Positions 1-64,000 of a DNA stretch of 64,000 bases are shown here, one piece after another. A program made the position numbers and the translations under genes. The notes beneath the pieces were generated by a model that saw only the letters and a program-made list of their open reading frames with translations, was not told the origin of the DNA and made no database searches. The stretch spans positions 1 through 64,000 of the forward strand of contig JANOSY010000014.1 in assembly GCA_031416075.1 (NCBI GenBank), given 5' to 3'. How positions within the stretch are numbered: the first letter of the stretch is position 1; each line of letters begins with the position of its first letter. This DNA is from Candidatus Tenderia sp. (GTDB lineage: Bacteria > Pseudomonadota > Gammaproteobacteria > Tenderiales > Tenderiaceae).

Positions 1-135
1 GAAATCAAGACAAAGAAGATGCTCATTACGATCAGCTCAAGTTAGGTATGTGAGTCAGCGCCTTCAGGCGCTTCATGTTTTTGCCCCTTTGAGGGGCTAA
101 TAAAGATAAACCCCCGGCTTTGCCGGGGGTAACTT
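1..135 (+). mobile_element. tnpA: Right end of an IS200/IS605-family element: 3' end of a TnpA (Y1 transposase) gene plus subterminal hairpins
   Basis: Frame from nt 3 reads NQDKEDAHYDQLKLGM* (stop 51-53), resembling IS200-group TnpA C-termini. It is followed by three GC-rich hairpins: 57-72 agcgcc-ttca-ggcgct, 83-97 gcccct-ttg-aggggc, 110-130 acccccggc-ttt-gccgggggt. Truncated by the window edge. Confidence 0.7.
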
Positions 136-160
136 AATTTAATCAGAGATTACTATTAGG

Positions 161-412
161 ATGACTTCATATACTAAACACCTTCTGGCGATGATATTGC
201 TGCTGTTTACTCCACATGTATCAGCCGATACCTATCGTTATATGCATGTCACCATTGATACTCCCTGGATGATATTCCTGTTTCTGTTTGGCGCGGTAAT
301 GATGCCATTTATTTTGATGGCCATTCTTTATTGGCGCACCGCTTTTCGTCGTAATGCTGAAGATGATATTCGGGCGGCAAAGTCTGATGTTAGTGGCAAG
401 CCTGAGGAGTAG
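161..412 (+). CDS. Small membrane protein (signal-like N-terminus plus one TM helix), unknown function
   Basis: 83 aa ORF, ATG after agg; hydrophobic segments; 3 nt gap to the next gene. Confidence 0.65.
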   Translation: MTSYTKHLLAMILLLFTPHVSADTYRYMHVTIDTPWMIFLFLFGAVMMPFILMAILYWRTAFRRNAEDDIRAAKSDVSGKPEE

Positions 413-415
413 CGG

Positions 416-772
416 ATGAGAATACTCCGTCTCTGCTGCGCTGTGCTGTTGTTTCTTGTTGCCCCTCTGAGTCTGTATGCAAGTGAGCAGAACCCACCCG
501 CGAATGGTTCGATTGAGGTTATGCAGAGTTTTAATGATAACGCGCTTGAGGATGCAAAGGCGTACGCGGTTGCTGATAAGAAGAAACATCAAGTCCTCTT
601 TTTTATGGGCATCACACTGCTTATTTTGCTGTGCACAACGGCCTATCTTGGCATTTCTATGGTGATGTTTAATAAAGAGGTCTTTGTTGCCCATATGGTC
701 TCCGCGGGTCTTACTGTGACACTCGGCCTAGTGCATGCGGTGACGGCAGTGGTCTGGTTTTTTCCTTTTTAA
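416..772 (+). CDS. Small membrane protein with His residues in or near TM helices, unknown function
   Basis: 118 aa; gaggag SD; signal peptide (SLYA-S) then two hydrophobic helices; HQVLF, AHMV, VHAV. Confidence 0.7.
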   Translation: MRILRLCCAVLLFLVAPLSLYASEQNPPANGSIEVMQSFNDNALEDAKAYAVADKKKHQVLFFMGITLLILLCTTAYLGISMVMFNKEVFVAHMVSAGLTVTLGLVHAVTAVVWFFPF

Positions 773-894
773 TTCTTGTTATTCAGACGGATTCCTATTT
801 CAGGGCTTGTACTCCATATAAATTGTGATGGCACGTTGTTCTGTTATTGACGTTACAGTTCATGTGGTTGCCTGACAGATAAGAACGGGTCATC

Positions 895-3528
895 ATGTCA
901 ACTCCTCCCCATATTACAGATACCGCAGTATTAAAACAGACGTCTGATGATTATGGCAGGCGCATTGTGCACTTCTACTTTTTTTCAGGTGTTGTTGGGC
1001 TCGCTTATCAGGTTTTGTGGGCGCGGATGTTATCGCTTCAGTTTGGTGTTAGCATTTTTGGTGTTGTGATTACGGCTGCTGCTTTTATGGTTGGCCTGGG
1101 GCTTGGCTCTTTTCTGGGCGGGCCACTCAGTCGCCTTAATGCAAAACCGTTACGTTTCTTTGCGATGCTTGAAGGGGGGGTGGCGCTTTACGCATTATTG
1201 CTGCCGCTATTGTTATCGTTGCTTGATGGCGGCATTGCTGCTGTTGCGCCTGGCAGTTTGGCAGGTTGGTATAGTTTGCAGTTCTGTGCGGCGTTACTGT
1301 TGATTGCGTTGCCAGCGACGGCTTTGGGGATTGGGTTTCCGATGGTATTGCGATCATTGGAGTCTCAGCAGGTATCACTTGGCCGTGTATACGGCATGAA
1401 CACCCTCGGTGGTGCGTTGGGCGCGCTGCTGCCCTTATGGCTGTTACCGGTAATCGGTTGGAGTAACTCCGTGCTTGTGGTTGCATCGCTTGGTGCTGCT
1501 GTAGCTCTTTTTGCGTGGCGACTCTCTGTTGTGATGCCAGCGTTAGCGGTTTCCAGAGTTGCAGCAAATCCTGTCAGTAATATCCCTCTTTCAACAATAG
1601 TGGCTTACGCCATCGTTGGTGCTTCGGCTTTAATGCTAGAAATTGCCTGGACCCGGCTGTTTGGTATGTTGTTGTTGCGCACTGAATATGTGATGGCAGT
1701 CATTCTGGCGACATTCCTTCTTGGTATTGGCGGAGGTAGCCTGCTGGCGCAGTACATGCGTGCACGTTACTGGTTGGAGTTGCTGCCGCTGTTATCGGCA
1801 CTGTTTGCCCTGTTAAGTTTATGGGCGATCCCTCTATTAGCAGCGTGGGTTGAGCGTGCCCATTTCGGCTCGCTTTTTAGTGCCATGTTGATTCAGGGAG
1901 GAGCGGTTGCCCTCTTGACGTTGCCAGTGACTTTGTTGCTGGGTGCGTGGTTGCCACTACTGAATTTGCGGTTGGGTGGAGTAAAGTCGAATGGAGCGTG
2001 GCTCTATGGTGCCAACTCTATTGGTGCGGCGCTGGGGGCGCTGCTGGCTGGATTTGTTTTAATCCCTTGGTTGGGCACAACGGGGGCGTTAGTACTGGCA
2101 GCACTTATGCTTTTTATGGCAGGAATGGTTTGGGCGCGCCCACGTCTCTGGCTGTTACTGCCGGTGCTTGTAGTGATCGCCTGGCCGGTATACGAGTTGC
2201 CACCGGTGAGCCAACTATTGCCCGAAACTCAGAAGGGCAGCCACGATCTTATGGTTCATGAAGATGCCCTGTCCATCACCCATGTGGTGGCAACCCGGGA
2301 TGGGCAGCGCCTGTTATTGGCAGATCTGCAGCGGATGGATGCTTCATCTGAACCGCTTGCAGTTGTTTCACAACAGAATCAGGTACGACTGCCACTGCTG
2401 CTGCACCCGTCGCCCAAAACGGTACTCTTTCTTGGTTTGGGGACAGGAATATCCGCTGCTGCATCGGCCCCGTGGACAACATTGCAACGTACGGCAGTAG
2501 AGTTATCGCAAGGGTCAATTTTGGCGGCGGGCGATTACTTTGTCCCGGTAAATGGCGGTGTAACCGCACAGATGCGGGTGGCACGCGATGATGCACGCCG
2601 TTACCTAAGAACCTCGCAACAGAACTACGATGTGATTATTGGCGATCTGTTCCATCCTGATTTAGTGGGACGCAGTTCTCTGCTGTCACTGCAGCAGTTT
2701 GAACGTGCCCGTGCGTCGTTGACGGAAAAGGGTATTTTTGTACAGTGGCTGGCGCTGAACCAGTTCGATCCACATTCATTACAAGTAGTGATGCGTACGT
2801 TTCAGCAAGCATTTCCTGATGCCGTGATTTTTGTGGATGGTTTTCGCCTGGCGCTGGTAGGTGGTAATGGATGGCAACCGACTGTTCAGGCAATGCAACA
2901 TAATCTGCAACAGCTCACCCCTAAGCAGCAACAACAGGCAACGGGTGGCGAGGGTGAGTGGAGTTGGCTTGGGCGCTATTGGGGGGGGATACACATCCCG
3001 GCGGGCGCAATACAGGATGAGTGGTCGCCTGTGATTGAGTTTTCTCTGCCACGGGCGCGTTATCGGGGTGATATGGATCTGGTGAAATTGCTTGAGTGGT
3101 TATTGCAGCAGCGCCCTCATGTTACACAAGCGCAGCAAGCATTGGCGGTGAACGCAGAGAGTGTCGAACTGTTTGAGCGTGGTTATGTCGCTACAGAGTT
3201 ATCAATACGCTCATGGATAGCAACACTCAAGGGCGATGAACAGCAAGGGCAAAAATTGTTGCGTCTCGCCTATCAGGCCAATCCACAAGACCGCTGGGTC
3301 ACGGGCACCATTGCTGATCGTATGTATGCAAGTATTGCGCAGATGGATGTGCGCGGGCTAGATAAGCGCCAAATATTAGAAACAATTATCACCATTCGTC
3401 CCGATCACGTCGACGCGCTGCGTGAATTGTGGCAACTGAGTGTGGCAGAGGAGGATGCGGGTCAGGCAGAGTTTTATCGTCAACGTCTGAATGAGGTGAA
3501 CCCTTTGGAGGTGTTGTCACAGCACTAG
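895..3528 (+). CDS. Multi-TM membrane protein fused to a spermidine-synthase-like SAM-binding domain
   Basis: About 430 aa polytopic N-terminus (duplicated YG.N..GA..G motifs), then LFLGLGTG, VELS, DDAR, YDVIIGD Rossmann motifs and a helical TPR-like tail. Confidence 0.85.
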   Translation: MSTPPHITDTAVLKQTSDDYGRRIVHFYFFSGVVGLAYQVLWARMLSLQFGVSIFGVVITAAAFMVGLGLGSFLGGPLSRLNAKPLRFFAMLEGGVALYALLLPLLLSLLDGGIAAVAPGSLAGWYSLQFCAALLLIALPATALGIGFPMVLRSLESQQVSLGRVYGMNTLGGALGALLPLWLLPVIGWSNSVLVVASLGAAVALFAWRLSVVMPALAVSRVAANPVSNIPLSTIVAYAIVGASALMLEIAWTRLFGMLLLRTEYVMAVILATFLLGIGGGSLLAQYMRARYWLELLPLLSALFALLSLWAIPLLAAWVERAHFGSLFSAMLIQGGAVALLTLPVTLLLGAWLPLLNLRLGGVKSNGAWLYGANSIGAALGALLAGFVLIPWLGTTGALVLAALMLFMAGMVWARPRLWLLLPVLVVIAWPVYELPPVSQLLPETQKGSHDLMVHEDALSITHVVATRDGQRLLLADLQRMDASSEPLAVVSQQNQVRLPLLLHPSPKTVLFLGLGTGISAAASAPWTTLQRTAVELSQGSILAAGDYFVPVNGGVTAQMRVARDDARRYLRTSQQNYDVIIGDLFHPDLVGRSSLLSLQQFERARASLTEKGIFVQWLALNQFDPHSLQVVMRTFQQAFPDAVIFVDGFRLALVGGNGWQPTVQAMQHNLQQLTPKQQQQATGGEGEWSWLGRYWGGIHIPAGAIQDEWSPVIEFSLPRARYRGDMDLVKLLEWLLQQRPHVTQAQQALAVNAESVELFERGYVATELSIRSWIATLKGDEQQGQKLLRLAYQANPQDRWVTGTIADRMYASIAQMDVRGLDKRQILETIITIRPDHVDALRELWQLSVAEEDAGQAEFYRQRLNEVNPLEVLSQH

Positions 3529-3860
3529 CAAAATTACGCGTGCTAAATAGTCCCGGCTGAATTTAAGAGTTGTGGTAAAACTTTTAAGTAGATGGCCAAT
3601 TAGCTATGACAATATAACGTTCGTTGGAAATGGAGGTCTACTTGGCGTTGGTTAAGACTGAGTGAGTGAGTGAGATGAGTGTGGATATTCATAATTGGCA
3701 TAAATGCACTCCACTTGCTGGATATCGACTGGCAGCTTGTCTACGGTAAGTCAAATAGTCGTGATATTTCTGCGACGAAGAGAGATAACCTGCATTGTGG
3801 GATAATTGGCGGAAGATATCGACAAGATATTCAGTCGCAAAGTTATTTATAGGGGATGAA

Positions 3861-6452
3861 ATGAATAAACGTTTTTTTGTGGTAATAGGATTGAGTGCGT
3901 TGCTGCTGTTCGGTTGTAGCCGGAGCGATAAGCTGCTTTCGGAGCAAGAGTATCTGGCGCATGCAAAGGATGCTCTGGATCAGGGTAGGTATAACGAGGC
4001 CGTAATCCAGCTGAAGAATGCCGTCAACATTAACCCCAGCAGTAGCGAGGGGCGTTACCTACTAGGTGAACTCTATGTGAATATGGGTAATGGTGCCGCT
4101 GCTGAAAAGGAGCTGCAACGGGCCGCCGAGCTGGGGGTGGCGGGTGATGCGATTGTGCCACTGATGGGCGATGCGCTGTTGCAGCAGGGCAAGGCGGATG
4201 ATGTGATAAAAAGCTATCAGGTCAAGGAGACAGACCCAGCTCAGATCAAGCTGAGTAACAGCATTGTGCTTGCCGAGGCCTATTTCCAGAAGCGCGATTT
4301 TGCCGCTGCGAAAGAGTGGTTCACAACGGCGCAATCACTTTCAGCTGAAAATGAACGAGCAACTCTAGGGCTTGCCCGAATAGCGATTTTAGAGCGAGAT
4401 TATGATTATGCTCAGACGCTCATTAATTCAGTGATTAGTGGTGTCGGTAAGCAAAGCCAAAAAGCATGGTTGACGTTGGTAGACTTGAAGCGTGCCCAAA
4501 ATAGTCCAGAAGAGATCATCGCTGCCTATAAACAGGCTATCGAACTCTCAAAAAACAAACAGGACTATTTTTACCGTATTGCAATGCGCGGTTTGATTAC
4601 TGAATATCTACAACAGAACAATCTAGAGAAGGCTGAGGTAGAGCTTGGCCTTCTTAAAAAATCGTACAATGCAGAACAGTTTCCTGATGATCCTGAACTG
4701 AATCAGATTCGCGCTACTTTGGCATATGGACAGAAAAAATATGATGTGGCAGCTGATTTGGCGGGTAAAGTGCTCATGGTTAATGAAAACCATCTTGGCG
4801 CCACCCTGTTGATGGGGGCGATTAGCACGATTAAGGGCCAGTCGGAACAGGCTGAAGCCTACCTTAGCAAGTTACCTAATAACATAATGGCACGCAAGCT
4901 ATTGGCTTATGCGCAGATGAGCAGCGGTCATGCCGCTGACGTGGTAAACACTCTAAGCCCTATTGTAAAAGGGGGGAAGCCTGATCCCGAGATTTTGGCT
5001 TTGATTGCCGGTGCTTCACTGCGGGCGGGGGACCCTGAGAAAAGTGCCGAATATTATCAGCAAGCGCTTAATGATAATGCAGGGAATAGCAATCTTCGTC
5101 TTGGGTTGGCGCAAAGCTATATTGGTATGAGGGAGTTTGATAGGGCTGTATCGGAGTTGAATAAAGTCAAAGGTGAGGATGGCCATTTCTTTGCTGCCGA
5201 ATTAGCGATCTCAGAAGCACGTATCAAAGAAAAAAAATATCCGGCTGCGCTCGAGAGTCTCAAGGCGCTTGAGCAGAGTGATAAAGCCAACCCACTGCCC
5301 ATTAGTTTGCAAGCCACAGTCTATTCGTTGATGGGCGATGAGGCCAAGGCAAAAGCGGAGTTTCAGCGTGCCCTGAAAGTGAAGCCTGGTTATGGGCCGG
5401 CGGCCAGAAGTCTGGCGCTGTTTGAACTGCGCGCAGGTAACAATGCTGTTGCCAAACAACTCTACGAGGCTGTTCTCAAAGAGTCACCCGAAGAGTTCAC
5501 TGTTCTCTACGACTATGCGCAGCTGGAGATGGGGGCGGGGCAATATAAACATGCCGAGGAGCTGGTGAAAAAGGCTCAGGCGCAAGACAAGAACAAGATT
5601 AGGAGTGCAGTACTATTGGCACGGGTCAATCTAAAACAAAATAACCCCACCGGTGCGTTGTCGGAGTTGCGTGCCGTAGGCGATGCAAAAAATGCAGCCG
5701 TACTGGCCGAGATGGGTAATGCCCAGATGATGCTGAAGGAGTATGTCAATGCCAAGGATTCATACAATAAGCTGGTAGAGGCTGAACCTAAGTCGGCGCT
5801 GGCATATTACCTGCTTTCTATGGCCCACTTGGCGCTGGGTGAAGTCAAGGAGGCGAATAGCGCCTTGAATGTTGCGTTGCAGCACGATGGTAAACACGTG
5901 CCCTCGCTGATCTCCGTTGCAGGTATGGCATTGAATAATAACGCATTAGCCGAGGCCAGAGAGAAGCTGAAAAAACTCGAAACCCTGACGCCCAAGAGTG
6001 ATGCCGTAGCGCTGCTCAAGGCTGATCTGGCTATGCGAGAGAAGCGGTTCCCGCAGGCGATCACCCTTTATGGCGAACTCTATAAGCGCAGCTCCAATGC
6101 CGACTTGGCGCAGAAGTTGGGACAGGCCTATTGGACAAGTGGCGACAAGAAGGCGGCACTCTCCGTGCTGACGGATGCTGCCAATAAACAACCGAATAGC
6201 ACCAAGCTGCAATATGCTTTGGCAACCGCCTATCAGGGGATGGGTGATACAGAGCATGCGATCGAATCATACAAAGCAGCCATCAACCTGGATGGAAAGA
6301 ATGTTGCCGCCCTGAATAATCTGGCTTGGCTGTTGAAGGATAGTGACTTGGTAATGGCCAGAGAGTATGCCAAAAAAGCCAGTGAGTTGGCACCTGGTAG
6401 TAAGGCGGTTAAAGATACCCTCGCCGAAATCGTTAAACTGCAAGGGCGTTAA
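3861..6452 (+). CDS. prsT: XrtA/PEP-CTERM system TPR-repeat lipoprotein PrsT
   Basis: ATG 3861 after agggga; lipobox LLFGC; AVIQLKNAV...GRYLLGELY...AEKELQRA N-terminus; TPRs throughout; ALNNLAWL near the C-terminus; PEP-CTERM context. Confidence 0.85.
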   Translation: MNKRFFVVIGLSALLLFGCSRSDKLLSEQEYLAHAKDALDQGRYNEAVIQLKNAVNINPSSSEGRYLLGELYVNMGNGAAAEKELQRAAELGVAGDAIVPLMGDALLQQGKADDVIKSYQVKETDPAQIKLSNSIVLAEAYFQKRDFAAAKEWFTTAQSLSAENERATLGLARIAILERDYDYAQTLINSVISGVGKQSQKAWLTLVDLKRAQNSPEEIIAAYKQAIELSKNKQDYFYRIAMRGLITEYLQQNNLEKAEVELGLLKKSYNAEQFPDDPELNQIRATLAYGQKKYDVAADLAGKVLMVNENHLGATLLMGAISTIKGQSEQAEAYLSKLPNNIMARKLLAYAQMSSGHAADVVNTLSPIVKGGKPDPEILALIAGASLRAGDPEKSAEYYQQALNDNAGNSNLRLGLAQSYIGMREFDRAVSELNKVKGEDGHFFAAELAISEARIKEKKYPAALESLKALEQSDKANPLPISLQATVYSLMGDEAKAKAEFQRALKVKPGYGPAARSLALFELRAGNNAVAKQLYEAVLKESPEEFTVLYDYAQLEMGAGQYKHAEELVKKAQAQDKNKIRSAVLLARVNLKQNNPTGALSELRAVGDAKNAAVLAEMGNAQMMLKEYVNAKDSYNKLVEAEPKSALAYYLLSMAHLALGEVKEANSALNVALQHDGKHVPSLISVAGMALNNNALAEAREKLKKLETLTPKSDAVALLKADLAMREKRFPQAITLYGELYKRSSNADLAQKLGQAYWTSGDKKAALSVLTDAANKQPNSTKLQYALATAYQGMGDTEHAIESYKAAINLDGKNVAALNNLAWLLKDSDLVMAREYAKKASELAPGSKAVKDTLAEIVKLQGR

Positions 6453-6540
6453 TGCATAACCGAAGAGAAAGATGGCGAAACCCGGGAGGTAGCTCCCCTG
6501 ATTCGCGTTACTCCACCAGGAAGCCTCTGAATAAGTTCTC

Positions 6541-6625
6541 TGTTAGTGGTAAGCCTGTCGAACCATGAACGGGGGATAACTCTGAAGTTGATACATTAAC
6601 CCTTCGACAAGCTCAATGGGAGTGG
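6541..6625. repeat. Degenerate pair of inverted REP-like palindromic units between convergent genes
   Basis: gtggtaagcctgtcgaaccatgaacgg (6546-6572) and cccttcgacaagctca (6600-6615). The cores agcctgtcgaa and ttcgacaagct are reverse complements with one mismatch. Confidence 0.55.
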
Positions 6626-6648
6626 ACTCATTTAGGTGTGGTCGCCTG

Positions 6649-7236
6649 TTATTTCTGTGGTTTGAACAGCTCGTAAAGAGTGCCCTGATCCGGAAGTCCT
6701 GTCTCCGTCTGCTTGATACCCTTCTGGAACTGCTTCATGGCAGTCTTAAGTCTGTCATCATACTGGGCGTCACTGATATTGCCACTATAGAGACCGCGAG
6801 ACTTCAGGGCGTTTTTCATGCGCTTAATCACCTCCTCTTGATAGATGTATTTATCAACGGTGATAAATTTACCACCTTGAGCGATCTTCTGCGGCGCTAG
6901 TTCGTTAATTAGGATCTGAATGGCTGTTTGAAATTGCAGCTCAGGCTTCTGTTTACAAAGTGACTCGGCCGCTATTAGAAGCAGCTGGGTTGATTGCCAC
7001 GGGGCCAGGTCAAAGGTGCCGGCCTGCTGTTGGTTGATTGCGGTGAGATAACCTTCCAGCCAGCCACCGAAAATTAAATACGCGTCATCTTTTTTTTGGT
7101 GAAACTCTATAAATTTTGAGCATTTTGCAATCCCGGCACCTTTTATGGCGTAGGCATTATTGCTGTCTGCACCATAGGTGATGGAGGGCAGTAGAGATGC
7201 GCATAAAAGCCAAGCTGAAACATTTTTTAAAGTCAT
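6649..7236 (-). CDS. Exported protein with a C-terminal peptidoglycan-binding (PG_binding_1-like) domain
   Basis: Signal peptide; Cys pair in a helical N-domain (CSKF...LCKQKP); C-terminal LKSRGLYSG...AMKQFQK...TGLPDQGTL pattern. Confidence 0.75.
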   Translation of the reverse strand: MTLKNVSAWLLCASLLPSITYGADSNNAYAIKGAGIAKCSKFIEFHQKKDDAYLIFGGWLEGYLTAINQQQAGTFDLAPWQSTQLLLIAAESLCKQKPELQFQTAIQILINELAPQKIAQGGKFITVDKYIYQEEVIKRMKNALKSRGLYSGNISDAQYDDRLKTAMKQFQKGIKQTETGLPDQGTLYELFKPQK

Positions 7237-7271
7237 GGTGTAGGACTCTGAATTTAATAGTGCTAAAAATG

Positions 7272-7302
7272 AAAAAGGGCTGTACTTAAAAAGTACAGCC
7301 CT
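7272..7302 (-). terminator. Rho-independent terminator after the PEP-CTERM gene
   Basis: 11-bp stem agggctgtact/agtacagccct, followed by a T run on the minus strand. Confidence 0.8.
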
Positions 7303-7326
7303 CTCTACAGCAATGCTGCTAGCGTT

Positions 7327-8205
7327 TTATGCTACTTTTGCCTTGCGACGACGTGCTGCGCTAATTCCCATTCCTAACAGGCCAGCACCCAACAGGGCCA
7401 GCGAAGTTGGCTCAGGAACAGAGTCTGCACGGTAGGTGTTGCCACCGGTCAGAGAAAGACCTTCTGGGCAGGTGGCGGTAGCCGCGCAATTACGCGGATT
7501 GAACTGTGAGGTGAAGCGGAAATCGCTGCCCCCAGCTTGGCTGTCGGTATTGAAATTGGTGGCTGCAGCGCCACCAATTACATCCATATTGCCTAAGCCG
7601 TTACCACCCTCAGTACCCGTTCCCAATGAACCAGTGATGAGAGTAGAGAAGAGTGTGCCATTCAAAGTGCTGAGTGAGTAGGTGGCGGTCAATGTGTGGC
7701 CAACCAGACTCAACCAAAGGGGATTGGCACCTGCTTCATCACCGCCAGAGGCAGAAGAAGTCCCATTGAAGTCCGGTGAGCCATCGACATAAAACTTGCT
7801 CCAGCCATCTTTGAAGGAGACGTGGTCGCCAGCATCAGCAATACCATTCGTGTTTACATCAAGCCACTGGTTTAGGAAATAGCCACCAAACTGATAGGTA
7901 AGCTCACAGCCTGGGCAGAAGGTAGTGGTGTCGTTATTGATGTTTGTTATTTTGCCATAACCCTTGAGTTCGGTACTGCCGGTGAAGTCGAACTTGGTGT
8001 AACCATCAGGTGTTATGCTGTTGAAAACAGCACCAGTTGGAGTTGCCACTGATTCATATAAAGTATCAGTTGCAAAGAAATCGTCGAAATTGTTTGGATC
8101 CCAAACAACGCCGCCTACGTTTATGTTTGCTGCCTGGGCCTGAACCGCACACGCCAGCGCAGCAGTCATTGCCGCAGTTTTGAAGATGTTTTTGTAATTT
8201 GCCAT
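7327..8205 (-). CDS. PEP-CTERM sorting-domain surface protein (XrtA substrate)
   Basis: Signal peptide (AQA-A); T/S/G/N/D-rich body; C-terminal VPEPTSLALLGAGLLGMG-RRRK; aggag SD. Confidence 0.95.
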   Translation of the reverse strand: MANYKNIFKTAAMTAALACAVQAQAANINVGGVVWDPNNFDDFFATDTLYESVATPTGAVFNSITPDGYTKFDFTGSTELKGYGKITNINNDTTTFCPGCELTYQFGGYFLNQWLDVNTNGIADAGDHVSFKDGWSKFYVDGSPDFNGTSSASGGDEAGANPLWLSLVGHTLTATYSLSTLNGTLFSTLITGSLGTGTEGGNGLGNMDVIGGAAATNFNTDSQAGGSDFRFTSQFNPRNCAATATCPEGLSLTGGNTYRADSVPEPTSLALLGAGLLGMGISAARRRKAKVA

Positions 8206-8297
8206 TTTATCTAGCTCCTAAAAACGGGTGTTCTTTAGTTAAGTGCTACTGGAAAAAACTTCCTATAGTTCCAAATACTGTTTCTCATTTAATTAAA

Positions 8298-8313
8298 AGC
8301 ACAAGTCGTGCCA
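8298..8313 (-). promoter_or_regulatory. Sigma-54 (-24/-12) promoter of the PEP-CTERM gene
   Basis: Minus strand TGGCACGACTTGTGCT is an exact GG-N10-GC with TGGCACG, about 90 nt upstream of the ATG. Confidence 0.85.
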
Positions 8314-8340
8314 TGATCAATTTTAATTCCTAACGCATTG

Positions 8341-9468
8341 TTATTTTTGAAATATATTTTGTTTTGACTTGCTAGGAGAGCATGGGGTTAATTGGTGTTG
8401 TAAAGAATCCTGACAGTGTGGGGTGCTGTGTGAAAAACTGCTGGGGGCGCGACGATAGTTATGCGCTGGGGCAGGTGCCGCGATACCAAGACGGAGGAGC
8501 AGCAACCCCTGATTGTTGTTTGATATTGCCTTCAGTAGTTGGCTGATTTTGCGACAGGCGGGTATTAGTGTGGGGTGGGGCTGTATAAATCTCAGCGAAA
8601 AAACACCAGCTGCGGCAAAAGGTTGCAGTGAGATTCCCTGTGCCGTGGCGCTTAGCCACGTGCGCTGCAGCGCTTGCCCTGCCCGGATGATGCTTGCCCG
8701 GTCTGTCTGTTCTACGCTGAGCAGGCAAAGAGCTGGCGACAGCAGGGTTGGCAGTACCGCCGAGCGGAAGCCGATGAGGTAGTTGCCCCCCAACCAGTTT
8801 AGCGCCTTCATCACAGGCCAGTGACGGAGTAGTTTGAATGCGAGGCGCAGGGGCGGTTCTATTGCGAGAGTGGCAGGAGCCAGGCCTTCTGTGCAGGAGG
8901 CTCTGTTTCCAACTTCAAAGCGGATGCTGGAGAAGAGTTCGTGATGAAGTTCTTTGTTGCTAAAGCGCAGGCTTTCGGCCAGCCACATGGCCTTGAGGGC
9001 GGCTTTGTAGTTTGGTGTGCCATCGATCCATATGAGTGTTACCCCCTGAATTTTCGCTGCTTCATCGCTGAGGAACTGTTCTGTGGCAGTGGTGATGGGG
9101 CCTTTCCAGGGGAAGCTGCGGTCTGTGTGACGTTCCGGAATGAATTGAGCCAGCGCCTCGTATTGTTTGGGAGCGGGGGAGAAGTTGATTCTGGCAGCCC
9201 AAAGCGGGGTTTGTTCTGGATCCGGCAGATACTCGATCTGGCTGTCGTAGCCGAATGAGTGGGCGCGCATGACGATGTTTTCGATGCAGGCGCCGATGGC
9301 AAGGTCGCTCAAGACGAAGCGTTGATCGGAGAAACCACCACTTCTGCTTTCGTCGATCCAGATTTCGAGGGCTTCGTTGTTCCAGCGGTAGAGCCAAGGC
9401 TGTGAGTTGTCTGCTGAGGGGGCGAGTATCGCTGCCTCTATGAGTAGTTGCCGGGTCTGTTCGTCCAT
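8341..9468 (-). CDS. Nitroreductase-family (Acg-like) FMN oxidoreductase
   Basis: AAILAPSADNSQPW, ERHTDR, AGQALQRTWLSATAQGISLQP, LLRLG motifs. Confidence 0.85.
   Translation of the reverse strand: MDEQTRQLLIEAAILAPSADNSQPWLYRWNNEALEIWIDESRSGGFSDQRFVLSDLAIGACIENIVMRAHSFGYDSQIEYLPDPEQTPLWAARINFSPAPKQYEALAQFIPERHTDRSFPWKGPITTATEQFLSDEAAKIQGVTLIWIDGTPNYKAALKAMWLAESLRFSNKELHHELFSSIRFEVGNRASCTEGLAPATLAIEPPLRLAFKLLRHWPVMKALNWLGGNYLIGFRSAVLPTLLSPALCLLSVEQTDRASIIRAGQALQRTWLSATAQGISLQPFAAAGVFSLRFIQPHPTLIPACRKISQLLKAISNNNQGLLLLRLGIAAPAPAHNYRRAPSSFSHSTPHCQDSLQHQLTPCSPSKSKQNIFQK
8399..8415. promoter_or_regulatory. TGT-N11-ACA enhancer (candidate PrsR / PEP-CTERM box)
   Basis: TGTAAAGAATCCTGACA about 85 bp upstream of the sigma-54 site; an IHF-like TAACAA-N4-TTA (minus strand, 8331-8343) lies between them. 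Confidence 0.7.
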
Positions 9469-9481
9469 GGTGGTTGTCGCT

Positions 9482-10354
9482 CTATTCGGGGGTTGCCAGC
9501 TTGCTCAGGATGCGGCGGGCAATCATCTTGGCGATGATAAGTGTTGGATTACGTACCCCACCAGGGCGCCAGGTGTGGACCAATTTGTTGCGATAAGCGT
9601 CAAACTGGAGTCCGTGGGGGGCGCTGCGGACGCCACCCCTGTTGAGCAGGATTTTGAGCGCTTCGGTGGCGGCCAGTCCGGCGCAGAGTTCGCAGGCCAT
9701 GGGGGTGGAGGGACCGCGGTGCTGCTCAAAGTCCACCGTGGATGGGTCGGCAAGGTAGGTGCGTTGTAACATTGCTGGGGAGAGGCCAACCAGAAAGTTG
9801 AGTAGCTGCTCCTTTTCTGGCAGCCCATCCAGGCGGAAGTACTCTTCAAAGGTCATTTTGCCGGGCAGAAAGTTGAGCAGTGCGGCCCCCATTCCTAGTG
9901 GTGCTGCGGTGATGGCGGGGATCTGTTTCTGGGCACATGCCTCAAACACCATGCGGCGGGCGGATATGGCAAAAAAGTCTAGTCCATCGACATACAGGTC
10001 GACCCCGGCCATGAATTCGTTGATATTGTCAGGCAAGACACCGCCTGCAAACCGGGTGATATTGAGCTCAGGATTGATATCCAGTGCCGCTTCTGCCATT
10101 GCATCAACCTTGGGGCGGTTGAGGTTGCTGATGTTCGCGCCCGCCTGCCGGTTGAAGTTGGCAAGTTCAAAATTGTCAAAATCGGCTATGTGAAAGTTGC
10201 CGATCCCAAGGCGTGTCAGTGTTAACAGATGGCTGCCACCAACGCCACCCATTCCGCCAATAGCGATACGTTTGTTGCGTAGGGTTTGCTGCTCTTCTGC
10301 GGTGACCCAGCCGGTATTGCGTGAAAATGCATGGGTATAGTCAAACAGGCTCAT
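9482..10354 (-). CDS. ThiF/E1-like adenylyltransferase (PEP-CTERM-associated type)
   Basis: GMGGVGG, DFDNFELANFNRQ, PKVD, VDGLD motifs; 4-nt overlap with the upstream acyltransferase. Confidence 0.9.
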   Translation of the reverse strand: MSLFDYTHAFSRNTGWVTAEEQQTLRNKRIAIGGMGGVGGSHLLTLTRLGIGNFHIADFDNFELANFNRQAGANISNLNRPKVDAMAEAALDINPELNITRFAGGVLPDNINEFMAGVDLYVDGLDFFAISARRMVFEACAQKQIPAITAAPLGMGAALLNFLPGKMTFEEYFRLDGLPEKEQLLNFLVGLSPAMLQRTYLADPSTVDFEQHRGPSTPMACELCAGLAATEALKILLNRGGVRSAPHGLQFDAYRNKLVHTWRPGGVRNPTLIIAKMIARRILSKLATPE

Positions 10355-11115
10355 TTTTGTGGGGTTGCCTGTTGGGATGTGATTTCCAGCTGGCGCTGAA
10401 TGTTGTGCAGCAGCTCAACCAGATCGGGTTTGAGGTTGCTGAATAGACTAGCGCGGCTGATGTAAAACGGCGCTCGTGTACCACGGTGCTCGATAGTATC
10501 GCCGGTCTGTTCAAACAGGATGCCAAAGCGGCGCAGTTGCCGCGCAAGGCGGGGTTCCATCATGGCAAATACACCGTCCAGTCCTTGGTTGAGGCCCATG
10601 GCGGTGATTGCGACGTAGAGTCCTAGCGCGACGGAGGGGAAGCGGCGGCGTGCATCATCGTCTTGGTTATCGATGGATTCGCTACCACCATCGGGGTATT
10701 GGGATTCGCCGCGACGGCGGCGGAAGTTTGCGGTGATGGCCAGTCGTGATATTTCACCATATTGGCTTCGTTCGTTGCCTGATGGGCCGTCGAACGCCCA
10801 TTTGAGCTTCTCATTGCAGGCATTTTCTAGTGGAAATTTGGCGTTAGGGTCATGGCTGTCGGCTAGGATCAGCCGAATGCAGCCAGCGTAGGTTTGGCTT
10901 GGCTTGTGGAATAGTAGGCAGTGGATTGAACGCAAGTCGTAATCGTCAAACTCCAGATGGTTGGCCCGTTGCGCCTCATACCCAAGCTCTTCGCAATAGA
11001 CCTGGTGGCGTATTGTATATACCTTTTTTATGAGGTCTTCGTTGCTGGCCGGGATGACACTGAAATAGCCATCAAAGAGTGTCGCAATGGTGGGTGCGGT
11101 CATGGTGATGTGCAA
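10351..11115 (-). CDS. PEP-CTERM/exosortase-associated acyltransferase (N-acyl amino acid synthase type), copy 1
   Basis: IRHQVYCEELGYE, EFDDYD, GCIRL, EISRLAI, FRRR, AMMEPRLARQL, EHRGTRAPF motifs. Confidence 0.88.
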   Translation of the reverse strand: MHITMTAPTIATLFDGYFSVIPASNEDLIKKVYTIRHQVYCEELGYEAQRANHLEFDDYDLRSIHCLLFHKPSQTYAGCIRLILADSHDPNAKFPLENACNEKLKWAFDGPSGNERSQYGEISRLAITANFRRRRGESQYPDGGSESIDNQDDDARRRFPSVALGLYVAITAMGLNQGLDGVFAMMEPRLARQLRRFGILFEQTGDTIEHRGTRAPFYISRASLFSNLKPDLVELLHNIQRQLEITSQQATPQK

Positions 11116-11349
11116 CTCTGCCTGCTGGTGATGGGTTAATAGAAGGTGGCTCGCGAAGAGTATATATTAAAAGTTTAAATAGGGGTGGTGTGGTAATTGC
11201 TCGCCGGTTTGGTGGGTTGCAGGGAGGGGGATTATTGGGTATATAATGCCCGGTGATTCAGGCGGTGTGGTTGTGTTAAGAGGGGGTCAGGATGATGTCT
11301 CGCTTTTCCGTGCTGCTAAATAATAGTCTCGTATAAAGGGAGTAATGGG

Positions 11350-12105
11350 GTGATTTTTGATGACCGTTATGAGGTCTTTCTTGCGGATACAAGGGAGGCA
11401 ATGAGCCTTCACTATCACTTGAGGTATCAGGTCTATCACGTTGAAACAGGTTGGGAGTCAGATAAACATCTGGTTGGCGGTAAGCTTGAACGAGATAAAT
11501 ATGATGCCTTTTCCAAGCATTTTCTGGTGCGTGATCGATTAACTCGTGAGTGGGCAGGGGGGATGCGTCTGGTTGTCTCGGGTTTTAATGAGTTGCCTCT
11601 GGCGCGGGTGAGTCAACTTGACCGCATTGCTGGCATCGAGTTTGATCAAAGCCATTGTGTTGAGGTTTCCCGTCTGTTTGTTTTGCCTGATTACCGCGGT
11701 GGCCGCCGTTATGGCGAGGTTTCCGCGGTGAAAAAACGTACGTCAGCCTCTTATTTTGAGGTAATGCTCGGACTGATCCGGGCTGCCCGTTCGTTTGGGT
11801 TACATAACGGTTTGAAAAGTTGGTACTTTTTGGTGGAGCCAGGGTTGGCTCGGAGTATCCAACGTTTAGGTATTGACCTTTTCTGCTGTGGTCCGGAGGT
11901 TGATTATCGTGGCATCAGGCGTCCCTACTATGGTGAGGTCTCCAGTTGCTTTGACCGCATATTGTCCGCTCCTTCTGAGCTGTCCATGATGTTTTCCCGC
12001 AAGGAGGCCTATCGGTCTTTTTCCCGTTCGTTCATTGAGCCTCCCAGCCTTGATGCTGTTAATGGTTGTTTTGGAGAGTTAAATTGTTCGGGTATGGGGG
12101 CTTGA
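11350..12105 (+). CDS. PEP-CTERM/exosortase-associated acyltransferase, copy 2 (divergent)
   Basis: LRYQVY, ERDKYD, GGMRL, EVSRL, VEPGLAR, YRGIRRPY motifs; GTG start after gggag. Confidence 0.82.
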   Translation: MIFDDRYEVFLADTREAMSLHYHLRYQVYHVETGWESDKHLVGGKLERDKYDAFSKHFLVRDRLTREWAGGMRLVVSGFNELPLARVSQLDRIAGIEFDQSHCVEVSRLFVLPDYRGGRRYGEVSAVKKRTSASYFEVMLGLIRAARSFGLHNGLKSWYFLVEPGLARSIQRLGIDLFCCGPEVDYRGIRRPYYGEVSSCFDRILSAPSELSMMFSRKEAYRSFSRSFIEPPSLDAVNGCFGELNCSGMGA

Positions 12106-12214
12106 ATGTATCCGTACGGAAATAGGTAACCTATATTTGTCTCTGTGTATATGGGGGCTGCTGCGGCGAGAATTAAAGGGAGACGGAGTTTATCTTCCCT
12201 ATTCATGGATGGTT

Positions 12215-12233
12215 GCAAACTGTTACAATTTGC
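12215..12233 (+). promoter_or_regulatory. Palindrome overlapping an extended -10 (TGnTACAAT) upstream of the EPS export operon
   Basis: GCAAACTGTTACAATTTGC is a near-perfect dyad; TGTTACAAT at 12221-12229. Confidence 0.4.
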
Positions 12234-12314
12234 GGCTAAAAACAATTAGTTGTTAAAGTACTCTCCCGGTTTGTCGAAAACACATTGAACGTGTCTGTGT
12301 ATAAGGAAAACAAC

Positions 12315-12944
12315 GTGCAAAATTACCGTCACAAGGCTATGGCCTGTATCTTTTGTTTGGTTGTTGGCGTCTGGGGACTAAGTGGCTGTGCTACCACTGG
12401 CGTGCCCTTGATGGATGAAGAGTTAAGCAAGGTTAATGATTACAACTATATTATTGGGCCGGGTGATAATGTCAATATCTTTGTCTGGCGCAATCAAGAG
12501 GTCTCCATGTCCGTGCCGGTTCGCCCTGACGGCAAGATCACCACACCTTTGGTGGAGGATTTGCAGGCCAGTGGTAAAACCCCCGCAGCGCTTGCGCGTG
12601 ATATAGAAAAAGTACTCTCTGCGTATATTAAGGACCCGGCGGTGACTGTGATAGTGACGGGGTTTATTGGCCCTTACGATCAGCAGGTCCGTGTTGTGGG
12701 TGAGGCGACTAAACCGCAGGCGCTGGCTTACCGGACACGCATGACGTTGCTTGACGTTATGATTGCGGTGGGTGGTTTAACTGAGTTTGCAGCAGGTAAT
12801 CGTACAACGTTGGTGCGTCGTATTAATGGCCAGGAGCAGAAGTATCAGGTCCGTGTTAATGATCTGATTAAGGACGGGGATATAGGTGCCAATGTTTATA
12901 TGTTGCCCGGTGATGTATTAATCATTCCGGAATCATGGCTCTAG
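12315..12944 (+). CDS. XrtA-system polysaccharide export lipoprotein (Wza/OPX family)
   Basis: Lipobox LSGC; YIIGPGD, VRPDGKITTPL, GGLTEFA, PGDVLIIPES; likely GTG start at 12315 after aagga. Confidence 0.92.
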   Translation: MQNYRHKAMACIFCLVVGVWGLSGCATTGVPLMDEELSKVNDYNYIIGPGDNVNIFVWRNQEVSMSVPVRPDGKITTPLVEDLQASGKTPAALARDIEKVLSAYIKDPAVTVIVTGFIGPYDQQVRVVGEATKPQALAYRTRMTLLDVMIAVGGLTEFAAGNRTTLVRRINGQEQKYQVRVNDLIKDGDIGANVYMLPGDVLIIPESWL

Positions 12945-12987
12945 TGCCGCTAAGACTAAAGATTGACGTGGGCACCTAGAGGGGCGT

Positions 12988-14565
12988 ATGCAGGAAATTC
13001 TGGTCCAAATGTATGGTTACCTCCGTGGTATCTGGCGGAGACGTTGGCCGATGTTGCTCATGGCATGGTTTGTTTGTCTTATTGGCTGGGGCTTTGTACT
13101 GAAAATGCCCGATCAATACGAGGCATCGGCAAAGGTATATGTCGATACCGGCTCGATGTTGCAACCATTGCTGCGTGGCATTGCTGTTGAAAGCAATATG
13201 GGTGAGCAGATTGAGTTGATCACCAAAACACTCTTTTCCCGCCCCAACCTTGAGCAGGTTGCACGTATGACAGATCTGGACCTGCAGGCAAAAAATGAGT
13301 TAGAGAATGATGAGCTGCTGGAGTCTATTAAGAAACGGGTGACTCTGGATGGTGGCGGGCGGCAGAATATATTCACTATTGGTTATGTTGATGAAAACCC
13401 TGAGATGGCCAAAAAGGTAGTTCAGGCGTTTTTGACGATTTTTGTGGAGAGTTCTTTAGGTACCACGCGCAAAGATGGTGACGTTGCCCAAAAGTTTATT
13501 GATGCTCAAATTCAGGAGTATGAAACCCGTTTGTTGGAGGCGGAAGATCGGGTTAAGGAGTTTAAACAGAAGAATGTCGGCATGGTGCCTGCGACATCAG
13601 GTGGGGACTATTTTTCCAGACTGACCGCTGAGCGGGCCAGTTATGATGCGGCGCTGCAACGGCTGGAAGAGGTAATGAGGCGCCGTGATGAGATTAAACG
13701 CCAGATCCTGGGCGAGGAGCCTACTTTTGGGCTGGCACCTTCGGCCAATATTTTCTCGGGAGGGGTCTCCCATCCGCTGGATGGGCGGATCGCCGAGATG
13801 GAAAAACAGATAGATGAGCTGCTATTAAAATATACCAGTAAGCACCCGGATGTGGTGTCACTGAAAGATACGGTACAGCGTTTAAAGCAGCAGCGTCAGC
13901 GTGAGCTGGATGAGGCGAGAAAAAAGATGCCGGAGTTGATGGATGCGGGGCCAGCACTGCAACAGAATCCGGTGTATCAACAGATGAAAATATCCCTGGG
14001 GCAGGCGGAGGCGGAGGCGGCATCTCTTAATGTGCGTGTCAGACAGGCTCGTGAGTCTCTGGCTCAACTGGAGCGTTTGGTTGATACCATTCCGTCAGTA
14101 GAGGCAGAGTTCCAGCGTCTTAATCGAGATTACAGCATTGTTAAATCCAATTATGAGCAACTGCTCTCCCGGCGTGAATCGGCACGTGTGGGGCAGGATG
14201 CTGAAGCGTCAGGGGACAGTGTTAAATTTAAGGTGGTTGACCCACCACGTGTGCCGCTGGAGCCAACAGGGCCAAATCGTAGGTTATTTGTAAGTGTGGT
14301 GCTGCTGGTTGGTTTAGGGGCTGGCATTGGATTGGCGCTGTTTATGTCTCAGGTAAAACAGACGTTTGATACACGAGCGACTCTGCGAGAGGCAACGGGC
14401 TTGCCGGTGCTTGGCAGTGTCTCAATGGAGTGGACTCCGGCGCAGCGAATGCGTTTGCGAATTGAAACAGCCGTGTTTATGGGTGTTAGCTCATTTCTCC
14501 TGCTAGTGTTTGTAGTGGTCCTATTGTTGCAGGAGAAGCTTGCGGGCTTAGTGGGGCGGATATGA
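12988..14565 (+). CDS. XrtA-system polysaccharide chain-length determinant (Wzc membrane part)
   Basis: Two TM helices flanking a coiled coil; YTSKHPDV, LNRDY, VVDPPRVP, GLPVLG motifs. Confidence 0.92.
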   Translation: MQEILVQMYGYLRGIWRRRWPMLLMAWFVCLIGWGFVLKMPDQYEASAKVYVDTGSMLQPLLRGIAVESNMGEQIELITKTLFSRPNLEQVARMTDLDLQAKNELENDELLESIKKRVTLDGGGRQNIFTIGYVDENPEMAKKVVQAFLTIFVESSLGTTRKDGDVAQKFIDAQIQEYETRLLEAEDRVKEFKQKNVGMVPATSGGDYFSRLTAERASYDAALQRLEEVMRRRDEIKRQILGEEPTFGLAPSANIFSGGVSHPLDGRIAEMEKQIDELLLKYTSKHPDVVSLKDTVQRLKQQRQRELDEARKKMPELMDAGPALQQNPVYQQMKISLGQAEAEAASLNVRVRQARESLAQLERLVDTIPSVEAEFQRLNRDYSIVKSNYEQLLSRRESARVGQDAEASGDSVKFKVVDPPRVPLEPTGPNRRLFVSVVLLVGLGAGIGLALFMSQVKQTFDTRATLREATGLPVLGSVSMEWTPAQRMRLRIETAVFMGVSSFLLLVFVVVLLLQEKLAGLVGRI

Positions 14566-15479
14566 GCACGATAGAAAAGGCACTGGAAAAACTCAGGCAA
14601 AGTTCCGGCCAGCTAGCCGGCAAGGTGGCGGCTACCCCAGCAAAAGCAGCCGGTGCCCCAGCGGTTATGCCAGATCCGTCTGGTAACAGCGCTTCAGCTC
14701 AGCACTCTGCCGAAACTGCACCATCTAGCAGTGCAGCGAAGAATAGTCATCGGATGGTATTGGATCTGCTTCGACTTGAGAAAATGGGATTTCTTACGCC
14801 GGAGTCTGGCAGGAGTCAGCTTGCCGAGGAGATGCGCCATATTAAACGTCCGTTATTGTTGAACGCGTTTGGTGATCATGTCGACTTTGGCAGCAATAAT
14901 CTCAATCTAATTATGGTTACCAGCTCGAGGCCGGGGGAGGGGAAGACCTATACCTCGTTAAATCTGGCGATGAGCATTGCTAAAGAGCGTGATAAAACGG
15001 TGTTGTTGGTTGATGCGGATGTTGCCAAGCCGGGTGTCACGCGTGTTTTGAATATGGAATCAGCCAAGGGTCTGGTTGACTATTTGCTCGATGATACCTT
15101 GTCTATTCCTGATGTTATGATGCGAACCAACGTCCCTAATCTGCGATTTATTCCCGCGGGCAAGCGACATATTCACTCGACTGAGTTGCTTACGAGTGAA
15201 AACATGAAACAGCTGACGGAGGAGTTGGCCACACGTTATCCTGATCGTGTTGTGATTTTTGATTCCCCTCCATTATTGGCCACCAGCGAGGCATCGGTGG
15301 TGGCGGAGCTGGTGGGGCAGATTGTCATGGTGGTTGAGGCGGAGCAGACCTCTAGTGACGAGGTGCGGGAGGCGCTGAGTCTCATTGCGGAAAATAAGGT
15401 ACTGGGGTTGATATTAAACAAGGCCCGTGGCTCATTTGGCACCGATTATTACGGCTATTACGGTAAGTACGGTGAGTGA
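14562..15479 (+). CDS. XrtA-associated tyrosine autokinase (BY-kinase)
   Basis: Walker A PGEGKT, LLVDAD, IFDSPP; C-terminal Tyr cluster DYYGYYGKY. Confidence 0.93.
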   Translation: MSTIEKALEKLRQSSGQLAGKVAATPAKAAGAPAVMPDPSGNSASAQHSAETAPSSSAAKNSHRMVLDLLRLEKMGFLTPESGRSQLAEEMRHIKRPLLLNAFGDHVDFGSNNLNLIMVTSSRPGEGKTYTSLNLAMSIAKERDKTVLLVDADVAKPGVTRVLNMESAKGLVDYLLDDTLSIPDVMMRTNVPNLRFIPAGKRHIHSTELLTSENMKQLTEELATRYPDRVVIFDSPPLLATSEASVVAELVGQIVMVVEAEQTSSDEVREALSLIAENKVLGLILNKARGSFGTDYYGYYGKYGE

Positions 15480-15488
15480 AAAGTTGAG

Positions 15489-16988
15489 TTGCCTGTGATG
15501 GGGACGTGGGATAAACCAGGATGGTTTTTGGCATTGTGTGTTGTAGGGTTGGCGCACGGTGAAACTGCGCTTGCTATTGAGTGGCAGGTCGCACCGCAGG
15601 TTGACGTTGCTGAAACTTACAGTGACAACATCACTCTGGCACCTGATACCGCTATTGCCAGTGAGGATTATGTTACTCAGATAGCGCCAAGTATAGCTGT
15701 TAAGGGTAAGGGGAGCAGGCTAACCTTGGACTCCCGTTATACGTTACAAAATCTCTATTACGCTAAGGACTCTGACCGTAATCAGAGCCATAATCAATTT
15801 CATTTGGCGACGGACGCAGAGTTAATTGATCAGTTTTTTTATCTCTCTGCCAGCGCTCAAATTGTCCAGCAGCAGTTAACGGCAGGCGGTGTAGTGGCGG
15901 ACAATCTGAACGTTAACTCCGGGCGTGGTGATGTGGTGACCACTCGTATTGAACCTAGAATCAAGCGTAGGCTGGGCAAGTTTGTTGAGTTTGATCTCTC
16001 TTATTCAGAGGGGCGGATTAATTATGACAGTGACTCCATTGCTGATGGGCGACTAGAGGAGACTAAGTTGTTGCTGGGACGTAGCCAGGATTCAACAAAG
16101 CTGGATTGGCAGCTAAGGTACAGTCAATCAGAGCAGTGGGTGACGGATACATTGAGTGTTGAGCGCCAACAGAGCGCGGCTACATTTCGATATCCTGCCT
16201 TTGACTCTGTCAGTCTGGTTGCTAATGGTGGTCGGGAGGAGGGCCGTATTAGTAACTCCAGAAACTATCAAGAGGGCGCTTACTGGAGCGCAGGTCTTCG
16301 TTGGGATCCATCGCCCCACTTTTCACTGGAGGCAGCGAGTGGTGACAAGGATCAGCAGGCGCGCTTGTCGTGGATCCCAAGTATTAGAACCTCCGTGAAT
16401 GTCAGTTATTTGAATCGTGATGTTGGTGTGCGTGTCAGTGATATCTGGACCGCCACATTTCAACACACAACACGCCGCACACGCTGGCTGTTTACCCGCT
16501 TTAAAGAGATAACAAACGATGCCACTCTGGCGATTGTGGATGTTAATGGCGATCTGATTCGTGGAGAGAGTTATTTGAGGATTATTAGTTACTTTGGCAT
16601 TACAGAAGAGAGTTTTGCCCGCACCAGCAGTGAGGGGAGCGTGATGTATGGGGCTAGAAGAAATGACTTTAGCTTAGGGATCAATAGTGAACAACGTGAC
16701 TATCAGTTGAGTGGTCGTCAGTCTCAGTTGCATGGTGGCTATCTGGGGTGGGGATTTAAGTTGTCAGCCAAAGCCAGCTCGGATTTGAAATACCGCGTGG
16801 ATCGCTCCACGGGAAATAGTGGTGGTAATGACATTGAGACAGTGAGTCTGGCGTGGTCACTGAAGCGTTCATTTGGAAAACAGATCAGCGCCGGGCTTGA
16901 AATGAGAACAATTGAGATTGATGGTGGTGTGGCAAACGTAAACCGCAGCGAAAACCGTCTCTCTGCTAATGCAAGAGTGATTTTCTGA
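15489..16988 (+). CDS. PEP-CTERM system outer-membrane beta-barrel protein (TIGR03016-like)
   Basis: Signal peptide; ETYSDN, amphipathic beta strands, terminal ENR...F; conserved position after the kinase. Confidence 0.85.
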   Translation: MPVMGTWDKPGWFLALCVVGLAHGETALAIEWQVAPQVDVAETYSDNITLAPDTAIASEDYVTQIAPSIAVKGKGSRLTLDSRYTLQNLYYAKDSDRNQSHNQFHLATDAELIDQFFYLSASAQIVQQQLTAGGVVADNLNVNSGRGDVVTTRIEPRIKRRLGKFVEFDLSYSEGRINYDSDSIADGRLEETKLLLGRSQDSTKLDWQLRYSQSEQWVTDTLSVERQQSAATFRYPAFDSVSLVANGGREEGRISNSRNYQEGAYWSAGLRWDPSPHFSLEAASGDKDQQARLSWIPSIRTSVNVSYLNRDVGVRVSDIWTATFQHTTRRTRWLFTRFKEITNDATLAIVDVNGDLIRGESYLRIISYFGITEESFARTSSEGSVMYGARRNDFSLGINSEQRDYQLSGRQSQLHGGYLGWGFKLSAKASSDLKYRVDRSTGNSGGNDIETVSLAWSLKRSFGKQISAGLEMRTIEIDGGVANVNRSENRLSANARVIF

Positions 16989-16990
16989 TT

Positions 16991-17980
16991 ATGTATGAGT
17001 CATTTTATAAACTGAATGCCAAACCTTTCCAGCTTAGTCCGGATCCCCGTTTCTTTTTTGGGAGCCAGGGTCATAAGCGGGCGATGTCCTATTTGCGTTA
17101 CGGACTCTCTCAGGGCGAGGGGTTTATTATAATCACTGGTGGTGTGGGGACGGGTAAAACCACGCTGGTTAGAGCTTTGTTTGAAGATCTGGCTAAAGAG
17201 AATGTGGTTGCTGCACAGTTGGTCACAACCCATCTTGAAGCGGATGATACCTTACGGATGGCAGCGGCTTCGTTTGGACTTGCCCATGAGGGGGCAAGTA
17301 AGGCGGCGATTCTTAAAAACCTGGAGACATTTTTGTTAGCACGGACGCGCGAAGGCAAGCGTGTTCTGCTGGTGATTGATGAGGCGCAAAACCTGCCGGT
17401 GGCTTCGCTTGAAGAGTTGCGTATGCTCTCCAACTTTCAGGAAGATGGTCGGGCATTGTTGCAAAGTTTTTTATTGGGTCAAGAAGAGTTTAAAGCAACC
17501 CTGCAGCTTGACGGGCTGGAGCAGTTGCGCCAGCGAGTGATTGCCGCCTATCACCTTGAGCCATTATCGGCAGAGGAGTCACGAGAGTATATTGAACATC
17601 GCCTCAAACTGGTTGGCTGGAATCGCGATCCTGAAATTACTGCCGCTGCTTATGGTGAAATATTTACCTATACCACGGGTGTGCCACGCAAGATAAATAC
17701 TTTTTGCGATCGGTTGATGTTATTTGGTTACCTGGAAGAGCTGCATAAGCTCGATATTGAGCAGGTGCGCGAGGTGATAGCAGAGCTGCGGCAGGAGAGC
17801 CCTGTGATGGAGGCGGTGCTTGGTCGGCCTGTGGACACACCAACCACGCCGGTTGGATTCTCCTATTCGCAGGAGAGAGAGCAGCGCGATGGGCTGGAAG
17901 ATCGTGTCAGTATTCTTGAGGGTCGTATAGACATCTTGGAAAAGGCTTTCCGCCGACTGCTCGAAACGGGGCGACGTTAG
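16991..17980 (+). CDS. XrtA/PEP-CTERM system-associated ATPase (ExeA/GspA-like)
   Basis: MYESFY..PFQLSPDPRFFF, GGVGTGKTT, IDEAQNL, LEELRMLSN, GVPRKIN. Confidence 0.92.
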   Translation: MYESFYKLNAKPFQLSPDPRFFFGSQGHKRAMSYLRYGLSQGEGFIIITGGVGTGKTTLVRALFEDLAKENVVAAQLVTTHLEADDTLRMAAASFGLAHEGASKAAILKNLETFLLARTREGKRVLLVIDEAQNLPVASLEELRMLSNFQEDGRALLQSFLLGQEEFKATLQLDGLEQLRQRVIAAYHLEPLSAEESREYIEHRLKLVGWNRDPEITAAAYGEIFTYTTGVPRKINTFCDRLMLFGYLEELHKLDIEQVREVIAELRQESPVMEAVLGRPVDTPTTPVGFSYSQEREQRDGLEDRVSILEGRIDILEKAFRRLLETGRR

Positions 17981-18002
17981 GTTGAATGGGACGGCAGCTG
18001 TG

Positions 18003-19139
18003 ATGCATGACAATAACAGGGTCAAAATAGTCTGTGTTGTGGGAGCACGGCCCAATTTCATGAAAATTGCGCCAATCATTAGCCAAATGCAGCGTCAGGA
18101 GAGCCGGTTAATGCCCTATCTGGTGCACACCGGACAGCATTATGACAAAGAGATGAAACATAGTTTCTTTGAGCAGCTGGGTATTCCTGAGCCGAATGTT
18201 GATCTGGGAGTGGGGTCAGGCAGCCATGCTGTGCAAACGGCAGAGGTGATGCGTCGTTTTGAGCCTGTATTGGATGAGCAGCAACCGGCCGCGATCCTCG
18301 TTGTGGGCGATGTAAACTCAACCATTGCCTGTGCGCTGGTGGCGGTTAAAAAAGGTGTACCGGTTATTCATGTTGAGGCTGGGCTGCGTAGTTTTGACCG
18401 CACTATGCCGGAAGAGATTAATCGCATCTTGACGGATCAGATCTCTGATTATCTTTTTACCACTGAGCGTGCGGCGGCGGATAACTTGGCACGTGAAGGC
18501 ATTGGCGGTGAGCGGGTTCAGTTTGTTGGCAACGTCATGATTGATACCTTGCTGAGCAATTTGAAACGGGCTACCCCCTTTGACAAAACATTGGCTAAGT
18601 ATGTTAAAGACAAAACACTCTATTGTGATGGTTTTGGTCTGTTAACCATGCATCGCCCCTCTAATGTTGATGATGGGGTTGTCTTGGAGCGGCTGTTAAC
18701 GGCGGTAGGGAAGATCAGCCATGACCTCCCCATTCTGTTTCCTGTGCACCCACGAACGGCCGCGAAAATTGAACAGTTTGGTTTGCAATCCTTGTTTAAT
18801 GTGGCACGTATCCAGCAGCTGCCCCCTCTAGGGTACCTCGATCTGCTCGGTATCATGGCGGAGGCGAAGTTGGTATTGACCGATTCGGGCGGTATTCAGG
18901 AGGAGACCACGGCGTTAGGTGTGCCATGTATTACGTTGCGTGAAAATACTGAGCGCCCTATTACGGTTGATGAAGGGACAAACACTATTGTGGGTACAGA
19001 TGCCCAACGTATTGTGGATGTTGCTTATGAAATCATTGCACACGGTGGTAAGCGAGGTTGCGTGCCTGAGTATTGGGATGGTCGTGCGGCGGAACGTATT
19101 GTGACATTTTTAGAGCAACGTTTCGCCGGACAGGTATGA
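18003..19139 (+). CDS. wecB: UDP-N-acetylglucosamine 2-epimerase (non-hydrolysing)
   Basis: GARPNFMK, HTGQHYD, GDVNST, HVEAGLRS, TDSGGIQEE, TERP. Confidence 0.95.
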   Translation: MHDNNRVKIVCVVGARPNFMKIAPIISQMQRQESRLMPYLVHTGQHYDKEMKHSFFEQLGIPEPNVDLGVGSGSHAVQTAEVMRRFEPVLDEQQPAAILVVGDVNSTIACALVAVKKGVPVIHVEAGLRSFDRTMPEEINRILTDQISDYLFTTERAAADNLAREGIGGERVQFVGNVMIDTLLSNLKRATPFDKTLAKYVKDKTLYCDGFGLLTMHRPSNVDDGVVLERLLTAVGKISHDLPILFPVHPRTAAKIEQFGLQSLFNVARIQQLPPLGYLDLLGIMAEAKLVLTDSGGIQEETTALGVPCITLRENTERPITVDEGTNTIVGTDAQRIVDVAYEIIAHGGKRGCVPEYWDGRAAERIVTFLEQRFAGQV

Positions 19140-19975
19140 CAGTGGCGCTGCGTAATGCAATGACGGTAGATGTAGAGGATTACTTTCAAGTCTCCGCGTT
19201 TGAAAAACATATTGACCGTGCCGACTGGGACCGTTTGCCTCATCGGGTTGAACAAAACACCCACCGTATTCTCGATCTGTTTAATGAGCATGATGTTAAG
19301 GCTACTTTTTTTACCTTGGGTTGGGTAGCGGAGCGTTATCCTGACCTGATAAAACGGATGGTGAATGAAGGCCATGAACTTGCCAGCCACGGTTATTCCC
19401 ATGTGCGCGTGACCCAACAGACCCCCGCTGAGTTTCGGGCGGATGTGATTAAGACAAAAATGCTGCTGGAGGATCTCTCAGGCGTTGTGATTAAAGGGTA
19501 TCGTGCAGCCAGCTACTCCATCAATGAGTCCAATATGTGGGCGTTGAAGATTCTGGAGGAGACGGGGCATGTGTATAGCTCTAGCATCTACCCGGTAAAG
19601 CATGATCTATACGGTGTGCCTGATGCGCCACGTTTTTCATTTAGGCCTCATGGTGATAGTGGAATCCTTGAAATACCGATTACCACTATTGAGCTGTTTG
19701 GAAAAAAACTGCCCTGTGGTGGCGGCGGTTTTTTTAGACTCTACCCTTACCCGTTTTCGCGTTGGGCGATCAATCGAATCAATCAGCAGGATGGGCAGCC
19801 AGGTATTTTCTATTTTCACCCATGGGAGATCGACGTGGCCCAGCCACAGCAGCGTAATATTGGCATGAAGACCCGGTTTAGACACTACTTAAACCTCGGG
19901 AAAATGCATAATCGGCTCTCCAGATTGCTTCACGATTTTGCATGGAATCGAATGGATAAGGTCTTTGGTGTCTAG
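19136..19975 (+). CDS. XrtA-system polysaccharide deacetylase (TIGR03006-like)
   Basis: TVDVEDYFQV, ATFFTLGW, HELASHGYSH, GGGFFR, YFHPWEID; ATGA overlap with wecB. Confidence 0.92.
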   Translation: MTVALRNAMTVDVEDYFQVSAFEKHIDRADWDRLPHRVEQNTHRILDLFNEHDVKATFFTLGWVAERYPDLIKRMVNEGHELASHGYSHVRVTQQTPAEFRADVIKTKMLLEDLSGVVIKGYRAASYSINESNMWALKILEETGHVYSSSIYPVKHDLYGVPDAPRFSFRPHGDSGILEIPITTIELFGKKLPCGGGGFFRLYPYPFSRWAINRINQQDGQPGIFYFHPWEIDVAQPQQRNIGMKTRFRHYLNLGKMHNRLSRLLHDFAWNRMDKVFGV

Positions 19976-21209
19976 TGTTGAAATAGCGGTTGATAGCCGT
20001 CCGCCCCTGCTATTTTTGGTCCATCGCATCCCCTATCCACCTAATAAAGGTGACAAGATCAGGTCGTTTCATTGGCTGAGTGCTTTGTCACAACGGTATC
20101 GAGTGTTTCTGGCAACATTTGTCGACCACGATGCCGATTGGCAATATGTTGATGTAGTGAAACACTACTGTCAGGATGTCTGTATTGTAGAATTGTCGCG
20201 CCAGCGGTTGTTGTGGCGTGCAGGACTGACCTTCCTGACAGAGCAGCCGATAACAACCCTGTGTTATCAGCATGAAAAGATAGCCACGTGGGTGAGTCGG
20301 GTGGTTGAACAGCATCAGATAGAGGATGTGTTGGTATTTTCGTCATCCATGGCTCAATATGTGGACAGTGAACGTTATGGGCAGTTGAATCGTGTAATCG
20401 ATTTTGTAGATGTGGATTCAGATAAATGGCAACAGTACGCAAAATTCAAACCATGGCCTCTATCATGGGTTTATAGACGTGAAGCACAGCGGCTGTTTAA
20501 TTATGAGCGTCATATCAGCGCCGCGTTTCGCAAAGTATTTTTTGTCTCCAGGGAAGAGGCCCGGTTGTTTGCAGATAAAACGAGCGGAGAGCACCATTGG
20601 ATAGAACATGTGAATAATGGTGTTGATATGCCCGCTGCTGGCCATGCCAATGCGGGTAACCCGTTTGAGGGCGACGGTGATGGTTATAATATTGTTTTTG
20701 TGGGGACCTTGGATTACTGGCCAAATGAAGATGCAGTATTGTGGTTTGTAAACAAGGTATATAGCGTTATTGTTAAAAGCGACACCAGTATTCGATTTTA
20801 CGTGGTGGGTAGCAATCCGACGTCACAGATTCAAGCGCTTGAGCGCATCGGTGGTGTGCGAATAGTGGCCAATGTCGCTGATGTCAAACCTTATTTCCTG
20901 TATGCAGACGTTGCGGTTGCACCATTGCGGGTGGCCCGTGGCGTTCAGAATAAAGTATTAGAGGCGTTGGTGGCAGGTGCGCCCTGTATCGCATCTCACA
21001 AGGCAATGGAGGGGATTGATATTGAGTGCGATAATCTTTACGTGGCAAGTGGCGAACAGTCATGGTGTCAGTTATTACAGAAAATTTTACATCAGCCACG
21101 GTCAGCACGACGCAGATCAGCGCCTGTTTGTCGTGGCCTGGAGCAGTATGATTGGCAGCTAAATGCCAACAGGATGCTGGAGATTATAGAGCGTGAAGGT
21201 AAAGTGTAA
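19968..21209 (+). CDS. PEP-CTERM/XrtA-system glycosyltransferase (GT4, TIGR03087-like)
   Basis: HRIPYPPNKGDKIRSF, DFVDVDSDKW, ARGVQNKVLEA. Confidence 0.9.
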   Translation: MSSVEIAVDSRPPLLFLVHRIPYPPNKGDKIRSFHWLSALSQRYRVFLATFVDHDADWQYVDVVKHYCQDVCIVELSRQRLLWRAGLTFLTEQPITTLCYQHEKIATWVSRVVEQHQIEDVLVFSSSMAQYVDSERYGQLNRVIDFVDVDSDKWQQYAKFKPWPLSWVYRREAQRLFNYERHISAAFRKVFFVSREEARLFADKTSGEHHWIEHVNNGVDMPAAGHANAGNPFEGDGDGYNIVFVGTLDYWPNEDAVLWFVNKVYSVIVKSDTSIRFYVVGSNPTSQIQALERIGGVRIVANVADVKPYFLYADVAVAPLRVARGVQNKVLEALVAGAPCIASHKAMEGIDIECDNLYVASGEQSWCQLLQKILHQPRSARRRSAPVCRGLEQYDWQLNANRMLEIIEREGKV

Positions 21210-21220
21210 ATGGAATTGAC

Positions 21221-22732
21221 ATGGAGATAAAGTGGCGTACATCCATCATGATGATTGCCGTGAGTGCGCTGGTGATTGTTGGGGCATTCTGGACAACCTT
21301 CACCACTATGTATGCAACCTGGGCAAATTCACAAACTTTTACCCACTGCTTCTTTGTTGCCCCTTTAAGTGCGTGGCTTGTTTGGCGTGAGCGGCGAGTA
21401 TTAAAACCGTTACGACCGACATCTACATATCTTTTTTTGCCACTTTTGGTAGTGGTGGGATTGGCTTGGCTGTTTGCAACCTATATTGACATATTGTTAT
21501 TTAAACAGCTGGCAGTGGTCACGCTATTCTTGGTGATTGTATTGAGTGTGCTGGGCTGGCAGGTGACAAAGAAAATCATCTTTCCACTGCTGCTGCTCTA
21601 TTTCTTAGTGCCAGCGGGCGATGAACTTATTCCCTATCTCATCGATTTTACTGCCAACTTTACCGTTGCAGCCGTCAGAATGGTGGGGGTGCCGGTATAT
21701 CAGGAGGGGCAGTTACTTTTTTTGCCCACTAGCACCTGGTCAGTGGTTAAGCAGTGTAGTGGTGTACGTTATCTGATAGCTTCGTTTATGCTGGGATTTC
21801 TTTATGCCTACCTGAATTACACTAAGCTTTGGAAACGTCTACTATTTATTGCCATATCGCTGATTGTGCCCGTAATTGCCAATGGCATGCGTGCATCAAT
21901 GATTGTATTGCTTGGCCATTACAGTGACATGACATTAGCCGTAGGTGTTGATCATCTGATCTATGGATGGGTATTTTTTGGCATAGTGATTGGTGCCATG
22001 TTTTATCTGGGATCATTTTTTGCTGATCCTGTACCGAATGAGTCGCCGCTCTCATTTGCACTTGATAGCAATACAAATCGCGGTGGTTCCTCCAGAAAAG
22101 CGGTTACCGTTTTGCTGCTGGCGTTAACGCTGTCAGTGGTGTGGCCACTTTACTACCACTACTCGTCTGAGCAGCCACAACTGAACGGGAAAGACTACTC
22201 TGTAGCAATGCCTGATGTCCCTGGGTGGGCAGGTGGTGAGCCGATAGTGACTGACTGGATTCCCGCTTATAGAAACTTTGATGCCGATGGTGCAGGAAAT
22301 TACCGTACGGAACAGGGCGTGGTGAAACTCTACATCGCCTATTACAACTCGCAGCACCAGGATCATGAGCTGGTCAATTATCACAACTCAATGCTGGATG
22401 AGCATGATACAGCTTGGCATGTGGTAGAACACGGTGTTGTCACTTTGACATTAGCGGGTAAAGAGGTTGATGTATCACGCATGGTGGTGAAATCTGAATC
22501 AGAGAGATTGTCACTGCTCTATTTTAATTATATGGAGAGCGGATTTGTTGCCGGTGATACGCGGACAAAACTGGCGGAGGCGACGTTACGGTTACGTGGG
22601 TTGCCAACATACGGTGCTTTAGTCACGGTGATTTCCCCTTACAGTCAAGAGGCAGTGGCGTTGAATAGTGCCTTTGCAGAGGCGGCGGCAGATGCGGTAG
22701 CGGGAAAAATCAGGGCCGCGCATGGAGAGTAG
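21221..22732 (+). CDS. xrtA: Exosortase A with a C-terminal EpsI-like domain
   Basis: Multi-TM; catalytic Cys (CSGVRY), Arg (ANGMR) and His (VDHLIYGW); periplasmic C-domain with YIAYY..Q..ELVN. Confidence 0.95.
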   Translation: MEIKWRTSIMMIAVSALVIVGAFWTTFTTMYATWANSQTFTHCFFVAPLSAWLVWRERRVLKPLRPTSTYLFLPLLVVVGLAWLFATYIDILLFKQLAVVTLFLVIVLSVLGWQVTKKIIFPLLLLYFLVPAGDELIPYLIDFTANFTVAAVRMVGVPVYQEGQLLFLPTSTWSVVKQCSGVRYLIASFMLGFLYAYLNYTKLWKRLLFIAISLIVPVIANGMRASMIVLLGHYSDMTLAVGVDHLIYGWVFFGIVIGAMFYLGSFFADPVPNESPLSFALDSNTNRGGSSRKAVTVLLLALTLSVVWPLYYHYSSEQPQLNGKDYSVAMPDVPGWAGGEPIVTDWIPAYRNFDADGAGNYRTEQGVVKLYIAYYNSQHQDHELVNYHNSMLDEHDTAWHVVEHGVVTLTLAGKEVDVSRMVVKSESERLSLLYFNYMESGFVAGDTRTKLAEATLRLRGLPTYGALVTVISPYSQEAVALNSAFAEAAADAVAGKIRAAHGE

Positions 22733-23849
22733 TGCGCCACTGGTGGTGCACGTGGTCTACCGGTTTGGTATTGGCGGGTTGGAGAATGGTGTGGTGAATA
22801 TTATTAACCATATGCCACCAGAGCGGTACCGACATGCAATTATCTGTGCGACAGATTACACCGACTTTGTTAAAAGAATAACTCGCCCTGATGTTGAGGT
22901 GTATGCACTGAATAAACGGCCGGGCAATGATCTGCGTGCCCAATACCGTTTCTGGAAGCTGCTTCGCCAATTAACCCCCACCATTGTCCATACCCGAAAT
23001 ATGGGTACTATCGAATATGTCATTCCCGCATTACTGGCCGGTGTAAAACATCGTATTCACGGCGAACATGGCCGGGACATGCTCGACATTGATGGCAGTC
23101 ATCAGAAATATATATTGATGCGGCGGTTATACGCACCTTTTGTTAGCCGTTTTATCACAATGTCTCGCGATCTTGAACAGTGGTTGATTGATCTGGTGGG
23201 GATCCCCGTTCGTAAGGTAACGCAACTCTATAATGGTGTTGATGTGCAGCGGTTTGATAGCCCAACACTATATCAGCGCAGTGACTTTGGTCTGTACAAA
23301 CATGATTTTGTGATTGGCACCGTGGGCAGATTGCAAGGTGAAAAAGATCAGGCGACCTTGATTAAGGCTTTCTCTAAATTACATACAGAGCTGTCGGATC
23401 TGGCTTCGCTCAAACTGTTGATGATTGGCGATGGGCCGGAGCGCAGCACCCTTGAAGCACTGGCCATGGATCTTGGTATAGCCGATAAAGTACTGTTTTT
23501 GGGTGCGCGAGATGATGTGGCCAGCATGCTCGGTATGTTGGATCTGTTTGTTTTGCCCTCTCTGGGTGAAGGGATCTCGAATACCATTCTTGAGGCGATG
23601 GCGTCAGCCTTGCCAGTGGTGGCCACCCGTGTTGGTGGTAATCCAGAACTTGTTGAGCATGGGGTCACAGGTTTGTTGGTAAATGCTGCAGATGAGCAGG
23701 CGATGGCCGATGCTATTGCTGTGTATCTCAAATCGCCAGAATTGTTGATAGCGCATGGTACAGCAGGGCGTGAAGTGGTTGAGGAAAAATTCAGTATTGT
23801 GGCGATGGTGAATCGTTACATGGAAACTTACGATGCAGTGCAACCCTGA
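22722..23849 (+). CDS. PEP-CTERM/XrtA-system glycosyltransferase (GT4, TIGR03088-like)
   Basis: GGLENGVVN, HTRN, HGEHGRD, EGISNTILEAMA. Confidence 0.92.
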   Translation: MESSAPLVVHVVYRFGIGGLENGVVNIINHMPPERYRHAIICATDYTDFVKRITRPDVEVYALNKRPGNDLRAQYRFWKLLRQLTPTIVHTRNMGTIEYVIPALLAGVKHRIHGEHGRDMLDIDGSHQKYILMRRLYAPFVSRFITMSRDLEQWLIDLVGIPVRKVTQLYNGVDVQRFDSPTLYQRSDFGLYKHDFVIGTVGRLQGEKDQATLIKAFSKLHTELSDLASLKLLMIGDGPERSTLEALAMDLGIADKVLFLGARDDVASMLGMLDLFVLPSLGEGISNTILEAMASALPVVATRVGGNPELVEHGVTGLLVNAADEQAMADAIAVYLKSPELLIAHGTAGREVVEEKFSIVAMVNRYMETYDAVQP

Positions 23850-23891
23850 TTTGTTCACCCCGCTTATCAATAGAAGGATGAAAGGCTAAAT

Positions 23892-25784
23892 ATGTGTGGC
23901 ATCGTTGGAATATTTAACCTGACGGGTAGCGGCGAAATTGACCGTGATCTGCTTCAACGCATGAATGATGTACAGTACCACCGTGGTCCGGATGCGGATG
24001 GTCTGCATGTAGAGCCGGGAGTGGGGCTGGGACACAGGCGACTCTCGATCATTGATCTTTCCAGTGGCCAGCAGCCGATGGAAAATGAAGATGGCTCAGT
24101 GATCGTCACGTTTAATGGAGAGATTTATAACTTTCCTGAATTGAGTGAAGAACTCAAAGTGGCTGGCCACCAGTTTAAGACTCATAGTGATACTGAGGTC
24201 ATCGTTCATGCCTGGGAAGAGTGGGGAGAGGCGTGTGTATTGCGTTTTCGCGGCATGTTTGCCTTTGCTATTTGGGACCGTAATAAAAAAACGCTTTTTC
24301 TGGCCCGTGACAGGTTAGGTAAAAAACCGTTGCACTACTCACTGCTGCCAAATGGTGAGGTTATATTTGCATCAGAGATGAAGGCCCTCTACATTCACCC
24401 CCTGTTACACAAGCAGCTGGATCTTTTGGCGGTGGAAGAGTACTTTGCCCTGGGTTATATCCCTGACCCACGCAGCATATTTACCAGCATTCAAAAGTTG
24501 CCACCAGCGCACACATTGCTGCTGCAGCAGGGGGAACGGCTGCCAGCCCCTAAAGAGTATTGGGATATTCCGTTTACGCCTATCAGTTTCTCGTCGGAAG
24601 ATGAAGTTGTGTATGAGTTAACCCGGCGCTTTAAAGAGGCAGTCTCTATTCGTATGATGTCTGAAGTACCGCTGGGTGCATTTCTTTCAGGGGGCGTCGA
24701 TTCAAGTGCTGTGGTTGCGATGATGGCGCAAGAGTCAACTTCAGCTGTTAACACCTGTTCCATTGCCTTCCCCGATCCAAAATATAACGAATCAGAGTTT
24801 GCACGTATGGTGGCGGAGCGTTATCACACCAACCATTTGGTGGAAACAGTCGGTGCGGATGATTTCTCGCTGCTCGATTCGCTCATCGATGTTTATGATG
24901 AACCGTTCGCTGACAGCTCGGCCATTCCTACCTTTCGTGTATGTGAGCTGGCCAGAAAAAAAGTGGCTGTAGCGCTTTCGGGGGATGGTGCAGATGAGTA
25001 CTTTTCAGGTTATCGTCGCCATCGTTGGCACATGAATGAAGAGAAGATCAGAGGTTTGATGCCTTATGCACTACGTAAGCCGCTGTTTGGGTTTTTAGGC
25101 CGTTGTTATCCAAAAATGGATTGGGCACCCCGTTATTTGCGTGCCAAAACAACATTTCAAGGGTTGGCACGGGAAAGCGCATCGGCTTACTTTCATACAG
25201 TAGGGGTTATTTCTGATGAGCTGCGGGAAAAGATCTATTCCGATACATTTAAAAAGAGTCTGGCGGGTTACCGTGGCATTGAAGTATTTCGTAAGGTGGC
25301 TGCCCGTTCTCCCAGTGACCACCCACTGTCGCTGATTCAGTACCTTGATCTTAAAACTTACCTGAGTGGTGACATTCTCACTAAAGTTGACCGTGCCAGC
25401 ATGGCTAACTCACTGGAGGTGAGAGCCCCTTTGCTGGATCATAAATTAATCGAATGGGTCTCAGGCTTAAATCCTGATCTGAAATTGCGTGGTCAGCAGG
25501 GAAAATACATTCTTAAAAAGGCGATGGAGCCTCATCTGCCAAATGATGTGCTCTATCGTCAAAAGATGGGATTCTCTGTGCCGTTGGCAGAGTGGTTCAG
25601 GGGGCCGTTAAGTGGCATGGTGAAACAGCGGATTACAGCCGGAACGTTAATGAGCACAGGGCTGTTTAATGAAAAAACATTGAACACCATGGTGGCTGAA
25701 CATGCGAGTGGCATTAAAGATCATAGTACGCCGCTCTGGACGCTTTTGATGTTCGAGCGGTTTGTTGAAAGACATCTTCAGTAG
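23892..25784 (+). CDS. XrtA-system glutamine-dependent amidotransferase (AsnB-like)
   Basis: N-terminal MCGI, HRGPD, GHRRLSIIDL, FNGEIYN, FLSGGVDSS, SGDGADE. Confidence 0.93.
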   Translation: MCGIVGIFNLTGSGEIDRDLLQRMNDVQYHRGPDADGLHVEPGVGLGHRRLSIIDLSSGQQPMENEDGSVIVTFNGEIYNFPELSEELKVAGHQFKTHSDTEVIVHAWEEWGEACVLRFRGMFAFAIWDRNKKTLFLARDRLGKKPLHYSLLPNGEVIFASEMKALYIHPLLHKQLDLLAVEEYFALGYIPDPRSIFTSIQKLPPAHTLLLQQGERLPAPKEYWDIPFTPISFSSEDEVVYELTRRFKEAVSIRMMSEVPLGAFLSGGVDSSAVVAMMAQESTSAVNTCSIAFPDPKYNESEFARMVAERYHTNHLVETVGADDFSLLDSLIDVYDEPFADSSAIPTFRVCELARKKVAVALSGDGADEYFSGYRRHRWHMNEEKIRGLMPYALRKPLFGFLGRCYPKMDWAPRYLRAKTTFQGLARESASAYFHTVGVISDELREKIYSDTFKKSLAGYRGIEVFRKVAARSPSDHPLSLIQYLDLKTYLSGDILTKVDRASMANSLEVRAPLLDHKLIEWVSGLNPDLKLRGQQGKYILKKAMEPHLPNDVLYRQKMGFSVPLAEWFRGPLSGMVKQRITAGTLMSTGLFNEKTLNTMVAEHASGIKDHSTPLWTLLMFERFVERHLQ

Positions 25785-25787
25785 CAG

Positions 25788-26957
25788 GTGAGCATGAAAA
25801 TCCTCTATCACCATCGTCTCGGTTCAAAAGATGGCCAATATGTACATGTCACGGAGATCGTGAATTCACTGCGTAAGCAGGGGCACGAGGTCGTTATTGT
25901 CGAGCCAGAAATGTTAAAAAATAATGCATTTGGTGGTGAGACACCTCTTGTAGCAATGCTCAAAAAGAGGTTGCCACAGTTTCTCTATGAGGTGGCGGAG
26001 TTTTTTTACTCTTTCATCGCATTGATTAAAATTATGCGGGCTGCCAAAAAACATAAACCGGATTTTATATATGAACGGTTTAGCCTTTACATGATTGCCG
26101 GAGTGCTAGCTAAGCGGTTACTCGGTATTCCGCTTATTCTCGAAATCAATGCGCCACTTTACGAAGAGCGCTCTGAAGATCTGGTTATTTCACTCAACAA
26201 ATTTGCCCGTTGGACTCAGTGCTATACCTTTAAACATGCCGATAGGTTGTTGCCAGTCACGGGAGTGATGGCCAGTATTGTTAAAACATATGATGTGCCT
26301 GACAGTAAAATAGATGTGATCCACAACGGCATTAATACAGAGACGTTTGTCTATGCAGGCAGTAAGCAGGGTTATCGAAAATCGTTGAAACTACCCGAGC
26401 GTCTCACGATTGGCTTTGTCGGTTTTTTGCGTGGGTGGCATAAACTGGAGTATCTGCTGGAGTCATTTTCCAAGGCAACTTTGGGCAGTGATGCAACTTT
26501 GCTGATTATTGGTGATGGTCCGGGCAAGGTTGAGCTGCAACAGTTGGCAGAAAGTCTGGGGATTGGTGACCGGGTCCATATTACAGGCATTGTTGAGAGG
26601 GATGAGATGCCCGGTTATATTGCCGCACTTGATATAGCGATCCTGCCTAATGTGGTGCGGTATTCATCGCCACTGAAGCTCTTTGAATATATGGCCATGC
26701 AGTGTGCGGTGATCGCGCCAGACAGTGAAAATATTCGTGAAATATTAGTGAGCGGTGAAACCGCATTGCTGTTTGAAAAAGATCAGGTACAGCAGTTGAC
26801 TGAAAAACTACGTCATCTGGTACAGGAGAGTGTGCTGAGAGCGCAGATAGCCACTGCGGGACAGGCACTCATTGAGTCGGCAGGGTATACCTGGGATGAC
26901 AATGCCCGAAGGATTGTTAACCATGCTCACGCGCTTATAGAACCTCATGCTAGATAG
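25788..26957 (+). CDS. Glycosyltransferase family 4
   Basis: GQYVH, LEINAP, HNGI, SPLKLFEYMA. Confidence 0.9.
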   Translation: MSMKILYHHRLGSKDGQYVHVTEIVNSLRKQGHEVVIVEPEMLKNNAFGGETPLVAMLKKRLPQFLYEVAEFFYSFIALIKIMRAAKKHKPDFIYERFSLYMIAGVLAKRLLGIPLILEINAPLYEERSEDLVISLNKFARWTQCYTFKHADRLLPVTGVMASIVKTYDVPDSKIDVIHNGINTETFVYAGSKQGYRKSLKLPERLTIGFVGFLRGWHKLEYLLESFSKATLGSDATLLIIGDGPGKVELQQLAESLGIGDRVHITGIVERDEMPGYIAALDIAILPNVVRYSSPLKLFEYMAMQCAVIAPDSENIREILVSGETALLFEKDQVQQLTEKLRHLVQESVLRAQIATAGQALIESAGYTWDDNARRIVNHAHALIEPHAR

Positions 26958-26966
26958 AAATCAGTC

Positions 26967-28265
26967 ATGAGGGATCTTTTAATTACGCTGTTTATATTAG
27001 GGGCTATCCCTTACATCCTTCAACGACCACATGTTGGAATCTTGATGTGGTCGTGGATTGGTTATATGAATCCACACCGTTATGGTTGGGGGTTTGCGTA
27101 CACCATGCCATTTGCAATGATTACGGCCATTGCATTATTGATAGGTATGCTTTTTAGTAAAGAAAAGAAAAGTCTACCTATTAATGGCATTACAATCATT
27201 TGGATGCTGTTTTTAGCATGGGCGCTCATCTCGACACTATTTGCTACTAATATAGATAATTCAATTGTAGAGTTAAATCGTTTCTCAAAAATACAGTTTG
27301 CGGTGTTGTGCACACTATTGTTGATGACCAACAAGGAGCGGTTAATTCAGTTGGTCTGGGTGATCGTTGTCTCCATTGGTTTTTTTGGTGTGAAGGGTGG
27401 TGTTTTTTCAATTGCACATGGTCTTCAATTCAGAGTGAATGGTCCGCCGGAATCATTTATATCGGGCAATAATGAGATTGCTTTGGCGATATTGATGGTT
27501 ATACCGCTAATGTACTTTCTTAAGTTGCACACCAAAAACAAGTATATCGGTTTGGCTTTGTTGGGAAGTATGGTGCTTTGTGCAATTGCCGTGATCGGTT
27601 CATATTCACGGGGAGCGCTGCTTGCCGGCGGTGTGACACTGATATTTTTGTGGTTTGGAATGAAACGTAAACTGCTCACTGTGGTTGTTATATTGTCATT
27701 GGGAGTGGCAATTGCCCCATTTATACCTGAACAGTGGTATATCAGAATGAATACCATTGAATCATATAGTGATGATGAATCAGCGCAAGGGCGGATTAAT
27801 GCCTGGTATATGGCGGTTCGACTGGCCAATGACAGGCCATTGACCGGGGGCGGGTTCCGCTCATTTACGCCAGAGAACTTTAAAAAATATGCACCTGATT
27901 CGGAAGATGTGCATGATGTACATAGTATCTATTTTGAAGTGCTGGGTGAGATGGGATATGTAGGCCTGTTTTTGTTCCTGATGTTATGGTTTTTAGTGTT
28001 TTTAGAGTCGCGTTATGTCTATAAATGGGCAAAAAAGGATGAAGAGCTTAAATGGTTGGCAGACTTGGCTAAAATGTCCCAGGTGGGGTTGTTGGCCTAT
28101 TTGTCTGGTGGTGCATTTTTAGGGCTGGCCTTTTTTGATTTGCCGTACCACTTGATGTGTCTGATTGTGCTCTCAGGTATGCTTTTAAGAAAACATCAAA
28201 AAGAGTTTCCGGCAAATAAATTTAAAAGATTCCAAACGGGTAGTGTGAAAACTATCGACGGTTAA
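26967..28265 (+). CDS. Exosortase A-associated O-antigen-ligase/Wzy-like membrane protein (TIGR03097-like)
   Basis: MRDL...YMNPHR, KGG, NNE, YSRGA, SAQGR..AW, HSIYFEVLGE. Confidence 0.88.
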   Translation: MRDLLITLFILGAIPYILQRPHVGILMWSWIGYMNPHRYGWGFAYTMPFAMITAIALLIGMLFSKEKKSLPINGITIIWMLFLAWALISTLFATNIDNSIVELNRFSKIQFAVLCTLLLMTNKERLIQLVWVIVVSIGFFGVKGGVFSIAHGLQFRVNGPPESFISGNNEIALAILMVIPLMYFLKLHTKNKYIGLALLGSMVLCAIAVIGSYSRGALLAGGVTLIFLWFGMKRKLLTVVVILSLGVAIAPFIPEQWYIRMNTIESYSDDESAQGRINAWYMAVRLANDRPLTGGGFRSFTPENFKKYAPDSEDVHDVHSIYFEVLGEMGYVGLFLFLMLWFLVFLESRYVYKWAKKDEELKWLADLAKMSQVGLLAYLSGGAFLGLAFFDLPYHLMCLIVLSGMLLRKHQKEFPANKFKRFQTGSVKTIDG

Positions 28266-28308
28266 CCGGTATGGTATGGTTTTTTGAAAAAAACGAACAA
28301 ACAGAGAT

Positions 28309-29265
28309 ATGATTAGTTTCCCATTCAGAGTGGCTGCAAAATATGCAATGCCTGGCGGGACGGCGGGGCGTTTTCAGATATTTATTTTTCACCGGGTGCT
28401 GGATAGTCCTGATGTACTGTTTCCAGATGCAGAGCCTGATATTTATCGTTTTGACAGAATAGTAAAGGCGATATCCGCCGTCTATAATCTGTTGTCACTA
28501 GATGATGCTGTTGTGCGCCTGCAGAATGGAACGCTGCCTGACCGTGCAGCATGTATAACGTTTGATGATGGTTATCTTGATAACTATCTGAATGCCTTTC
28601 CCATACTTCAGAAATATAAAGCACCTGCAACCATCTTTATCGCTACCCGTTTTATGCAGGGGGAGATTATGTGGAATGATCGTATTATTGAAGCAGTGAG
28701 GTCTTTTGCGGGAGTGTTTGAACTGCCTGAGCTAGGCATAAAAAAAATGGACTGTTCCAGTATTTCTTGTAAACGCGATGTTATACATGCGTTGATTGAC
28801 AAAGTTAAATACATGTCGCCTGAAGCACGTCTCGGATCGGTCACTGATATTGAGTCATTAACGGGGTTTGTACAAAAAGAGCGGATGATGATGTGTGAAG
28901 AGGAGATCAGGGCGCTCCGTAAAAAGGGTGTGTTGATAGGTGCCCATACACAAAGCCATCCAATTTTGGCCACTCTGGATGATGTTGAGTCAAGACGTGA
29001 GATCAGTAGTAGTAAATGCGATCTTGAGGCTGTATTGGGTGAATCAGTGACATCATTTGCCTATCCAAATGGTCGCTATGGACGTGACTATGATAAACGC
29101 CATACGGAACTTGTTGAGAAGTTGGGCTTTGAATTTGCGGTCTCAACTAATCATGGCATAGCAGCCAAGGATAGCTCTTTGTATGAGTTACCTAGATTTA
29201 CGCCGTGGGATGTGAGCCTAGCAAAATTTATGGCAAGAAATATTTACATGATGATGAAAGGGTAG
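28309..29265 (+). CDS. Polysaccharide deacetylase (NodB/CE4)
   Basis: FHRV, ITFDDGYLDN, GAHTQSHP, FAYPNG, LPRF. Confidence 0.9.
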   Translation: MISFPFRVAAKYAMPGGTAGRFQIFIFHRVLDSPDVLFPDAEPDIYRFDRIVKAISAVYNLLSLDDAVVRLQNGTLPDRAACITFDDGYLDNYLNAFPILQKYKAPATIFIATRFMQGEIMWNDRIIEAVRSFAGVFELPELGIKKMDCSSISCKRDVIHALIDKVKYMSPEARLGSVTDIESLTGFVQKERMMMCEEEIRALRKKGVLIGAHTQSHPILATLDDVESRREISSSKCDLEAVLGESVTSFAYPNGRYGRDYDKRHTELVEKLGFEFAVSTNHGIAAKDSSLYELPRFTPWDVSLAKFMARNIYMMMKG

Positions 29266-29368
29266 TGGCAGATGGTTGTGTGCCACTTAATAATACTCGC
29301 GGTCTTTTATATGCGGGGCTTCGGTAGAGCTGGCCATTTTATACACTCGATTGCAGGTAGGTATGTAA

Positions 29369-30262
29369 ATGTTATTTAATATTCGGAGGGAGTTTAACAG
29401 AGAGTTTTTTAACTTGATGACAAAAGATATCAAGAAAAAGCTCCGAATAAAACCGAAGGGTGACTCAAATTTCACCATACTGACGCAATTATGTTCGTCT
29501 GATATCAATATGTATCTCATTGCTATGGCATCGTTCTGCCGGTTTGTTGTGCCACAAAAAGTAATAGTGGTTGCCGACAGATTGACTAGTGATGAAGTAG
29601 CGCTGCTTGCTCAGTGTATCGAGGGTATTCATATCATACCTATTGCTGAAGCAGGTTGTGAAGATTTGCCATCAGGTGGCTGTTGGGAGCGATTGATATC
29701 GATACATAAGTTAATAGACAATAATTACGTGGTGCAGCTAGATGCTGACACAATCACACTTCAATACCCGGATGAGGTAGTGGCGGCTATTAACGGCAAC
29801 AGAAGTTTTACGTTGCCCACTAAAATGGGACAGGAGATATGGACGTTAACAGAGACCGCTGACAAGATAGCAAGTATTAAAGGCGACCATGTTCAACTGC
29901 GGGCAGAAAAATCATTTTCGAAACTTGCCACGCCGAATACAAGATTGTATGTGCGCGGCTGTGCAGGATTTGCAGGCTTTGCAAAAGGTTCTGCTGTGCT
30001 GGAGGCGCTGATTGATTTCAACAGGGAGCTTGAGGCAGCCATCGGTAAAAAAGAGTGGAACCAGTGGGGGAGTGAGCAGGTGGCCTCAAATTATGTGATT
30101 GCAAATACACCCCATGCCCTTATTTTGCCATTTTCGAAATATCCGTATTATGAGGTTGGTTTGAATCTGGATGGGGCTGCCTTTGTGCACTTTATTGGTG
30201 GCAGTCGTTATAAGCGGGGGGTCTACATGAATCTCTCCAGACAGCTTATTTCTCAGATCTGA
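29369..30262 (+). CDS. Hypothetical protein, probable GT-A-fold glycosyltransferase
   Basis: 297 aa; VVQLDAD (DxD after a beta strand), GSEQ, FVHFIG; EPS operon context. Confidence 0.55.
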   Translation: MLFNIRREFNREFFNLMTKDIKKKLRIKPKGDSNFTILTQLCSSDINMYLIAMASFCRFVVPQKVIVVADRLTSDEVALLAQCIEGIHIIPIAEAGCEDLPSGGCWERLISIHKLIDNNYVVQLDADTITLQYPDEVVAAINGNRSFTLPTKMGQEIWTLTETADKIASIKGDHVQLRAEKSFSKLATPNTRLYVRGCAGFAGFAKGSAVLEALIDFNRELEAAIGKKEWNQWGSEQVASNYVIANTPHALILPFSKYPYYEVGLNLDGAAFVHFIGGSRYKRGVYMNLSRQLISQI

Positions 30263-30351
30263 GGATTATGTGTGACATCTCTTTTTGAACACTGTGATAG
30301 TCGTTACATTGTGGGGTGTGTTGTGCCTCTTAGCTGTTTATATGGAGTATT

Positions 30352-31188
30352 TTGATGATTCCAATTCGCATTAAACAGTTTCCCCAGTTGGTTAAGCAGA
30401 CCTATGAGCGTAGTGTTGTTTTAAGGCGTGCCCCCCCCGCTGATACTACGTTCCATCTCTGTTTTTTCAGTTGCCACTCATATTTTAGTTATCTGTATTG
30501 CTCACTGCATAGTCTGGTTAAACATCTGCACGGGGTATCGTTCAGGGTGATTATATTTAGCGATACCGATCAACCTCTATCCCCCGTACAGGTTGATACT
30601 ATTTTGGAACTCATACCTAATGCTGAAGTTATTCTGTGGCCTAAAAGCATGGGCTGGGGTGCGGAGCAGATTGGCTGGATCTGGAAGGCCTATGAACATG
30701 CCGCTGTGGGTGTGCGCGAAAATGATTATATTGCCCGGATTGACTCCGATGTCTTCTTTTTTAATGACAGAATATTTCATGCGGTTGCCAAAAGTGAAGC
30801 CGATTTTATTGGCGATGGGCACTTTGTGGATTTTAAATATTGCCAGGGAGGGTGCTATTTTTTTAGGGCATCGGCGGTACAAAAAATAGTCACGATGATA
30901 GAGAAAGAGTCGATGGTGGCACTGTTGAAAAGTGTTGATGTGGTGGTTGAGGACGTCGCGGCATACTATTTCGCCAAAAGACTTGATATGGCAGTTTGGC
31001 AAACGTGGTTTATGATGTTTCCTGATGAGTTGAGGAACGCAGGAGGGCTAACTACCTGGCAACGCTGGAAGTTTAGCTGCGCACATTTTGTCATGAAAAA
31101 TAAGGCTGAGATGTTAAAGGCATACCAAAAAGAGGTGTTGAAGGGGAACGCCCCTGCTGAATATCTAAAGGCACTTGAATCTGTGTAA
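30352..31188 (+). CDS. Hypothetical protein, probable GT-A-fold glycosyltransferase
   Basis: 278 aa; IARIDSDVFF (DxD), QGGCYF, EDV; EPS operon context. Confidence 0.55.
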   Translation: MMIPIRIKQFPQLVKQTYERSVVLRRAPPADTTFHLCFFSCHSYFSYLYCSLHSLVKHLHGVSFRVIIFSDTDQPLSPVQVDTILELIPNAEVILWPKSMGWGAEQIGWIWKAYEHAAVGVRENDYIARIDSDVFFFNDRIFHAVAKSEADFIGDGHFVDFKYCQGGCYFFRASAVQKIVTMIEKESMVALLKSVDVVVEDVAAYYFAKRLDMAVWQTWFMMFPDELRNAGGLTTWQRWKFSCAHFVMKNKAEMLKAYQKEVLKGNAPAEYLKALESV

Positions 31189-31398
31189 CACGCTGTTGTG
31201 TGAACGTTTACATGGATATGATGCGGTAGCCTGATTTCATAACAATTGGCCAGAGTAATTTTTCGAGTGCGTGTGCTAATGTGCCGCTATTTGAGCATGA
31301 AATAGCTAATGGCTGATGAAATGTTTGGTGCCCTTGCACCTTCATAGTTTAGTCTGATTTTTATAGAGTGCCGCGTTGTCTCAAGGGTGTCTGATCCA

Positions 31399-32850
31399 TC
31401 ATGAGCGTCTTAACCGGCTGGTGATATCGCCAATGAGTGTGATGGCCTGTTTTCTTGCTATTAGTAGCAAAATTGTGCCATATAGCACTACTCCTATTAG
31501 AATGCTAATAACTAATCTCGCCCAGGGTGAATAGTCGCTGAGCCAAGGGGCTATGCTAGCCACCGCAATTGCCATGACAACAGAGGCGATTGCCCAGGGT
31601 GCAAGCTCAAGAAAAAATCGCGAAGGTGCGATTTTAATTTCACGACAGGCCAATATGCTGGTCACGACATAAGCGATTATGTTGACTAATGCATAACCGA
31701 TGGCAGCACCTTCGATACCGTACATAACACCGTACCAAAGTGCCAGACCAATGGCTGGAACCGTTGTGAGTGTAATGCGCAGGAGAATGTCTACTCTGCC
31801 CAAGACCATTAATACGGTGCTGGCAGTGGTGAGTACACTCTGTATCGCCATGACCACGCAGAGTATTCTCAGTACATCAGTTGCCGGAATCCACTGTGCA
31901 CCAAATACAACGGGGACTAGGTCAGGTGCAACAGCAATAACTCCTGTCATGGCAGGAAGACTGACAATGGCGATGACGGAGCTGGCTTTAAGCCAAATAG
32001 CGGGTAATCGTGTTGGATCATCACGTAGACTGGCCAAGGTTGGGAACATTACTTTGACGATCACAGAGCTGATTTGAAACAGTATGCTACCGGTGATACC
32101 TGATGCCAGATTGTAATGGCCCAGTGCCGATGCGCTGAGCTGTTTGCCTAATATAAATGCATGCAGATTACGACCGATGCAGGAGATTAGACTGACACTG
32201 AGCATCTTCCAGGAGAAATTTATCATCCCTTGTATGCTTTGCAATACAGGGGATCCTGTTGGTCGCCAGCGTGAAAAATAGAACAGCATGGCACCGGTAA
32301 TAATATTGCCAATGGCAGGCTGTGATGCCAGTGCCCATACGCCTGTGCCAGCAACAGCCAGTGATATTGCGCCGATGGATGCAACAATACTTCCGATTAT
32401 TTGAGCGATGGTGATTTCACGAAACTTCAAATCTTGTGTGAGTACAGCTTGAGGCACCACTAGCCCCGCACAAATGAGCATGTTGATGGCGAGTGGTATA
32501 ACAAGGAAAATCACTTCCGGACGGCCGTAAAAACTGGCGAGCAGTGGACCACCCAGCATAAGTAGAGCGGCGATGAGCATGCCTATACCCATGGTCAGCC
32601 AGAAACAAGTTGTCAGAGCGACCTGTGACTTCTCTTGACGTTGAATGATGGCCGCACCAAGCCCGAAGTCAGTTAATATTTGTGCAATCTCAGCAGCAGC
32701 AAATGCCAATGCAAACAGGCCAAAATCATCAGGAAAAAGTGTGCGGGCAAGGATTATGTTGGTTGCAAAGGCAAGCACTTGCCGGAACATTTGCCCACTA
32801 CCAAGCCATGCGGCTCCGCGGACAGCACGAGTGCCAACATTATCGTCCAT
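31399..32850 (-). CDS. wzx: Wzx-type (WzxC/PST family) polysaccharide flippase
   Basis: About 12 TM helices; ILARTLFPDDFG, DFGLGAAIIQ, VMFP, VVFGAQW. Confidence 0.88.
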   Translation of the reverse strand: MDDNVGTRAVRGAAWLGSGQMFRQVLAFATNIILARTLFPDDFGLFALAFAAAEIAQILTDFGLGAAIIQRQEKSQVALTTCFWLTMGIGMLIAALLMLGGPLLASFYGRPEVIFLVIPLAINMLICAGLVVPQAVLTQDLKFREITIAQIIGSIVASIGAISLAVAGTGVWALASQPAIGNIITGAMLFYFSRWRPTGSPVLQSIQGMINFSWKMLSVSLISCIGRNLHAFILGKQLSASALGHYNLASGITGSILFQISSVIVKVMFPTLASLRDDPTRLPAIWLKASSVIAIVSLPAMTGVIAVAPDLVPVVFGAQWIPATDVLRILCVVMAIQSVLTTASTVLMVLGRVDILLRITLTTVPAIGLALWYGVMYGIEGAAIGYALVNIIAYVVTSILACREIKIAPSRFFLELAPWAIASVVMAIAVASIAPWLSDYSPWARLVISILIGVVLYGTILLLIARKQAITLIGDITSRLRRS

Positions 32851-32879
32851 GGTTAATGGGTGAACTCCATGGTTAATGG
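32846..32879. repeat. 14-bp direct repeat (20-bp period) duplicating the flippase start codon
   Basis: tccatggttaatgg at 32846-32859 and 32866-32879. Confidence 0.85.
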
Positions 32880-32910
32880 TGTAGTCAGGTTTTGCATGAG
32901 AACATTGTAA

Positions 32911-34119
32911 TCATTTTGGTTTATGTTCGGTATGAATACGGTGAATAAGTTCATATAAATGGGTTGTTGTCTCTTGCCAGTCAAAATTATTGGCATACTC
33001 TCTCACCGCGCCTCTGTCAGGATAATGTTGGCGTAACGCCTGAATGCCAGAGGTTATGCCAGCTGCACTTCTATCACTAATTAATTGGCCGGCTGTTTCA
33101 TTGAGAACAACCTCGGGTGTGCCCGATACCGCAGTGGCGACCACAGGTGTACCACACGCCATCGACTCAAGTAATACATTGGCCCAGCCTTCACGGCTTG
33201 AGGCGAGCACCATGCAGTCTGCAGCACTATAGTAATCAGCTAGCTGCTCTTGTTTTATAGCACCGGTAAATATGACGCGCTCTTCTACTTGGTGAAATAT
33301 GGCTAATGCGCGCAGCTCTTTATCCATCGGGCCATCGCCAATCAATATCAGCTTGACGTCAGGCAGCTGCGTCAGTGCCTCAATGATAAAGTGGTGTCCT
33401 TTACGTTCTATAAAGTGGCCAACAGAGATAAGCGTGAATGAATTCAGTTTTAATTTGGCACGTATTTCATCACGATTGCGTGGGCTAAATCGCTCCAGAT
33501 CGACCCCGTTACGCATTACAAGGTTGTTATTTTGCATAACGCCTAGTTTTTTTATCTCTTCTGAGAGGTAGCGGCAAACGCTAATCACAGCAGAACACTG
33601 ATTGACAGCCCAGATGATCAACCGGCGTGGCAACCAATAATGAGGATATAGAGTGATGTCATTGCCACGTGCAGTAATGATGGAAGGGAGCTTGAGTATT
33701 TTTGAAAACAGTACCGCCACCACGCCATCAGGATAGATGAAATGTGCATCAATAAGATCAAAATTTTGTTGCTGTAATTTTTTCATCGTAGGCCAGAGTG
33801 ATAGAGCCATTAATAGTGGTGCCAGATTCATTCCAATCTTGGGTATAACAAGATAGCGTGGGTGATGAATAGTCATACCATGGCGTATTTCTCTTTTTGG
33901 GATGGCTGCGTAAACACCGTATTGGCCAAATATCTTATGTTTAATAGGAAACCATGGTATTGGCGCAATGACGGTAATCTCTACGGGATAGTTTTGTATA
34001 AGCTCTTTCATTCGTGTTTCCACAAATATGCCGTGGCGTTGCTGCTCTCGGTTGGGATATAGAGAGGTAAACGTAAGTACGCGAATTTTTTTAGATGGGT
34101 GACTTTCTGATAATGCCAT
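32911..34119 (-). CDS. Glycosyltransferase family 4
   Basis: FTSLYPN, DAHFIYPDG, RNGVD, REGWANVLLESMACG. Confidence 0.92.
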   Translation of the reverse strand: MALSESHPSKKIRVLTFTSLYPNREQQRHGIFVETRMKELIQNYPVEITVIAPIPWFPIKHKIFGQYGVYAAIPKREIRHGMTIHHPRYLVIPKIGMNLAPLLMALSLWPTMKKLQQQNFDLIDAHFIYPDGVVAVLFSKILKLPSIITARGNDITLYPHYWLPRRLIIWAVNQCSAVISVCRYLSEEIKKLGVMQNNNLVMRNGVDLERFSPRNRDEIRAKLKLNSFTLISVGHFIERKGHHFIIEALTQLPDVKLILIGDGPMDKELRALAIFHQVEERVIFTGAIKQEQLADYYSAADCMVLASSREGWANVLLESMACGTPVVATAVSGTPEVVLNETAGQLISDRSAAGITSGIQALRQHYPDRGAVREYANNFDWQETTTHLYELIHRIHTEHKPK

Positions 34120-34894
34120 AATGATGCTTTTTGAAGAGATATAACAACCCTTTGAGATGACTAAAGAAAAAAGTGTTTAATTTTCTTCTGGAAATTTCCT
34201 GTGCATCGTGAATAATACAGACGGTTGGGTCATATACTATTCGGTACCCCTGTTTTTTGATGCGGATACAATAATCCACATCTTCTGGAGAATAAAATAT
34301 ATTTTCATCTAATACGCCTATTTTTTGAATTAAGTCACCTCGAAACAGCCAGAAGGCAGAGATTGCATAGTCGACATCTATGGGGTTAATTAACTCTTTC
34401 AGATGGCTGTTTTTTTCTTCTGTTTTTAGAAAGAAATAGCGCATAAATTTATTGGTGAGCGTGGGAAATGCATCAGTTGATTTCTGAAAACTCCCTGATG
34501 GATAAAGCACTTTAGGCACAATCATACCGATACCAGGATTGCTATTTAATACTTCGTATAGATGATCAACCGCATTGCTGTTTATATAGGCATCTGAATC
34601 AAGCACAAGCACATAACGGCTGCTGATTTGATTTAATGCGTGGTTTCTTGAGCGTGTAGTGCCGGTGTTTTCACTGAAGAATTTGAGCTTGATTATGTCG
34701 GGGTAACGTGATTGAAAGGCGTTGAGCTTCTCTGTGCTGCCATCCTTTGAGCCATTGTCGATGATATAGATGTCAAAAGAGTATCGACTGGTTGGAATCG
34801 CCTCAATGATTGAATTTATACACTTGTCTAGATAGCGGGCAGAGTTGTAACTGAGTATTACAACGCTGATATCGAGTGGGTTCTCTTTTGTCAT
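34091..34894 (-). CDS. Glycosyltransferase family 2
   Basis: SVVILSYN, IDNGSKDG, VLDSD, EDVDYC. Confidence 0.9.
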   Translation of the reverse strand: MTKENPLDISVVILSYNSARYLDKCINSIIEAIPTSRYSFDIYIIDNGSKDGSTEKLNAFQSRYPDIIKLKFFSENTGTTRSRNHALNQISSRYVLVLDSDAYINSNAVDHLYEVLNSNPGIGMIVPKVLYPSGSFQKSTDAFPTLTNKFMRYFFLKTEEKNSHLKELINPIDVDYAISAFWLFRGDLIQKIGVLDENIFYSPEDVDYCIRIKKQGYRIVYDPTVCIIHDAQEISRRKLNTFFFSHLKGLLYLFKKHHYGIIRKSPI

Positions 34895-34897
34895 GGC

Positions 34898-36706
34898 TTA
34901 ATGGTGCCTGGACTCTAACCACTCGTTCAGTACGGCAAGTATCCAAACCATGGTGCCGTAGTATGATGCTGAGTTTTTAGTTCTATGAATATCGATGATA
35001 TGGTCAATAAAGTCTGGTTTTATATAACGGCGCTTTTTAAGGTCAGCCAAGTTATCATATATATGTTCTTGCATAGCGGGTGATTTTTTTAGCCATTCAC
35101 CAAATGGCAAGCCAAAACCATGTTTGGTTTTATTGATGATCTGCTCAGGTAAAAACCCGGTAAGACACTCTTTATAAAAATAACGAAGACTTTGCCCTTT
35201 GAGCTTTAATGTTGAGGGTATTTTGGTGGATATATGGAGCAGTTCATCACTGAGCATCGGATAACGTACATTCATGCCGGCCATTGCGCAGGCGCGGTTC
35301 ACTTTTACCAGGTCGTTATCCGCGAGTGTCGATTTCCATTCCATGTAGAGCATGCGATTTAGCATGCTGGCATCGGTTGGCCTGTTATAGCTAAGCCGTT
35401 TTTCGTTAACCGGGTATTGTTGATCGATAGCGCTGAGAAAGTCTTTATGAAATATTTTCTCAGAGGAAAAGTAGTTAATGAAACTGTAGCGCTCCATTCT
35501 ATCGGGCATAGGGGTATTAGCCTGTTCAATGTAACTCTTGAGTTTGGCAAAGGGCTGGTATTTGTTGTAGGCCATATCATTTAATAACAACGGCTCGAAC
35601 AGATGTTTTCTGAGTAGATTGGGTACTTTTTTGTAGGGTTCGAAGAGATATTGTTTGGCATAACGGGCATTTCCAGCAAATAGTTCATCACCACCATCGC
35701 CTGCTAACAGAGTGGTGATTCCATCTTCCTTTGCTACCTTGGCGCATAGATAGGTAGGTATGGCCGATGAGTTACCAAATGGCTCATCGTATCCTCTGAC
35801 CACCGTAGAAAATGCTGCCGCCACATCATCAGGAGTTACGTAGTAACTTCTCAGGTTAATACCAAAATGTTTTGCGGCAATTTTTGCGTATTCAGTTTCG
35901 TCATAGCCGGACTCTTCAAAGCCCATGCTGTATGCACTGATTGTGCGGTCTGCATGTTGTGATAAGTAACCAGTGACCGTTGAACTATCAAGCCCCCCAC
36001 TAAGAAATGTCCCAGTGGTTGCGGAAATATCGTGTTTTATAACTGATTGATAGAGCGCTGCTCTCGTTTGTTCTTTTAATATCTCTAATGAGCTATGATT
36101 GGATTCATCAAAAGCGGGCATCCAATATAGTGATTTAGTCTGTGAACCACCGAAAAAATGCACTGATTGTGCGGGCTCAAGTTTGTATATGTTTTTATAA
36201 ATTGTCATCGGGCTTGATATGACATGTGAATCAATAAAATTAAAAATTGCTTGGTCGTTTATGACGGGTGTGGCCTGCATTGATGCGGTTAATAGCGTAA
36301 GCTGGTTTCCGATTATTATCTGTTCTGAATTTTGAGTATAAAAAATTTGTGCGGACGAAAATTTATCAGTACTGATTAAAACAGCACCAGATTTTTTGTT
36401 GAAGGCAACAAGAGACACCCCTTCAGAGATATCAGATAAGTTAATATTATTATAAATATATTCATCTAATATGATATTGGCAGCTTTCTGTCCAGATTCA
36501 CCTTTATAAAAGACTAGGTCATTGGATAGAATAACCACTGCATCGTTATTGTCCGCTATAAGAATAGGGTTAAGAAGCTGGTTATGATAGGCAATCCCGG
36601 CTCTTGAGTTTATGGGGGATATTGTTGGCGATAGTATGTTTTTACTATGAAGCGAATTCATTACAGTATTGTTATCAATATTGCACCAGAAAATGAACTT
36701 ATTCAT
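34898..36706 (-). CDS. AsnB-like ATP-dependent amide ligase with a degenerate glutaminase domain
   Basis: FLSGGLDSS, EPFGNSS, GDGGDELFAG and KHGFGLP retained; no N-terminal MCG, no HRGPD or NGEIYN. Confidence 0.85.
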   Translation of the reverse strand: MNKFIFWCNIDNNTVMNSLHSKNILSPTISPINSRAGIAYHNQLLNPILIADNNDAVVILSNDLVFYKGESGQKAANIILDEYIYNNINLSDISEGVSLVAFNKKSGAVLISTDKFSSAQIFYTQNSEQIIIGNQLTLLTASMQATPVINDQAIFNFIDSHVISSPMTIYKNIYKLEPAQSVHFFGGSQTKSLYWMPAFDESNHSSLEILKEQTRAALYQSVIKHDISATTGTFLSGGLDSSTVTGYLSQHADRTISAYSMGFEESGYDETEYAKIAAKHFGINLRSYYVTPDDVAAAFSTVVRGYDEPFGNSSAIPTYLCAKVAKEDGITTLLAGDGGDELFAGNARYAKQYLFEPYKKVPNLLRKHLFEPLLLNDMAYNKYQPFAKLKSYIEQANTPMPDRMERYSFINYFSSEKIFHKDFLSAIDQQYPVNEKRLSYNRPTDASMLNRMLYMEWKSTLADNDLVKVNRACAMAGMNVRYPMLSDELLHISTKIPSTLKLKGQSLRYFYKECLTGFLPEQIINKTKHGFGLPFGEWLKKSPAMQEHIYDNLADLKKRRYIKPDFIDHIIDIHRTKNSASYYGTMVWILAVLNEWLESRHH

Positions 36707-36755
36707 GACGTTACCATATGAGTACTATTGTAATCGGTCCTAATATTTATATATT

Positions 36756-37784
36756 TCATGGTAAGTATTTTACAATCTTAGGCCCGATGAAATTGGCTAT
36801 TTTTAATGGAAGTTTCTGCCAAAGTTGAATTGCCAGCCGGTATTTTGGATTATTTGGATTAAGGGCTGGTAGTGATTCATTATCAGCCTTCAACCAATAA
36901 TGCCAATACAGTTGTTTCTCACTGGCGCCCCACTGACGCTTGAACTTATACGTTCCGCTATCTCTGGAGCATCGGCCAAAGTCGAATGTGTGATAACCAT
37001 GGGTAATAGCGAGTCGAAGTGTGTCCCAGTAGAGTGCCATGTTAGCGCTGATGTGATTATATTCTTTAAGGGACGATGCCCAGGGAATCTCAAGAGTGCC
37101 GTTGAAACCAATTAAAAAAGCTGCGGCAATCGGTTGTTTCTGATGTTGTATAACAATAATATGGCTATTCTGTGCAAAGGTAGAGATGATCTCCCGGAAA
37201 AAACTAATTGGATAAACAGGTGTGCCGAGATCACGCATGTTTTTTGAGAATACACTATAAAAATCGCCAAGCAGTTCGATACCTCCGACAATGGTTTGAA
37301 CACCTTCTTTCAGGGGGCGTTTGATTTGAGCGCGTAACTTTGATGAAAATGATTTCCATAACATCTCTTCATTATCAGGAAGCTCAAGAAACATAGTTAT
37401 TTTATCGTGCTTGACGGGCAAGTTATCACGCTGTTGGCTGTCACGATACTCAATGTGGCTGACATTGAGTTTATTGCACATTATATTTGCGTATTCCATT
37501 AGAGAGTTTTCAATTTCTGGAGTATTACCAAGCGCACCGCCATAATTGAAGTATGGCATGGAGACAAAAAAATCACCAAAAAGGGGACTTTTCAGTCGTA
37601 TGAGTTGTAAAACGCCTATAATCTCCCCATTCTCAACGGCAGCTATTTGAATAGAATTGTGATTGAACACATTTTTTATTATCGTCACCCAGCATGATAA
37701 ATGATAGATGCCGCCAAGGGGCGATTTTCTGACATATTCATCCCAGGCACCTGTTTTTTGTTTTTCTATTGAGATGATATCCAT
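36756..37784 (-). CDS. FemAB-family XrtA/PEP-CTERM-associated protein (TIGR03019-like)
   Basis: SMPYFNYGG, KLRAQIKR, NMRDLGTP, PWASS, FDFGR, FKRQWG, NPNNPKY. Confidence 0.9.
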   Translation of the reverse strand: MDIISIEKQKTGAWDEYVRKSPLGGIYHLSCWVTIIKNVFNHNSIQIAAVENGEIIGVLQLIRLKSPLFGDFFVSMPYFNYGGALGNTPEIENSLMEYANIMCNKLNVSHIEYRDSQQRDNLPVKHDKITMFLELPDNEEMLWKSFSSKLRAQIKRPLKEGVQTIVGGIELLGDFYSVFSKNMRDLGTPVYPISFFREIISTFAQNSHIIVIQHQKQPIAAAFLIGFNGTLEIPWASSLKEYNHISANMALYWDTLRLAITHGYHTFDFGRCSRDSGTYKFKRQWGASEKQLYWHYWLKADNESLPALNPNNPKYRLAIQLWQKLPLKIANFIGPKIVKYLP

Positions 37785-37793
37785 AGCGGTGAG

Positions 37794-38558
37794 TTACTGC
37801 TTTTGCTTCACGTTGGAGGAGCTGCCTTCATTGGTGTTTTTCCACACACCGGCATCAATTAATTGTTGTTTAAGTGAATTGAGCGGGTATTTCAGTGCGT
37901 ATGCCTTTTGTGCGTGAATTAAAGCATCGTTAGGGCGTTTCATGCGAAGCAGGAGCAGGCCAATGTTATAGTGAGACTCAGCATTTTCGGGATTAATATT
38001 GATAGCTTTTTTGTACTGAATCTCCGCTTCTTTGTACTTCCCTATACGATAGAGGTAAATTCCATGTAAAAGTGGAATGTGCTCCTGGTTAGGTCTGTAT
38101 CTCTCGGCGCGTTGTAAGTAGCATTCTGGCGGTGTAGAAAAGGGTTGAAAATTGTACTCACCTCTTTTGTTTGCTTTTAGCCGCTCTATTTCCAGTGTGA
38201 TAATGTCTCTTAATGCCAACACGTGATTTGGGAATGCCCTTAAGGTGTAGTCGTAATCGCCCCAAGCTAGATTGATTGTGATGGGATTAAGTCCGCCGCG
38301 TAATCTTTCTGCTGCTCTTCCATAGTGAATTTTATCAACTTCCCATAGCCTTGCATTGTCTACCAAAACCTTGTCTGTTGAATTGATAATATCAATGTAA
38401 TCATAAGGGCCGTGGGATTGTGCATTGCCGTCACACGTGATGCCGTCAATAGACATGCCAAACCAACCGATTGCCTCAGCATTTGTAGGCGCTATGAGGC
38501 ATATGCTCAAGCTAAATAGAGTGGTATAAATTCTTTTTATGTTTTTTTTAATGTTCAT
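37794..38558 (-). CDS. Exported TPR-containing protein
   Basis: Signal peptide (AEA-I); GPYDY, DYTLRAFPNH; C-terminal TPRs (AESHYNIG). Confidence 0.8.
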   Translation of the reverse strand: MNIKKNIKRIYTTLFSLSICLIAPTNAEAIGWFGMSIDGITCDGNAQSHGPYDYIDIINSTDKVLVDNARLWEVDKIHYGRAAERLRGGLNPITINLAWGDYDYTLRAFPNHVLALRDIITLEIERLKANKRGEYNFQPFSTPPECYLQRAERYRPNQEHIPLLHGIYLYRIGKYKEAEIQYKKAININPENAESHYNIGLLLLRMKRPNDALIHAQKAYALKYPLNSLKQQLIDAGVWKNTNEGSSSNVKQKQ

Positions 38559-39691
38559 ATGGTTTGTTTGGCACGTATTTTGGTTGACACGGTTAACAAT
38601 GAATTTTTTACGGCTTTTCGTAGTTTTGAGAAAATATAAATTAGATAGCCTTTTGAATGGGGGTTATATACGATCACTGTTTCATGTGGTCTTAATTTTT
38701 TTGTCCATGCCATCTTATGCGGCATTACATCACCTAAAAAATCAAATTCGATATAACCCTCTTGATAATATTGGCGTAATGCCTCTTCTATTATCATTGC
38801 CCCTGGTGATAGTTCCTGATAAGAGTTGTCGAATGATGTTTTAATTTGGCCAACATGGCCATTTACTTGATAACATAAATTATAAGCTATCGCAATCCCC
38901 TCGAATTTTAATACATTGGCGATGAGGAGATTGTGCTTGCTGAGGTAGGGGATGAGATGTTTGTAGTAAAGAGTTTCTATTGGGCGGCTGGTTATATCCA
39001 TGCTGTCTTGAACTTTCCAGCTACGTTGCTCAATGTGTAGTATGTCATTAATGAGATCATCATAATTATCGCCACCTCTAAACCAAATACTTTCCAGGGA
39101 GTGATTGTTGGCCAGCTCTTTTTCGCGTTTGTTGACTTTGTAACGGAATTTTTTCGGTTTTGAGGCGATAAGTTGTTCCCAATTATCTGATAAGTCCAGA
39201 TAAGGTGATGATTCGCTAAGGTATGTGGTTGATAATAAGCTGCTGGTTAATGCTTCATATGTCTTTCCACCTATCTGCAAATCTTTAAATAGGATGGCGT
39301 CCCACGAAGTTGTTTTTCTAAGGTGAGAAATGAATATTTCCATTGTCTCTTTTATGGTGAGTTGTGTAATCAGTTCTTGATGGTATGTAACAAGGTTGGT
39401 CGCTAACTCAATGCACTTTGCGGTTATTCCGGCAATATTTTTTTCTACGAAATAGTAGGGGATAACGCTAGCCACCTCGCTATCTTTATAAATAACAAAC
39501 ACTTTTATATCATCGCTGATACTGAATGCATCGCAGGCGCATTTTAACCATCCTAGAGAAAGTGATGGATTTATATTTTCATTTCTAATGATATTTGACC
39601 ATGCCGAATCCATGCTGATAACAGCATTTTTGAACGATATTTCTGATGTTTCGTATGGTTCTGAATGCGATGTCACAATCACTTCTACCAA
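38555..39691 (-). CDS. GNAT/Acetyltransf_6 (BcsL/CelD-like) protein, paralogue 1
   Basis: KKFRY, EQRSWK, LSPG, FDFLG, K..W motifs. Confidence 0.8.
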   Translation of the reverse strand: MVEVIVTSHSEPYETSEISFKNAVISMDSAWSNIIRNENINPSLSLGWLKCACDAFSISDDIKVFVIYKDSEVASVIPYYFVEKNIAGITAKCIELATNLVTYHQELITQLTIKETMEIFISHLRKTTSWDAILFKDLQIGGKTYEALTSSLLSTTYLSESSPYLDLSDNWEQLIASKPKKFRYKVNKREKELANNHSLESIWFRGGDNYDDLINDILHIEQRSWKVQDSMDITSRPIETLYYKHLIPYLSKHNLLIANVLKFEGIAIAYNLCYQVNGHVGQIKTSFDNSYQELSPGAMIIEEALRQYYQEGYIEFDFLGDVMPHKMAWTKKLRPHETVIVYNPHSKGYLIYIFSKLRKAVKNSLLTVSTKIRAKQTI

Positions 39692-39794
39692 TATGTAATT
39701 TTTATTGTTGAATGTATTGATTCGTTAACGCTCATATGGTGCCTTTTGATGCGGCGGTGAATAAACAATGGCTCTTTGAAAAATAATTCATCTT

Positions 39795-40904
39795 CTATCC
39801 TTTTGTATGGCGAAAAATACATTTTATAATATTTTTGGATCGCGTTGCACTGTATGCGATTCTAGACCTTATTTTTTTGTTAAATATGGTATAGCGCTTT
39901 TGAGTGTAAGTGCTAGTCGCCCATCTCATTTTCATGGGGTCTTTTACGCCAAGTAAATCGTAATATTTTATTCCATGTGCGCAGAGATATTTTGTTATTT
40001 CAAACTTTATAATGTTCCCTGGGCTATATTCTTTGTAGTCGCCAGAGAAACTTGATTTTAGACTTTCGAATACCCCATTGAATAAAATTCCGTAGCTGTA
40101 AGCAATAGGGATATCTTTATCAAAGATAACAAATCCCATTAGCCAGTTATTGATGGCTGCCATCTCTGTGAAATCGTTATAGAATTTTTCTTGAAGTTTA
40201 TTGGTTGTGATCGATGTTCCTGCTTGCTCTTTCCACGATTTTTTTTCTATATAGTGTATGTGTTCAATGAATTCATTGTGGTTTTCAATGGACTTGTATA
40301 TTTTTAAGTGAGTTTCTTTTTGAAGGTCAAATTTTTTTAGCCGGGAAATAACATTGTATCTAAATTTTTTGTCGAGTCTGCTGATAAAAGTTTCGTGAGA
40401 TTCGGGGAGATGAATATATGGAGATTCAATATATTCATCATTTGTATACGATAAGTTGTATTTTTCGAGTGTCTTATTGACATTTTCTTCGTGATAATTG
40501 TTTGATGTGACGCTAAAAGCCAAGGTATCCCATTGATCAGTATTGTTGTGTAAAAATTTTATAAAATTATCAAAATGGAGATATTCATTATCTGCCAGTA
40601 TCAATCCATTCCTTGAAGAATATATTTCTTGAATTTGTTCAATTGATTCTAATTTAATTATTTTTAAGTGAGTTTTAATTCTCTTGGAGTATGGAAAGAT
40701 AAATTTAATTTCGCAGTTCTTTTCGCTTGTAAATACGCCACTTTTATCGTGGAGTGAATGGCTTTTTATAATTGCGCTTGTCCATTCATAAGTGGATGAT
40801 ACCCCAGTGTTTTTTATGTGTGGATGGGCTGATGAGGCAATACTGTTCCATGTTTTTTTTATTTCTTCGCAATCGTGTATTGTTTTGATTTTTATTGTTG
40901 GCAT
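39795..40904 (-). CDS. GNAT/Acetyltransf_6 protein, paralogue 2
   Basis: KKFRY, EKKSWKEQAGTSIT, YSPG, YDLLG, KMRW. Confidence 0.8.
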   Translation of the reverse strand: MPTIKIKTIHDCEEIKKTWNSIASSAHPHIKNTGVSSTYEWTSAIIKSHSLHDKSGVFTSEKNCEIKFIFPYSKRIKTHLKIIKLESIEQIQEIYSSRNGLILADNEYLHFDNFIKFLHNNTDQWDTLAFSVTSNNYHEENVNKTLEKYNLSYTNDEYIESPYIHLPESHETFISRLDKKFRYNVISRLKKFDLQKETHLKIYKSIENHNEFIEHIHYIEKKSWKEQAGTSITTNKLQEKFYNDFTEMAAINNWLMGFVIFDKDIPIAYSYGILFNGVFESLKSSFSGDYKEYSPGNIIKFEITKYLCAHGIKYYDLLGVKDPMKMRWATSTYTQKRYTIFNKKIRSRIAYSATRSKNIIKCIFRHTKG

Positions 40905-41104
40905 GGTGTTGGTGAATGCGTGTTGTTTATAAAAATTATTGTAGAATAACTATTTTCTTTTCTGTTGTGCCCGAGTTTTTTGGCTGAGTTTATTAGAGGG
41001 ATTTTGTTTGTTTTACGAATTATTTTAAAGATAATAGTCTGAATATGGTTGCAAGATAGCAGATTTTTGTTTTTTCCGGCCATATTTTCTAGGCGTATAG
41101 TCAT

Positions 41105-42370
41105 TTATGTTCTAGAGGCTTCGTTGCAAACTTCTGATAATAAATGTGCTGTGTTTCTTCGAGAATAGTTGTTAATGACGCATTGTTCCAAGGTTACTAT
41201 TGCTCCATTATTTATTGAAGTGATAAAGTCCTCTATATGTTTTTTTATTTCGTCGTGATCATCCAGGGCCGCAATGTGTTTCATGCCTAATTTTGCAAGT
41301 AATTTTGCAGTATCGCCATGGTGGTCTGCGAGAGCAAGAATGGGGCGTTTTGCGCGCAGATATTCATATAATTTTGCGGGGATGGCTGGATTTGATGTGT
41401 AGCCTTGAAATATTAATAACCCGTCAGTCAATAGCATCTCTTTGATTGCTTCGCTGTAGGGGATAGGTGGTTTGAATTCGATTATGTCTGCGATGTCTTT
41501 ATCGGCGACCATTTTTTTATAGTCATTCTCATGGCCGCATGCACGTAAGGTAATAACGAGGCTCTCTGAGCTAATCTTTCTTTCATGTTTTAGTTGTGAA
41601 ACGGCCTCAAAAAAATGGCTGGGGTCTCTGTCGCTGGTGTTGTATATCAGACCACTATGAAGTAGACGGATTTTTTTCTCTTGAACTTTTTCGGGGAGAT
41701 TTTTTTCGGCCTCTTGAAAGGTCTCTTCATCGAAACCGTTAGGTATAACATGCCACTGCGTATGGTTTTCTTTTGGGTAGCGTTTCATGCATATCTCTTT
41801 TGCCCCTTCGGTGCAAAAGATAACGCGTATGGCGTGTTTTACAACGCTCTCTTCGATGAATAGTCGGGCTTTTCTGACTAATTTGTTGCGGGGTGCCCAT
41901 TCGCCTGTTTTAGGGTCTTGCTCAATCATAGGGTCTCGGAAATCAGCTATCCATGGCACGCCTGTTATTTTGTGAAGGCAGTAGGCGATTAGGTGCGTGG
42001 TGGCGAGTGGGTAGGTTGACCAGATAAGTTCTGGTTTGTGGTGTTTAATTGCCCGTATTCCCGCAGGTATTGCTCCGATAATCCAACTAATCCATCGATC
42101 TGGAATGGCAAGTAATTGAGTGTGTCGACCTTTGATTGATAGGTGGCGGGCTGAGTCGAGGGCAAATGCCCTGATAGTTTCAACCTCTTTGGGTATCTCT
42201 GAGATAAGATCGTTCGATGTTTTTTCGTATGCTCGTGGATGGGCGCTTAATACAACTGGAAGCCATCCATCGTTGGGTAAATACTGGCTGAATCGTAGGG
42301 TCCGTTGTACACCACTGCTGCCTGCAAAGGGTGGGTAGTGGAAAGCGATCATTAGAATTTTTTTACTCAT
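41105..42370 (-). CDS. Glycosyltransferase (GT4-like)
   Basis: AFHYPP..GSSGVQR, WIADFRDP, IPNGFD, PAKLYEY. Confidence 0.88.
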   Translation of the reverse strand: MSKKILMIAFHYPPFAGSSGVQRTLRFSQYLPNDGWLPVVLSAHPRAYEKTSNDLISEIPKEVETIRAFALDSARHLSIKGRHTQLLAIPDRWISWIIGAIPAGIRAIKHHKPELIWSTYPLATTHLIAYCLHKITGVPWIADFRDPMIEQDPKTGEWAPRNKLVRKARLFIEESVVKHAIRVIFCTEGAKEICMKRYPKENHTQWHVIPNGFDEETFQEAEKNLPEKVQEKKIRLLHSGLIYNTSDRDPSHFFEAVSQLKHERKISSESLVITLRACGHENDYKKMVADKDIADIIEFKPPIPYSEAIKEMLLTDGLLIFQGYTSNPAIPAKLYEYLRAKRPILALADHHGDTAKLLAKLGMKHIAALDDHDEIKKHIEDFITSINNGAIVTLEQCVINNYSRRNTAHLLSEVCNEASRT

Positions 42371-43455
42371 GTAAATGACCTGGTCTTTTCTGCTCGGTAT
42401 TTTTCCAGTACTGAGTAGGTGCTGGCGAGCTTTCCAGTGATGCTGCTGCTGTAAATGGTATGTTGCGTTTGTATATAGCTGTCTTTAGTCCATTTTCGTT
42501 TTGACGGCTCAATAATGCCAAGATAATCAAATAGCATTAATTTGTTATCATGTAGGTCCAAAAAAACCATATAGTCTATAAGATGCCCCGGGCTATACTG
42601 TTTGTATTTCTCTTTGAAACTGGTTTTAAGGCACTCACAAACCCCGTTAAACACGATGTTTATACTATGTGCAAAGGGTTCGTTATCTAGATAAATAATT
42701 GCGCCTCTTAACCAGCCCCGTTTGGCTGATTTTGGTATGAAAGAGTTATAAAAATCTTGCTGGTACTGATTTTTAGTAATAGAAGTGCCCGCTTCTTCTT
42801 TCCACGATGCGCGTTCTATTTCATAGACATCACTTAGAAAATCGGCACTTTCGTTTTCATGAGTAATGGTCTTGAATGTTAACCGCCCAGTCTGTTCGAG
42901 ACTTTTTATGCTTGTTCTGATGGTGTATCTGAATTTTTTCTCTAAGGTGTTTAAAATGTCATCTCTATTTTCAGGGAGTTTTTTCCAGGCAGATATAATG
43001 TGTTGTGTGCTGGTATAAGATGTGCCTGATTGGGTTAGATAGTTTGTGATAGCTTCGTTGTCTTCTGGATTGCAAGTGGTCAATTTAAATGATGCGATGT
43101 CATTTTTTTCTATTATTGAAGAGATTATATTAATAGAGGAGGCTGTTGATTTTCTGATGAGTCCGTTGCGAGTTGCATATAGTTCGGCTACTTGCGACAG
43201 ATTTTTTTCCTGATATAGGTATCTGTTTTTCTGTTTTTTATACACGGGTAGAATGGCTGTTATTTCGTTTTTATCTCGGGCAATATACACGTGTATCAGT
43301 TCATTTTTCAGGCGGGTCTCTGCCAACGATTCAGTCCATTCATAGGTCATTGATATACCCGGTGTTTGAATATGGGGACTGTCATGTGATAACAAGGCGT
43401 TCCATGTGTCACGTAATTCTCTGCATGCCTCCAAGGTTTTTATTTCGATATTCAT
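42367..43455 (-). CDS. GNAT/Acetyltransf_6 protein, paralogue 3
   Basis: KKFRY, ERASWKEEAGTSIT, YSPG, FDYLG, KRKW. Confidence 0.8.
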   Translation of the reverse strand: MNIEIKTLEACRELRDTWNALLSHDSPHIQTPGISMTYEWTESLAETRLKNELIHVYIARDKNEITAILPVYKKQKNRYLYQEKNLSQVAELYATRNGLIRKSTASSINIISSIIEKNDIASFKLTTCNPEDNEAITNYLTQSGTSYTSTQHIISAWKKLPENRDDILNTLEKKFRYTIRTSIKSLEQTGRLTFKTITHENESADFLSDVYEIERASWKEEAGTSITKNQYQQDFYNSFIPKSAKRGWLRGAIIYLDNEPFAHSINIVFNGVCECLKTSFKEKYKQYSPGHLIDYMVFLDLHDNKLMLFDYLGIIEPSKRKWTKDSYIQTQHTIYSSSITGKLASTYSVLEKYRAEKTRSFT

Positions 43456-43462
43456 TAAATAT

Positions 43463-44623
43463 TTAGCCTAATACCGTTTTTATTGCCATGGCGGTTTTGT
43501 TAATTTGTTGTGGCGTTATATTTTGGTGCACAGATAGGCTTAGTAGTGATTTTGATAGGTATTGGGCTGTTTCAATGGTTTCAGTGGAGCTGCATTTATT
43601 AATGCTGCTGTGTAGCTCTTCACCAAAGGTAAAAAGCACACCTCCGGATTTTTTTATGAGATGGTCGTAGTCGCTGCGGTTGTGGATTAATACTGGATAA
43701 GCCCATGGGCAACAGCGTTTTGGGAGTGTTGGGAACAGTGTTTTTGCTGCTGGGTGATGGGCAATCTGTTCGGCCAAGGCTTCGTAGTTTTTACGCCGGA
43801 TGGCTGAAATCTGGGCGAGATTGCTACGTTTTAAGATATGTGAGCAGATGGCGGGGATCTTATCGGCATAATGTTCCATCTCTGCCCTGTAGGCGCTGCT
43901 TTCAGCGGGCGCGTCTGTTTCAATCTGGCCCTGCTGTTTGTTCCTGCTGTTTACACGGATCTGTTCAAGTTTCTGAAGACTGTGTTTGATGATGCCGTCT
44001 GACATGTTGTTGATTGAGTATTCAACAATATGTTTGATATTTTTTAGTTTGGTTGTGGTGCTGAGGGTGATGCCATTTTTTTCGATGGCTGATACGAGAT
44101 TACCGTCGTGCCGAAAGCCGCCACCCTCATGACATGGTGCAAGTTTCCAAAATGAGTAGACAGAAAACTCTGCCCGTTTCCCTGTTAGTTCTAATGGGGC
44201 AGTTTTCAAAAACGAGTGTGACCAGTCGTCAATGATGGGGATCCCCAATGTGTCGCAGACGGCCTTGATTTCCGTAATCTCCTGTTCAAAACCGTAGTAG
44301 TTGATGACGATAACGGCGGCGATAGTAGCTGATAGTTGGCTGATCAGATCCTGATTATCGATACTTAGATCGGCATTGATTCGGTAATATTGAACATTTA
44401 ATCCGGCATCCAGAATAGGGTGGATCACGGTTGGGCAGTGAAAGCTGGGGGCCAGTACGGTTTTTGCCGGACTCGATCTGCTGGATAATAGCGCTCTATA
44501 GATGGCACCACGTGCTTTGTAGGTCAGGTGTGTCTGCGGATCGTCGTAGATTAGTGCCAGAGAGTTGGAGTCTTCCGGCTTGGTAAGATCAGAAAAATGG
44601 GCGGTAGGGTGGGTGCTTGTCAT
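43463..44623 (-). CDS. DegT/DnrJ/EryC1/StrS-like PLP-dependent enzyme
   Basis: APSFHC, INYYG, IDDWSHS, YSFWK (PLP Lys)...EGG, RRKNY, LSVHQ. Confidence 0.75.
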   Translation of the reverse strand: MTSTHPTAHFSDLTKPEDSNSLALIYDDPQTHLTYKARGAIYRALLSSRSSPAKTVLAPSFHCPTVIHPILDAGLNVQYYRINADLSIDNQDLISQLSATIAAVIVINYYGFEQEITEIKAVCDTLGIPIIDDWSHSFLKTAPLELTGKRAEFSVYSFWKLAPCHEGGGFRHDGNLVSAIEKNGITLSTTTKLKNIKHIVEYSINNMSDGIIKHSLQKLEQIRVNSRNKQQGQIETDAPAESSAYRAEMEHYADKIPAICSHILKRSNLAQISAIRRKNYEALAEQIAHHPAAKTLFPTLPKRCCPWAYPVLIHNRSDYDHLIKKSGGVLFTFGEELHSSINKCSSTETIETAQYLSKSLLSLSVHQNITPQQINKTAMAIKTVLG

Positions 44624-44851
44624 CTCATTGTCTATAGTGGTTTTGCCATTAAAAATAAGGTCTTATTATCGGGTAATCTGTTACCATTTTCTACCTAATA
44701 TTGCGACTCTTGGCGGTGAGTAGCGCAATGTTGCGGTGATTTGTGTTGTTGTTTTTATCGGGTTTGCCGCTGTAATGTTAAGTTTTGCGGGTTGGTTTTG
44801 TGTGTGAGCCGCGTGTTTTATGGGTTTGTAATTGTCTGAGAAGGTAAGAAA

Positions 44852-45100
44852 ATGGCGTTGATCGATGAAGTTAAACAGATTCTTGGCGATGTTCTGCAGT
44901 TGGGAGACAAGGGTGACACCATGTCTGAAAGCACCCTGTTGCTGGGTAGTATGCCTGAGTTTGACTCGATGGCGGTGGTCTCTGTCATTACGGCAATTGA
45001 AGAGAATTACGGTTTTGTGGTGGATGATGATGAGATCGACGCCGAGGTGTTTGAGTCGATAGGGAGCTTGGCCCGTTTTGTAGAGCGGAAGCTCGGCTGA
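44852..45100 (+). CDS. Acyl/aminoacyl carrier protein
   Basis: 82 aa, acidic; PEFDSMAV phosphopantetheine Ser motif. Confidence 0.9.
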   Translation: MALIDEVKQILGDVLQLGDKGDTMSESTLLLGSMPEFDSMAVVSVITAIEENYGFVVDDDEIDAEVFESIGSLARFVERKLG

Positions 45101-45936
45101 TGTCTTTAAGAGGGATTGGGTGCCAGCCACTCTTTCTTAACGGGGCGCAGGGCCGCCTGTTTGCGCTGAGTTACCACCCCCCCCAGCTATTAACGCGCCG
45201 CCATGGTGTGTTGATTGTTCCGCCGTTTGCGGAGGAGATGAATAAGTCACGCCGCATGTTGTCGCAGCAGGCACGGCTGCTGGCGGAGGAGGGGTATTTA
45301 ACCCTTATGCCTGACCTTTATGGGACGGGAGAGAGTGACGGTGAGTTTAGTGATGCCAGCTGGACCGGTTGGTGTGAAGATCTGGTGTGTGGCTATCGCT
45401 GGTTGCGGGAGCGTGGTGTCGATACGGTGTCAGTATTGGCGCAGCGTACGGGGGCGCTTCTGGTGACAGCGCTGGTGCGTGAGAAGGGCGTCACGTTGAA
45501 CCGGCTGGTTTTGTGGCAGCCGGTTGTCTCCGGGGATATGTTTCTGACCCAGTTTTTACGGTTGCGCCTGGCGGCAGAGATGGCTAAAGGTGTAGCTGGG
45601 AGATCCAGTGTGTCCCAGATTAGAGCGGAACTGGAGGAAAAAGGGGTGGTTGAGGTGGCCGGTTATACACTTTCACAGCATCTGGCGTTGCCGTTAGGTG
45701 ATAGCCGCATGGAGTTTCCTGCTGGCTGTTTTGCCGGTGAGTTGCACTGGTGTGAGCTGGTAGCAACCGCTGACCGGGCGGTAACGGCAGTGACACAACG
45801 TGCGCTGGATGCACTTCAGGCCGGTGGCGTTCATTGTGAATTACACAAGGTGGTTGGGCACCCCTTTTGGGGGGCGACAGAGATTGAGGATCTGCCCATG
45901 TTACAAGAGACCACGCGGCGGATATTTCTGCAGTGA
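45100..45936 (+). CDS. Alpha/beta hydrolase 2, exosortase A-associated (TIGR03101-like)
   Basis: PPFAEEMNKSRR, DLYGTGESDG, LWQPV, QFLRLR, VAGY; the nucleophile elbow reads AQRTG. Confidence 0.88.
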   Translation: MSLRGIGCQPLFLNGAQGRLFALSYHPPQLLTRRHGVLIVPPFAEEMNKSRRMLSQQARLLAEEGYLTLMPDLYGTGESDGEFSDASWTGWCEDLVCGYRWLRERGVDTVSVLAQRTGALLVTALVREKGVTLNRLVLWQPVVSGDMFLTQFLRLRLAAEMAKGVAGRSSVSQIRAELEEKGVVEVAGYTLSQHLALPLGDSRMEFPAGCFAGELHWCELVATADRAVTAVTQRALDALQAGGVHCELHKVVGHPFWGATEIEDLPMLQETTRRIFLQ

Positions 45937-46805
45937 TGGCCACGGTTGCCGAGACTCCACTGCTGTTCAGGTGTGGTGATAAAGAGTTGTTGGGTATGTT
46001 GCATCTGCCCCAGCAGCCTCAGCGTACCGGTGTGGTGGTGGTGGTGGGTGGGCCGCAGTACCGGGTTGGATCGCACCGTCAATTTCTGCTTTTAGCACGC
46101 TTCCTCTCTCGGCAGGGTGTTGCCGTCTTTCGTTTTGATTACCGGGGTATGGGAGATAGCGAGGGGGAGATCGGTAGTTTTGAGACGGTGGATGATGACA
46201 TAAAGGCGGCTGTGGATACCTTTATGGCCAACGCGCCGGGTGTAGAGCAGGTGATGTTATGGGGGTTGTGTGATGCCGCCTCTGCCGCGCTCTTTTATGC
46301 CCACCAGGATCGACGTATCAGTCATTTGTTGTTGCTCAACCCTTGGGTCAGGACAGAGGCGGGGCAGGCCAAAGCCTATTTGCGCCACTACTATCTGCAG
46401 CGTGTGATGGATAGGGAGTTCTGGGCAAAACTGTTCTCTGGCAGGTTTGATTTTCGTGCCTCCCTACGTTCAATTTTGAGCTTTATCAGAACCAGTCGCC
46501 AAGGGGGTGCGGTAGAGCGTGTTGAAGCGGATAACCATCGGCCAGCGCCACCATTACCGCTGCCTGAGCGGATGCTGGAGGGGTTGGGCCGTTTTGAAGG
46601 CAAGGTGCGGATTATCATCAGTGGTGATGATCTGACGGCGGCTGAGTTTATGGATTTGGTAAAATCGTCAAAGGGTTGGCGTAAGATATTAAAAAAGCGG
46701 CGGGTTGATTTTAAGTCTCTGGACGGGGCCAACCACACCTTTTCAACTCAGCAGTGGCGTGACCAAGTGGCGGAATGGAGTCTCGAATGGATAGATACGG
46801 AATGA
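45933..46805 (+). CDS. Alpha/beta hydrolase 1, exosortase A-associated (TIGR03100-like)
   Basis: VGGPQYRVGSHRQF, FDYRGMGDS, WGLCDAAS, LLNPWVR, DLTA, ANHTFS. Confidence 0.9.
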   Translation: MMATVAETPLLFRCGDKELLGMLHLPQQPQRTGVVVVVGGPQYRVGSHRQFLLLARFLSRQGVAVFRFDYRGMGDSEGEIGSFETVDDDIKAAVDTFMANAPGVEQVMLWGLCDAASAALFYAHQDRRISHLLLLNPWVRTEAGQAKAYLRHYYLQRVMDREFWAKLFSGRFDFRASLRSILSFIRTSRQGGAVERVEADNHRPAPPLPLPERMLEGLGRFEGKVRIIISGDDLTAAEFMDLVKSSKGWRKILKKRRVDFKSLDGANHTFSTQQWRDQVAEWSLEWIDTE

Positions 46806-47941
46806 GTTCTGTGCGGTGGTGGCTCGGAATATTACTGATTGTGGCCGGAGTGGCCGAAGCGCGTACGCTGCAGGTGGGACCTGGCAAGCAGTTCCTGTTT
46901 CCCAGTGTGGCGGCCCAGTTTGCCGAGGATGGTGATCTGATTGAGATTGACGCAGCGGGACTCTATCAAAATGACCATGTGGTCTGGCCGCAGAACAATA
47001 TCACCATCAAGGGTGTGAATGGTCGTCCACATTTGAAGAGCTTTGGTTTGATCCCGAACCAGAAGGGGGTATGGGTCATTCAGGGGAACGGTGTGACTGT
47101 GACCAATGTCGAGATCTCCGGTGCCAAGGTGAAAGATGGTAATGGCGCGGCTATCCGCCTGGAGGGGGAGAATTTCCACCTGTCCGACTGTTTAATCCAT
47201 AGTAACCAAAACGGTATTCTCGCTGGCATACGCCAACCCGACAGTGAAGTGTTAATTGAGCGCTGTGAATTTGCCTTTAACGGTGCGGGTGATGGATATA
47301 CCCATAATATCTACATTGGTGAGGTGGGTAAGTTTACCCTGCGTGACAGCTACTCCCACAATGCGTTGGTGGGCCAGAATGTAAAGTCACGGGCGAAAGA
47401 GAACTACATCCTCTACAACCGGCTGTTTGAAGGGACAACCAGTTATGCGGTGGACCTCTCAAACGGCGGCTATGGCTTGGTGATGGGGAATATTCTTTAT
47501 CAGGGGAAGGATACTGAAAACTGGACGCTGGTGACGTTTGGTCCAGAGGGGCTGAGCTATCCTGAGAACAAGCTGGAGGTGGTTTACAACACCTTTTTGA
47601 GTGAACGTGCCGGTGCTGGTGTCTTTGTGAAGGCCGCAGATAAGGCGGACGTGAAGATTATCAATAATATTTTTGGCGGTATTGCAGAGCTGTTTTTGGG
47701 TGATAAAAGCAGTGCGCGGATTGAAAATAATGTGCAGGAGAAGATGCCCTACGGTAGTTTCTCCCCCCAAGGGGTCACCTTAAGCGGTCTTGTGGCATCC
47801 AAGGTTATCGACATGGCTGTGCCGGTGGTTGATCTGCGTGGCGAGGCGCTGTTACCACTCCGGCAGACCATTGCCAGTGTTGTGGGTACTCGCAAACCCC
47901 TGGGCAAGGGGTTGGATATTGGCGCGCTGGAGTACCGTTAG
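46802..47941 (+). CDS. Exported right-handed parallel beta-helix protein
   Basis: Signal peptide (AEA-R); LQVGPGK, NGAAIR, NQNGIL, HNIYIG, KSRA, DIGALEY. Confidence 0.8.
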   Translation: MSSVRWWLGILLIVAGVAEARTLQVGPGKQFLFPSVAAQFAEDGDLIEIDAAGLYQNDHVVWPQNNITIKGVNGRPHLKSFGLIPNQKGVWVIQGNGVTVTNVEISGAKVKDGNGAAIRLEGENFHLSDCLIHSNQNGILAGIRQPDSEVLIERCEFAFNGAGDGYTHNIYIGEVGKFTLRDSYSHNALVGQNVKSRAKENYILYNRLFEGTTSYAVDLSNGGYGLVMGNILYQGKDTENWTLVTFGPEGLSYPENKLEVVYNTFLSERAGAGVFVKAADKADVKIINNIFGGIAELFLGDKSSARIENNVQEKMPYGSFSPQGVTLSGLVASKVIDMAVPVVDLRGEALLPLRQTIASVVGTRKPLGKGLDIGALEYR

Positions 47942-47968
47942 CGCGATTGCCAGGGTCTGTAACAGGCC

Positions 47969-49201
47969 CTAAAGCAGCAGTTCGCTGGCAGGCGGGTGAC
48001 TCAAAAACCTCTCCGGGCTAGCGCTCAGGCCATAGGCCCCTGACTGATAAATAGCCACCAGATCACCAACTTCCGTTTTGGGCAGCTCCATTTTGCTGGC
48101 CAGCAGATCGAGTGGTGTACAGAGTGGTCCCACAACCGTAACGTTTTCATGCTCCGTGCAATCCATGCGGTTGGCGATGGCGACGGGGTAGTTTTTGCGG
48201 ATGACCTGGCCAAAGTTGCCCGAGGCGGCAAGGTGGTGGTGCAGGCCGCCATCGGTCACAATAAACCGCTCCCCACGGGACTCTTTGATATCGATCACCC
48301 GACAGATATAGAGTCCCGCCTCGCCGACAATAAACCGTCCCAGCTCAGTGATGAGTGCTGTTTCGGGTAGTGACTTGCTGAAGGTTGCCATTAAACGTTC
48401 GAGGTTCTCACCAATGGGGCGCAGATCAAGTCGCTTTTCACCGGGAAAGTAGGGGATGCCTAGGCCGCCACCTATGTTTAAGTGGTGCGGCGGCTGCGGT
48501 GCTGTGTTGCTGAGGCGCAACGCCAGTGCCAGTGTCTTTTCGTGGGCTTCCATAATCGCTTCAGGATTGAGGTTTTGTGATCCCCAGAAGAGGTGAAAGC
48601 CGCGAAACTCCAGCGCCATCCCTGCCATCTCCCGCAACATGGCGGGTACCTGTTCCGCATCCACACCAAAAGGTTTGGGGCCGCCGCCCATCTTCATGCC
48701 GGAAGATTTCAGGTCGTAATCGGGGTTTACCCGTACTGCCACGCGGGGTGTAATGCCCAGCGCCATGCCTATCTGTGTGGCGCGGCGCATCTCGGTGACC
48801 GACTCAAGGTTGATGGTGATGGTTGCGGCGATGGCCTGGCGCAGCTCACGGTCAGTTTTGCCGGGACCGGCGATGCTGATTTTTTCTGCCGTCATGGTGG
48901 TATCAAGGGCCGTTTGCATCTCGCCAGCAGAGGCGAGGTCAAAACCATCCACCAGTGTTGCCAGGTGTTGTACAACGGCGGGCATGGGATTGGCCTTGAT
49001 GGCGTAGTGGAGTTTCAGTGCTGTTGGCAGGGCATCACGTAGGTACTGGATACGTTCGCTGATCAGACGGCGGTCGTAGGCGTAAAAGGGGGTCTGCCCA
49101 ACCCGTTCCGCCAGCTGTGTGATGGGCATGCCCCCCACCTGGAGTTCGCCGTTGATAGTGGGGAACTGTTCCATCGGCGCGTGTATGGGTCTCTCTTTCA
49201 C
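47969..49201 (-). CDS. Fold-type III PLP-dependent decarboxylase, exosortase A-associated (BtrK-like)
   Basis: YAIKANP (PLP Lys), ASAGE, NIGGG, ELGR, GPLCT, GAYG. Confidence 0.92.
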   Translation of the reverse strand: MKERPIHAPMEQFPTINGELQVGGMPITQLAERVGQTPFYAYDRRLISERIQYLRDALPTALKLHYAIKANPMPAVVQHLATLVDGFDLASAGEMQTALDTTMTAEKISIAGPGKTDRELRQAIAATITINLESVTEMRRATQIGMALGITPRVAVRVNPDYDLKSSGMKMGGGPKPFGVDAEQVPAMLREMAGMALEFRGFHLFWGSQNLNPEAIMEAHEKTLALALRLSNTAPQPPHHLNIGGGLGIPYFPGEKRLDLRPIGENLERLMATFSKSLPETALITELGRFIVGEAGLYICRVIDIKESRGERFIVTDGGLHHHLAASGNFGQVIRKNYPVAIANRMDCTEHENVTVVGPLCTPLDLLASKMELPKTEVGDLVAIYQSGAYGLSASPERFLSHPPASELLL

Positions 49202-49219
49202 AGGTCACTCATCCTTACA

Positions 49220-50800
49220 TCAGTCAAACAGATTCTGGTATTCGCCGCTGAGCAGTTTGCGGTCGATCTTACCGTTGGGGTTGCGAGGTAGGGCGTTGCG
49301 TTGCTCAATGGCGTGGGGCACCATAAAGTTAGGCAACTGCTGTTTGCAGTGGCTGATGATTTTGTCAGGCTCCAGCTCGCCGGCCTGATTGGCGGTGGCC
49401 ACCAACAGAATGGCTTGGCCGAGGGTGGGGTGGGGGATGCCCAAGGCTACCACTTCGCCCACCAGCTGGCTGGCGTAGATCACCTCTTCCACCTCGGTTG
49501 GGCTGACACGATAGCCGGAGGTTTTGATCATTTCGTCACGGCGCGCCACAAAATAGAGATACCCCTCATCATCCATTTTGACGGTATCACCCGACCAGAC
49601 CGCAATTTCGGTGAGGGTGAGCGCCGGATTTTGCCCGGGCAGCGGTTTAAAACGTTCGGCGGTTTTGGCCGGATCATTCCAGTAGCCCATGGCCACCAGT
49701 GCCCCCCGATGTACCAGCTCGCCCGGCTCACCCGGCGCACAGCCACTGCCATCTTCACGCACGACCATAATCTCAGCATTGGGGATCGCCTTGCCCATGG
49801 AGTCAGGGCGGTTGTCGATCTCCTCCGGCGGCAGATAGGTGGAGCGGAACGCTTCGGTCAGGCCATACATGAGGAAAAACCGGCTGTTGGGCAAGGAGGT
49901 ACGTAATCTGGCCAAGGTGGTTTTAGGCATTGCGCCACCAGAGTTGGTCATGTAACGCAGAGAACTAATCGCCTCTGCTGGCCACTCCAGCTCCGCCAGC
50001 TGGTTCCAGAGCGGTGGTACCCCGGCCAGACCGGTGATCTGTGCATTGGCCACCATCTTCACCACATCCCGTGGCAGCAGATAGTCCATCAGTACCGTGG
50101 TTGCGCCGGTATAAAAGGCGGTACTCAGCTGGCTGAAACCGTAATCAAAACTGAAGGGCAATACGGCGAGCAGGCGGTCTTCCGGGCTGTTGTGCAGATA
50201 CTCCGCCACACTTTTTGCCCCCGCCACCATGTTTTTGTGAGAGAGCACCACCCCTTTGGGTTTACCGGTACTGCCAGAGGTGTAGAGGATAGCGGCCATA
50301 TCGGCGTCAATCCGGCGGTGTGGCCGTCTGCCCGTACCTATTCCGCGTAGCACATCCCAGGCGAGGCAGTTCACGGGAGCGCCCTCTGGCAGGTTGGCAG
50401 CCGCACAGTTGACCACGATAATAGTGTGCAGATCGTGGCACTGTGGCAACATCTCTTTCAGCTGTTCATAACGTTCTTTGGCGGTGATCAGTATACGGAC
50501 ATTACAATCGGCCAGGATGTAACCAACCTGTGGGCTTTTGAGCAGTGGATTGATCGGTACAAATACCCCGCCTGCCTGGCTGATGGCAAAAAATGAGATG
50601 ACACTCTCGGGCAGCTTAGGCAGATAGATGGCCACCCGCTCGTCGCGCCCCAGACCGATATCGAGCAACGCCTGGGCAATAGACTCCACCTCAAGTGCCA
50701 GCGTTGCGTAACTGTACCGGCTGTTTTTATGTTGCAGCGCCACCTGTTCGGGGCGCTGCGTGGCGGAGTTTATAATCAGGTTGTGGAGTAGGTCAGTCAT
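49220..50800 (-). CDS. Adenylate-forming ligase, exosortase A-associated (TIGR03098-like)
   Basis: YTSGSTGKPKG, LPFSFDYG, YGLTE, SGD, IKTSGYRVSP, NPNGK; likely ATG at 50800. Confidence 0.93.
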   Translation of the reverse strand: MTDLLHNLIINSATQRPEQVALQHKNSRYSYATLALEVESIAQALLDIGLGRDERVAIYLPKLPESVISFFAISQAGGVFVPINPLLKSPQVGYILADCNVRILITAKERYEQLKEMLPQCHDLHTIIVVNCAAANLPEGAPVNCLAWDVLRGIGTGRRPHRRIDADMAAILYTSGSTGKPKGVVLSHKNMVAGAKSVAEYLHNSPEDRLLAVLPFSFDYGFSQLSTAFYTGATTVLMDYLLPRDVVKMVANAQITGLAGVPPLWNQLAELEWPAEAISSLRYMTNSGGAMPKTTLARLRTSLPNSRFFLMYGLTEAFRSTYLPPEEIDNRPDSMGKAIPNAEIMVVREDGSGCAPGEPGELVHRGALVAMGYWNDPAKTAERFKPLPGQNPALTLTEIAVWSGDTVKMDDEGYLYFVARRDEMIKTSGYRVSPTEVEEVIYASQLVGEVVALGIPHPTLGQAILLVATANQAGELEPDKIISHCKQQLPNFMVPHAIEQRNALPRNPNGKIDRKLLSGEYQNLFD

Positions 50801-50937
50801 ACAATATGGGTGCCGCATTCCATGTGAGTTGTTGGACCATAATCAGGCGTGGCTGCCATTATAGGCTATGCTGTTGGGCGAAAAAAACTATATCCCGTCA
50901 GAGGGGTGTGTCGGTTCGAATAGGCTCTTCTTGAGCG

Positions 50938-51756
50938 ATGAGCTTATTAATGGAGGGAATCTTGAAAACGAACATCAGAAACTACCTGCGTCATTTGTGG
51001 CTATTCATGCTTGGCTGTGGTGTGGCGGCACCGCTTTGGGCGGCGGATTACTCTGAGGCTGTTGCCGTCGTCAAACCCAGCATTGTGGCGATTGCCAGCC
51101 ATCAACCATTAAGGCAGCCAGCGTTAAGTTTTATAGGCACCGGGTTTATAGTGGCAGATGGTCGACATGTTGTGACCAATGCCCACAACATTCCCGCTTA
51201 CCTTGACTCCGATAAAAAAGAGAGTTTGATGATTGTGATCCCGGGGGTGGATGGTGATGATAAAAGTGTCCGTTTGGCGATCCTGGTCAGGCAGGACAAA
51301 CTGCATGATGTGGCCATCCTGAAGTTTGCAGATGCACCATTGCCAGCACTAAAGCTTGGCGACTCTGCAAAGGTTAAAGAGGGACAAGAGTACCTGATCA
51401 CAGGGTTTCCTATCGGTAGTGTTTTGGGTTACCACGCAGTGACACATAAATCGATGGTATCGGCTATTACCCCTGTGGTGCAGCCGGTGGATAATGCAAG
51501 CCAGATCAACCCACGGATGGTTAAACGGATGTTGACGGAGTTTAAAGTCTTTCAGCTTGATGCCATCGCCTATCCCGGCAATAGTGGTAGTCCCGTTTAC
51601 AACGTTGAGACTGGCGAGGTGGTGGGGATATTAAATAGCGTATTTGTGAAAGATACCAAAGAGAGTGTGATTGAAAAACCGAGTGGGATCTCCTACGCAA
51701 TCCCCGTGCAGTACATAAAACAGTTGATGATAGATTCTGGGGTGACCACGGAGTAA
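50938..51756 (+). CDS. Exported trypsin-like (S1) serine protease without PDZ domain
   Basis: Signal peptide; GTGF, TNAH, HDVAIL, PGNSGSP triad motifs; start may be TTG at 50962. Confidence 0.9.
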   Translation: MSLLMEGILKTNIRNYLRHLWLFMLGCGVAAPLWAADYSEAVAVVKPSIVAIASHQPLRQPALSFIGTGFIVADGRHVVTNAHNIPAYLDSDKKESLMIVIPGVDGDDKSVRLAILVRQDKLHDVAILKFADAPLPALKLGDSAKVKEGQEYLITGFPIGSVLGYHAVTHKSMVSAITPVVQPVDNASQINPRMVKRMLTEFKVFQLDAIAYPGNSGSPVYNVETGEVVGILNSVFVKDTKESVIEKPSGISYAIPVQYIKQLMIDSGVTTE

Positions 51757-52021
51757 CGGTGATGGGTGTTGGTAATAATGGCCCTGTTTTTGGCTAAAGC
51801 CCACAAACGGCTCATGGTTAATGGGGGTGAATTGTTCAATAATAGCCCGATTTTAGCCATTTATTGCCCCGGTGGTATGGCAAAAATGGGTCATAGTGAT
51901 ATCATCAACCCGGTAATTGGCCCCTGGGGAGGGGTTGATGAACGAATTTATTAAACACACAAAATTCACATATCCAATCGGGTAATGGATCTGTTTCGAG
52001 ATACCTCTAAGGGGAGAAAAT

Positions 52022-52672
52022 ATGAAGTTTGTAACAGCAAAGGCACGTTTTGCCGCAGTAGCGGTAGTCATGATGATGGGTGGTTATGCTGCCACCCTGC
52101 AGGCAGAGCCGATTGGCGACGCCGCGGCCGGTGAAGCAAAGGCCGGCTTGTGTGCCGGTTGTCATGGCGCGGATGGTAATAGTGAAGATGCGACATACCC
52201 ACGGTTAGCTGGGCAGTATGCCGGGTACATTGTTAAGCAGATTAAGGACTTTCAAAAGGGACACCGTACCAACAATGAGACGATGACTGGCATGGCGGCG
52301 ACGGTTGCCTCTGATGAAGATGCAAAAGATATAGGTTCCTATTTTGCCAAACAGAAGATGAAGGGTGCGCTGACCAAACCTACCAAAGAAAATATTGCGG
52401 CGGGTGAGAAGCTCTTCCGTGAAGGTAATGCGAAGAGCGGAGTATATGGCTGCATAAATTGCCATGGTGAGTCTGGCAAAGGAAAATCAGCATCGGTTTC
52501 TGCCTTCCCGGTCATTGGCGGTCAGCATCGTGACTATCTGATTAAGCAGTTGACCGAGTTTCGTGACGGCGCACGGGCTAATGATCCTGCCGGGATGATG
52601 TCAGGTGTGGCTAAAAATCTGACAGACAAGGAGATTCAGGCGCTGTCTGAGTATCTTTCTGGTCAGCTTTAA
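52022..52672 (+). CDS. Dihaem cytochrome c4
   Basis: Signal peptide; CAGCH and CINCH; PRLAGQ..Y..KQ; distal Met in each domain. Confidence 0.93.
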   Translation: MKFVTAKARFAAVAVVMMMGGYAATLQAEPIGDAAAGEAKAGLCAGCHGADGNSEDATYPRLAGQYAGYIVKQIKDFQKGHRTNNETMTGMAATVASDEDAKDIGSYFAKQKMKGALTKPTKENIAAGEKLFREGNAKSGVYGCINCHGESGKGKSASVSAFPVIGGQHRDYLIKQLTEFRDGARANDPAGMMSGVAKNLTDKEIQALSEYLSGQL

Positions 52673-52690
52673 CGTTTGTCCCTAGATAAT

Positions 52691-52723
52691 AAAAAAGCGG
52701 GCCATTAAATGGCCCGTTTTTTT
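52691..52723. terminator. Bidirectional intrinsic terminator between cytochrome c4 and argF
   Basis: aaaaaagcgggccat-taa-atggcccgttttttt. Confidence 0.88.
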
Positions 52724-52754
52724 ATTTGTCTTTTTTATAAACGGGTGTGGCTGT

Positions 52755-53672
52755 TTAATTGCGTGGGTTTACGGCCAGTAAAAACTCCAGCAACGCCTTT
52801 TGTGAGTGAAGCCGGTTTCCAGCTTCGTCCCAGACGACGCTCTGTGGTCCTTCCAATACCTCGTCACTGACCTCTTCACCTCGATGGGCGGGTAGGCAGT
52901 GCATAAAGAGGCAGTCGGGTTTGGCCAGTTTCATCAGTTTTCCCGTTACTTGATAGTCGGCAAAGGCACGTCGCCTGAGCGCCATCTCCTCCTCTTGCCC
53001 CATACTGCTCCAGACATCTGTCACGATTAGATCGGCGTTGTGGGCGGCCTCTTCTGGTGTGTCAGTGAGGGTGGCAGCACCTGCGGAAGCGTGTATCACC
53101 GCACCATCTGGCTCATAACCTTTGGGGGTGGCTATTTTTAAGTGGAAGCCAAACTGGCACGCTGCATTGATATAAGAGTGGCACATGTTGTGGCCATCGC
53201 CGATCCAGGCCACTGTTTTGCCCTGGATATCGCCACGTAGCTCAAAAAAGGTCTGCATGTCAGCAAGCAGTTGGCAAGGGTGATGAGAGTCGGTGAGGGC
53301 ATTGATCACCGGTACCTTGGAGTGTGCCGCAAACTGCTCAATCTTCTCATGTTCGAACGTACGGATCATGATGATATCAACCATCCGTGAGAGCACCCGG
53401 GCGGTATCCTCAACCGGTTCACCGCGGCCCAACTGGGTGTCGCGTGGCGAAAGAAATATGGCGTGACCACCGCTTTGGGCCATGGCCGTTTCAAAGGCAA
53501 CACGGGTGCGGGTGGATGATTTTTCGAAGATCATGCCAAGCACCCTGTTTTTGAGCGGCTCAAAGAGCTGGCCAGAGCGTTGGATGGCTTTCATCTCAAT
53601 GGCGCGCTTGATCAATCCCCGCAGTTCAGCGGGGGTAAAATCCATCAGGGTTAAAAAGTGACGGGTAGTCAT
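52755..53672 (-). CDS. argF: Ornithine carbamoyltransferase
   Basis: [36 protein letters not shown]. Confidence 0.97.
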
Positions 53673-53691
53673 GAAAAAACCTTAAAAAACG

Positions 53692-54861
53692 TTAATCCCT
53701 TTGCTTGATAAGTGTGGCAAGGGTATCGACAATAGTGTCGATTTCGGTGGCTTCAATCACCAGAGGCGGCAGCAGGCGAATAACCCGCTCGGCGGTGACG
53801 TTGATCAGCAGCCCCTTCTCCAGGGCTTTGGGTACTAGATCGGCACAAGGCTCGGTTAGCTCAATGCCAACTATCAGTCCAAGGCCGCGTACTGTTTTGA
53901 CGTGTGCAGAGTCGCTGAGTGCATCTCTCAGGCCGGTTGTCAGCCGCTCACCCATTGTCTTAGCATTGCTGGACAGGTGGAGCCCCTCCATTTCACTGAT
54001 GACGGCCAAAGCAGCAGCACAGGCAAGTGGATTGCCACCAAAGGTGGAGCCATGGTTGCCCGGTTGGAAAAGGGTGGCGGCGTTACCCCGTGCCAAACAG
54101 GCCCCGATGGGCATGCCATTGCCCAGTGCCTTGGCCAGGGTCATCACATCGGGTTGGCTGTTGCCGTGCTGGTGGGCAAACCATTTGCCGGTCCGGCACA
54201 TGCCGGTTTGAATCTCGTCGAGCATCATCAGCCACCCATTTTTGTCGCAGAGGGCGCGAATTTTATCCAAATAGTCGTCTGCGGGGATGTATACACCACC
54301 TTCGCCTTGCACCGGCTCCACCAGGATAGCGACGATATCCTTGTTGTGGATAGCGATCTTCTCAAGCGCTTCGATATCATTAAAGGGTGCCCGTACAAAG
54401 CCTTGTACCAGGGGTTCAAAACCGGCCTGTACCTTGCGGTTGCCCGTGGCTGTGAGTGTTGCCAGGGTGCGACCATGGAAGCTGTTTTCCATCACGATAA
54501 CAGTAGGGTTGGCAACGCCTTTGTTGTGACCATAAAGCCGGGCCAGTTTGATGGCGGCTTCGTTGGCCTCGGCACCGGAGTTGCCGAAAAAGACGTTATC
54601 CATGCCAGAAATGCGTGTTAGCGCATCGGCCAGTTTGGCCTGATTGCCGATGCCATAGACGTTGGAGGTATGGACCAGTGTCCGTGCCTGGGCACAGATG
54701 GCGTCAGCCACTTTGACATTGGCATGCCCCAGGCTGCAGACAGCGATTCCGCTGAGCGCATCCAGATACCGTTTGCCTTCTGTGTCCCATAACCAGACCC
54801 CTTCGCCACGGGTAAAGGTCACCGGCAGGCGTTTGTAGGTGGACATCAGTGCGTTTGTCAT
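53692..54861 (-). CDS. argD: Acetylornithine aminotransferase
   Basis: NSGAEANE, FHGRT, EPVQGEGG, DEIQTG, LAKALG, HGSTFGGNP; adjacent to argF. Confidence 0.95.
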   Translation of the reverse strand: MTNALMSTYKRLPVTFTRGEGVWLWDTEGKRYLDALSGIAVCSLGHANVKVADAICAQARTLVHTSNVYGIGNQAKLADALTRISGMDNVFFGNSGAEANEAAIKLARLYGHNKGVANPTVIVMENSFHGRTLATLTATGNRKVQAGFEPLVQGFVRAPFNDIEALEKIAIHNKDIVAILVEPVQGEGGVYIPADDYLDKIRALCDKNGWLMMLDEIQTGMCRTGKWFAHQHGNSQPDVMTLAKALGNGMPIGACLARGNAATLFQPGNHGSTFGGNPLACAAALAVISEMEGLHLSSNAKTMGERLTTGLRDALSDSAHVKTVRGLGLIVGIELTEPCADLVPKALEKGLLINVTAERVIRLLPPLVIEATEIDTIVDTLATLIKQRD

Positions 54862-54873
54862 CTTTCGATCCCC

Positions 54874-54904
54874 AAAAACAAAAGCAGCCCAGTAACGGGC
54901 TGCT
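54874..54904 (-). terminator. Terminator-like hairpin between sodB and argD
   Basis: Minus strand agcagccc-gttact-gggctgct-tttgttttt, ending about 12 nt before the argD ATG. Confidence 0.6.
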
Positions 54905-54993
54905 CACAGCAAAAAGCTGATATTACTGTGATTTATGCTGCCAAGCAAATAACAGCTAAATCTGGCGGGACCGTGTTTGGCCCCTCTGTGCCG

Positions 54994-55578
54994 TTATGCG
55001 GCGAAATTTTTGGTCACAAACTCCCAGTTGACCAAGTTACCAAGGAATGTCTCAACAAACTTTGGGCGCATATTGCGGTAGTCGATGTAGTAGGCGTGTT
55101 CCCATACATCAACGCAGAGCAGGGGCTTGTCAGCGGTGGTCAGTGGGTTGCCAGCAGCACCCATGTTGACGATGTCGAGTGAGCCATCCGCTTTTTTCAC
55201 CAGCCATGTCCAGCCGGAGCCAAAGTTGCCTACAGCGGAGGTTTGGAAGGCTTTTTTGAACTCATCGATGCTGCCCCATTTTTTGTCGATGGCGGCTGCC
55301 AGCGCGCCGGTAGGTGTGCCGCCGCCGTTGGGTTTCATGCAGCTCCAGAAGAAGGTGTGGTTCCAGACCTGAGCGGCATTGTTGTAGATGCCACCAGAGG
55401 CTTTTTTGACGATATCTTCGAGTGACAGGTTCTCAAACTCGGTACCGGGGATCAGGTTGTTCAGGTTGGTAACATAGGCTTGATGGTGCTTGCCGTAGTG
55501 GTAATCAAATGTTTCAGCGCTCAGGTGTGGGGCCAGTGCGTCTTTGGCGTAAGGCAGTGCAGGCAGTTCATGTGCCAT
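54994..55578 (-). CDS. sodB: Fe superoxide dismutase
   Basis: [25 protein letters not shown] (Fe-type AAQ), [13 protein letters not shown]; ATG at 55578. Confidence 0.95.
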
Positions 55579-55730
55579 GGTATTTATGCTCCTAGCTGAT
55601 TTGGGTACAGGGTTGACAAAAATCGTTGGATTCAGTCTAAACGAGCACCAGCGGTAATGCAAGAAGCACCCCCGCTGGCCATTGTGCAGCAGTGTAGTCT
55701 ATTTTATGAACTTTGATACTATGGCTCGAT

Positions 55731-57272
55731 ATGGACTCAATTCAACTTTCGCTGTTTGCCAGTCGTATTGCCGCCGTCTGTGATGAGATGGGGGTAATGT
55801 TGCGTTGCGCCGCACTGTCACCCAATATCAAGGACCGGCTCGATTTTTCATGTGCGGTTTTTGATACAAATGGAGGGTTGTGTGCCCAGGCGGCCCATAT
55901 TCCAGTCCATCTGGGGAGCATGGCCTATGCGATGGCGGGCATTGTGGGACATCTGAACTGGTCGCCTGGGGATATGGTGATTGTCAATGACCCCTTTCTT
56001 GGCGGGACGCACCTGCCTGATGTGACGTTGATTGCACCGGTCTTTGTGGCGCAGCAGCGGGTGGCTTTTGTGGTTAACCGCGCCCATCATGCGGATATTG
56101 GTGCCAGCACACCTGGTTCCATGCCGATCTCCCGCAGCCTCGATGAAGAGGGTGTGATTATTCCGCCAACCCATCTGTTGCGAGGTGGGAGTCTAGATCA
56201 GTCTTTTTTTGAGGGGATTGTGACCACGATGGGGTATGTTGAGCAGAGTCGCGGTGATTTCTCGGCGCAGATCAGCGCCAACCATGTGGGTGTGCAGCGC
56301 CTGCTCACGCTGATCGAGGGTCTGGGTGTGTGTGGGTTTGATGCGGCGTTGGCGCAGCTGAATGGGTACGGTGAGCGGCTTGCGGCCAGCGCGTTGATCC
56401 AGATACCGGACGGTGAATATGCGTTTACTGATCTGATGGATGATGATGGTGTGGGCGGCTTTGATATCCCCCTTCGGGTGTTGTTGACGATACGGCAGGG
56501 GCGGGTCCATGTTGATTTCAGTGGTACCGCCGGGCAGGTGCAAGGCAATATTAACTGTCCACTGTCGGTGGCAGCGGCGGCAGTCTATTATGTTTTTCGC
56601 TGTTTGATGCCGACCCAGACACCCGCCTGTGCGGGCACTTTTCGTGATATCACCCTGAGTGCACCGGAAGGGTCGCTGGTGAATGCGCAGCGCCCAGCGG
56701 CGGTGGCGGCGGGTAATGTTGAGACCAGTAGCCGTATTGTTGATCTGATCATGGGGGCGCTGGCGCGGGCGATCCCTGAGCAGATCCCGGCCGCCAGCCA
56801 TGGCACCATGAATAACGTTGCCATGGGCAGTCGGCGTGGCGCGCGTGCCTGGGACTATTATGAAACCTTGGGCGGTGGCATGGGCGCAGGATCCCAGGGT
56901 GGCGGTTTGAGTGCGGTGCAGACGCATATGACCAATACACTTAATACCCCTGTTGAGAGTCTGGAAATGCACTACCCGTTACGCATTCACCGTTATCAGG
57001 TGCGGCGTGGTTCGGGGGGTGCGGGGTTATACTCTGGCGGTGATGGGCTGATACGTGAGTTTGAGTTTTTGGCACCGACCGTGGTGACCCTGCTGACGGA
57101 GCGCCGTGTGCATGCCCCGTGGGGCTTGGCGGGGGGGCTGTCTGGTCAGGTGGGCATCAACAGATTGAATGGTCAGGTGCTGCCTGGAAAGGTCTGTTTT
57201 GAAGCACAATCGGGCGACAGACTGTCGGTGGCGACACCCGGGGGCGGTGGCTGGGGGGGTGAAACGGGTTGA
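55731..57272 (+). CDS. Hydantoinase B / 5-oxoprolinase subunit
   Basis: SPNIKDRLDFSCA, HIPVHLGSM, NDPFLGGTHLPD, RAHHADIG, GNVETS, THMTNT, TPGGGG. Confidence 0.92.
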   Translation: MDSIQLSLFASRIAAVCDEMGVMLRCAALSPNIKDRLDFSCAVFDTNGGLCAQAAHIPVHLGSMAYAMAGIVGHLNWSPGDMVIVNDPFLGGTHLPDVTLIAPVFVAQQRVAFVVNRAHHADIGASTPGSMPISRSLDEEGVIIPPTHLLRGGSLDQSFFEGIVTTMGYVEQSRGDFSAQISANHVGVQRLLTLIEGLGVCGFDAALAQLNGYGERLAASALIQIPDGEYAFTDLMDDDGVGGFDIPLRVLLTIRQGRVHVDFSGTAGQVQGNINCPLSVAAAAVYYVFRCLMPTQTPACAGTFRDITLSAPEGSLVNAQRPAAVAAGNVETSSRIVDLIMGALARAIPEQIPAASHGTMNNVAMGSRRGARAWDYYETLGGGMGAGSQGGGLSAVQTHMTNTLNTPVESLEMHYPLRIHRYQVRRGSGGAGLYSGGDGLIREFEFLAPTVVTLLTERRVHAPWGLAGGLSGQVGINRLNGQVLPGKVCFEAQSGDRLSVATPGGGGWGGETG

Positions 57273-57371
57273 TGGCAACGGTGTTGGGTGCAGTCATTTT
57301 GATTGGGGTTGATTTCCGAGTATGATGGTCAACTTTATGTTGTGGTTTCATTTGAGTAGAGAGGTGTAGGT

Positions 57372-57686
57372 ATGGATATTCTGGAAAAGATCAAACAGCA
57401 GGTAGAGGGCGCGCCTATTGTGCTGTACATCAAGGGGACCGCACAGTTTCCGATGTGTGGTTTTTCTGCACGGGTGGTACAGGCGTTAAACGCTGTGGAT
57501 GCCAAGTTTGATGCATACAATGTTCTGGAGGATCCTGAGGTCTTTCAGAATCTGCCACGGTACGCCAACTGGCCAACCTTTCCACAGCTCTACATTAAGG
57601 GTGAGCTGATTGGTGGTTGCGATATTACCCTTGAGCTGTTACAGCAGGGTGAGTTGGAGAAGATGGTAAAGGCGGCGCTCGCTTAA
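57372..57686 (+). CDS. grxD: Monothiol glutaredoxin
   Basis: KGT...PMCGFS, WPTFPQL, GGCD. Confidence 0.96.
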   Translation: MDILEKIKQQVEGAPIVLYIKGTAQFPMCGFSARVVQALNAVDAKFDAYNVLEDPEVFQNLPRYANWPTFPQLYIKGELIGGCDITLELLQQGELEKMVKAALA

Positions 57687-57711
57687 GCCTGTTGATCGCA
57701 TGTGATTATTG

Positions 57712-57744
57712 AAAGGCCACCTTGTTTAGCAGGGTGGCCTTTTT
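57712..57744 (+). terminator. Intrinsic terminator after grxD
   Basis: aaaggccacc-ttgtttagcag-ggtggccttt followed by a T run. Confidence 0.8.
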
Positions 57745-58058
57745 GTTGTTGGTGGCAAAGGGCTGCAGATGCTGCCAGGTCAGGGGTTGTCGAGAGACGC
57801 CCGTACATATGAGGGGGGGGTAACATCGCCTACCCTGTTTCATTGTTTGGCAGTGGGGCTGGCAAATTTTTGGCCCTGATGTGAGCACTGTTTTTGATAC
57901 GTGGTAGAAAGGGTGGTCCTCTCTTGCGCCCGAGTGGGGATGGTGTAGCATGGCCCGGGGAGGGTGATTGGCTGGTTATCGTGCCCGCCTGCCGTTATGG
58001 ATGACCCCAAAGAGTGGTTGACGTGACGGTGGGTGTGCGATGTGTGAGGGGAGTTTGT

Positions 58059-59960
58059 ATGCAACATTTAATTAAGTTTATCCCGCTGGTCTCTATTCCA
58101 CTGGTCTTTATTCCGTTGGGCCGCTGGTGTGTGTTTGGTGGTGTGGTGCTGTTTTTGGCGGGGTGCGCTGCTCCCGGCCCGGTGGCGCAACAGGTGGTGG
58201 AACCGCTGCCTGTTGCCGAGGCCACCAAACCGGTTGAAGAGTTAGCGGTGGCCTCCAACCTGGTGGATGCCACGCCTAAACGGCTGGTATTGGCGGCACG
58301 TTACGGTGAGGAGCGGGTGCTTAAATATCTGCTTGACGGTGGCATGGATATCAACAGTAAGGACCCTTACGGTGATACAGCGCTGATTGCGGCGGCAGGC
58401 AATGGCCAAAGCGCCATTGTGGAGCTGCTGCTGGGGCGTGACGCAAAGATCAATCTGACCAACGGCGAGGCACATACCGCGCTGATGAGTGCGGCGGCGC
58501 GTGGCGACTACCAGCTAGTCCATACCTTGATTAAGGCCGGGGCCACCGTTGATATCAAAAACAACCAGGGTGAAACCGCGCTGTTCCTGGCAACCCAGTA
58601 TGGCCATCTGACCACGGTCAAGGTATTGCTGAACGCCGCGGCCAATCCTAATTTGCAGAACACTATTCCGGCCAACAAGGCCAACAGCGGGTTTACGCCA
58701 TTAATGTATGCCGCCACCCATGGGTTGACGCGTGAGCCGGTTGACTGGCCGGGGATTGCCCAGCTGCTGCTGGAGAATGGTGCCAATCCCAATCTCAATA
58801 ATAGCCATGGCGAATCGGCATTGGTGTTTGCAAATAAACGGCAGGATGGCGTGATTGTGGCGATGTTGAAAAAAGCGGGGGCCAAGGATGAACAGGCCTA
58901 CGTAGGGTTGGGGCCTGATGATGCCTTGATCAAGGCTGCCCGTCTGGGGGATGTGGATAAGGGAACGCGGCTGCTGGGCAGTGGTGCCAATGTCAACTAC
59001 GTCGATCGCAATGGTGTGACACCGCTGTTGGCCGCTGCCCATGAAGGGTGGTTATCGATGGTCGAGCAGCTGGTGGTTGCGGGGGCTGAGGTTAATTTTG
59101 TGCCGCTGGGGTTGCGCGAGTTTGCCATGAGCCGTACCTCCGCACCGATGAGTGAGCGCGAGGTGATGGCCGCCGCTTCACGCGGTGATACCGCCCTGAT
59201 TGCAGCGGGTCGAGCGGAACATATCGACGTGGTTGATTATCTGTTGAACCACAATGGCCGGTTTGATGTTGCCAACCGTCAGGGTGAGTTGCTGATGTTT
59301 ATGGCTGCGGGCCGTGGTGACCATCTGTTGGTGAAAAAACTGCTCGCCCATGGCGCGGATGTAAACACCCTTGAGCATGAGGGACGCAGTGGCCAGCAGT
59401 CGCAGATCAAAAGTGCCATGGGGCGCGACAGTGTGTTGATCCAGGCGAGCCAGCAGGGGCACGTGGATGTGGTGCGGCTGCTGGTTGAATCGGGTGCAGA
59501 TCTTAACTATCGTGGTTTTATGGGTAAAAGTGCACTCTATGGTGCGGTTGAGCAGGGGCGTCTGAATGTGGTTGATGTCCTGCTGAGCGCCGGGGCTAAC
59601 GCCAATCAGGCCGCTGCTGCGGGCATTACCCCTATGATGCAGGCCGCTAAAAGTGGCAGCCACCGTTTGATGCAGGCGCTGCTGGACAAGGGGGCCGATG
59701 TCAACGTTATCGAGCGCCCCGAATTGGGGTACGCCCGCGATGGCGGTGGCAGCTTAGGCATGACGGCCTTGATGTTTGCCGCCCGTGGTGGCCATCAGGC
59801 GGCGGTAGAGCTGTTATTGAAGGCGGGTGCCCAGGCGACAGTGACTAATGCAAACGGTAAACGGGCAGTGGATGAGGCCCGCGACAACGGGTATGAGGAT
59901 GTTGTGCAGCTTTTTAATGTTGATAATACGATGACAGCTGCACAGGGCAGTGGTCGATGA
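58059..59960 (+). CDS. Ankyrin-repeat lipoprotein
   Basis: Lipobox FLAGC; more than a dozen G.TAL..AA..G....V..LL..GA.VN repeats; ATG 58059 after gggag. Confidence 0.9.
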   Translation: MQHLIKFIPLVSIPLVFIPLGRWCVFGGVVLFLAGCAAPGPVAQQVVEPLPVAEATKPVEELAVASNLVDATPKRLVLAARYGEERVLKYLLDGGMDINSKDPYGDTALIAAAGNGQSAIVELLLGRDAKINLTNGEAHTALMSAAARGDYQLVHTLIKAGATVDIKNNQGETALFLATQYGHLTTVKVLLNAAANPNLQNTIPANKANSGFTPLMYAATHGLTREPVDWPGIAQLLLENGANPNLNNSHGESALVFANKRQDGVIVAMLKKAGAKDEQAYVGLGPDDALIKAARLGDVDKGTRLLGSGANVNYVDRNGVTPLLAAAHEGWLSMVEQLVVAGAEVNFVPLGLREFAMSRTSAPMSEREVMAAASRGDTALIAAGRAEHIDVVDYLLNHNGRFDVANRQGELLMFMAAGRGDHLLVKKLLAHGADVNTLEHEGRSGQQSQIKSAMGRDSVLIQASQQGHVDVVRLLVESGADLNYRGFMGKSALYGAVEQGRLNVVDVLLSAGANANQAAAAGITPMMQAAKSGSHRLMQALLDKGADVNVIERPELGYARDGGGSLGMTALMFAARGGHQAAVELLLKAGAQATVTNANGKRAVDEARDNGYEDVVQLFNVDNTMTAAQGSGR

Positions 59961-59975
59961 GCAGGTAGGTAGGTC

Positions 59976-60434
59976 ATGATCAAAGGAATACAACAGTTTT
60001 TTAATACCCATATCCAGTCAGTGAGCGGTGGTACGAAACAGGCGGTGCCGGAGCGGGCGCTGCAGTTGGCAACCGCCGCGCTGTTGCTGGAGGTGGCCCG
60101 TGCCGATTTTCACGTTGCGGAAGATGAGCGGCGGGCGATTAACGGTGCGATTCAGCAGATGTTTGAACTCTCCACCGTTGAGACGGCTGAGCTTGTGGCG
60201 CTGGCGGAGGGTGAGATGGAGAATGCCACCTGCCTGTTTGAATTTACGCGCCTGGTGAATGACCACTTTGACCATCAAGAGAAGTTGAGGGTGGTGGAGA
60301 ATCTGTGGCGGGTGGCCCTGGTGGATCTGGATAAAGATAAGTACGAAGAGCATCTGATTCGCCGTGTCTGTGATCTGATCTACGTAACACATCAGGACTT
60401 TGTGCGGCTGCGGGCGCGGGCCAGTGGCGAGTGA
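59976..60434 (+). CDS. TerB-family protein
   Basis: ATAALLLEVARAD, FEFT, LWRVA..D....EEHLIRR. Confidence 0.85.
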   Translation: MIKGIQQFFNTHIQSVSGGTKQAVPERALQLATAALLLEVARADFHVAEDERRAINGAIQQMFELSTVETAELVALAEGEMENATCLFEFTRLVNDHFDHQEKLRVVENLWRVALVDLDKDKYEEHLIRRVCDLIYVTHQDFVRLRARASGE

Positions 60435-60462
60435 CGGTTTTATCTATATAAAAGGCTCTTGC

Positions 60463-61947
60463 TCAGGGGTGGCTGTGGTTGGCGTGAGAGCGCTCCTTAG
60501 CCATCTTCCCCTCCAGCTCTAATACCTCATTTTGCAGCTCTGTGAGTCGGCTGTTCAGCCGTTGCCAGCGGAAGTTGTCCTCTTTGTCGGTTCGATCAAG
60601 TGCGATTTTCAGCTGATCAACAGCGCTGCGGGTATGGCCAATCAGGTAGTAATATTCAGCTATCGCTTGATAGGAGTCGCTTTCACGTCCGTTTGCCATT
60701 TCGGCCTGGGCCAGAAGCTGATAGTAGCTGGGGAGTAGAAAGCGCCCCTGTTGCAGAATGAGCTGCCGCAGCAGCGTCACCGCCTGTTCGGCCCTGTTTA
60801 AACGTAATTCGGTCTCGACCTGCAACAGGGTCAGCAGGGGGTGGTTGGGGTAGAGGTTAAGTGCCTCTGCCAGCCGTGTGTGGGCCTGTTCCAGCATGTT
60901 CTGCTCTAACTCAACCCTGGTTTGTAGTGCGATAAAGAGATCTTTCTCGGGGGCTTTTTTGAGCAGCGCCTGGCTTAACCGTTCGGCCTGTTGCAGATTG
61001 GCGCTATCGAGCTGCCAGAGTGCCTGTTCGTACTGTTGTGCGGTTGAGGGGGGGGTATATGCGTCGAGTATTTTAAGTCGCTCCTGGCGTTCACCATGCA
61101 GTGTCTGTAGCTGGGCCTGGATCAGATAAAAGTCGTCATTCTCCCGTGGTTTGACCGGGGGGAACTGCTCGGCGCGATTGCTGGAGTCGGCAATCCGTGA
61201 GGGGGTGACAGGGTGAGTCCGTAGCAGCTCCGGCAGGTCACTCTGCATATAACGGGTTGACTGTTGCAGCCGGGTGAAAAAGGCGGGCATCTGGCGTGGG
61301 TCGTAACCGGCCTGGGCCAGGGTCTCAATGCCGACCCGGTCTGCCTCACGTTCATGATCGCGGGTGAAGTTGAGCTGTTGCTGGATGCTGCCGGCAGTGG
61401 AGAGGGCTATGGCCGCCTGGGTGACGGCGGGGTTGCCGATGATGATGGCGGCAAGAATGGCGGCGGCGGTCTGCAGATTTCCAGTGGATGCTTTTTGGAA
61501 GGCGCGGGCCAGATGGCGTTGGCTGACATGGGCAATCTCATGGGCCACCACTGCGGCCAGCTCTCCTTCAGATTCGGCGGCTAGTATCAATCCTGTATGA
61601 ATACCAATGTAGCCCCCCGGACCGGCAAAGGCGTTGATGGCGGGGTCACTGACCACAAAAAAGGTGTACGGCTGCTGGCTGTCGGCACTGCCTAGCAGTT
61701 TGTACCCTAATGCATTGATATAGGAGTTGATTTCGGGGGATTCAACAATCTCTGCCTGACTGCGAACATTACGCATAAAGGCCTGACCGAGTCTTTTATC
61801 CTCATCGGCGGACAATATGGTGGCAGAAGTGTCACCCATCTCGGGCAGGTTGAGGTTGCTGTTGGCACTGTTAGCGGCGGTGCTGACAATGAGTGCCAGC
61901 GAGAGCAGAAGTATGGGGAGATTTCGGGTCGTTTTTATGGTTTTCAC
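60463..61947 (-). CDS. bepA: M48-family TPR metalloprotease BepA/YfgC-like
   Basis: LPEMG, INAFAGPGG, AHEIAH, EREAD, LRTHP; TPR C-terminus. Confidence 0.88.
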   Translation of the reverse strand: MKTIKTTRNLPILLLSLALIVSTAANSANSNLNLPEMGDTSATILSADEDKRLGQAFMRNVRSQAEIVESPEINSYINALGYKLLGSADSQQPYTFFVVSDPAINAFAGPGGYIGIHTGLILAAESEGELAAVVAHEIAHVSQRHLARAFQKASTGNLQTAAAILAAIIIGNPAVTQAAIALSTAGSIQQQLNFTRDHEREADRVGIETLAQAGYDPRQMPAFFTRLQQSTRYMQSDLPELLRTHPVTPSRIADSSNRAEQFPPVKPRENDDFYLIQAQLQTLHGERQERLKILDAYTPPSTAQQYEQALWQLDSANLQQAERLSQALLKKAPEKDLFIALQTRVELEQNMLEQAHTRLAEALNLYPNHPLLTLLQVETELRLNRAEQAVTLLRQLILQQGRFLLPSYYQLLAQAEMANGRESDSYQAIAEYYYLIGHTRSAVDQLKIALDRTDKEDNFRWQRLNSRLTELQNEVLELEGKMAKERSHANHSHP

Positions 61948-62049
61948 GGCTGCTCAGACATGGGAGTGAGTAGGGAGTTCCAGCGAGTAATGGTATCATC
62001 GCCACCCCTCTGGTTGGGATTGAAGTAGTCTGGATAAGGGTAATTGAAC

Positions 62050-62280
62050 ATGAGTGACGTTGTAAAAGAGTTAGATACCTCGGGCATGAGTTGTCCCATG
62101 CCCATTCTGCGCTTGAAGCAGACATTGGGCACGATTGAGAGTGGCCAACGCCTGCGGGTGATCGCTACCGATCCCGGTTCGCAGTCCGATTTTGCTGCCT
62201 TTGCGGCACAGACCGGCCACCGTCTGGTGGAGTCTCAGGTTGAGGGTGGCAAGTTTATCTATGTGGTTGAGAAACGGTAA
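62050..62280 (+). CDS. tusA: TusA-family sulfur carrier
   Basis: LDTSGMSCPMP, ATDPGS..DF. Confidence 0.9.
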   Translation: MSDVVKELDTSGMSCPMPILRLKQTLGTIESGQRLRVIATDPGSQSDFAAFAAQTGHRLVESQVEGGKFIYVVEKR

Positions 62281-62747
62281 TGGCGGATAAAAAAATCGCT
62301 ATTATCGCCACCAAAGGCGCTCTGGACTGGGCCTATCCGCCCTTTATCCTGGCCTCAACCGCAGCGGCGCTGGGTTATGACGCCCGTATCTTCTTTACTT
62401 TTTACGGCCTGCAACTGCTGCGTAAGGAGCTGGATCTTCAGGTCACTTCGCTTGGTAATCCTGGCATGCCGATGCCGATTCCCATGCCGGTGATCCTTCA
62501 GGCAATGCCCGGTATGCAGGGCATGATGACCATGATGATGAAAAAAAAGATGAAATCCAAAGGGGTAGCAAGTATCGAACAGCTGCGTGAGATTAGTATG
62601 GAGTGTGGTGTGAAGATGATCGGCTGCCAGATGACGGTTGATCTGTTTGATTTTGCCAAAGAGGATTTTATCGAAGGTGTTGAGTATGCCGGTGCCGCCT
62701 CTTTTCTGGAGTTTGCAGGCAGTGCTGATATCACGCTGTATGTGTGA
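62280..62747 (+). CDS. dsrE2: DsrE2-like sulfur-trafficking protein
   Basis: KGALDWAYPPFILAS, FFTFYG, GNPGMP, CQMT, GAASF; 1-nt overlap with tusA. Confidence 0.85.
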   Translation: MADKKIAIIATKGALDWAYPPFILASTAAALGYDARIFFTFYGLQLLRKELDLQVTSLGNPGMPMPIPMPVILQAMPGMQGMMTMMMKKKMKSKGVASIEQLREISMECGVKMIGCQMTVDLFDFAKEDFIEGVEYAGAASFLEFAGSADITLYV

Positions 62748-62781
62748 TGAGTCTGTTGGTGGCCTTAAGTGTGAGCGCTGG

Positions 62782-62801
62782 ACCCCCGCAAGGGGGTTTT
62801 T
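62782..62801 (+). terminator. Intrinsic terminator after dsrE2
   Basis: accccc-gcaa-gggggt-tttt, GNRA loop. Confidence 0.75.
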
Positions 62802-62807
62802 AAAGGG

Positions 62808-62835
62808 TTGATATATTAGAGATTGCTAATATAAT
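62808..62835 (+). promoter_or_regulatory. Sigma-70 promoter of the RND operon with an overlapping palindromic operator
   Basis: TTGATA-N16-TATAAT; TATATTAG-N6-CTAATATA at 62812-62833. Confidence 0.65.
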
Positions 62836-62881
62836 GATTGACAACATTGGCTGATATCGTATGAAGGCAAGGGGGCTCAGT

Positions 62882-63910
62882 ATGAATAGTGGTTTATATC
62901 GGTGGTGGTTTGGAGTGATTTTGGTCGTAATATCTGCCACGGGCGCTGCCGAGCTGGCATCTGTGACGGTGCAAAAGCAGGCAGTGCCGCAGCAGCGGCT
63001 GTTTGATGGGGTGATTGAGGCGGTCAACCAGTCAACGGTCTCAGCCCAGACCAGTGGTCGTGTCACCGAGATCAACTTTGATGTTGATGATGTTGTGCCC
63101 AAGGGGGCGGTGATCCTGCGCATCCGTGATACCGAACAGCGTTCCCGTTCGCAGCAGTCCCAAGCTGGATTGAACGAGGCCGAGGCGCGTTACAAAGAGG
63201 CCGAGGCGGAGCACAGCCGTATTAAAGAGATCTATGCCCAGCGGTTGGTGGCGAAGTCTGATCTGGACCGCGCCGAGGCTGCCTTCAATGCCGCCAAGGC
63301 GCGGCTGGAGCAGGCCAAGGCGCGAGTAAGAGAGACTCAGGAGCAGCAGGGTTACACTGTGATTCGCGCCCCCTACAGTGGTGTGCTCACCAAACGTTTT
63401 GTTGAGTTGGGTGAGAGTGTTACCGCCGGTCAACCGTTGGTGGCGGGAATGTCACTGGAGCAGCTGCGTGCCGCCGTGAGTGTGCCGCAATCCTTCGTCA
63501 AGGCGATGCGCGCCCACGGCAAGGCGACCGTTGAGCTGCCCGGCGGCGAGCGTGTCAACGCCACCTCCATGCGTATCTTCCCCTACGCCGATGAGAACAG
63601 CCATGCAGTGAATGTCCGCGTCAATCTGCCTGTCGGCGATTTCGGCATTTATCCCGGTATGTTTGTGAAGGTTGGCTTTGTCACTGGCGAGCAAGAGGGG
63701 CTGCTCATTCCGGCGGTGGTGGTGGTCCACCGCAGCGAGCTGACGGCGGTCTATGTCGTCAACAAGGATGGCCGCGTCAGCTTCAGACAGCTGCGCCTGG
63801 GCGAGGTCAGCGGCGACCAGGTCGAGGTGCTGGCCGGTCTGGAGAGTGGCGAAAAGGTGGCGCGCGATCCGATCGCTGCCGGGATTGCACTGAAGCAGCA
63901 GGCCCGCTGA
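62882..63910 (+). CDS. RND efflux periplasmic adaptor (membrane fusion protein)
   Basis: SAQTSGRV, coiled hairpin, IRAPYSG, GESV..GQPL, PGMF, LAGLESGE. Confidence 0.92.
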   Translation: MNSGLYRWWFGVILVVISATGAAELASVTVQKQAVPQQRLFDGVIEAVNQSTVSAQTSGRVTEINFDVDDVVPKGAVILRIRDTEQRSRSQQSQAGLNEAEARYKEAEAEHSRIKEIYAQRLVAKSDLDRAEAAFNAAKARLEQAKARVRETQEQQGYTVIRAPYSGVLTKRFVELGESVTAGQPLVAGMSLEQLRAAVSVPQSFVKAMRAHGKATVELPGGERVNATSMRIFPYADENSHAVNVRVNLPVGDFGIYPGMFVKVGFVTGEQEGLLIPAVVVVHRSELTAVYVVNKDGRVSFRQLRLGEVSGDQVEVLAGLESGEKVARDPIAAGIALKQQAR

Positions 63911-63911
63911 G

Positions 63912-64000
63912 ATGAGTGACGCACGGTTGGGCATCTCTGGCACCATCGCTAAGAAGTTTTTGCGTAGCGAGATCACGCCGCTGCTGGCTCTGGTCGGCAT
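63912..64000 (+). CDS. RND efflux permease, N-terminal fragment
   Basis: MSDARLGISGTIAKKFLRSEITPLLALVG starts 1 nt after the adaptor stop; truncated by the window edge. Confidence 0.75.
   Translation, partial: MSDARLGISGTIAKKFLRSEITPLLALVG

Follow-up and report, generated by a model that had tools for sequence, protein, structure and literature searches.

Probable oxazolone synthetases and exosortase loci

The closest described relatives of the genes analysed here are three acyl-oxazolone pathways, OxzAB, TyzABC and TrzAS, all of which release free oxazolones according to the portions of their sources available to us (10.1101/2020.06.11.147165, PMC10404671, PMC12856293). In the same portions, the preprint by de Rond counted 56 OxzB proteins in UniProt (10.1101/2020.06.11.147165), and the split TyzABC acyl-oxazolone pathway of Mycobacterium tuberculosis was characterised in 2023 (PMC10404671). 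The PEP-CTERM/exosortase system was described in 2006 (PMC1569441). Our window, the whole stretch of 64,000 nucleotides analysed from a Candidatus Tenderia contig, contains a trio of genes encoding an N-acyl amino acid synthase (Acyl1), a stand-alone ThiF-type enzyme (ThiF) and an Acg-like flavin oxidase (FDO). To our knowledge the biochemical role of PEP-CTERM/exosortase A and of the associated N-acyl amino acid synthases has been open since 2006. The enzymes themselves are ordinary, as split and fused ThiF/FDO oxazolone synthetases have already been published, and what seems to be previously undescribed is their steady placement beside a gene for an exosortase-sorted surface protein. With a probability of roughly 70%, we read the trio as a cytoplasmic small-molecule pathway of Oxz/Tyz type whose product probably acts in the XrtA surface programme.

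Organisation and identity of the trio

All three genes lie on the minus strand. Acyl1 is first (11115..10351), a 254 aa ORF with a TTG start and an in-frame ATG four codons further on, and this ATG (11103) may be where translation really begins. It is followed by ThiF (10354..9482, 290 aa), an ATP-dependent adenylating enzyme and predicted cyclase, and then by FDO (9468..8341, 375 aa). The ORF map agrees with the sequence-only reading that these are three tightly coupled, co-oriented genes: Acyl1 and ThiF overlap by the 4 nt of an ATGA (10351-10354), and a spacer of 13 nt on the minus strand (9469..9481) separates the ThiF stop from the FDO start, which together suggest that the trio is translationally coupled. 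The ThiF and FDO ORFs occupy different reading frames, and a complex prediction for ThiF with FDO residues 1-345 scored 0.00 and gave no answer. Profile matches likewise bear out the proposal that acyltransferase, ThiF and nitroreductase-type FDO are the components that the Oxz/Tyz acyl-oxazolone pathway calls for.

In profile searches Acyl1 matched TIGR03694 at 239.3 bits against a cut-off of 111.95, and also Pfam Acetyltransf_5, Autoind_synth and FeeM; it provides the N-acyltransferase of GNAT / LuxI-FeeM fold expected beside the cyclase in Oxz/Tyz systems. Acyl2, a second and divergently transcribed N-acyl amino acid synthase (11350..12105, plus strand), reached 140.2 bits, and with an exosortase system present both proteins belong to TIGR03694. 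The synthase tree places Acyl1 in a clade of 4 rows (support 100), each immediately 5' of ThiF, and Acyl2 in a clade of 10 (support 99) of which 0/10 are adjacent to ThiF.

We found that ThiF belongs to NF006077 (PRK08223; 436.9 bits over positions 3-288 of 296, cut-off 266; 437.5 bits in the whole-genome search), and it matches PF00899 at 150.3 bits. Its Gly-rich loop, R69, K82, D123 and D126 are invariant in our alignment (A1), D123 and D126 line up with two Asp residues of TcdA, and the adenylation motif is intact, as in an Oxz/Tyz cyclase. The protein is highly conserved, with 61-78% identity across classes in a clade of Gamma- and Betaproteobacteria, and it shares 65-78% identity with the ThiF half of ThiF-nitroreductase fusions of ~650 aa.

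FDO, 13 nt downstream of ThiF, is a member of the nitroreductase superfamily (PF00881 at 30.7 bits, cut-off 23.5), which is the arrangement expected of an Oxz/Tyz oxidase, and its best PDB match is Acg (2YMV, E 7.9e-06). It matches the FDO parts of NF005901 (150.7 bits, positions 373-716 of the profile) and NF011424 (147.3 bits) full-length and collinearly, and NF047509, the Acg family, at 146.8 bits, all of them below their cut-offs, so that it scores about equally on the Rv1355c (TrzS) and Acg-type families. As a point against the Oxz/Tyz reading, the Acg-type FDOs of M. tuberculosis are considered uninvolved in oxazolone synthesis in the available part of the Tyz paper (PMC10404671). Across 15 divergent FDOs we observe 16 invariant columns, including R113, R117, R269, W271, Q282, P283, R326, G328 and R339. 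TrzS residues R540 and Q651 matter by mutagenesis in the part of the source at hand (PMC12856293), and FDO R168 and Q282 may fall near these two positions, as judged by profile offset.

Homology and gene order of the trio are direct observations, and its chemistry is predicted by transfer from the systems already characterised, OxzAB, TyzABC and TrzAS. Acyl1 would N-acylate an amino acid with acyl-CoA or acyl-ACP as donor; the ThiF homologue would adenylate the carboxylate of the N-acyl amino acid, on which the amide oxygen would close the oxazolone ring; and FDO, as an FMN oxidase, would desaturate the C-alpha to C-beta bond. By analogy the product is most likely an N-acyl dehydro-amino acid or (alkyl-)oxazolone lipid.

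The split pair and exchange of the oxidase

The separation of ThiF and FDO is genuine and no error of assembly, since three independently assembled relatives (L005, L006 and L007) keep the stop codon, the 13-14 nt and the ATG despite nucleotide substitutions, and 55/80 public loci are split. Public DNA contigs are identical to the window wherever they overlap it, including one record (X2 record 8) that covers 9453-10982 with 0 differences and comes from a run of the same study as the window's probable source; none of these public contigs spans the ThiF/FDO junction with 31 letters on each side, so that they strengthen the case only slightly. The same count of 55 takes away any idea that the split is unusual or new, as does the earlier split TyzABC pathway, and the two-gene arrangement is one common state in a family with recurrent fusion and fission.

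Whether the two proteins are the detached halves of an OxzB, as had been proposed, receives a divided answer. Both are collinear with a fused ThiF-nitroreductase protein (P0121), ThiF being 78% identical to its residues 4-287, but FDO aligns with residues 303-646 at only 25% identity. Because of this disparity with its partner, FDO is on alignment a divergent paralogue of the fused C-terminal half and not simply that half set free. The pair also falls outside the fused family NF011424 (PRK14851), whose members exceed 1170 bits in one polypeptide, as ThiF reaches 302.3 and FDO 147.3 bits from two genes, though a fused relative (P0134) itself attains only 368.6 bits. Against NF005901 (Rv1355c, TrzS) ThiF scores 71.3 and FDO 150.7 bits, and the cut-off is 476. 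Among proteins of 658-2000 aa we found no fused protein with the window's type of FDO at E <=1e-20, a weak negative, since fusions are typically ~650-665 aa and most are shorter than the lower length limit; in a representative search, 7 of the best 150 matches exceed 600 aa.

Throughout the family the FDO subtype has been exchanged repeatedly while ThiF stays 61-78% identical, and one such exchange can be placed in the window. When the window is compared in 300-nt chunks with its nearest relative in public data (L005), DNA identity is mostly 95-99% from position 9601 to the right, with 93% in the lowest chunk, and 69-77% from position 9600 to the left. This places an approximate recombination breakpoint at 9500..9600, by the ThiF/FDO junction. 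Relative to L005, therefore, FDO, the pepA-like gene and the gene for a peptidoglycan-binding protein were exchanged together.

The exosortase setting and the readings it allows

The DNA around the trio is a complete XrtA/PEP-CTERM exopolysaccharide locus, in which XrtA (21221-22732) scores 314.2 bits where 208 is the cut-off, in agreement with the earlier placement of the trio within an exosortase locus; also encoded are an XrtA-system polysaccharide deacetylase, a FemAB-family protein and amidotransferases. A PepA-like PEP-CTERM surface protein gene (7327..8205, minus strand; PF07589 29.3 bits, cut-off 20.7; TIGR02595 25.2 bits, cut-off 16) lies 135 nt downstream of FDO on the same strand. 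Its product falls short of the PepA family NF033554 (46.8 bits full length, cut-off 80) and belongs to a 32-member homology cluster of ThiF-neighbouring PEP-CTERM ORFs. RNA contigs from a riverine metatranscriptome (X16), 3-9% different and so from a relative, map on this gene alone, at 7346-8164, and their absence from the trio carries no weight. In front of it, 93 nt 5' of the ATG, is a sigma-54-type promoter-like site, TGGCACGACTTGTGCT (8298..8313, minus strand). Window-wide the pattern has 2 matches against 1.13 expected and is not significant alone; however, the same motif occurs at -107 to -109 in L005-L007 and upstream of 12/54 ThiF-neighbouring PEP-CTERM ORFs, where the background rate is 0.004 per 250 nt, and we retain the site as a candidate because of its position and conservation. 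The sequence of the site also folds into a weak hairpin of terminator type. In the available part of one study, pepA of Aquincola is RpoN-dependent (PMC9850573). A terminator-like hairpin with a 16-bp stem and T run follows the gene (7272..7306, minus strand). The PEP-CTERM gene is thus co-oriented with and directly downstream of the trio, as first described, but its apparent own sigma-54-type promoter and own terminator suggest that it is probably a neighbour and not a member of the operon. Beyond it, a secreted protein with a peptidoglycan-binding domain (6649..7236, minus strand; PF01471 27.3 bits) is kept after pepA in L005-L007 at 76-88% identity, within the low-identity recombination tract. 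A second ThiF-like match near another PEP-CTERM gene (contig C17) was set aside, being TcdA-like by N-terminal sequence and with unrelated ORFs between the two.

We surveyed 80 public loci related to the window's ThiF, 46 of them full-length, from related genomes, so that all counts overstate independence. FDO is fused to ThiF or within 4 kb in 66/80 loci. Of the 73 loci with at least 1.2 kb upstream, 31 have a co-oriented synthase immediately upstream of ThiF, and these 31 belong to two families that diverge deeply, the TIGR03694 type (20) and the FeeM type (11); 12/22 fused loci look like oxzAB, with the acyltransferase immediately upstream, and 8 split loci have the order of the window's trio. 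Among the full-length loci a synthase is present in 35/46 and lacking within 10 kb of ThiF in 11/46, and genomes without one near ThiF encode one elsewhere in 5/5 cases. PEP-CTERM-like ORFs lie within 4.5 kb of ThiF in 34/46 full-length loci and represent three or more families (PepA, EDSAP-1, THxN); in density, 38 in 470 kb close to ThiF compare with 4 in 489 kb farther off in the same loci and with 13 in the 3.49-Mb genome. The surveyed loci include isolates of Janthinobacterium, Azoarcus, Thauera, Aromatoleum and Methylomonas. In a separate sample of 331 genomes of the phylum, 9 of them ThiF-positive, TIGR03694 was found in 7/9 versus 8/322 of the others and XrtA over its cut-off in 7/9 versus 14/322, and where XrtA and ThiF share one contig they are 10-37 kb apart (5/5 cases). 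XrtA was not found in two ThiF-positive genomes of this sample (G176 and G196), and the pathway therefore does not strictly need the exosortase.

Taken together these observations suggest that the module belongs to XrtA/PEP-CTERM loci as an accessory, beside a pepA-type gene with a sigma-54-type promoter-like site. Since it adjoins a pepA-type gene in XrtA loci, its product probably takes part in the floc/exopolysaccharide surface programme, where it could be a signal, a lipid of the envelope or a reactive lipid donor; a role in anchoring or decorating XrtA substrates, as initially suggested, may be proposed from this context.

The foremost alternative, which we consider unlikely, is that the ThiF-activated N-acyl amino acid is passed to another nucleophile, such as a lipid head group, a residue of PepA or an amine on the deacetylated exopolysaccharide, and that FDO tailors the resulting conjugate. 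ThiF-like enzymes share carboxylate adenylation followed by attack of varied nucleophiles, as the accessible part of one source has it (PMC12596934), the deacetylase, FemAB-family protein and amidotransferases are encoded nearby, and the repeated swapping of FDO subtypes around a steady ThiF fits this scheme. So does the greater constancy of a close PEP-CTERM gene, found in 34 of the 46 full-length loci versus 24 with an adjacent synthase. However, the free oxazolones released by all three characterised systems, at least in the parts of those sources available, argue against this alternative, and the trio has no dedicated transferase while the acceptor nucleophile is hypothetical in our analysis. 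A bolder proposal, which we hold as quite doubtful, is that the trio supplies a small-molecule arm so far missing from the XrtA/PEP-CTERM system. It would make an acyl-azlactone, which is electrophilic, or the acyl-adenylate that precedes it, and this compound would be the lipid partner covalently joined to exosortase-processed PepA-type proteins or to deacetylated exopolysaccharide. On this view each FDO variant would go with its own PepA variant, and this would account for the exchange of FDO, pepA and the peptidoglycan-binding gene as one cassette.

It is highly unlikely, in our view, that ThiF and FDO act like an E1-like enzyme of MccB or TOMM type paired with a flavin dehydrogenase on the PEP-CTERM protein or a peptide, for example its cytoplasm-facing C-terminal tail, with the acyltransferase unrelated. 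Three Rhodanobacter-type loci (L044, L058 and L059) do have the order FDO, pepA-like gene, ThiF, with no synthase in their flanks, an order seen also in L052 on a short contig that cuts FDO; the joint exchange relative to L005 would suit a protein substrate as well, and proteins, peptides or tRNA are the substrates of most ThiF-like enzymes characterised, as stated in the available part of a source (PMC12596934). Nevertheless, synthases of two unrelated families recur as partners, which speaks for an N-acyl amino acid as the substrate, as do the synthases encoded elsewhere in all 5 genomes that lack one near ThiF, and PEP-CTERM neighbours of at least three families do not fit a specific protein substrate. 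No docking-scaffold gene appeared in our scan of the window's ORFs; the 44 ORFs of 150 aa or more scanned there at E <=1e-10 held no YcaO family member, nor did the other 7 ORFs profiled, and a TOMM-type system, with a YcaO cyclodehydratase and precursor peptide nearby, was thus not recognised.

That ThiF is a sulfur-carrier or tRNA-modifying E1-like enzyme with coincidental neighbours is disfavoured and scarcely credible, for although it shares the Pfam domain and has TcdA, ThiF and MoeB as its best solved-structure matches (54-57 bits), it scores at most 88 bits on the MoeB, ThiF, TcdA, MoeZ and UbaA families, always below cut-off (TIGR02356 87.8 against 275, MoeB NF006444 79.7 against 449, TcdA NF011696 57.9 against 304), versus 437 for NF006077, which upholds its placement outside MoeB/ThiF/TcdA, and it has no rhodanese domain, leaves no room in the operon for a ThiS/MoaD-type gene, is fused to FDO in relatives, and has separate ThiF-superfamily genes elsewhere in the genome, including one TcdA-like by N-terminal sequence (C17:34447-35238).

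For the Oxz/Tyz reading, the value of the locus is in its context: a conserved ThiF with an interchangeable FDO beside a PepA/EDSAP-1/THxN-type gene in about three-quarters of full-length loci, and a ThiF that co-occurs genome-wide with XrtA and N-acyl amino acid synthases. This yields a concrete and testable hypothesis, namely that lipids of the oxazolone or dehydro-N-acyl amino acid type are part of a floc/exopolysaccharide surface programme, for which the isolates named above are tractable organisms.

Comparison with described systems

By gene content there is a close likeness to TyzA/TyzB/TyzC, which as far as the accessible text goes are likewise three separate genes, for an N-acyltransferase with LuxI/FeeM-like fold, a stand-alone, ATP-dependent cyclase of ThiF type and ~300 aa and a single-chain nitroreductase-superfamily FDO of ~370 aa (PMC10404671). 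The two differ in phylum and in the acyltransferase, which in the window is of the exosortase-associated family TIGR03694, and the tyz genes have cysK, cysE and mmpL9 as neighbours where the window has pepA, prsT and XrtA exopolysaccharide genes (PMC10404671). OxzA/OxzB of Pseudoalteromonas rubra and other Proteobacteria, in the portion of the preprint at hand, share the N-acyltransferase directly upstream of ThiF and nitroreductase domains (10.1101/2020.06.11.147165), and relatives of the window's ThiF at 65-78% identity are fused to an FDO as in OxzB; in the window, however, the two domains are separate and FDO shares just 25% identity with the corresponding half of the closest fusions. The same three activities make up the tryptazolone pathway of TrzA/TrzS (Rv1355c family, NF005901), but TrzS is a fusion in the part of the source consulted, and ThiF and FDO lie far under its family cut-off (PMC12856293). 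The pepA-prsT floc locus of Aquincola tertiaricarbonis and Zoogloea resiniphila resembles the window in its PepA-like gene beside prsT and its sigma-54-type promoter-like site, as described in the available part of that paper, whereas the window's protein is well below the PepA cut-off (PMC9850573). The words ThiF, nitroreductase, acyltransferase and N-acyl do not occur in the accessible text of that paper (PMC9850573), nor PEP-CTERM or exosortase in that of the de Rond preprint, the version covered here (10.1101/2020.06.11.147165). Our literature search, whose coverage ended short of the published de Rond version, found no paper linking an oxazolone pathway to an exosortase, in keeping with the sequence-only reading, which knew of no demonstration of such a link.

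Finally, the window resembles the TIGR03694 PEP-CTERM/exosortase-associated synthases in that both of its acyltransferases exceed the family cut-off and sit in an XrtA locus. The work of Craig, Cherry and Brady in 2011 (J Bacteriol) reportedly ends at long-chain N-acyl amino acids. Different from the synthases of that work, one paralogue in the window shares its translational coupling with ThiF and FDO, a sign that the N-acyl amino acid is processed further.

The three genes and their exosortase setting

Three ORFs lie head-to-tail on the minus strand of the window, encoding a putative N-acyl amino acid synthase, Acyl1 (11115..10351, 254 aa), a ThiF-type adenylating enzyme (10354..9482, 290 aa) and an Acg-like flavin oxidase, FDO (9468..8341, 375 aa). 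The Acyl1 and ThiF ORFs share an ATGA overlap, and those of ThiF and FDO are spaced by 13 nt and read in different frames. We found that Acyl1 scores 239.3 bits with TIGR03694, a PEP-CTERM/exosortase-associated acyltransferase family whose cut-off is 111.95, and that the Pfam models Acetyltransf_5, autoinducer-synthase and FeeM match it also. ThiF matches PF00899 at 150.3 bits and is a full-length member of NF006077/PRK08223 (436.9 bits, cut-off 266), a stand-alone family whose sole name is 'hypothetical protein'; its Gly-rich loop is retained, and so are two aspartates that TcdA shares in the alignment. The Pfam nitroreductase match of FDO is weak, and at 147-151 bits, below all cut-offs, the protein is full-length and collinear with the FDO portions of NF005901 (the Rv1355c family) and NF011424 and with the Acg family NF047509. 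These matches bear out the gene set of acyltransferase, ThiF and nitroreductase named in the sequence-only reading, whose reasoning was sound. Across the public loci that encode a ThiF relative (L005-L084), conservation of ThiF is unusually high, at 61-96% identity over Gamma- and Betaproteobacteria, and relative to the window's proteins the partner FDOs drop to about 20-25% and the partner synthases to about 35-45%.

The gene of a PEP-CTERM protein (8205..7327, -) follows 135 nt downstream of the trio, and a complete XrtA locus makes up the remainder of the window, with PrsT, export, chain-length and tyrosine-kinase genes, XrtA, glycosyltransferases, an amidotransferase, a FemAB-like gene and a cassette of acyl-CoA ligase, decarboxylase and hydrolase genes. 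We observe that this setting recurs. In the 46 related loci that span 20 kb or more, a PEP-CTERM-like ORF lies within 4.5 kb of ThiF in 34, a synthase is found anywhere in the locus in 35, one or the other in 45, and further XrtA-system markers, PrsT-like proteins counted, in 26. Near ThiF, 470 kb contain 38 occurrences of the PEP-CTERM pattern, as opposed to 4 in the 489 kb that form the outer parts of these loci and 13 in the entire 3.49-Mb genome. A single homology cluster takes in 32 of the 54 neighbouring PEP-CTERM ORFs, the window's included; the 53 public ORFs include 8 that attain the PepA cut-off, 8 that of EDSAP-1 and 3 that of THxN, and most of the remainder, like the window's own, are sub-threshold PepA matches. 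Moreover, in a sample of 331 genomes of the phylum XrtA is above cut-off in 7/9 ThiF-positive genomes vs 14/322 others, counts that express a tendency and not a statistical test, the genomes being kin. The seven span five families, and wherever both genes share a contig (five cases) they are 10-37 kb apart. XrtA was not found in two ThiF-positive genomes of the sample, G176 and G196, in which ThiF has an adjacent synthase, and therefore the pathway can exist without an exosortase. Taken as a whole, the lipid pathway is strongly linked to pepA-type PEP-CTERM genes and to XrtA, and this linkage is apparently unpublished. It makes the role of exosortase-associated N-acyl amino acid synthases open to experiment, and it is there that the interest of the system rests. 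Isolates of Janthinobacterium, Aromatoleum, Thauera and Methylomonas within L037-L084 are examples of cultured, non-pathogenic relatives having both XrtA and the module.

Several other features of the genome deserve mention. At 45100-50818 the XrtA system has another acyl-activating cassette (TIGR03098-TIGR03101), made up of an AMP-forming acyl-CoA ligase, a PLP-dependent decarboxylase and hydrolases 1 and 2, which could provide acyl groups or compete for them. Within the exopolysaccharide locus, a row of six adjacent ORFs of 254-421 aa (37794-44623, -) matches nothing in NCBIfam at a threshold of E 1e-10. An ankyrin-repeat protein of 648 aa (58014-59960, +), sub-threshold to several ankyrin-repeat models, is unrelated to the trio, and a second exosortase-like gene on another contig (G000:C45:49749-50525) scores 191.7 bits, under the XrtA cut-off.

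The split and the divergent FDO

The separation of ThiF from FDO is real. In L005, L006 and L007, the closest public relatives (MAGs carrying the labels Gammaproteobacteria, Candidatus Tenderia sp. and Chromatiaceae), the same position holds a stop codon followed after 13-14 nt by an ATG, amid differing surrounding nucleotides, and ThiF is stand-alone in 55 and fused to FDO in 25 of the 80 public loci analysed, which are the best 80 of at least 543 confirmed relatives. Public contigs show no differences from the window where they cover the region, none of them convincingly spanning the junction, and an assembly error as the source of the split is excluded. The arrangement is also commonplace, neither unusual nor new: beyond the 55 stand-alone cases, TyzA/TyzB/TyzC were already three separate proteins. 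On the ThiF tree at least 11 changes between split and fused states are needed, only 2 of them forced by well-supported branches. The best 120 ThiF relatives of 509-2000 aa are ThiF-plus-nitroreductase fusions (596-749 aa, 65-78% identity), and outside the small clade to which the window's ThiF belongs, stand-alone relatives show no greater closeness.

The two OxzB domains had been proposed to exist here as separate genes. Two genes there are, with a real split between them; the second of them, however, is a divergent paralogue. Against P0121, the best fusion (663 aa), the window's ThiF has 78% identity over residues 4-287, whereas its FDO has only 25% over residues 303-646. Scored with an HMM trained on the FDO halves taken from 60 fusions, the FDOs beside ThiF fall into a canonical class (432-596 bits; 47 loci, fused as well as split) and divergent classes (29-162 bits; 19 loci, the window's among them), again among the best 80 of at least 543; no FDO was found near ThiF in 14, of which 7 have less than 3 kb downstream of ThiF. 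FDO class requires at least 11 changes on the ThiF tree. Because of this difference in identity, the divergent HMM class and the repeated changes of class, the window's FDO is a paralogous replacement and not merely the detached half of a fusion. At E 1e-30 or better its family counts 172 representatives, the vast majority of them stand-alone proteins of about 350 aa. Despite its divergence it looks functional from its sequence: 16 columns are invariant over 15 very divergent FDOs, including R113, R117, R269, W271, Q282, P283, R326, G328 and R339, and the first two fall in an RxTxR motif, which we take to bind the FMN phosphate. By profile coordinates, we infer that R168 and Q282 would lie near R540 and Q651 of TrzS.

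Transcription and exchange of the pepA region

The start codon of the PEP-CTERM gene is preceded, at a distance of 93 nt, by a sigma-54-type promoter-like site, TGGCACGACTTGTGCT (8313..8298, -). L005-L007 have this site at an unchanged offset, even though identity to L005 in this stretch is only about 70-77%. Similar sites precede 12 of the 54 neighbouring PEP-CTERM ORFs, where the background rate is 0.004 per 250 nt, and 3' of the gene lies a strong terminator-like hairpin (16 bp and a T run; 7272-7306, -). The pepA of Aquincola is described as RpoN-dependent and adjoining prsT (PMC9850573), and the window's site and hairpin fit this pattern. Given the site before, the hairpin after and this precedent, pepA is probably its own transcription unit, and the trio probably a separate operon that begins in the divergent spacer of 234 nt between it and Acyl2, in which a promoter search identified none. 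RNA contigs from a riverine metatranscriptome (X16) cover 7346-8164 of the PEP-CTERM gene with 3-9% differences, and so come from a relative; this cover is consistent with good natural expression of pepA-type genes, the contigs giving no expression levels.

To the right of about 9600, DNA identity to L005 is mostly 95-99% (lowest 93%) through most of ThiF, Acyl1, Acyl2 and the exopolysaccharide genes, and to the left it falls abruptly to 69-77% over the end of ThiF, FDO, pepA and a peptidoglycan-binding gene (6600-9600 compared). The drop falls at the 3' end of ThiF and makes the ThiF/FDO split a recombination junction. In amino-acid sequence the window's FDO is 79% identical to that of L006 vs 64% to that of L005, and its ThiF 96% to L005 vs 88% to L006. 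From this drop and these opposite affinities, FDO, pepA and the downstream peptidoglycan-binding gene have been exchanged as one block. The exchange could reflect a functional match between FDO and PepA or, just as well, FDO hitch-hiking with a fast-evolving surface protein. Left of about 6660, where the window has PrsT, L005 is without any similarity to it, and gene content therefore differs there.

Predicted chemistry and its precedents

The trio would act on an N-acyl amino acid by adenylation and cyclisation plus desaturation to give an oxazolone or a dehydro-N-acyl amino acid lipid, a reading to which we assign a probability of about 0.7. The substrate is independently supported by the synthase partners of ThiF. 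Among the best 80 of at least 543 relatives, 31 of the 73 loci having enough upstream sequence place a synthase directly upstream of ThiF on the same strand, and these synthases fall into two families with a deep separation between them, TIGR03694 type (20) and FeeM type, PF21926 (11). Genomes without a synthase near ThiF encode one elsewhere in 5/5 checked, and TIGR03694 is present in 7/9 phylum-sample genomes with an NF006077-level ThiF vs 8/322 others, again as a tendency among kin.

The window holds two TIGR03694 paralogues, Acyl1 and the divergently transcribed Acyl2 (11350-12105, +). In the synthase tree, Acyl1 falls in a clade of ThiF-adjacent genes (support 100) and Acyl2 in one of 10 members that are never ThiF-adjacent (support 99). 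The genome has three such genes, Acyl1 and Acyl2 separated by the 234-nt spacer and the third on another contig (G000:C92:23687-24379, 240.5 bits). In L044, L052, L058 and L059 (Rhodanobacter/Lysobacterales MAGs) the order is FDO, pepA-like PEP-CTERM gene, ThiF; the FDO is of the window's type (46-49% identity), no synthase was found in the flanks, and both genomes checked of this group have a FeeM-type synthase elsewhere. In L037 (Methylomonas) and L042 (a Gammaproteobacteria MAG) a SAM-dependent methyltransferase gene, possibly for a tailoring step, comes immediately after FDO and ahead of an EDSAP-1-family PEP-CTERM gene.

The earlier statement that a link of such a lipid to XrtA substrates or EPS has no known demonstration agrees with our literature search, which found nothing relevant joining PEP-CTERM with oxazolone (Craig et al. 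2011 and the published de Rond paper lying outside its scope) and no work combining exosortase, ThiF and nitroreductase. For PEP-CTERM and ThiF it returned, apart from unrelated work, a table of a Rubrivivax PEP-CTERM exopolysaccharide cluster that names two ThiF-type genes without comment (PMC3684757). The words ThiF, nitroreductase and acyltransferase are all absent from the founding PEP-CTERM paper, and PEP-CTERM and exosortase are unmentioned in the OxzAB preprint, PMC12856293 and a 2025 ThiF review (PMC12596934), and in the abstract and sections 5 and 11 of PMC10404671.

The enzymes as such are of a known, already characterised type (Oxz, Tyz, Trz). OxzA/OxzB pair an acyltransferase with a fused ThiF-nitroreductase to make tyrazolones and phenazolones (preprint 10.1101/2020.06.11.147165; PMC12596934 gives UniProt A0A5S3UR53 for OxzB), TyzA/TyzB/TyzC are three separate proteins in which TyzC carries out an O2-dependent desaturation and TyzB an ATP-dependent cyclisation (PMC10404671), and TrzA/TrzS is a fused system (PMC12856293). 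The window's trio is the exact parts list of this chemistry.

Follow-up and report, generated by a model that had tools for sequence, protein, structure and literature searches.

A candidate carrier-protein pathway for an omega-aminoacyl unit linked to the exosortase A polysaccharide system of Candidatus Tenderia

What do the conserved enzymes that accompany exosortase A (XrtA) make? The window analysed here, a stretch of 64,000 nucleotides from Candidatus Tenderia sp., encodes full members of the NCBIfam/TIGRFAMs "exosortase A system-associated" families TIGR03098-TIGR03101, with XrtA in the same locus. All four families rank as "hypothetical equivalogs": their titles are generic, and no chemistry is given for any of them. 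Only one paper in the literature searched mentions any of the four accessions, and the words ligase, decarboxylase, hydrolase and acyl carrier are absent from Haft et al. 2006 (PMC1569441). The first-pass annotation of this window regarded the chemistry of these families as unresolved in print, which agrees with our literature searches. On balance, and with modest confidence, we read the gene cassette as a cytoplasmic carrier-protein pathway that would supply the exosortase A polysaccharide system with an omega-aminoacyl unit. The cassette genes, followed by two genes given for context, are:

44852-45100, forward strand: acyl carrier protein (ACP), 82 aa, phosphopantetheine attachment at Asp38-Ser39 (PF00550, 24.6 bits)
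45100-45936, forward strand: hydrolase 2, alpha/beta-hydrolase fold without nucleophile, Arg116 at the elbow (TIGR03101, 237.4 bits, cut-off 202.75)
45933-46805, forward strand: hydrolase 1, alpha/beta-hydrolase fold, Cys113-Asp233-His268 (TIGR03100, 367.1 bits, cut-off 168.45)
46802-47941, forward strand: secreted right-handed beta-helix protein (PF13229, 36.5 bits, and signal peptide)
47969-49201, reverse strand: BtrK-like fold-III PLP decarboxylase (TIGR03099, 622 bits, cut-off 478.45)
49220-50818, reverse strand: VinN-like adenylating ligase (TIGR03098, 819.4 bits, cut-off 592.35)
41105-42370, reverse strand: GT4 glycosyltransferase, context (PF13579 and PF13439)
21221-22732, forward strand: exosortase A with a fused EpsI domain, context (TIGR03109, 314.2 bits, cut-off 208)

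The cassette spans 44852-50818 as a forward-strand and a reverse-strand unit that converge, and the proteins of all four TIGR families exceed their curated cut-offs. Five of these genes had been named before, in two convergent units, and they are present as described. The sixth, encoding the beta-helix protein, had been missed. Gene junctions on the forward strand overlap (TGATG, GTGATG and ATGA), the last being the overlap of hydrolase 1 with the beta-helix gene. The latter is thus translationally coupled to hydrolase 1. Homologues occur in only 3 of the 40 loci fetched, and the gene is a lineage-specific accessory outside the core. Its product carries a signal peptide, the cassette enzymes do not. 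Residues of hydrolase 1 are counted here from the GTG at 45933, with the ATG at 45936 being the likelier start as judged by start-codon context.

Whole-protein models leave the class of the ligase unsettled. It scores 335.7 bits with a long-chain fatty-acid-CoA ligase model (cut-off 476) and 273.9 bits with an amino-acid adenylation model (cut-off 317.4), below the cut-off in both cases. Among solved proteins, VinN is the best single-stretch match (212.3 bits), as the LgrA total of 271.6 bits is a sum of three stretches (39.2, 76.7 and 147.1). The stand-alone beta-amino-acid:ACP ligases IdnL1, HitB and CmiS6 also rank high, and DltA is found at 123.8 bits. For the pocket segment alone (residues 215-345), two VinN entries come out on top with 48 bits, in an alignment that is gap-free at the compared residues and at the beta13-beta14 loop. 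The HMMER alignment with the alpha-amino-acid domain of LgrA, on the other hand, places a two-residue gap in the ligase at this loop.

The FSFDYG reported earlier at motif A4 is indeed in the sequence. Asp225, Tyr226, Ser293 and Arg325 of the ligase align with Asp230, Phe231, Ser299 and Arg331 of VinN (chain numbering +16), and Asp225 and Arg325 are invariant in all 37 sequences of the ligase family. In VinN, according to passages of PMC11253843 and PMC7756342, the substrate 3-methylaspartate has its amino group bound to Asp230 and its alpha-carboxyl to Ser299 and Arg331, and a beta13-beta14 loop shorter by one residue marks the VinN-type enzymes. The match is not complete, with Phe at the position of VinN Lys330, and Ala replacing the bulky residue of VinN position 231 in 5/37 family members. 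Taken together, the enzyme is predicted to be an aspartate (or glutamate) side-chain-carboxyl:ACP ligase. Leads on the substrate conflict, since VinN points to an aspartate-type acid and BtrK to glutamate; we consider aspartate the considerably likelier of the two.

The decarboxylase has BtrK, the L-glutamyl-[BtrI ACP] decarboxylase of butirosin biosynthesis, as its closest solved relative (247 bits over the full length), while the best diaminopimelate decarboxylase reaches 170.6 bits. With the lysA model it scores 251 bits, under the cut-off of 297.9, and a true lysA is located on another contig of the genome (544 bits). The PLP-binding Lys69 is retained. Like BtrK, the decarboxylase family has a His-rich segment with a short insertion in place of the LysA substrate segment, where the LysA of the same genome has an Arg-Pro segment. 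It is predicted to act as an aminoacyl-S-ACP alpha-decarboxylase. The partner of both enzymes would be the ACP, with an Asp-Ser-Met attachment motif of which Asp38 and Ser39 are invariant in 28/28 family sequences. Its best NCBIfam matches are the specialised carriers AsbD and AmcB, all under cut-off. The ACP is syntenic with the ligase and the decarboxylase across classes, and in 27 of the 40 fetched loci it was found adjoining either hydrolase 2 or the ligase-decarboxylase pair.

The first two steps of the proposed pathway follow this homology. Acting on an acidic amino acid, most likely L-aspartate and less so glutamate, as suggested by its pocket, the ligase would adenylate the side-chain carboxyl and then thioesterify the amino acid onto the holo-ACP. 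The PLP decarboxylase, by analogy with BtrK, would strip the free alpha-carboxyl on the ACP, giving beta-alanyl-S-ACP, or 4-aminobutyryl-S-ACP in the case of glutamate. Such side-chain loading and on-carrier decarboxylation, following the vicenistatin/butirosin logic, had been put forward for this locus. Sequence evidence supports it well, and beyond what motif A4 alone provides: the VinN-like pocket, BtrK as nearest relative, the separate lysA and the syntenic ACP. We consider the two steps jointly to be likely.

The hydrolase pair would then act on the product. The earlier description as two alpha/beta hydrolases holds for the fold of both proteins (AF2 pLDDT 89 for hydrolase 1 and 93.6 for hydrolase 2), but a catalytic triad is found only in hydrolase 1, and it uses Cys instead of Ser. 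Cys113 aligns with the nucleophile Ser of solved esterases and is, together with Asp233 and His268, invariant in 24/24 sequences. In hydrolase 2, the position of this Ser is taken by Arg116, invariant in 21/21 sequences, which share no invariant His. The elbow Arg was also found in three loci where tblastn had missed hydrolase 2. Foldseek searches with the hydrolase models retrieved no known acyltransferase, only generic feruloyl esterases and lipases at TM values of ~0.6-0.7.

The two hydrolases are predicted to bind each other. Their complex model scored 0.91 (best control 0.00), with contact agreement between runs of at least 82% and a partner pLDDT of at least 88. The mark used for this score was reached by 58/80 solved complexes and 2/110 mismatched pairs, counts that apply only roughly, as the hydrolase pair was modelled with our own alignments. 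The score may also stem from the model having seen homodimeric esterases with this fold. A pairing is seen in nature as well. Among the 120 longer homologues listed, 118 are hydrolase 2-hydrolase 1 fusions, one is such a fusion with an added GT4 and one is a hydrolase 1-GT4 fusion, so that a GT4 domain follows hydrolase 1 in two of the 120.

Class III and IV PHA synthases (PhaC with PhaE or PhaR) likewise combine an alpha/beta-hydrolase fold and a Cys-Asp-His triad with an obligatory second subunit, and take acyl groups from thioesters. Hydrolase 1 has no detectable sequence match to PHA synthases and no top structural match among them. Unlike in PHA synthases, the partner subunit in the cassette is a paralogue of the catalytic one, and there are no signs of polymerisation.

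In the third and weakest step, the aminoacyl group would move onto Cys113 of the hydrolase 1-hydrolase 2 heterodimer, forming a thioester, and be passed on within the cytoplasm to a candidate acceptor. This would most probably be a sugar in a nucleotide- or lipid-linked repeat unit of the polysaccharide, made with the help of the neighbouring GT4, reminiscent of the deacetylate-then-reacylate logic of LpxC/LpxD. As written, we regard this step as tentative and slightly doubtful. The evidence that the unit is handed to a glycan or an anchor is circumstantial, and consists of the XrtA polysaccharide loci and the hydrolase 1-GT4 fusions.

The setting in the genome is that of an XrtA/PEP-CTERM polysaccharide locus, located at 11.3-28.3 kb, with exosortase A at its centre, 27 kb from the cassette, and further XrtA-system families adjoining it. 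Within a sample of 401 genomes of the phylum, the decarboxylase was over cut-off in 32. XrtA was over cut-off in 30 of these 32 genomes, compared to 6/369 without the decarboxylase. As 6 of the 36 XrtA genomes miss the decarboxylase, the cassette is an accessory to the XrtA system. The ligase lies less than 450 bp from the decarboxylase in 29/31 genomes (source genome excluded), and all 23 fetched loci with hydrolase 1 have the ACP-hydrolase 2-hydrolase 1 triple, an arrangement beyond chance. In another family, 11 loci have the cassette directly next to the genes for XrtA export and chain length. Homologues of the GT4 of the window directly flank the gene for the ACP or hydrolase 1 in L015, L019, L022 and L024, while in L021 the distance to hydrolase 1 is ~2 kb.

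The hydrolase pair is, however, not the sole exit from the pathway. Ligase-decarboxylase-ACP runs without hydrolases occur in L041 and L042, and three genomes (G017, which is 99%-complete, G201 and G263) have the ligase and the decarboxylase but not hydrolase 1. In genomes with a hydrolase-less ligase, decarboxylase and ACP, another exit route must exist. This would fit a reading in which beta-alanyl- or GABA-S-ACP is made in the same way, the hydrolases only have a type II thioesterase-like role in editing or recycling the carrier, and the transfer is performed by a neighbouring FemAB-family, PF13480 GNAT-like or AsnB-like protein. Candidates for all three are in the window: a TIGR03019 FemAB-family protein (365.9 bits), three more PF13480 paralogues, and an AsnB-like protein lacking the glutaminase domain, as its match begins only at profile position 126. 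Moreover, PF13480 and AsnB-like homologues adjoin the cassette in other genomes (L021-L024 and L039). Nevertheless, an invariant Cys, an obligatory partner without nucleophile, the widespread fusion of the two, and the fusion to a glycosyltransferase exceed the needs of an editing enzyme. Hydrolase 1 also tracks XrtA, being present in 29/29 XrtA-bearing decarboxylase genomes and in 0/2 XrtA-less ones. We therefore consider the editing role unlikely.

It is also rather improbable that the product is a small free or lipid-bound metabolite instead of a polysaccharide decoration, for example an N-acylated beta-alanyl compound. Two TIGR03694 acyltransferase genes, for N-acyl amino acid synthase homologues (10.3-12.1 kb), share the locus, and there is a precedent in bolagladin, where, according to a passage of PMC7756342, VinN-like and BtrK-like enzymes produce a beta-alanyl-ACP that then undergoes N-acylation. 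However, 33 kb separate these two genes from the cassette in this window. Across genomes, glycosyltransferases and XrtA export genes recur next to the cassette, and its fusions involve GT4. Neither NRPS, PKS nor KAS III genes were seen among the window ORFs scanned.

It is very improbable that the database names are right, in which case the ligase would form acyl-CoA from a fatty or organic acid and the decarboxylase would work separately, on a diamino or dicarboxylic amino acid in free form. The NCBIfam title of TIGR03098, "acyl-CoA ligase (AMP-forming)", the next-best whole-protein ligase scores from fatty-acid-CoA ligase models and the remaining lysA score of the decarboxylase would fit. 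But every fatty-acid-CoA ligase model is under cut-off, the VinN residues for amino binding (Asp) and carboxyl binding (Ser and Arg) are invariantly kept in the ligase pocket, motif A10 of the ligase is of the NRPS type, the decarboxylase lacks the LysA Arg-Pro segment and groups with BtrK, and both enzymes have a dedicated ACP in synteny. The names "acyl-CoA ligase" and "hydrolase" are thus probably wrong.

The preferred reading, an omega-aminoacyl unit made on a carrier for the exosortase A polysaccharide, combines features of several known systems. Vicenistatin (VinN/VinL/VinO), fluvirucin (FlvN/L/O) and bolagladin (BolO/BolC/BolN) biosynthesis likewise employ a stand-alone ANL enzyme, an ACP and an on-carrier PLP decarboxylase. 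Those triads supply polyketide or lipopeptide lines via a second ligase (VinM), an acyltransferase (VinK) or KAS III. The cassette differs by having no PKS/NRPS among the window ORFs scanned, a Cys/Arg hydrolase-fold pair downstream, an XrtA polysaccharide locus as its setting, and the Lys330 to Phe change. In butirosin biosynthesis, the ligase BtrJ is an ATP-grasp and not an ANL enzyme, the substrate is glutamate, whereas the cassette ligase looks aspartate-type, and BtrH and BtrG bring the product to the aminoglycoside.

The Dlt system (DltA/DltC/DltB/DltD) shares with our proposal an ANL ligase, a small dedicated carrier protein charged with an amino acid, and the modification of an envelope polymer. 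It involves no decarboxylation, and its MBOAT protein DltB moves the group across the membrane. The "Dlt-like" label given to the locus before thus applies to the ligase-plus-carrier logic but not to the topology. No MBOAT/DltB homologue was found in the 99.98%-complete source genome and signal peptides are absent from the cassette enzymes, therefore any transfer should be cytoplasmic, in our proposal by hydrolase-fold proteins.

New here are the Cys-Asp-His triad of hydrolase 1, the Arg of hydrolase 2, their predicted pairing and their natural fusions. With the proposed pathway, a conserved exosortase A gene set previously known by association only would gain a testable chemistry.

The two converging gene units at 44852-50818 of the window likely follow an aminoacyl-ACP decarboxylation logic of a known type, placed here in an exopolysaccharide/exosortase setting, and likely end in an undescribed two-part Cys enzyme. 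All cassette genes, and all motifs quoted for them in the first-pass annotation, are present in the window sequence, so that observation stands. The members of TIGR03098, TIGR03099, TIGR03100 and TIGR03101 each exceed the curated NCBIfam cut-off.

Genes of the cassette and its accessory gene (44852-50818)
Forward strand: ACP, 82 aa, PF00550, with an Asp-Ser-Met attachment motif
Forward strand: hydrolase 2, TIGR03101, 237.4 bits (cut-off 202.75)
Forward strand: hydrolase 1, TIGR03100, 367.1 bits (cut-off 168.45)
Forward strand: right-handed beta-helix protein with a signal peptide, PF13229
Reverse strand: adenylating ligase, TIGR03098, 819.4 bits (cut-off 592.35)
Reverse strand: fold-III PLP decarboxylase, TIGR03099, 622 bits (cut-off 478.45)

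On the forward strand the cassette junctions are overlaps (TGATG, GTGATG and ATGA), and on the reverse strand the decarboxylase gene lies 18 bp downstream of the ligase gene. Downstream of the ligase are a trypsin-like protease and a dihaem cytochrome c, followed by the housekeeping genes argF and argD. Signal peptides are absent from all cassette enzymes, and the genome encodes a single phosphopantetheinyl transferase, of the AcpS type. A sigma-54 promoter for the cassette was considered and rejected: the window-wide scan gave six matches with at most one mismatch, against 7.5 expected, none of them preceding the ACP or the ligase gene, and the sole perfect match (48517-48531) is inside the decarboxylase gene. 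Elsewhere in the window, a sigma-54-like −24/−12 element with one mismatch (8299-8313) is found about 95 bp upstream of a floc_PepA-like PEP-CTERM gene (7327-8205, reverse strand; 46.8 bits, below the cut-off of 80), window-wide matches being at chance frequency.

The same window holds exosortase A (XrtA) within a complete XrtA/PEP-CTERM polysaccharide core. Between this core and the cassette is a low-GC stretch of about 34-44.6 kb (GC 0.37-0.42, versus 0.49-0.58 in the flanking DNA), which looks like a variable tailoring region, possibly exchanged.

Polysaccharide core and low-GC stretch
11.3-28.3 kb: export, chain-length, tyrosine kinase, outer-membrane and ATPase genes of the XrtA core
11.3-28.3 kb: wecB, deacetylase, stp1, XrtA-EpsI (XrtA at 21221-22732) and stp2
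11.3-28.3 kb: AsnB-like amidotransferase and O-antigen-ligase-like protein
34898-36706, low-GC stretch: second AsnB-like protein
36756-37784, low-GC stretch: XrtA-associated FemAB-family protein, TIGR03019
38555-39691, 39795-40904 and 42367-43455, low-GC stretch: three further PF13480 GNAT-like paralogues
41105-42370, low-GC stretch: GT4 glycosyltransferase (Pfam)
Low-GC stretch: secreted TPR protein
Low-GC stretch: weak match to a DegT-like aminotransferase

In the second AsnB-like protein, the match to the XrtA amidotransferase model begins at profile position 126, and Cys2 of the full-length paralogue (at 23892) is missing from its N-terminus; it therefore apparently lacks the glutaminase part. 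Its homologues adjoin the cassette in three of the fetched loci (L022, L024 and L039), and it is a candidate for an amide-forming partner. The 421-aa protein at 41105-42370 had been guessed, from the adjacency to wecB in locus L018, to be a WecC-type dehydrogenase, a guess rejected by its Pfam assignment.

Two divergent TIGR03694 genes (PEP-CTERM-associated N-acyl amino acid synthase) are located at 10351-11115 on the reverse and 11350-12105 on the forward strand. After the former, on the reverse strand, come a ThiF/E1-like gene (9482-10354) and then one that resembles Acg/nitroreductases (8341-9468). Each corresponds to one half of NF005901, the model of the fused “Rv1355c family”, so the two look like a split Rv1355c-type protein beside the acyltransferases. 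The gene for an 877-aa fused MFS/spermidine-synthase-like protein (895-3528) immediately precedes that of the XrtA-system TPR protein PrsT (3795-6452). A second exosortase-like gene is present on another contig of the genome (C45:49749-50525; 191.7 bits, below the XrtA cut-off of 208).

The cassette is real, conserved and widespread, and the one in the window is a full member of the catalogued families. Exosortase A/PEP-CTERM systems are common in floc- and biofilm-forming bacteria. In a phylum-wide sample of 401 genomes of 90% completeness or more, the related ones not independent of each other, the decarboxylase was over its cut-off in 32 and XrtA in 36. Both occurred together in 30 genomes, the decarboxylase alone in two (G201 and G263) and XrtA alone in six. 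Among the 31 decarboxylase genomes other than the one that holds the window, the ligase was found within 450 bp of the decarboxylase and on the same strand in 29 (exceptions G359 and G195). Hydrolase 1 (E ≤ 1e−25) was likewise present in 29 of these 31, and the two genomes without it are exactly the two without XrtA (29/29 with XrtA, 0/2 without). None of the 15 genomes with a sub-cut-off decarboxylase had hydrolase 1. A search of species-representative genomes yielded no fewer than 574 stretches with decarboxylase relatives, among others from Thauera, Aromatoleum, Massilia, Janthinobacterium, Nitrosomonas, Nitrosospira, Thiobacillus and Competibacter.

Forty loci were fetched because they held a decarboxylase or hydrolase match, so they do not sample genomes at random. 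Of these, 27 have the ACP and 23 have hydrolase 1; hydrolase 2 was detected by tblastn in 20, and in three more by inspecting the open reading frame between ACP and hydrolase 1. In 11 loci, from another family, the five genes form a divergent unit abutting the XrtA export and chain-length genes. Reduced versions also exist: L041 and L042 have the order ligase-decarboxylase-ACP without the hydrolases, and the hydrolase pair is missing from the relative G017 (99% complete), which does have the ligase and the decarboxylase. A distant ligase-decarboxylase clade (loci L043-L054, in genomes G227, G219, G086, G188, G061, G356, G241, G053, G207, G222, G069 and G136) has sub-cut-off decarboxylases (344-455 bits) and lacks hydrolase 1 throughout (0 of 15 genomes); an ACP adjoins in two of its loci (L045 and L054), and L049 carries three ligase paralogues in tandem.

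Whole-protein family models do not assign the ligase to a class: it falls short of the cut-off of every fatty-acid-CoA ligase model and of that for amino-acid adenylation. The top line among solved structures is LgrA, with 271.6 bits as a sum of stretches (39.2, 76.7 and 147.1 bits), whereas the match to VinN, the vicenistatin ACP ligase, is a single stretch of 212.3 bits. When the pocket segment alone (residues 215-345) was searched against solved structures, two VinN entries ranked first. The VinN alignment is ungapped at the compared residues and at the beta13-beta14 loop, which has the same length as in VinN, while the LgrA alignment opens a two-residue gap there. Asp225, Tyr226, Ser293, Phe324 and Arg325 align to Asp230, Phe231, Ser299, Lys330 and Arg331 of VinN. 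In a family set of 37 sequences (36 other loci and the window), Asp225 and Arg325 are invariant and the Tyr226 position is Ala in five; most of the alignment rows shown have Ser or Thr at position 293.

VinN is described as joining 3-methylaspartate via its beta-carboxyl to the stand-alone ACP VinL (PMC11284099). In the accounts of its pocket, Asp230 anchors the amino group of the substrate and the alpha-carboxyl is bound by Ser299 and Arg331; Phe231 and the beta13-beta14 loop, shortened by one residue relative to alpha-amino-acid domains, bring about the beta-amino-acid pose (PMC11253843, PMC7756342). The Tenderia enzyme has Asp225 at the position of the amino-binding Asp (Asp230 in VinN, Asp235 in GrsA), Ser293 and Arg325 at the positions of the carboxyl-binding pair of VinN-type ligases, and both the short loop and a bulky residue, Tyr226, at position 231. 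The claim that the amino-binding Asp is retained is thereby borne out, and judged by the alignments the VinN-type pocket is stronger and more specific evidence than the A4 Asp by itself. This suggests that the substrate is of Asp type and is activated through the side-chain carboxyl. Loading of such an acid onto a stand-alone ACP, as VinN-type ligases do with Asp or 3-methyl-Asp, is predicted for this enzyme, whose gene is syntenic with an ACP gene.

The fold-III PLP assignment of the decarboxylase comes from PF02784 and PF00278. Its best solved relatives are two entries of BtrK (247 bits), the L-glutamyl-[BtrI ACP] decarboxylase of the butirosin pathway, while the best diaminopimelate decarboxylase reaches 170.6 bits. 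The lysA model scores 251 bits, below its cut-off of 297.9, and a genuine lysA (544 bits) is found on another contig of the genome. The PLP-binding Lys69 is invariant and common to LysA, and other fold residues are also retained. A His-rich segment and a short insertion are common to the family and BtrK; the LysA of the genome has an Arg-Pro segment there. The enzyme is thus nearer to BtrK than to diaminopimelate decarboxylase and is without the substrate segment of the latter. PLP decarboxylases of this kind (BtrK, CtaF and FlvO) are described as acting on Glu or Asp tethered by the side chain to an ACP (PMC11350588). From this homology and the adjoining ligase and ACP genes we infer that the decarboxylase would act on a carrier-bound rather than a free amino acid. 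No structure of an Asp-type decarboxylase (VinO, FlvO, CtaF or BolN) was among its solved matches. A ligase-decarboxylase fusion, suggested by open frames of 812-889 aa around some decarboxylase matches and by an 864-aa open reading frame in L042, was rejected because the two genes occupy different frames, as tblastn coordinates checked for L042 and L029 indicate; the open frames are spurious.

The hydrolase pair has an unusual active site. In hydrolase 1, Cys113, Asp233 and His268 are invariant in all 24 sequences, Cys113 aligning with the nucleophile Ser of solved esterases. Hydrolase 2 has Arg116 at the nucleophile elbow (21/21 sequences) and no invariant His. Accordingly, the Ser-Asp/Glu-His triad of serine alpha/beta-hydrolases is found in neither. 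The predicted structures give a confident alpha/beta-hydrolase fold for both (pLDDT 89 for hydrolase 1 and 93.6 for hydrolase 2). Foldseek searches with these models returned generic feruloyl esterases, lipases and monoglyceride lipases only, with the acyl-ACP thioesterase 1tht at rank 25 for hydrolase 2 and no informative acyltransferase match for either.

A complex of the two hydrolases was modeled with a score of 0.91 (best control 0.00), contact agreement between runs being at least 82% and the partner pLDDT at least 88. In calibration, 58 of 80 solved complexes attained the mark for this score, as did 2 of 110 mismatched pairs; because our own alignments were used, these rates apply here only roughly. 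Invariant residues meet at the modeled interface, for example Asp75 of hydrolase 1 with Arg51 of hydrolase 2. The interface looks pseudo-symmetric, so that a likeness to homodimeric esterases may add to the score. Independently of the model, natural fusions support the predicted pairing. Of 503 matches to longer hydrolase 1 homologues, 120 were listed, and 118 of these are hydrolase 2-hydrolase 1 fusions. One of the 120 is such a fusion with a C-terminal GT4 domain, like the product of the window gene at 41105-42370, and one is a hydrolase 1-GT4 protein; NRPS domains are absent from the 120 listed. In L015, L019, L022 and L024 a homologue of the window GT4 gene is also the immediate neighbour of the ACP gene or of hydrolase 1; in L021 some 2 kb separate such a homologue from hydrolase 1.

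We propose the following route. The ligase would join Asp, or less likely Glu, via the side-chain carboxyl to holo-ACP, and decarboxylation on the carrier would then yield a beta-alanyl (or 4-aminobutyryl) thioester; residue-level homology and synteny suggest these two steps. The hydrolase 1-hydrolase 2 heterodimer would accept the aminoacyl unit on Cys113 and pass it to a cytoplasmic acceptor, most plausibly a repeat-unit sugar; this step is suggested by the pattern of active-site residues, by the coupling and fusion of the genes and by where they lie. The first-pass annotation had likened the cassette to a Dlt system. Its ligase-plus-carrier logic agrees with this, but the transfer component of Dlt systems is missing: PF03062 (MBOAT/DltB) had no match in the 99.98%-complete genome, while a control search found it in three of 14 reference genomes. 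In Dlt systems the MBOAT protein DltB moves the group across the membrane, and with this component absent from the Tenderia genome the comparison is limited to the ligase-plus-carrier logic.

As to previous work, a full-text search of the accessible literature, which could miss a report, found no paper that assigns a function to the cassette families or links them to VinN- or BtrK-type chemistry, in line with the first-pass annotation. The words ligase, decarboxylase, hydrolase and acyl carrier are absent from Haft et al. 2006, and two recent papers on exosortase loci do not mention the cassette genes.

A further-reaching idea concerns the exosortase itself. The omega-amine of a beta-alanyl or GABA unit on the lipid-linked polysaccharide could be the long-sought acceptor nucleophile for XrtA, resolving the acyl-enzyme of PEP-CTERM cleavage and covalently tethering the protein to the exopolysaccharide. 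The sortase equivalent would be the FemABX-built glycine bridge as acceptor, and the rhombosortase equivalent the ethanolamine amine. The tracking of XrtA by hydrolase 1 among decarboxylase genomes is consistent with an acceptor amine, but the cassette is missing in 6 of 36 XrtA genomes, and we consider this role improbable. If it is true, the Cys/Arg pair of hydrolase-fold proteins would represent a novel kind of aminoacyl transferase, one that works from carrier protein to glycan.

The proposed route from Asp to beta-alanyl-S-ACP, the Cys enzyme and the glycan matters for the families as a whole. Their generic names have been carried for years and are probably misleading, and a concrete scheme would re-annotate thousands of genes. 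It would define a new two-part enzyme that unloads carrier proteins, and it points to a primary amine as a chemical handle on XrtA-system polysaccharides.
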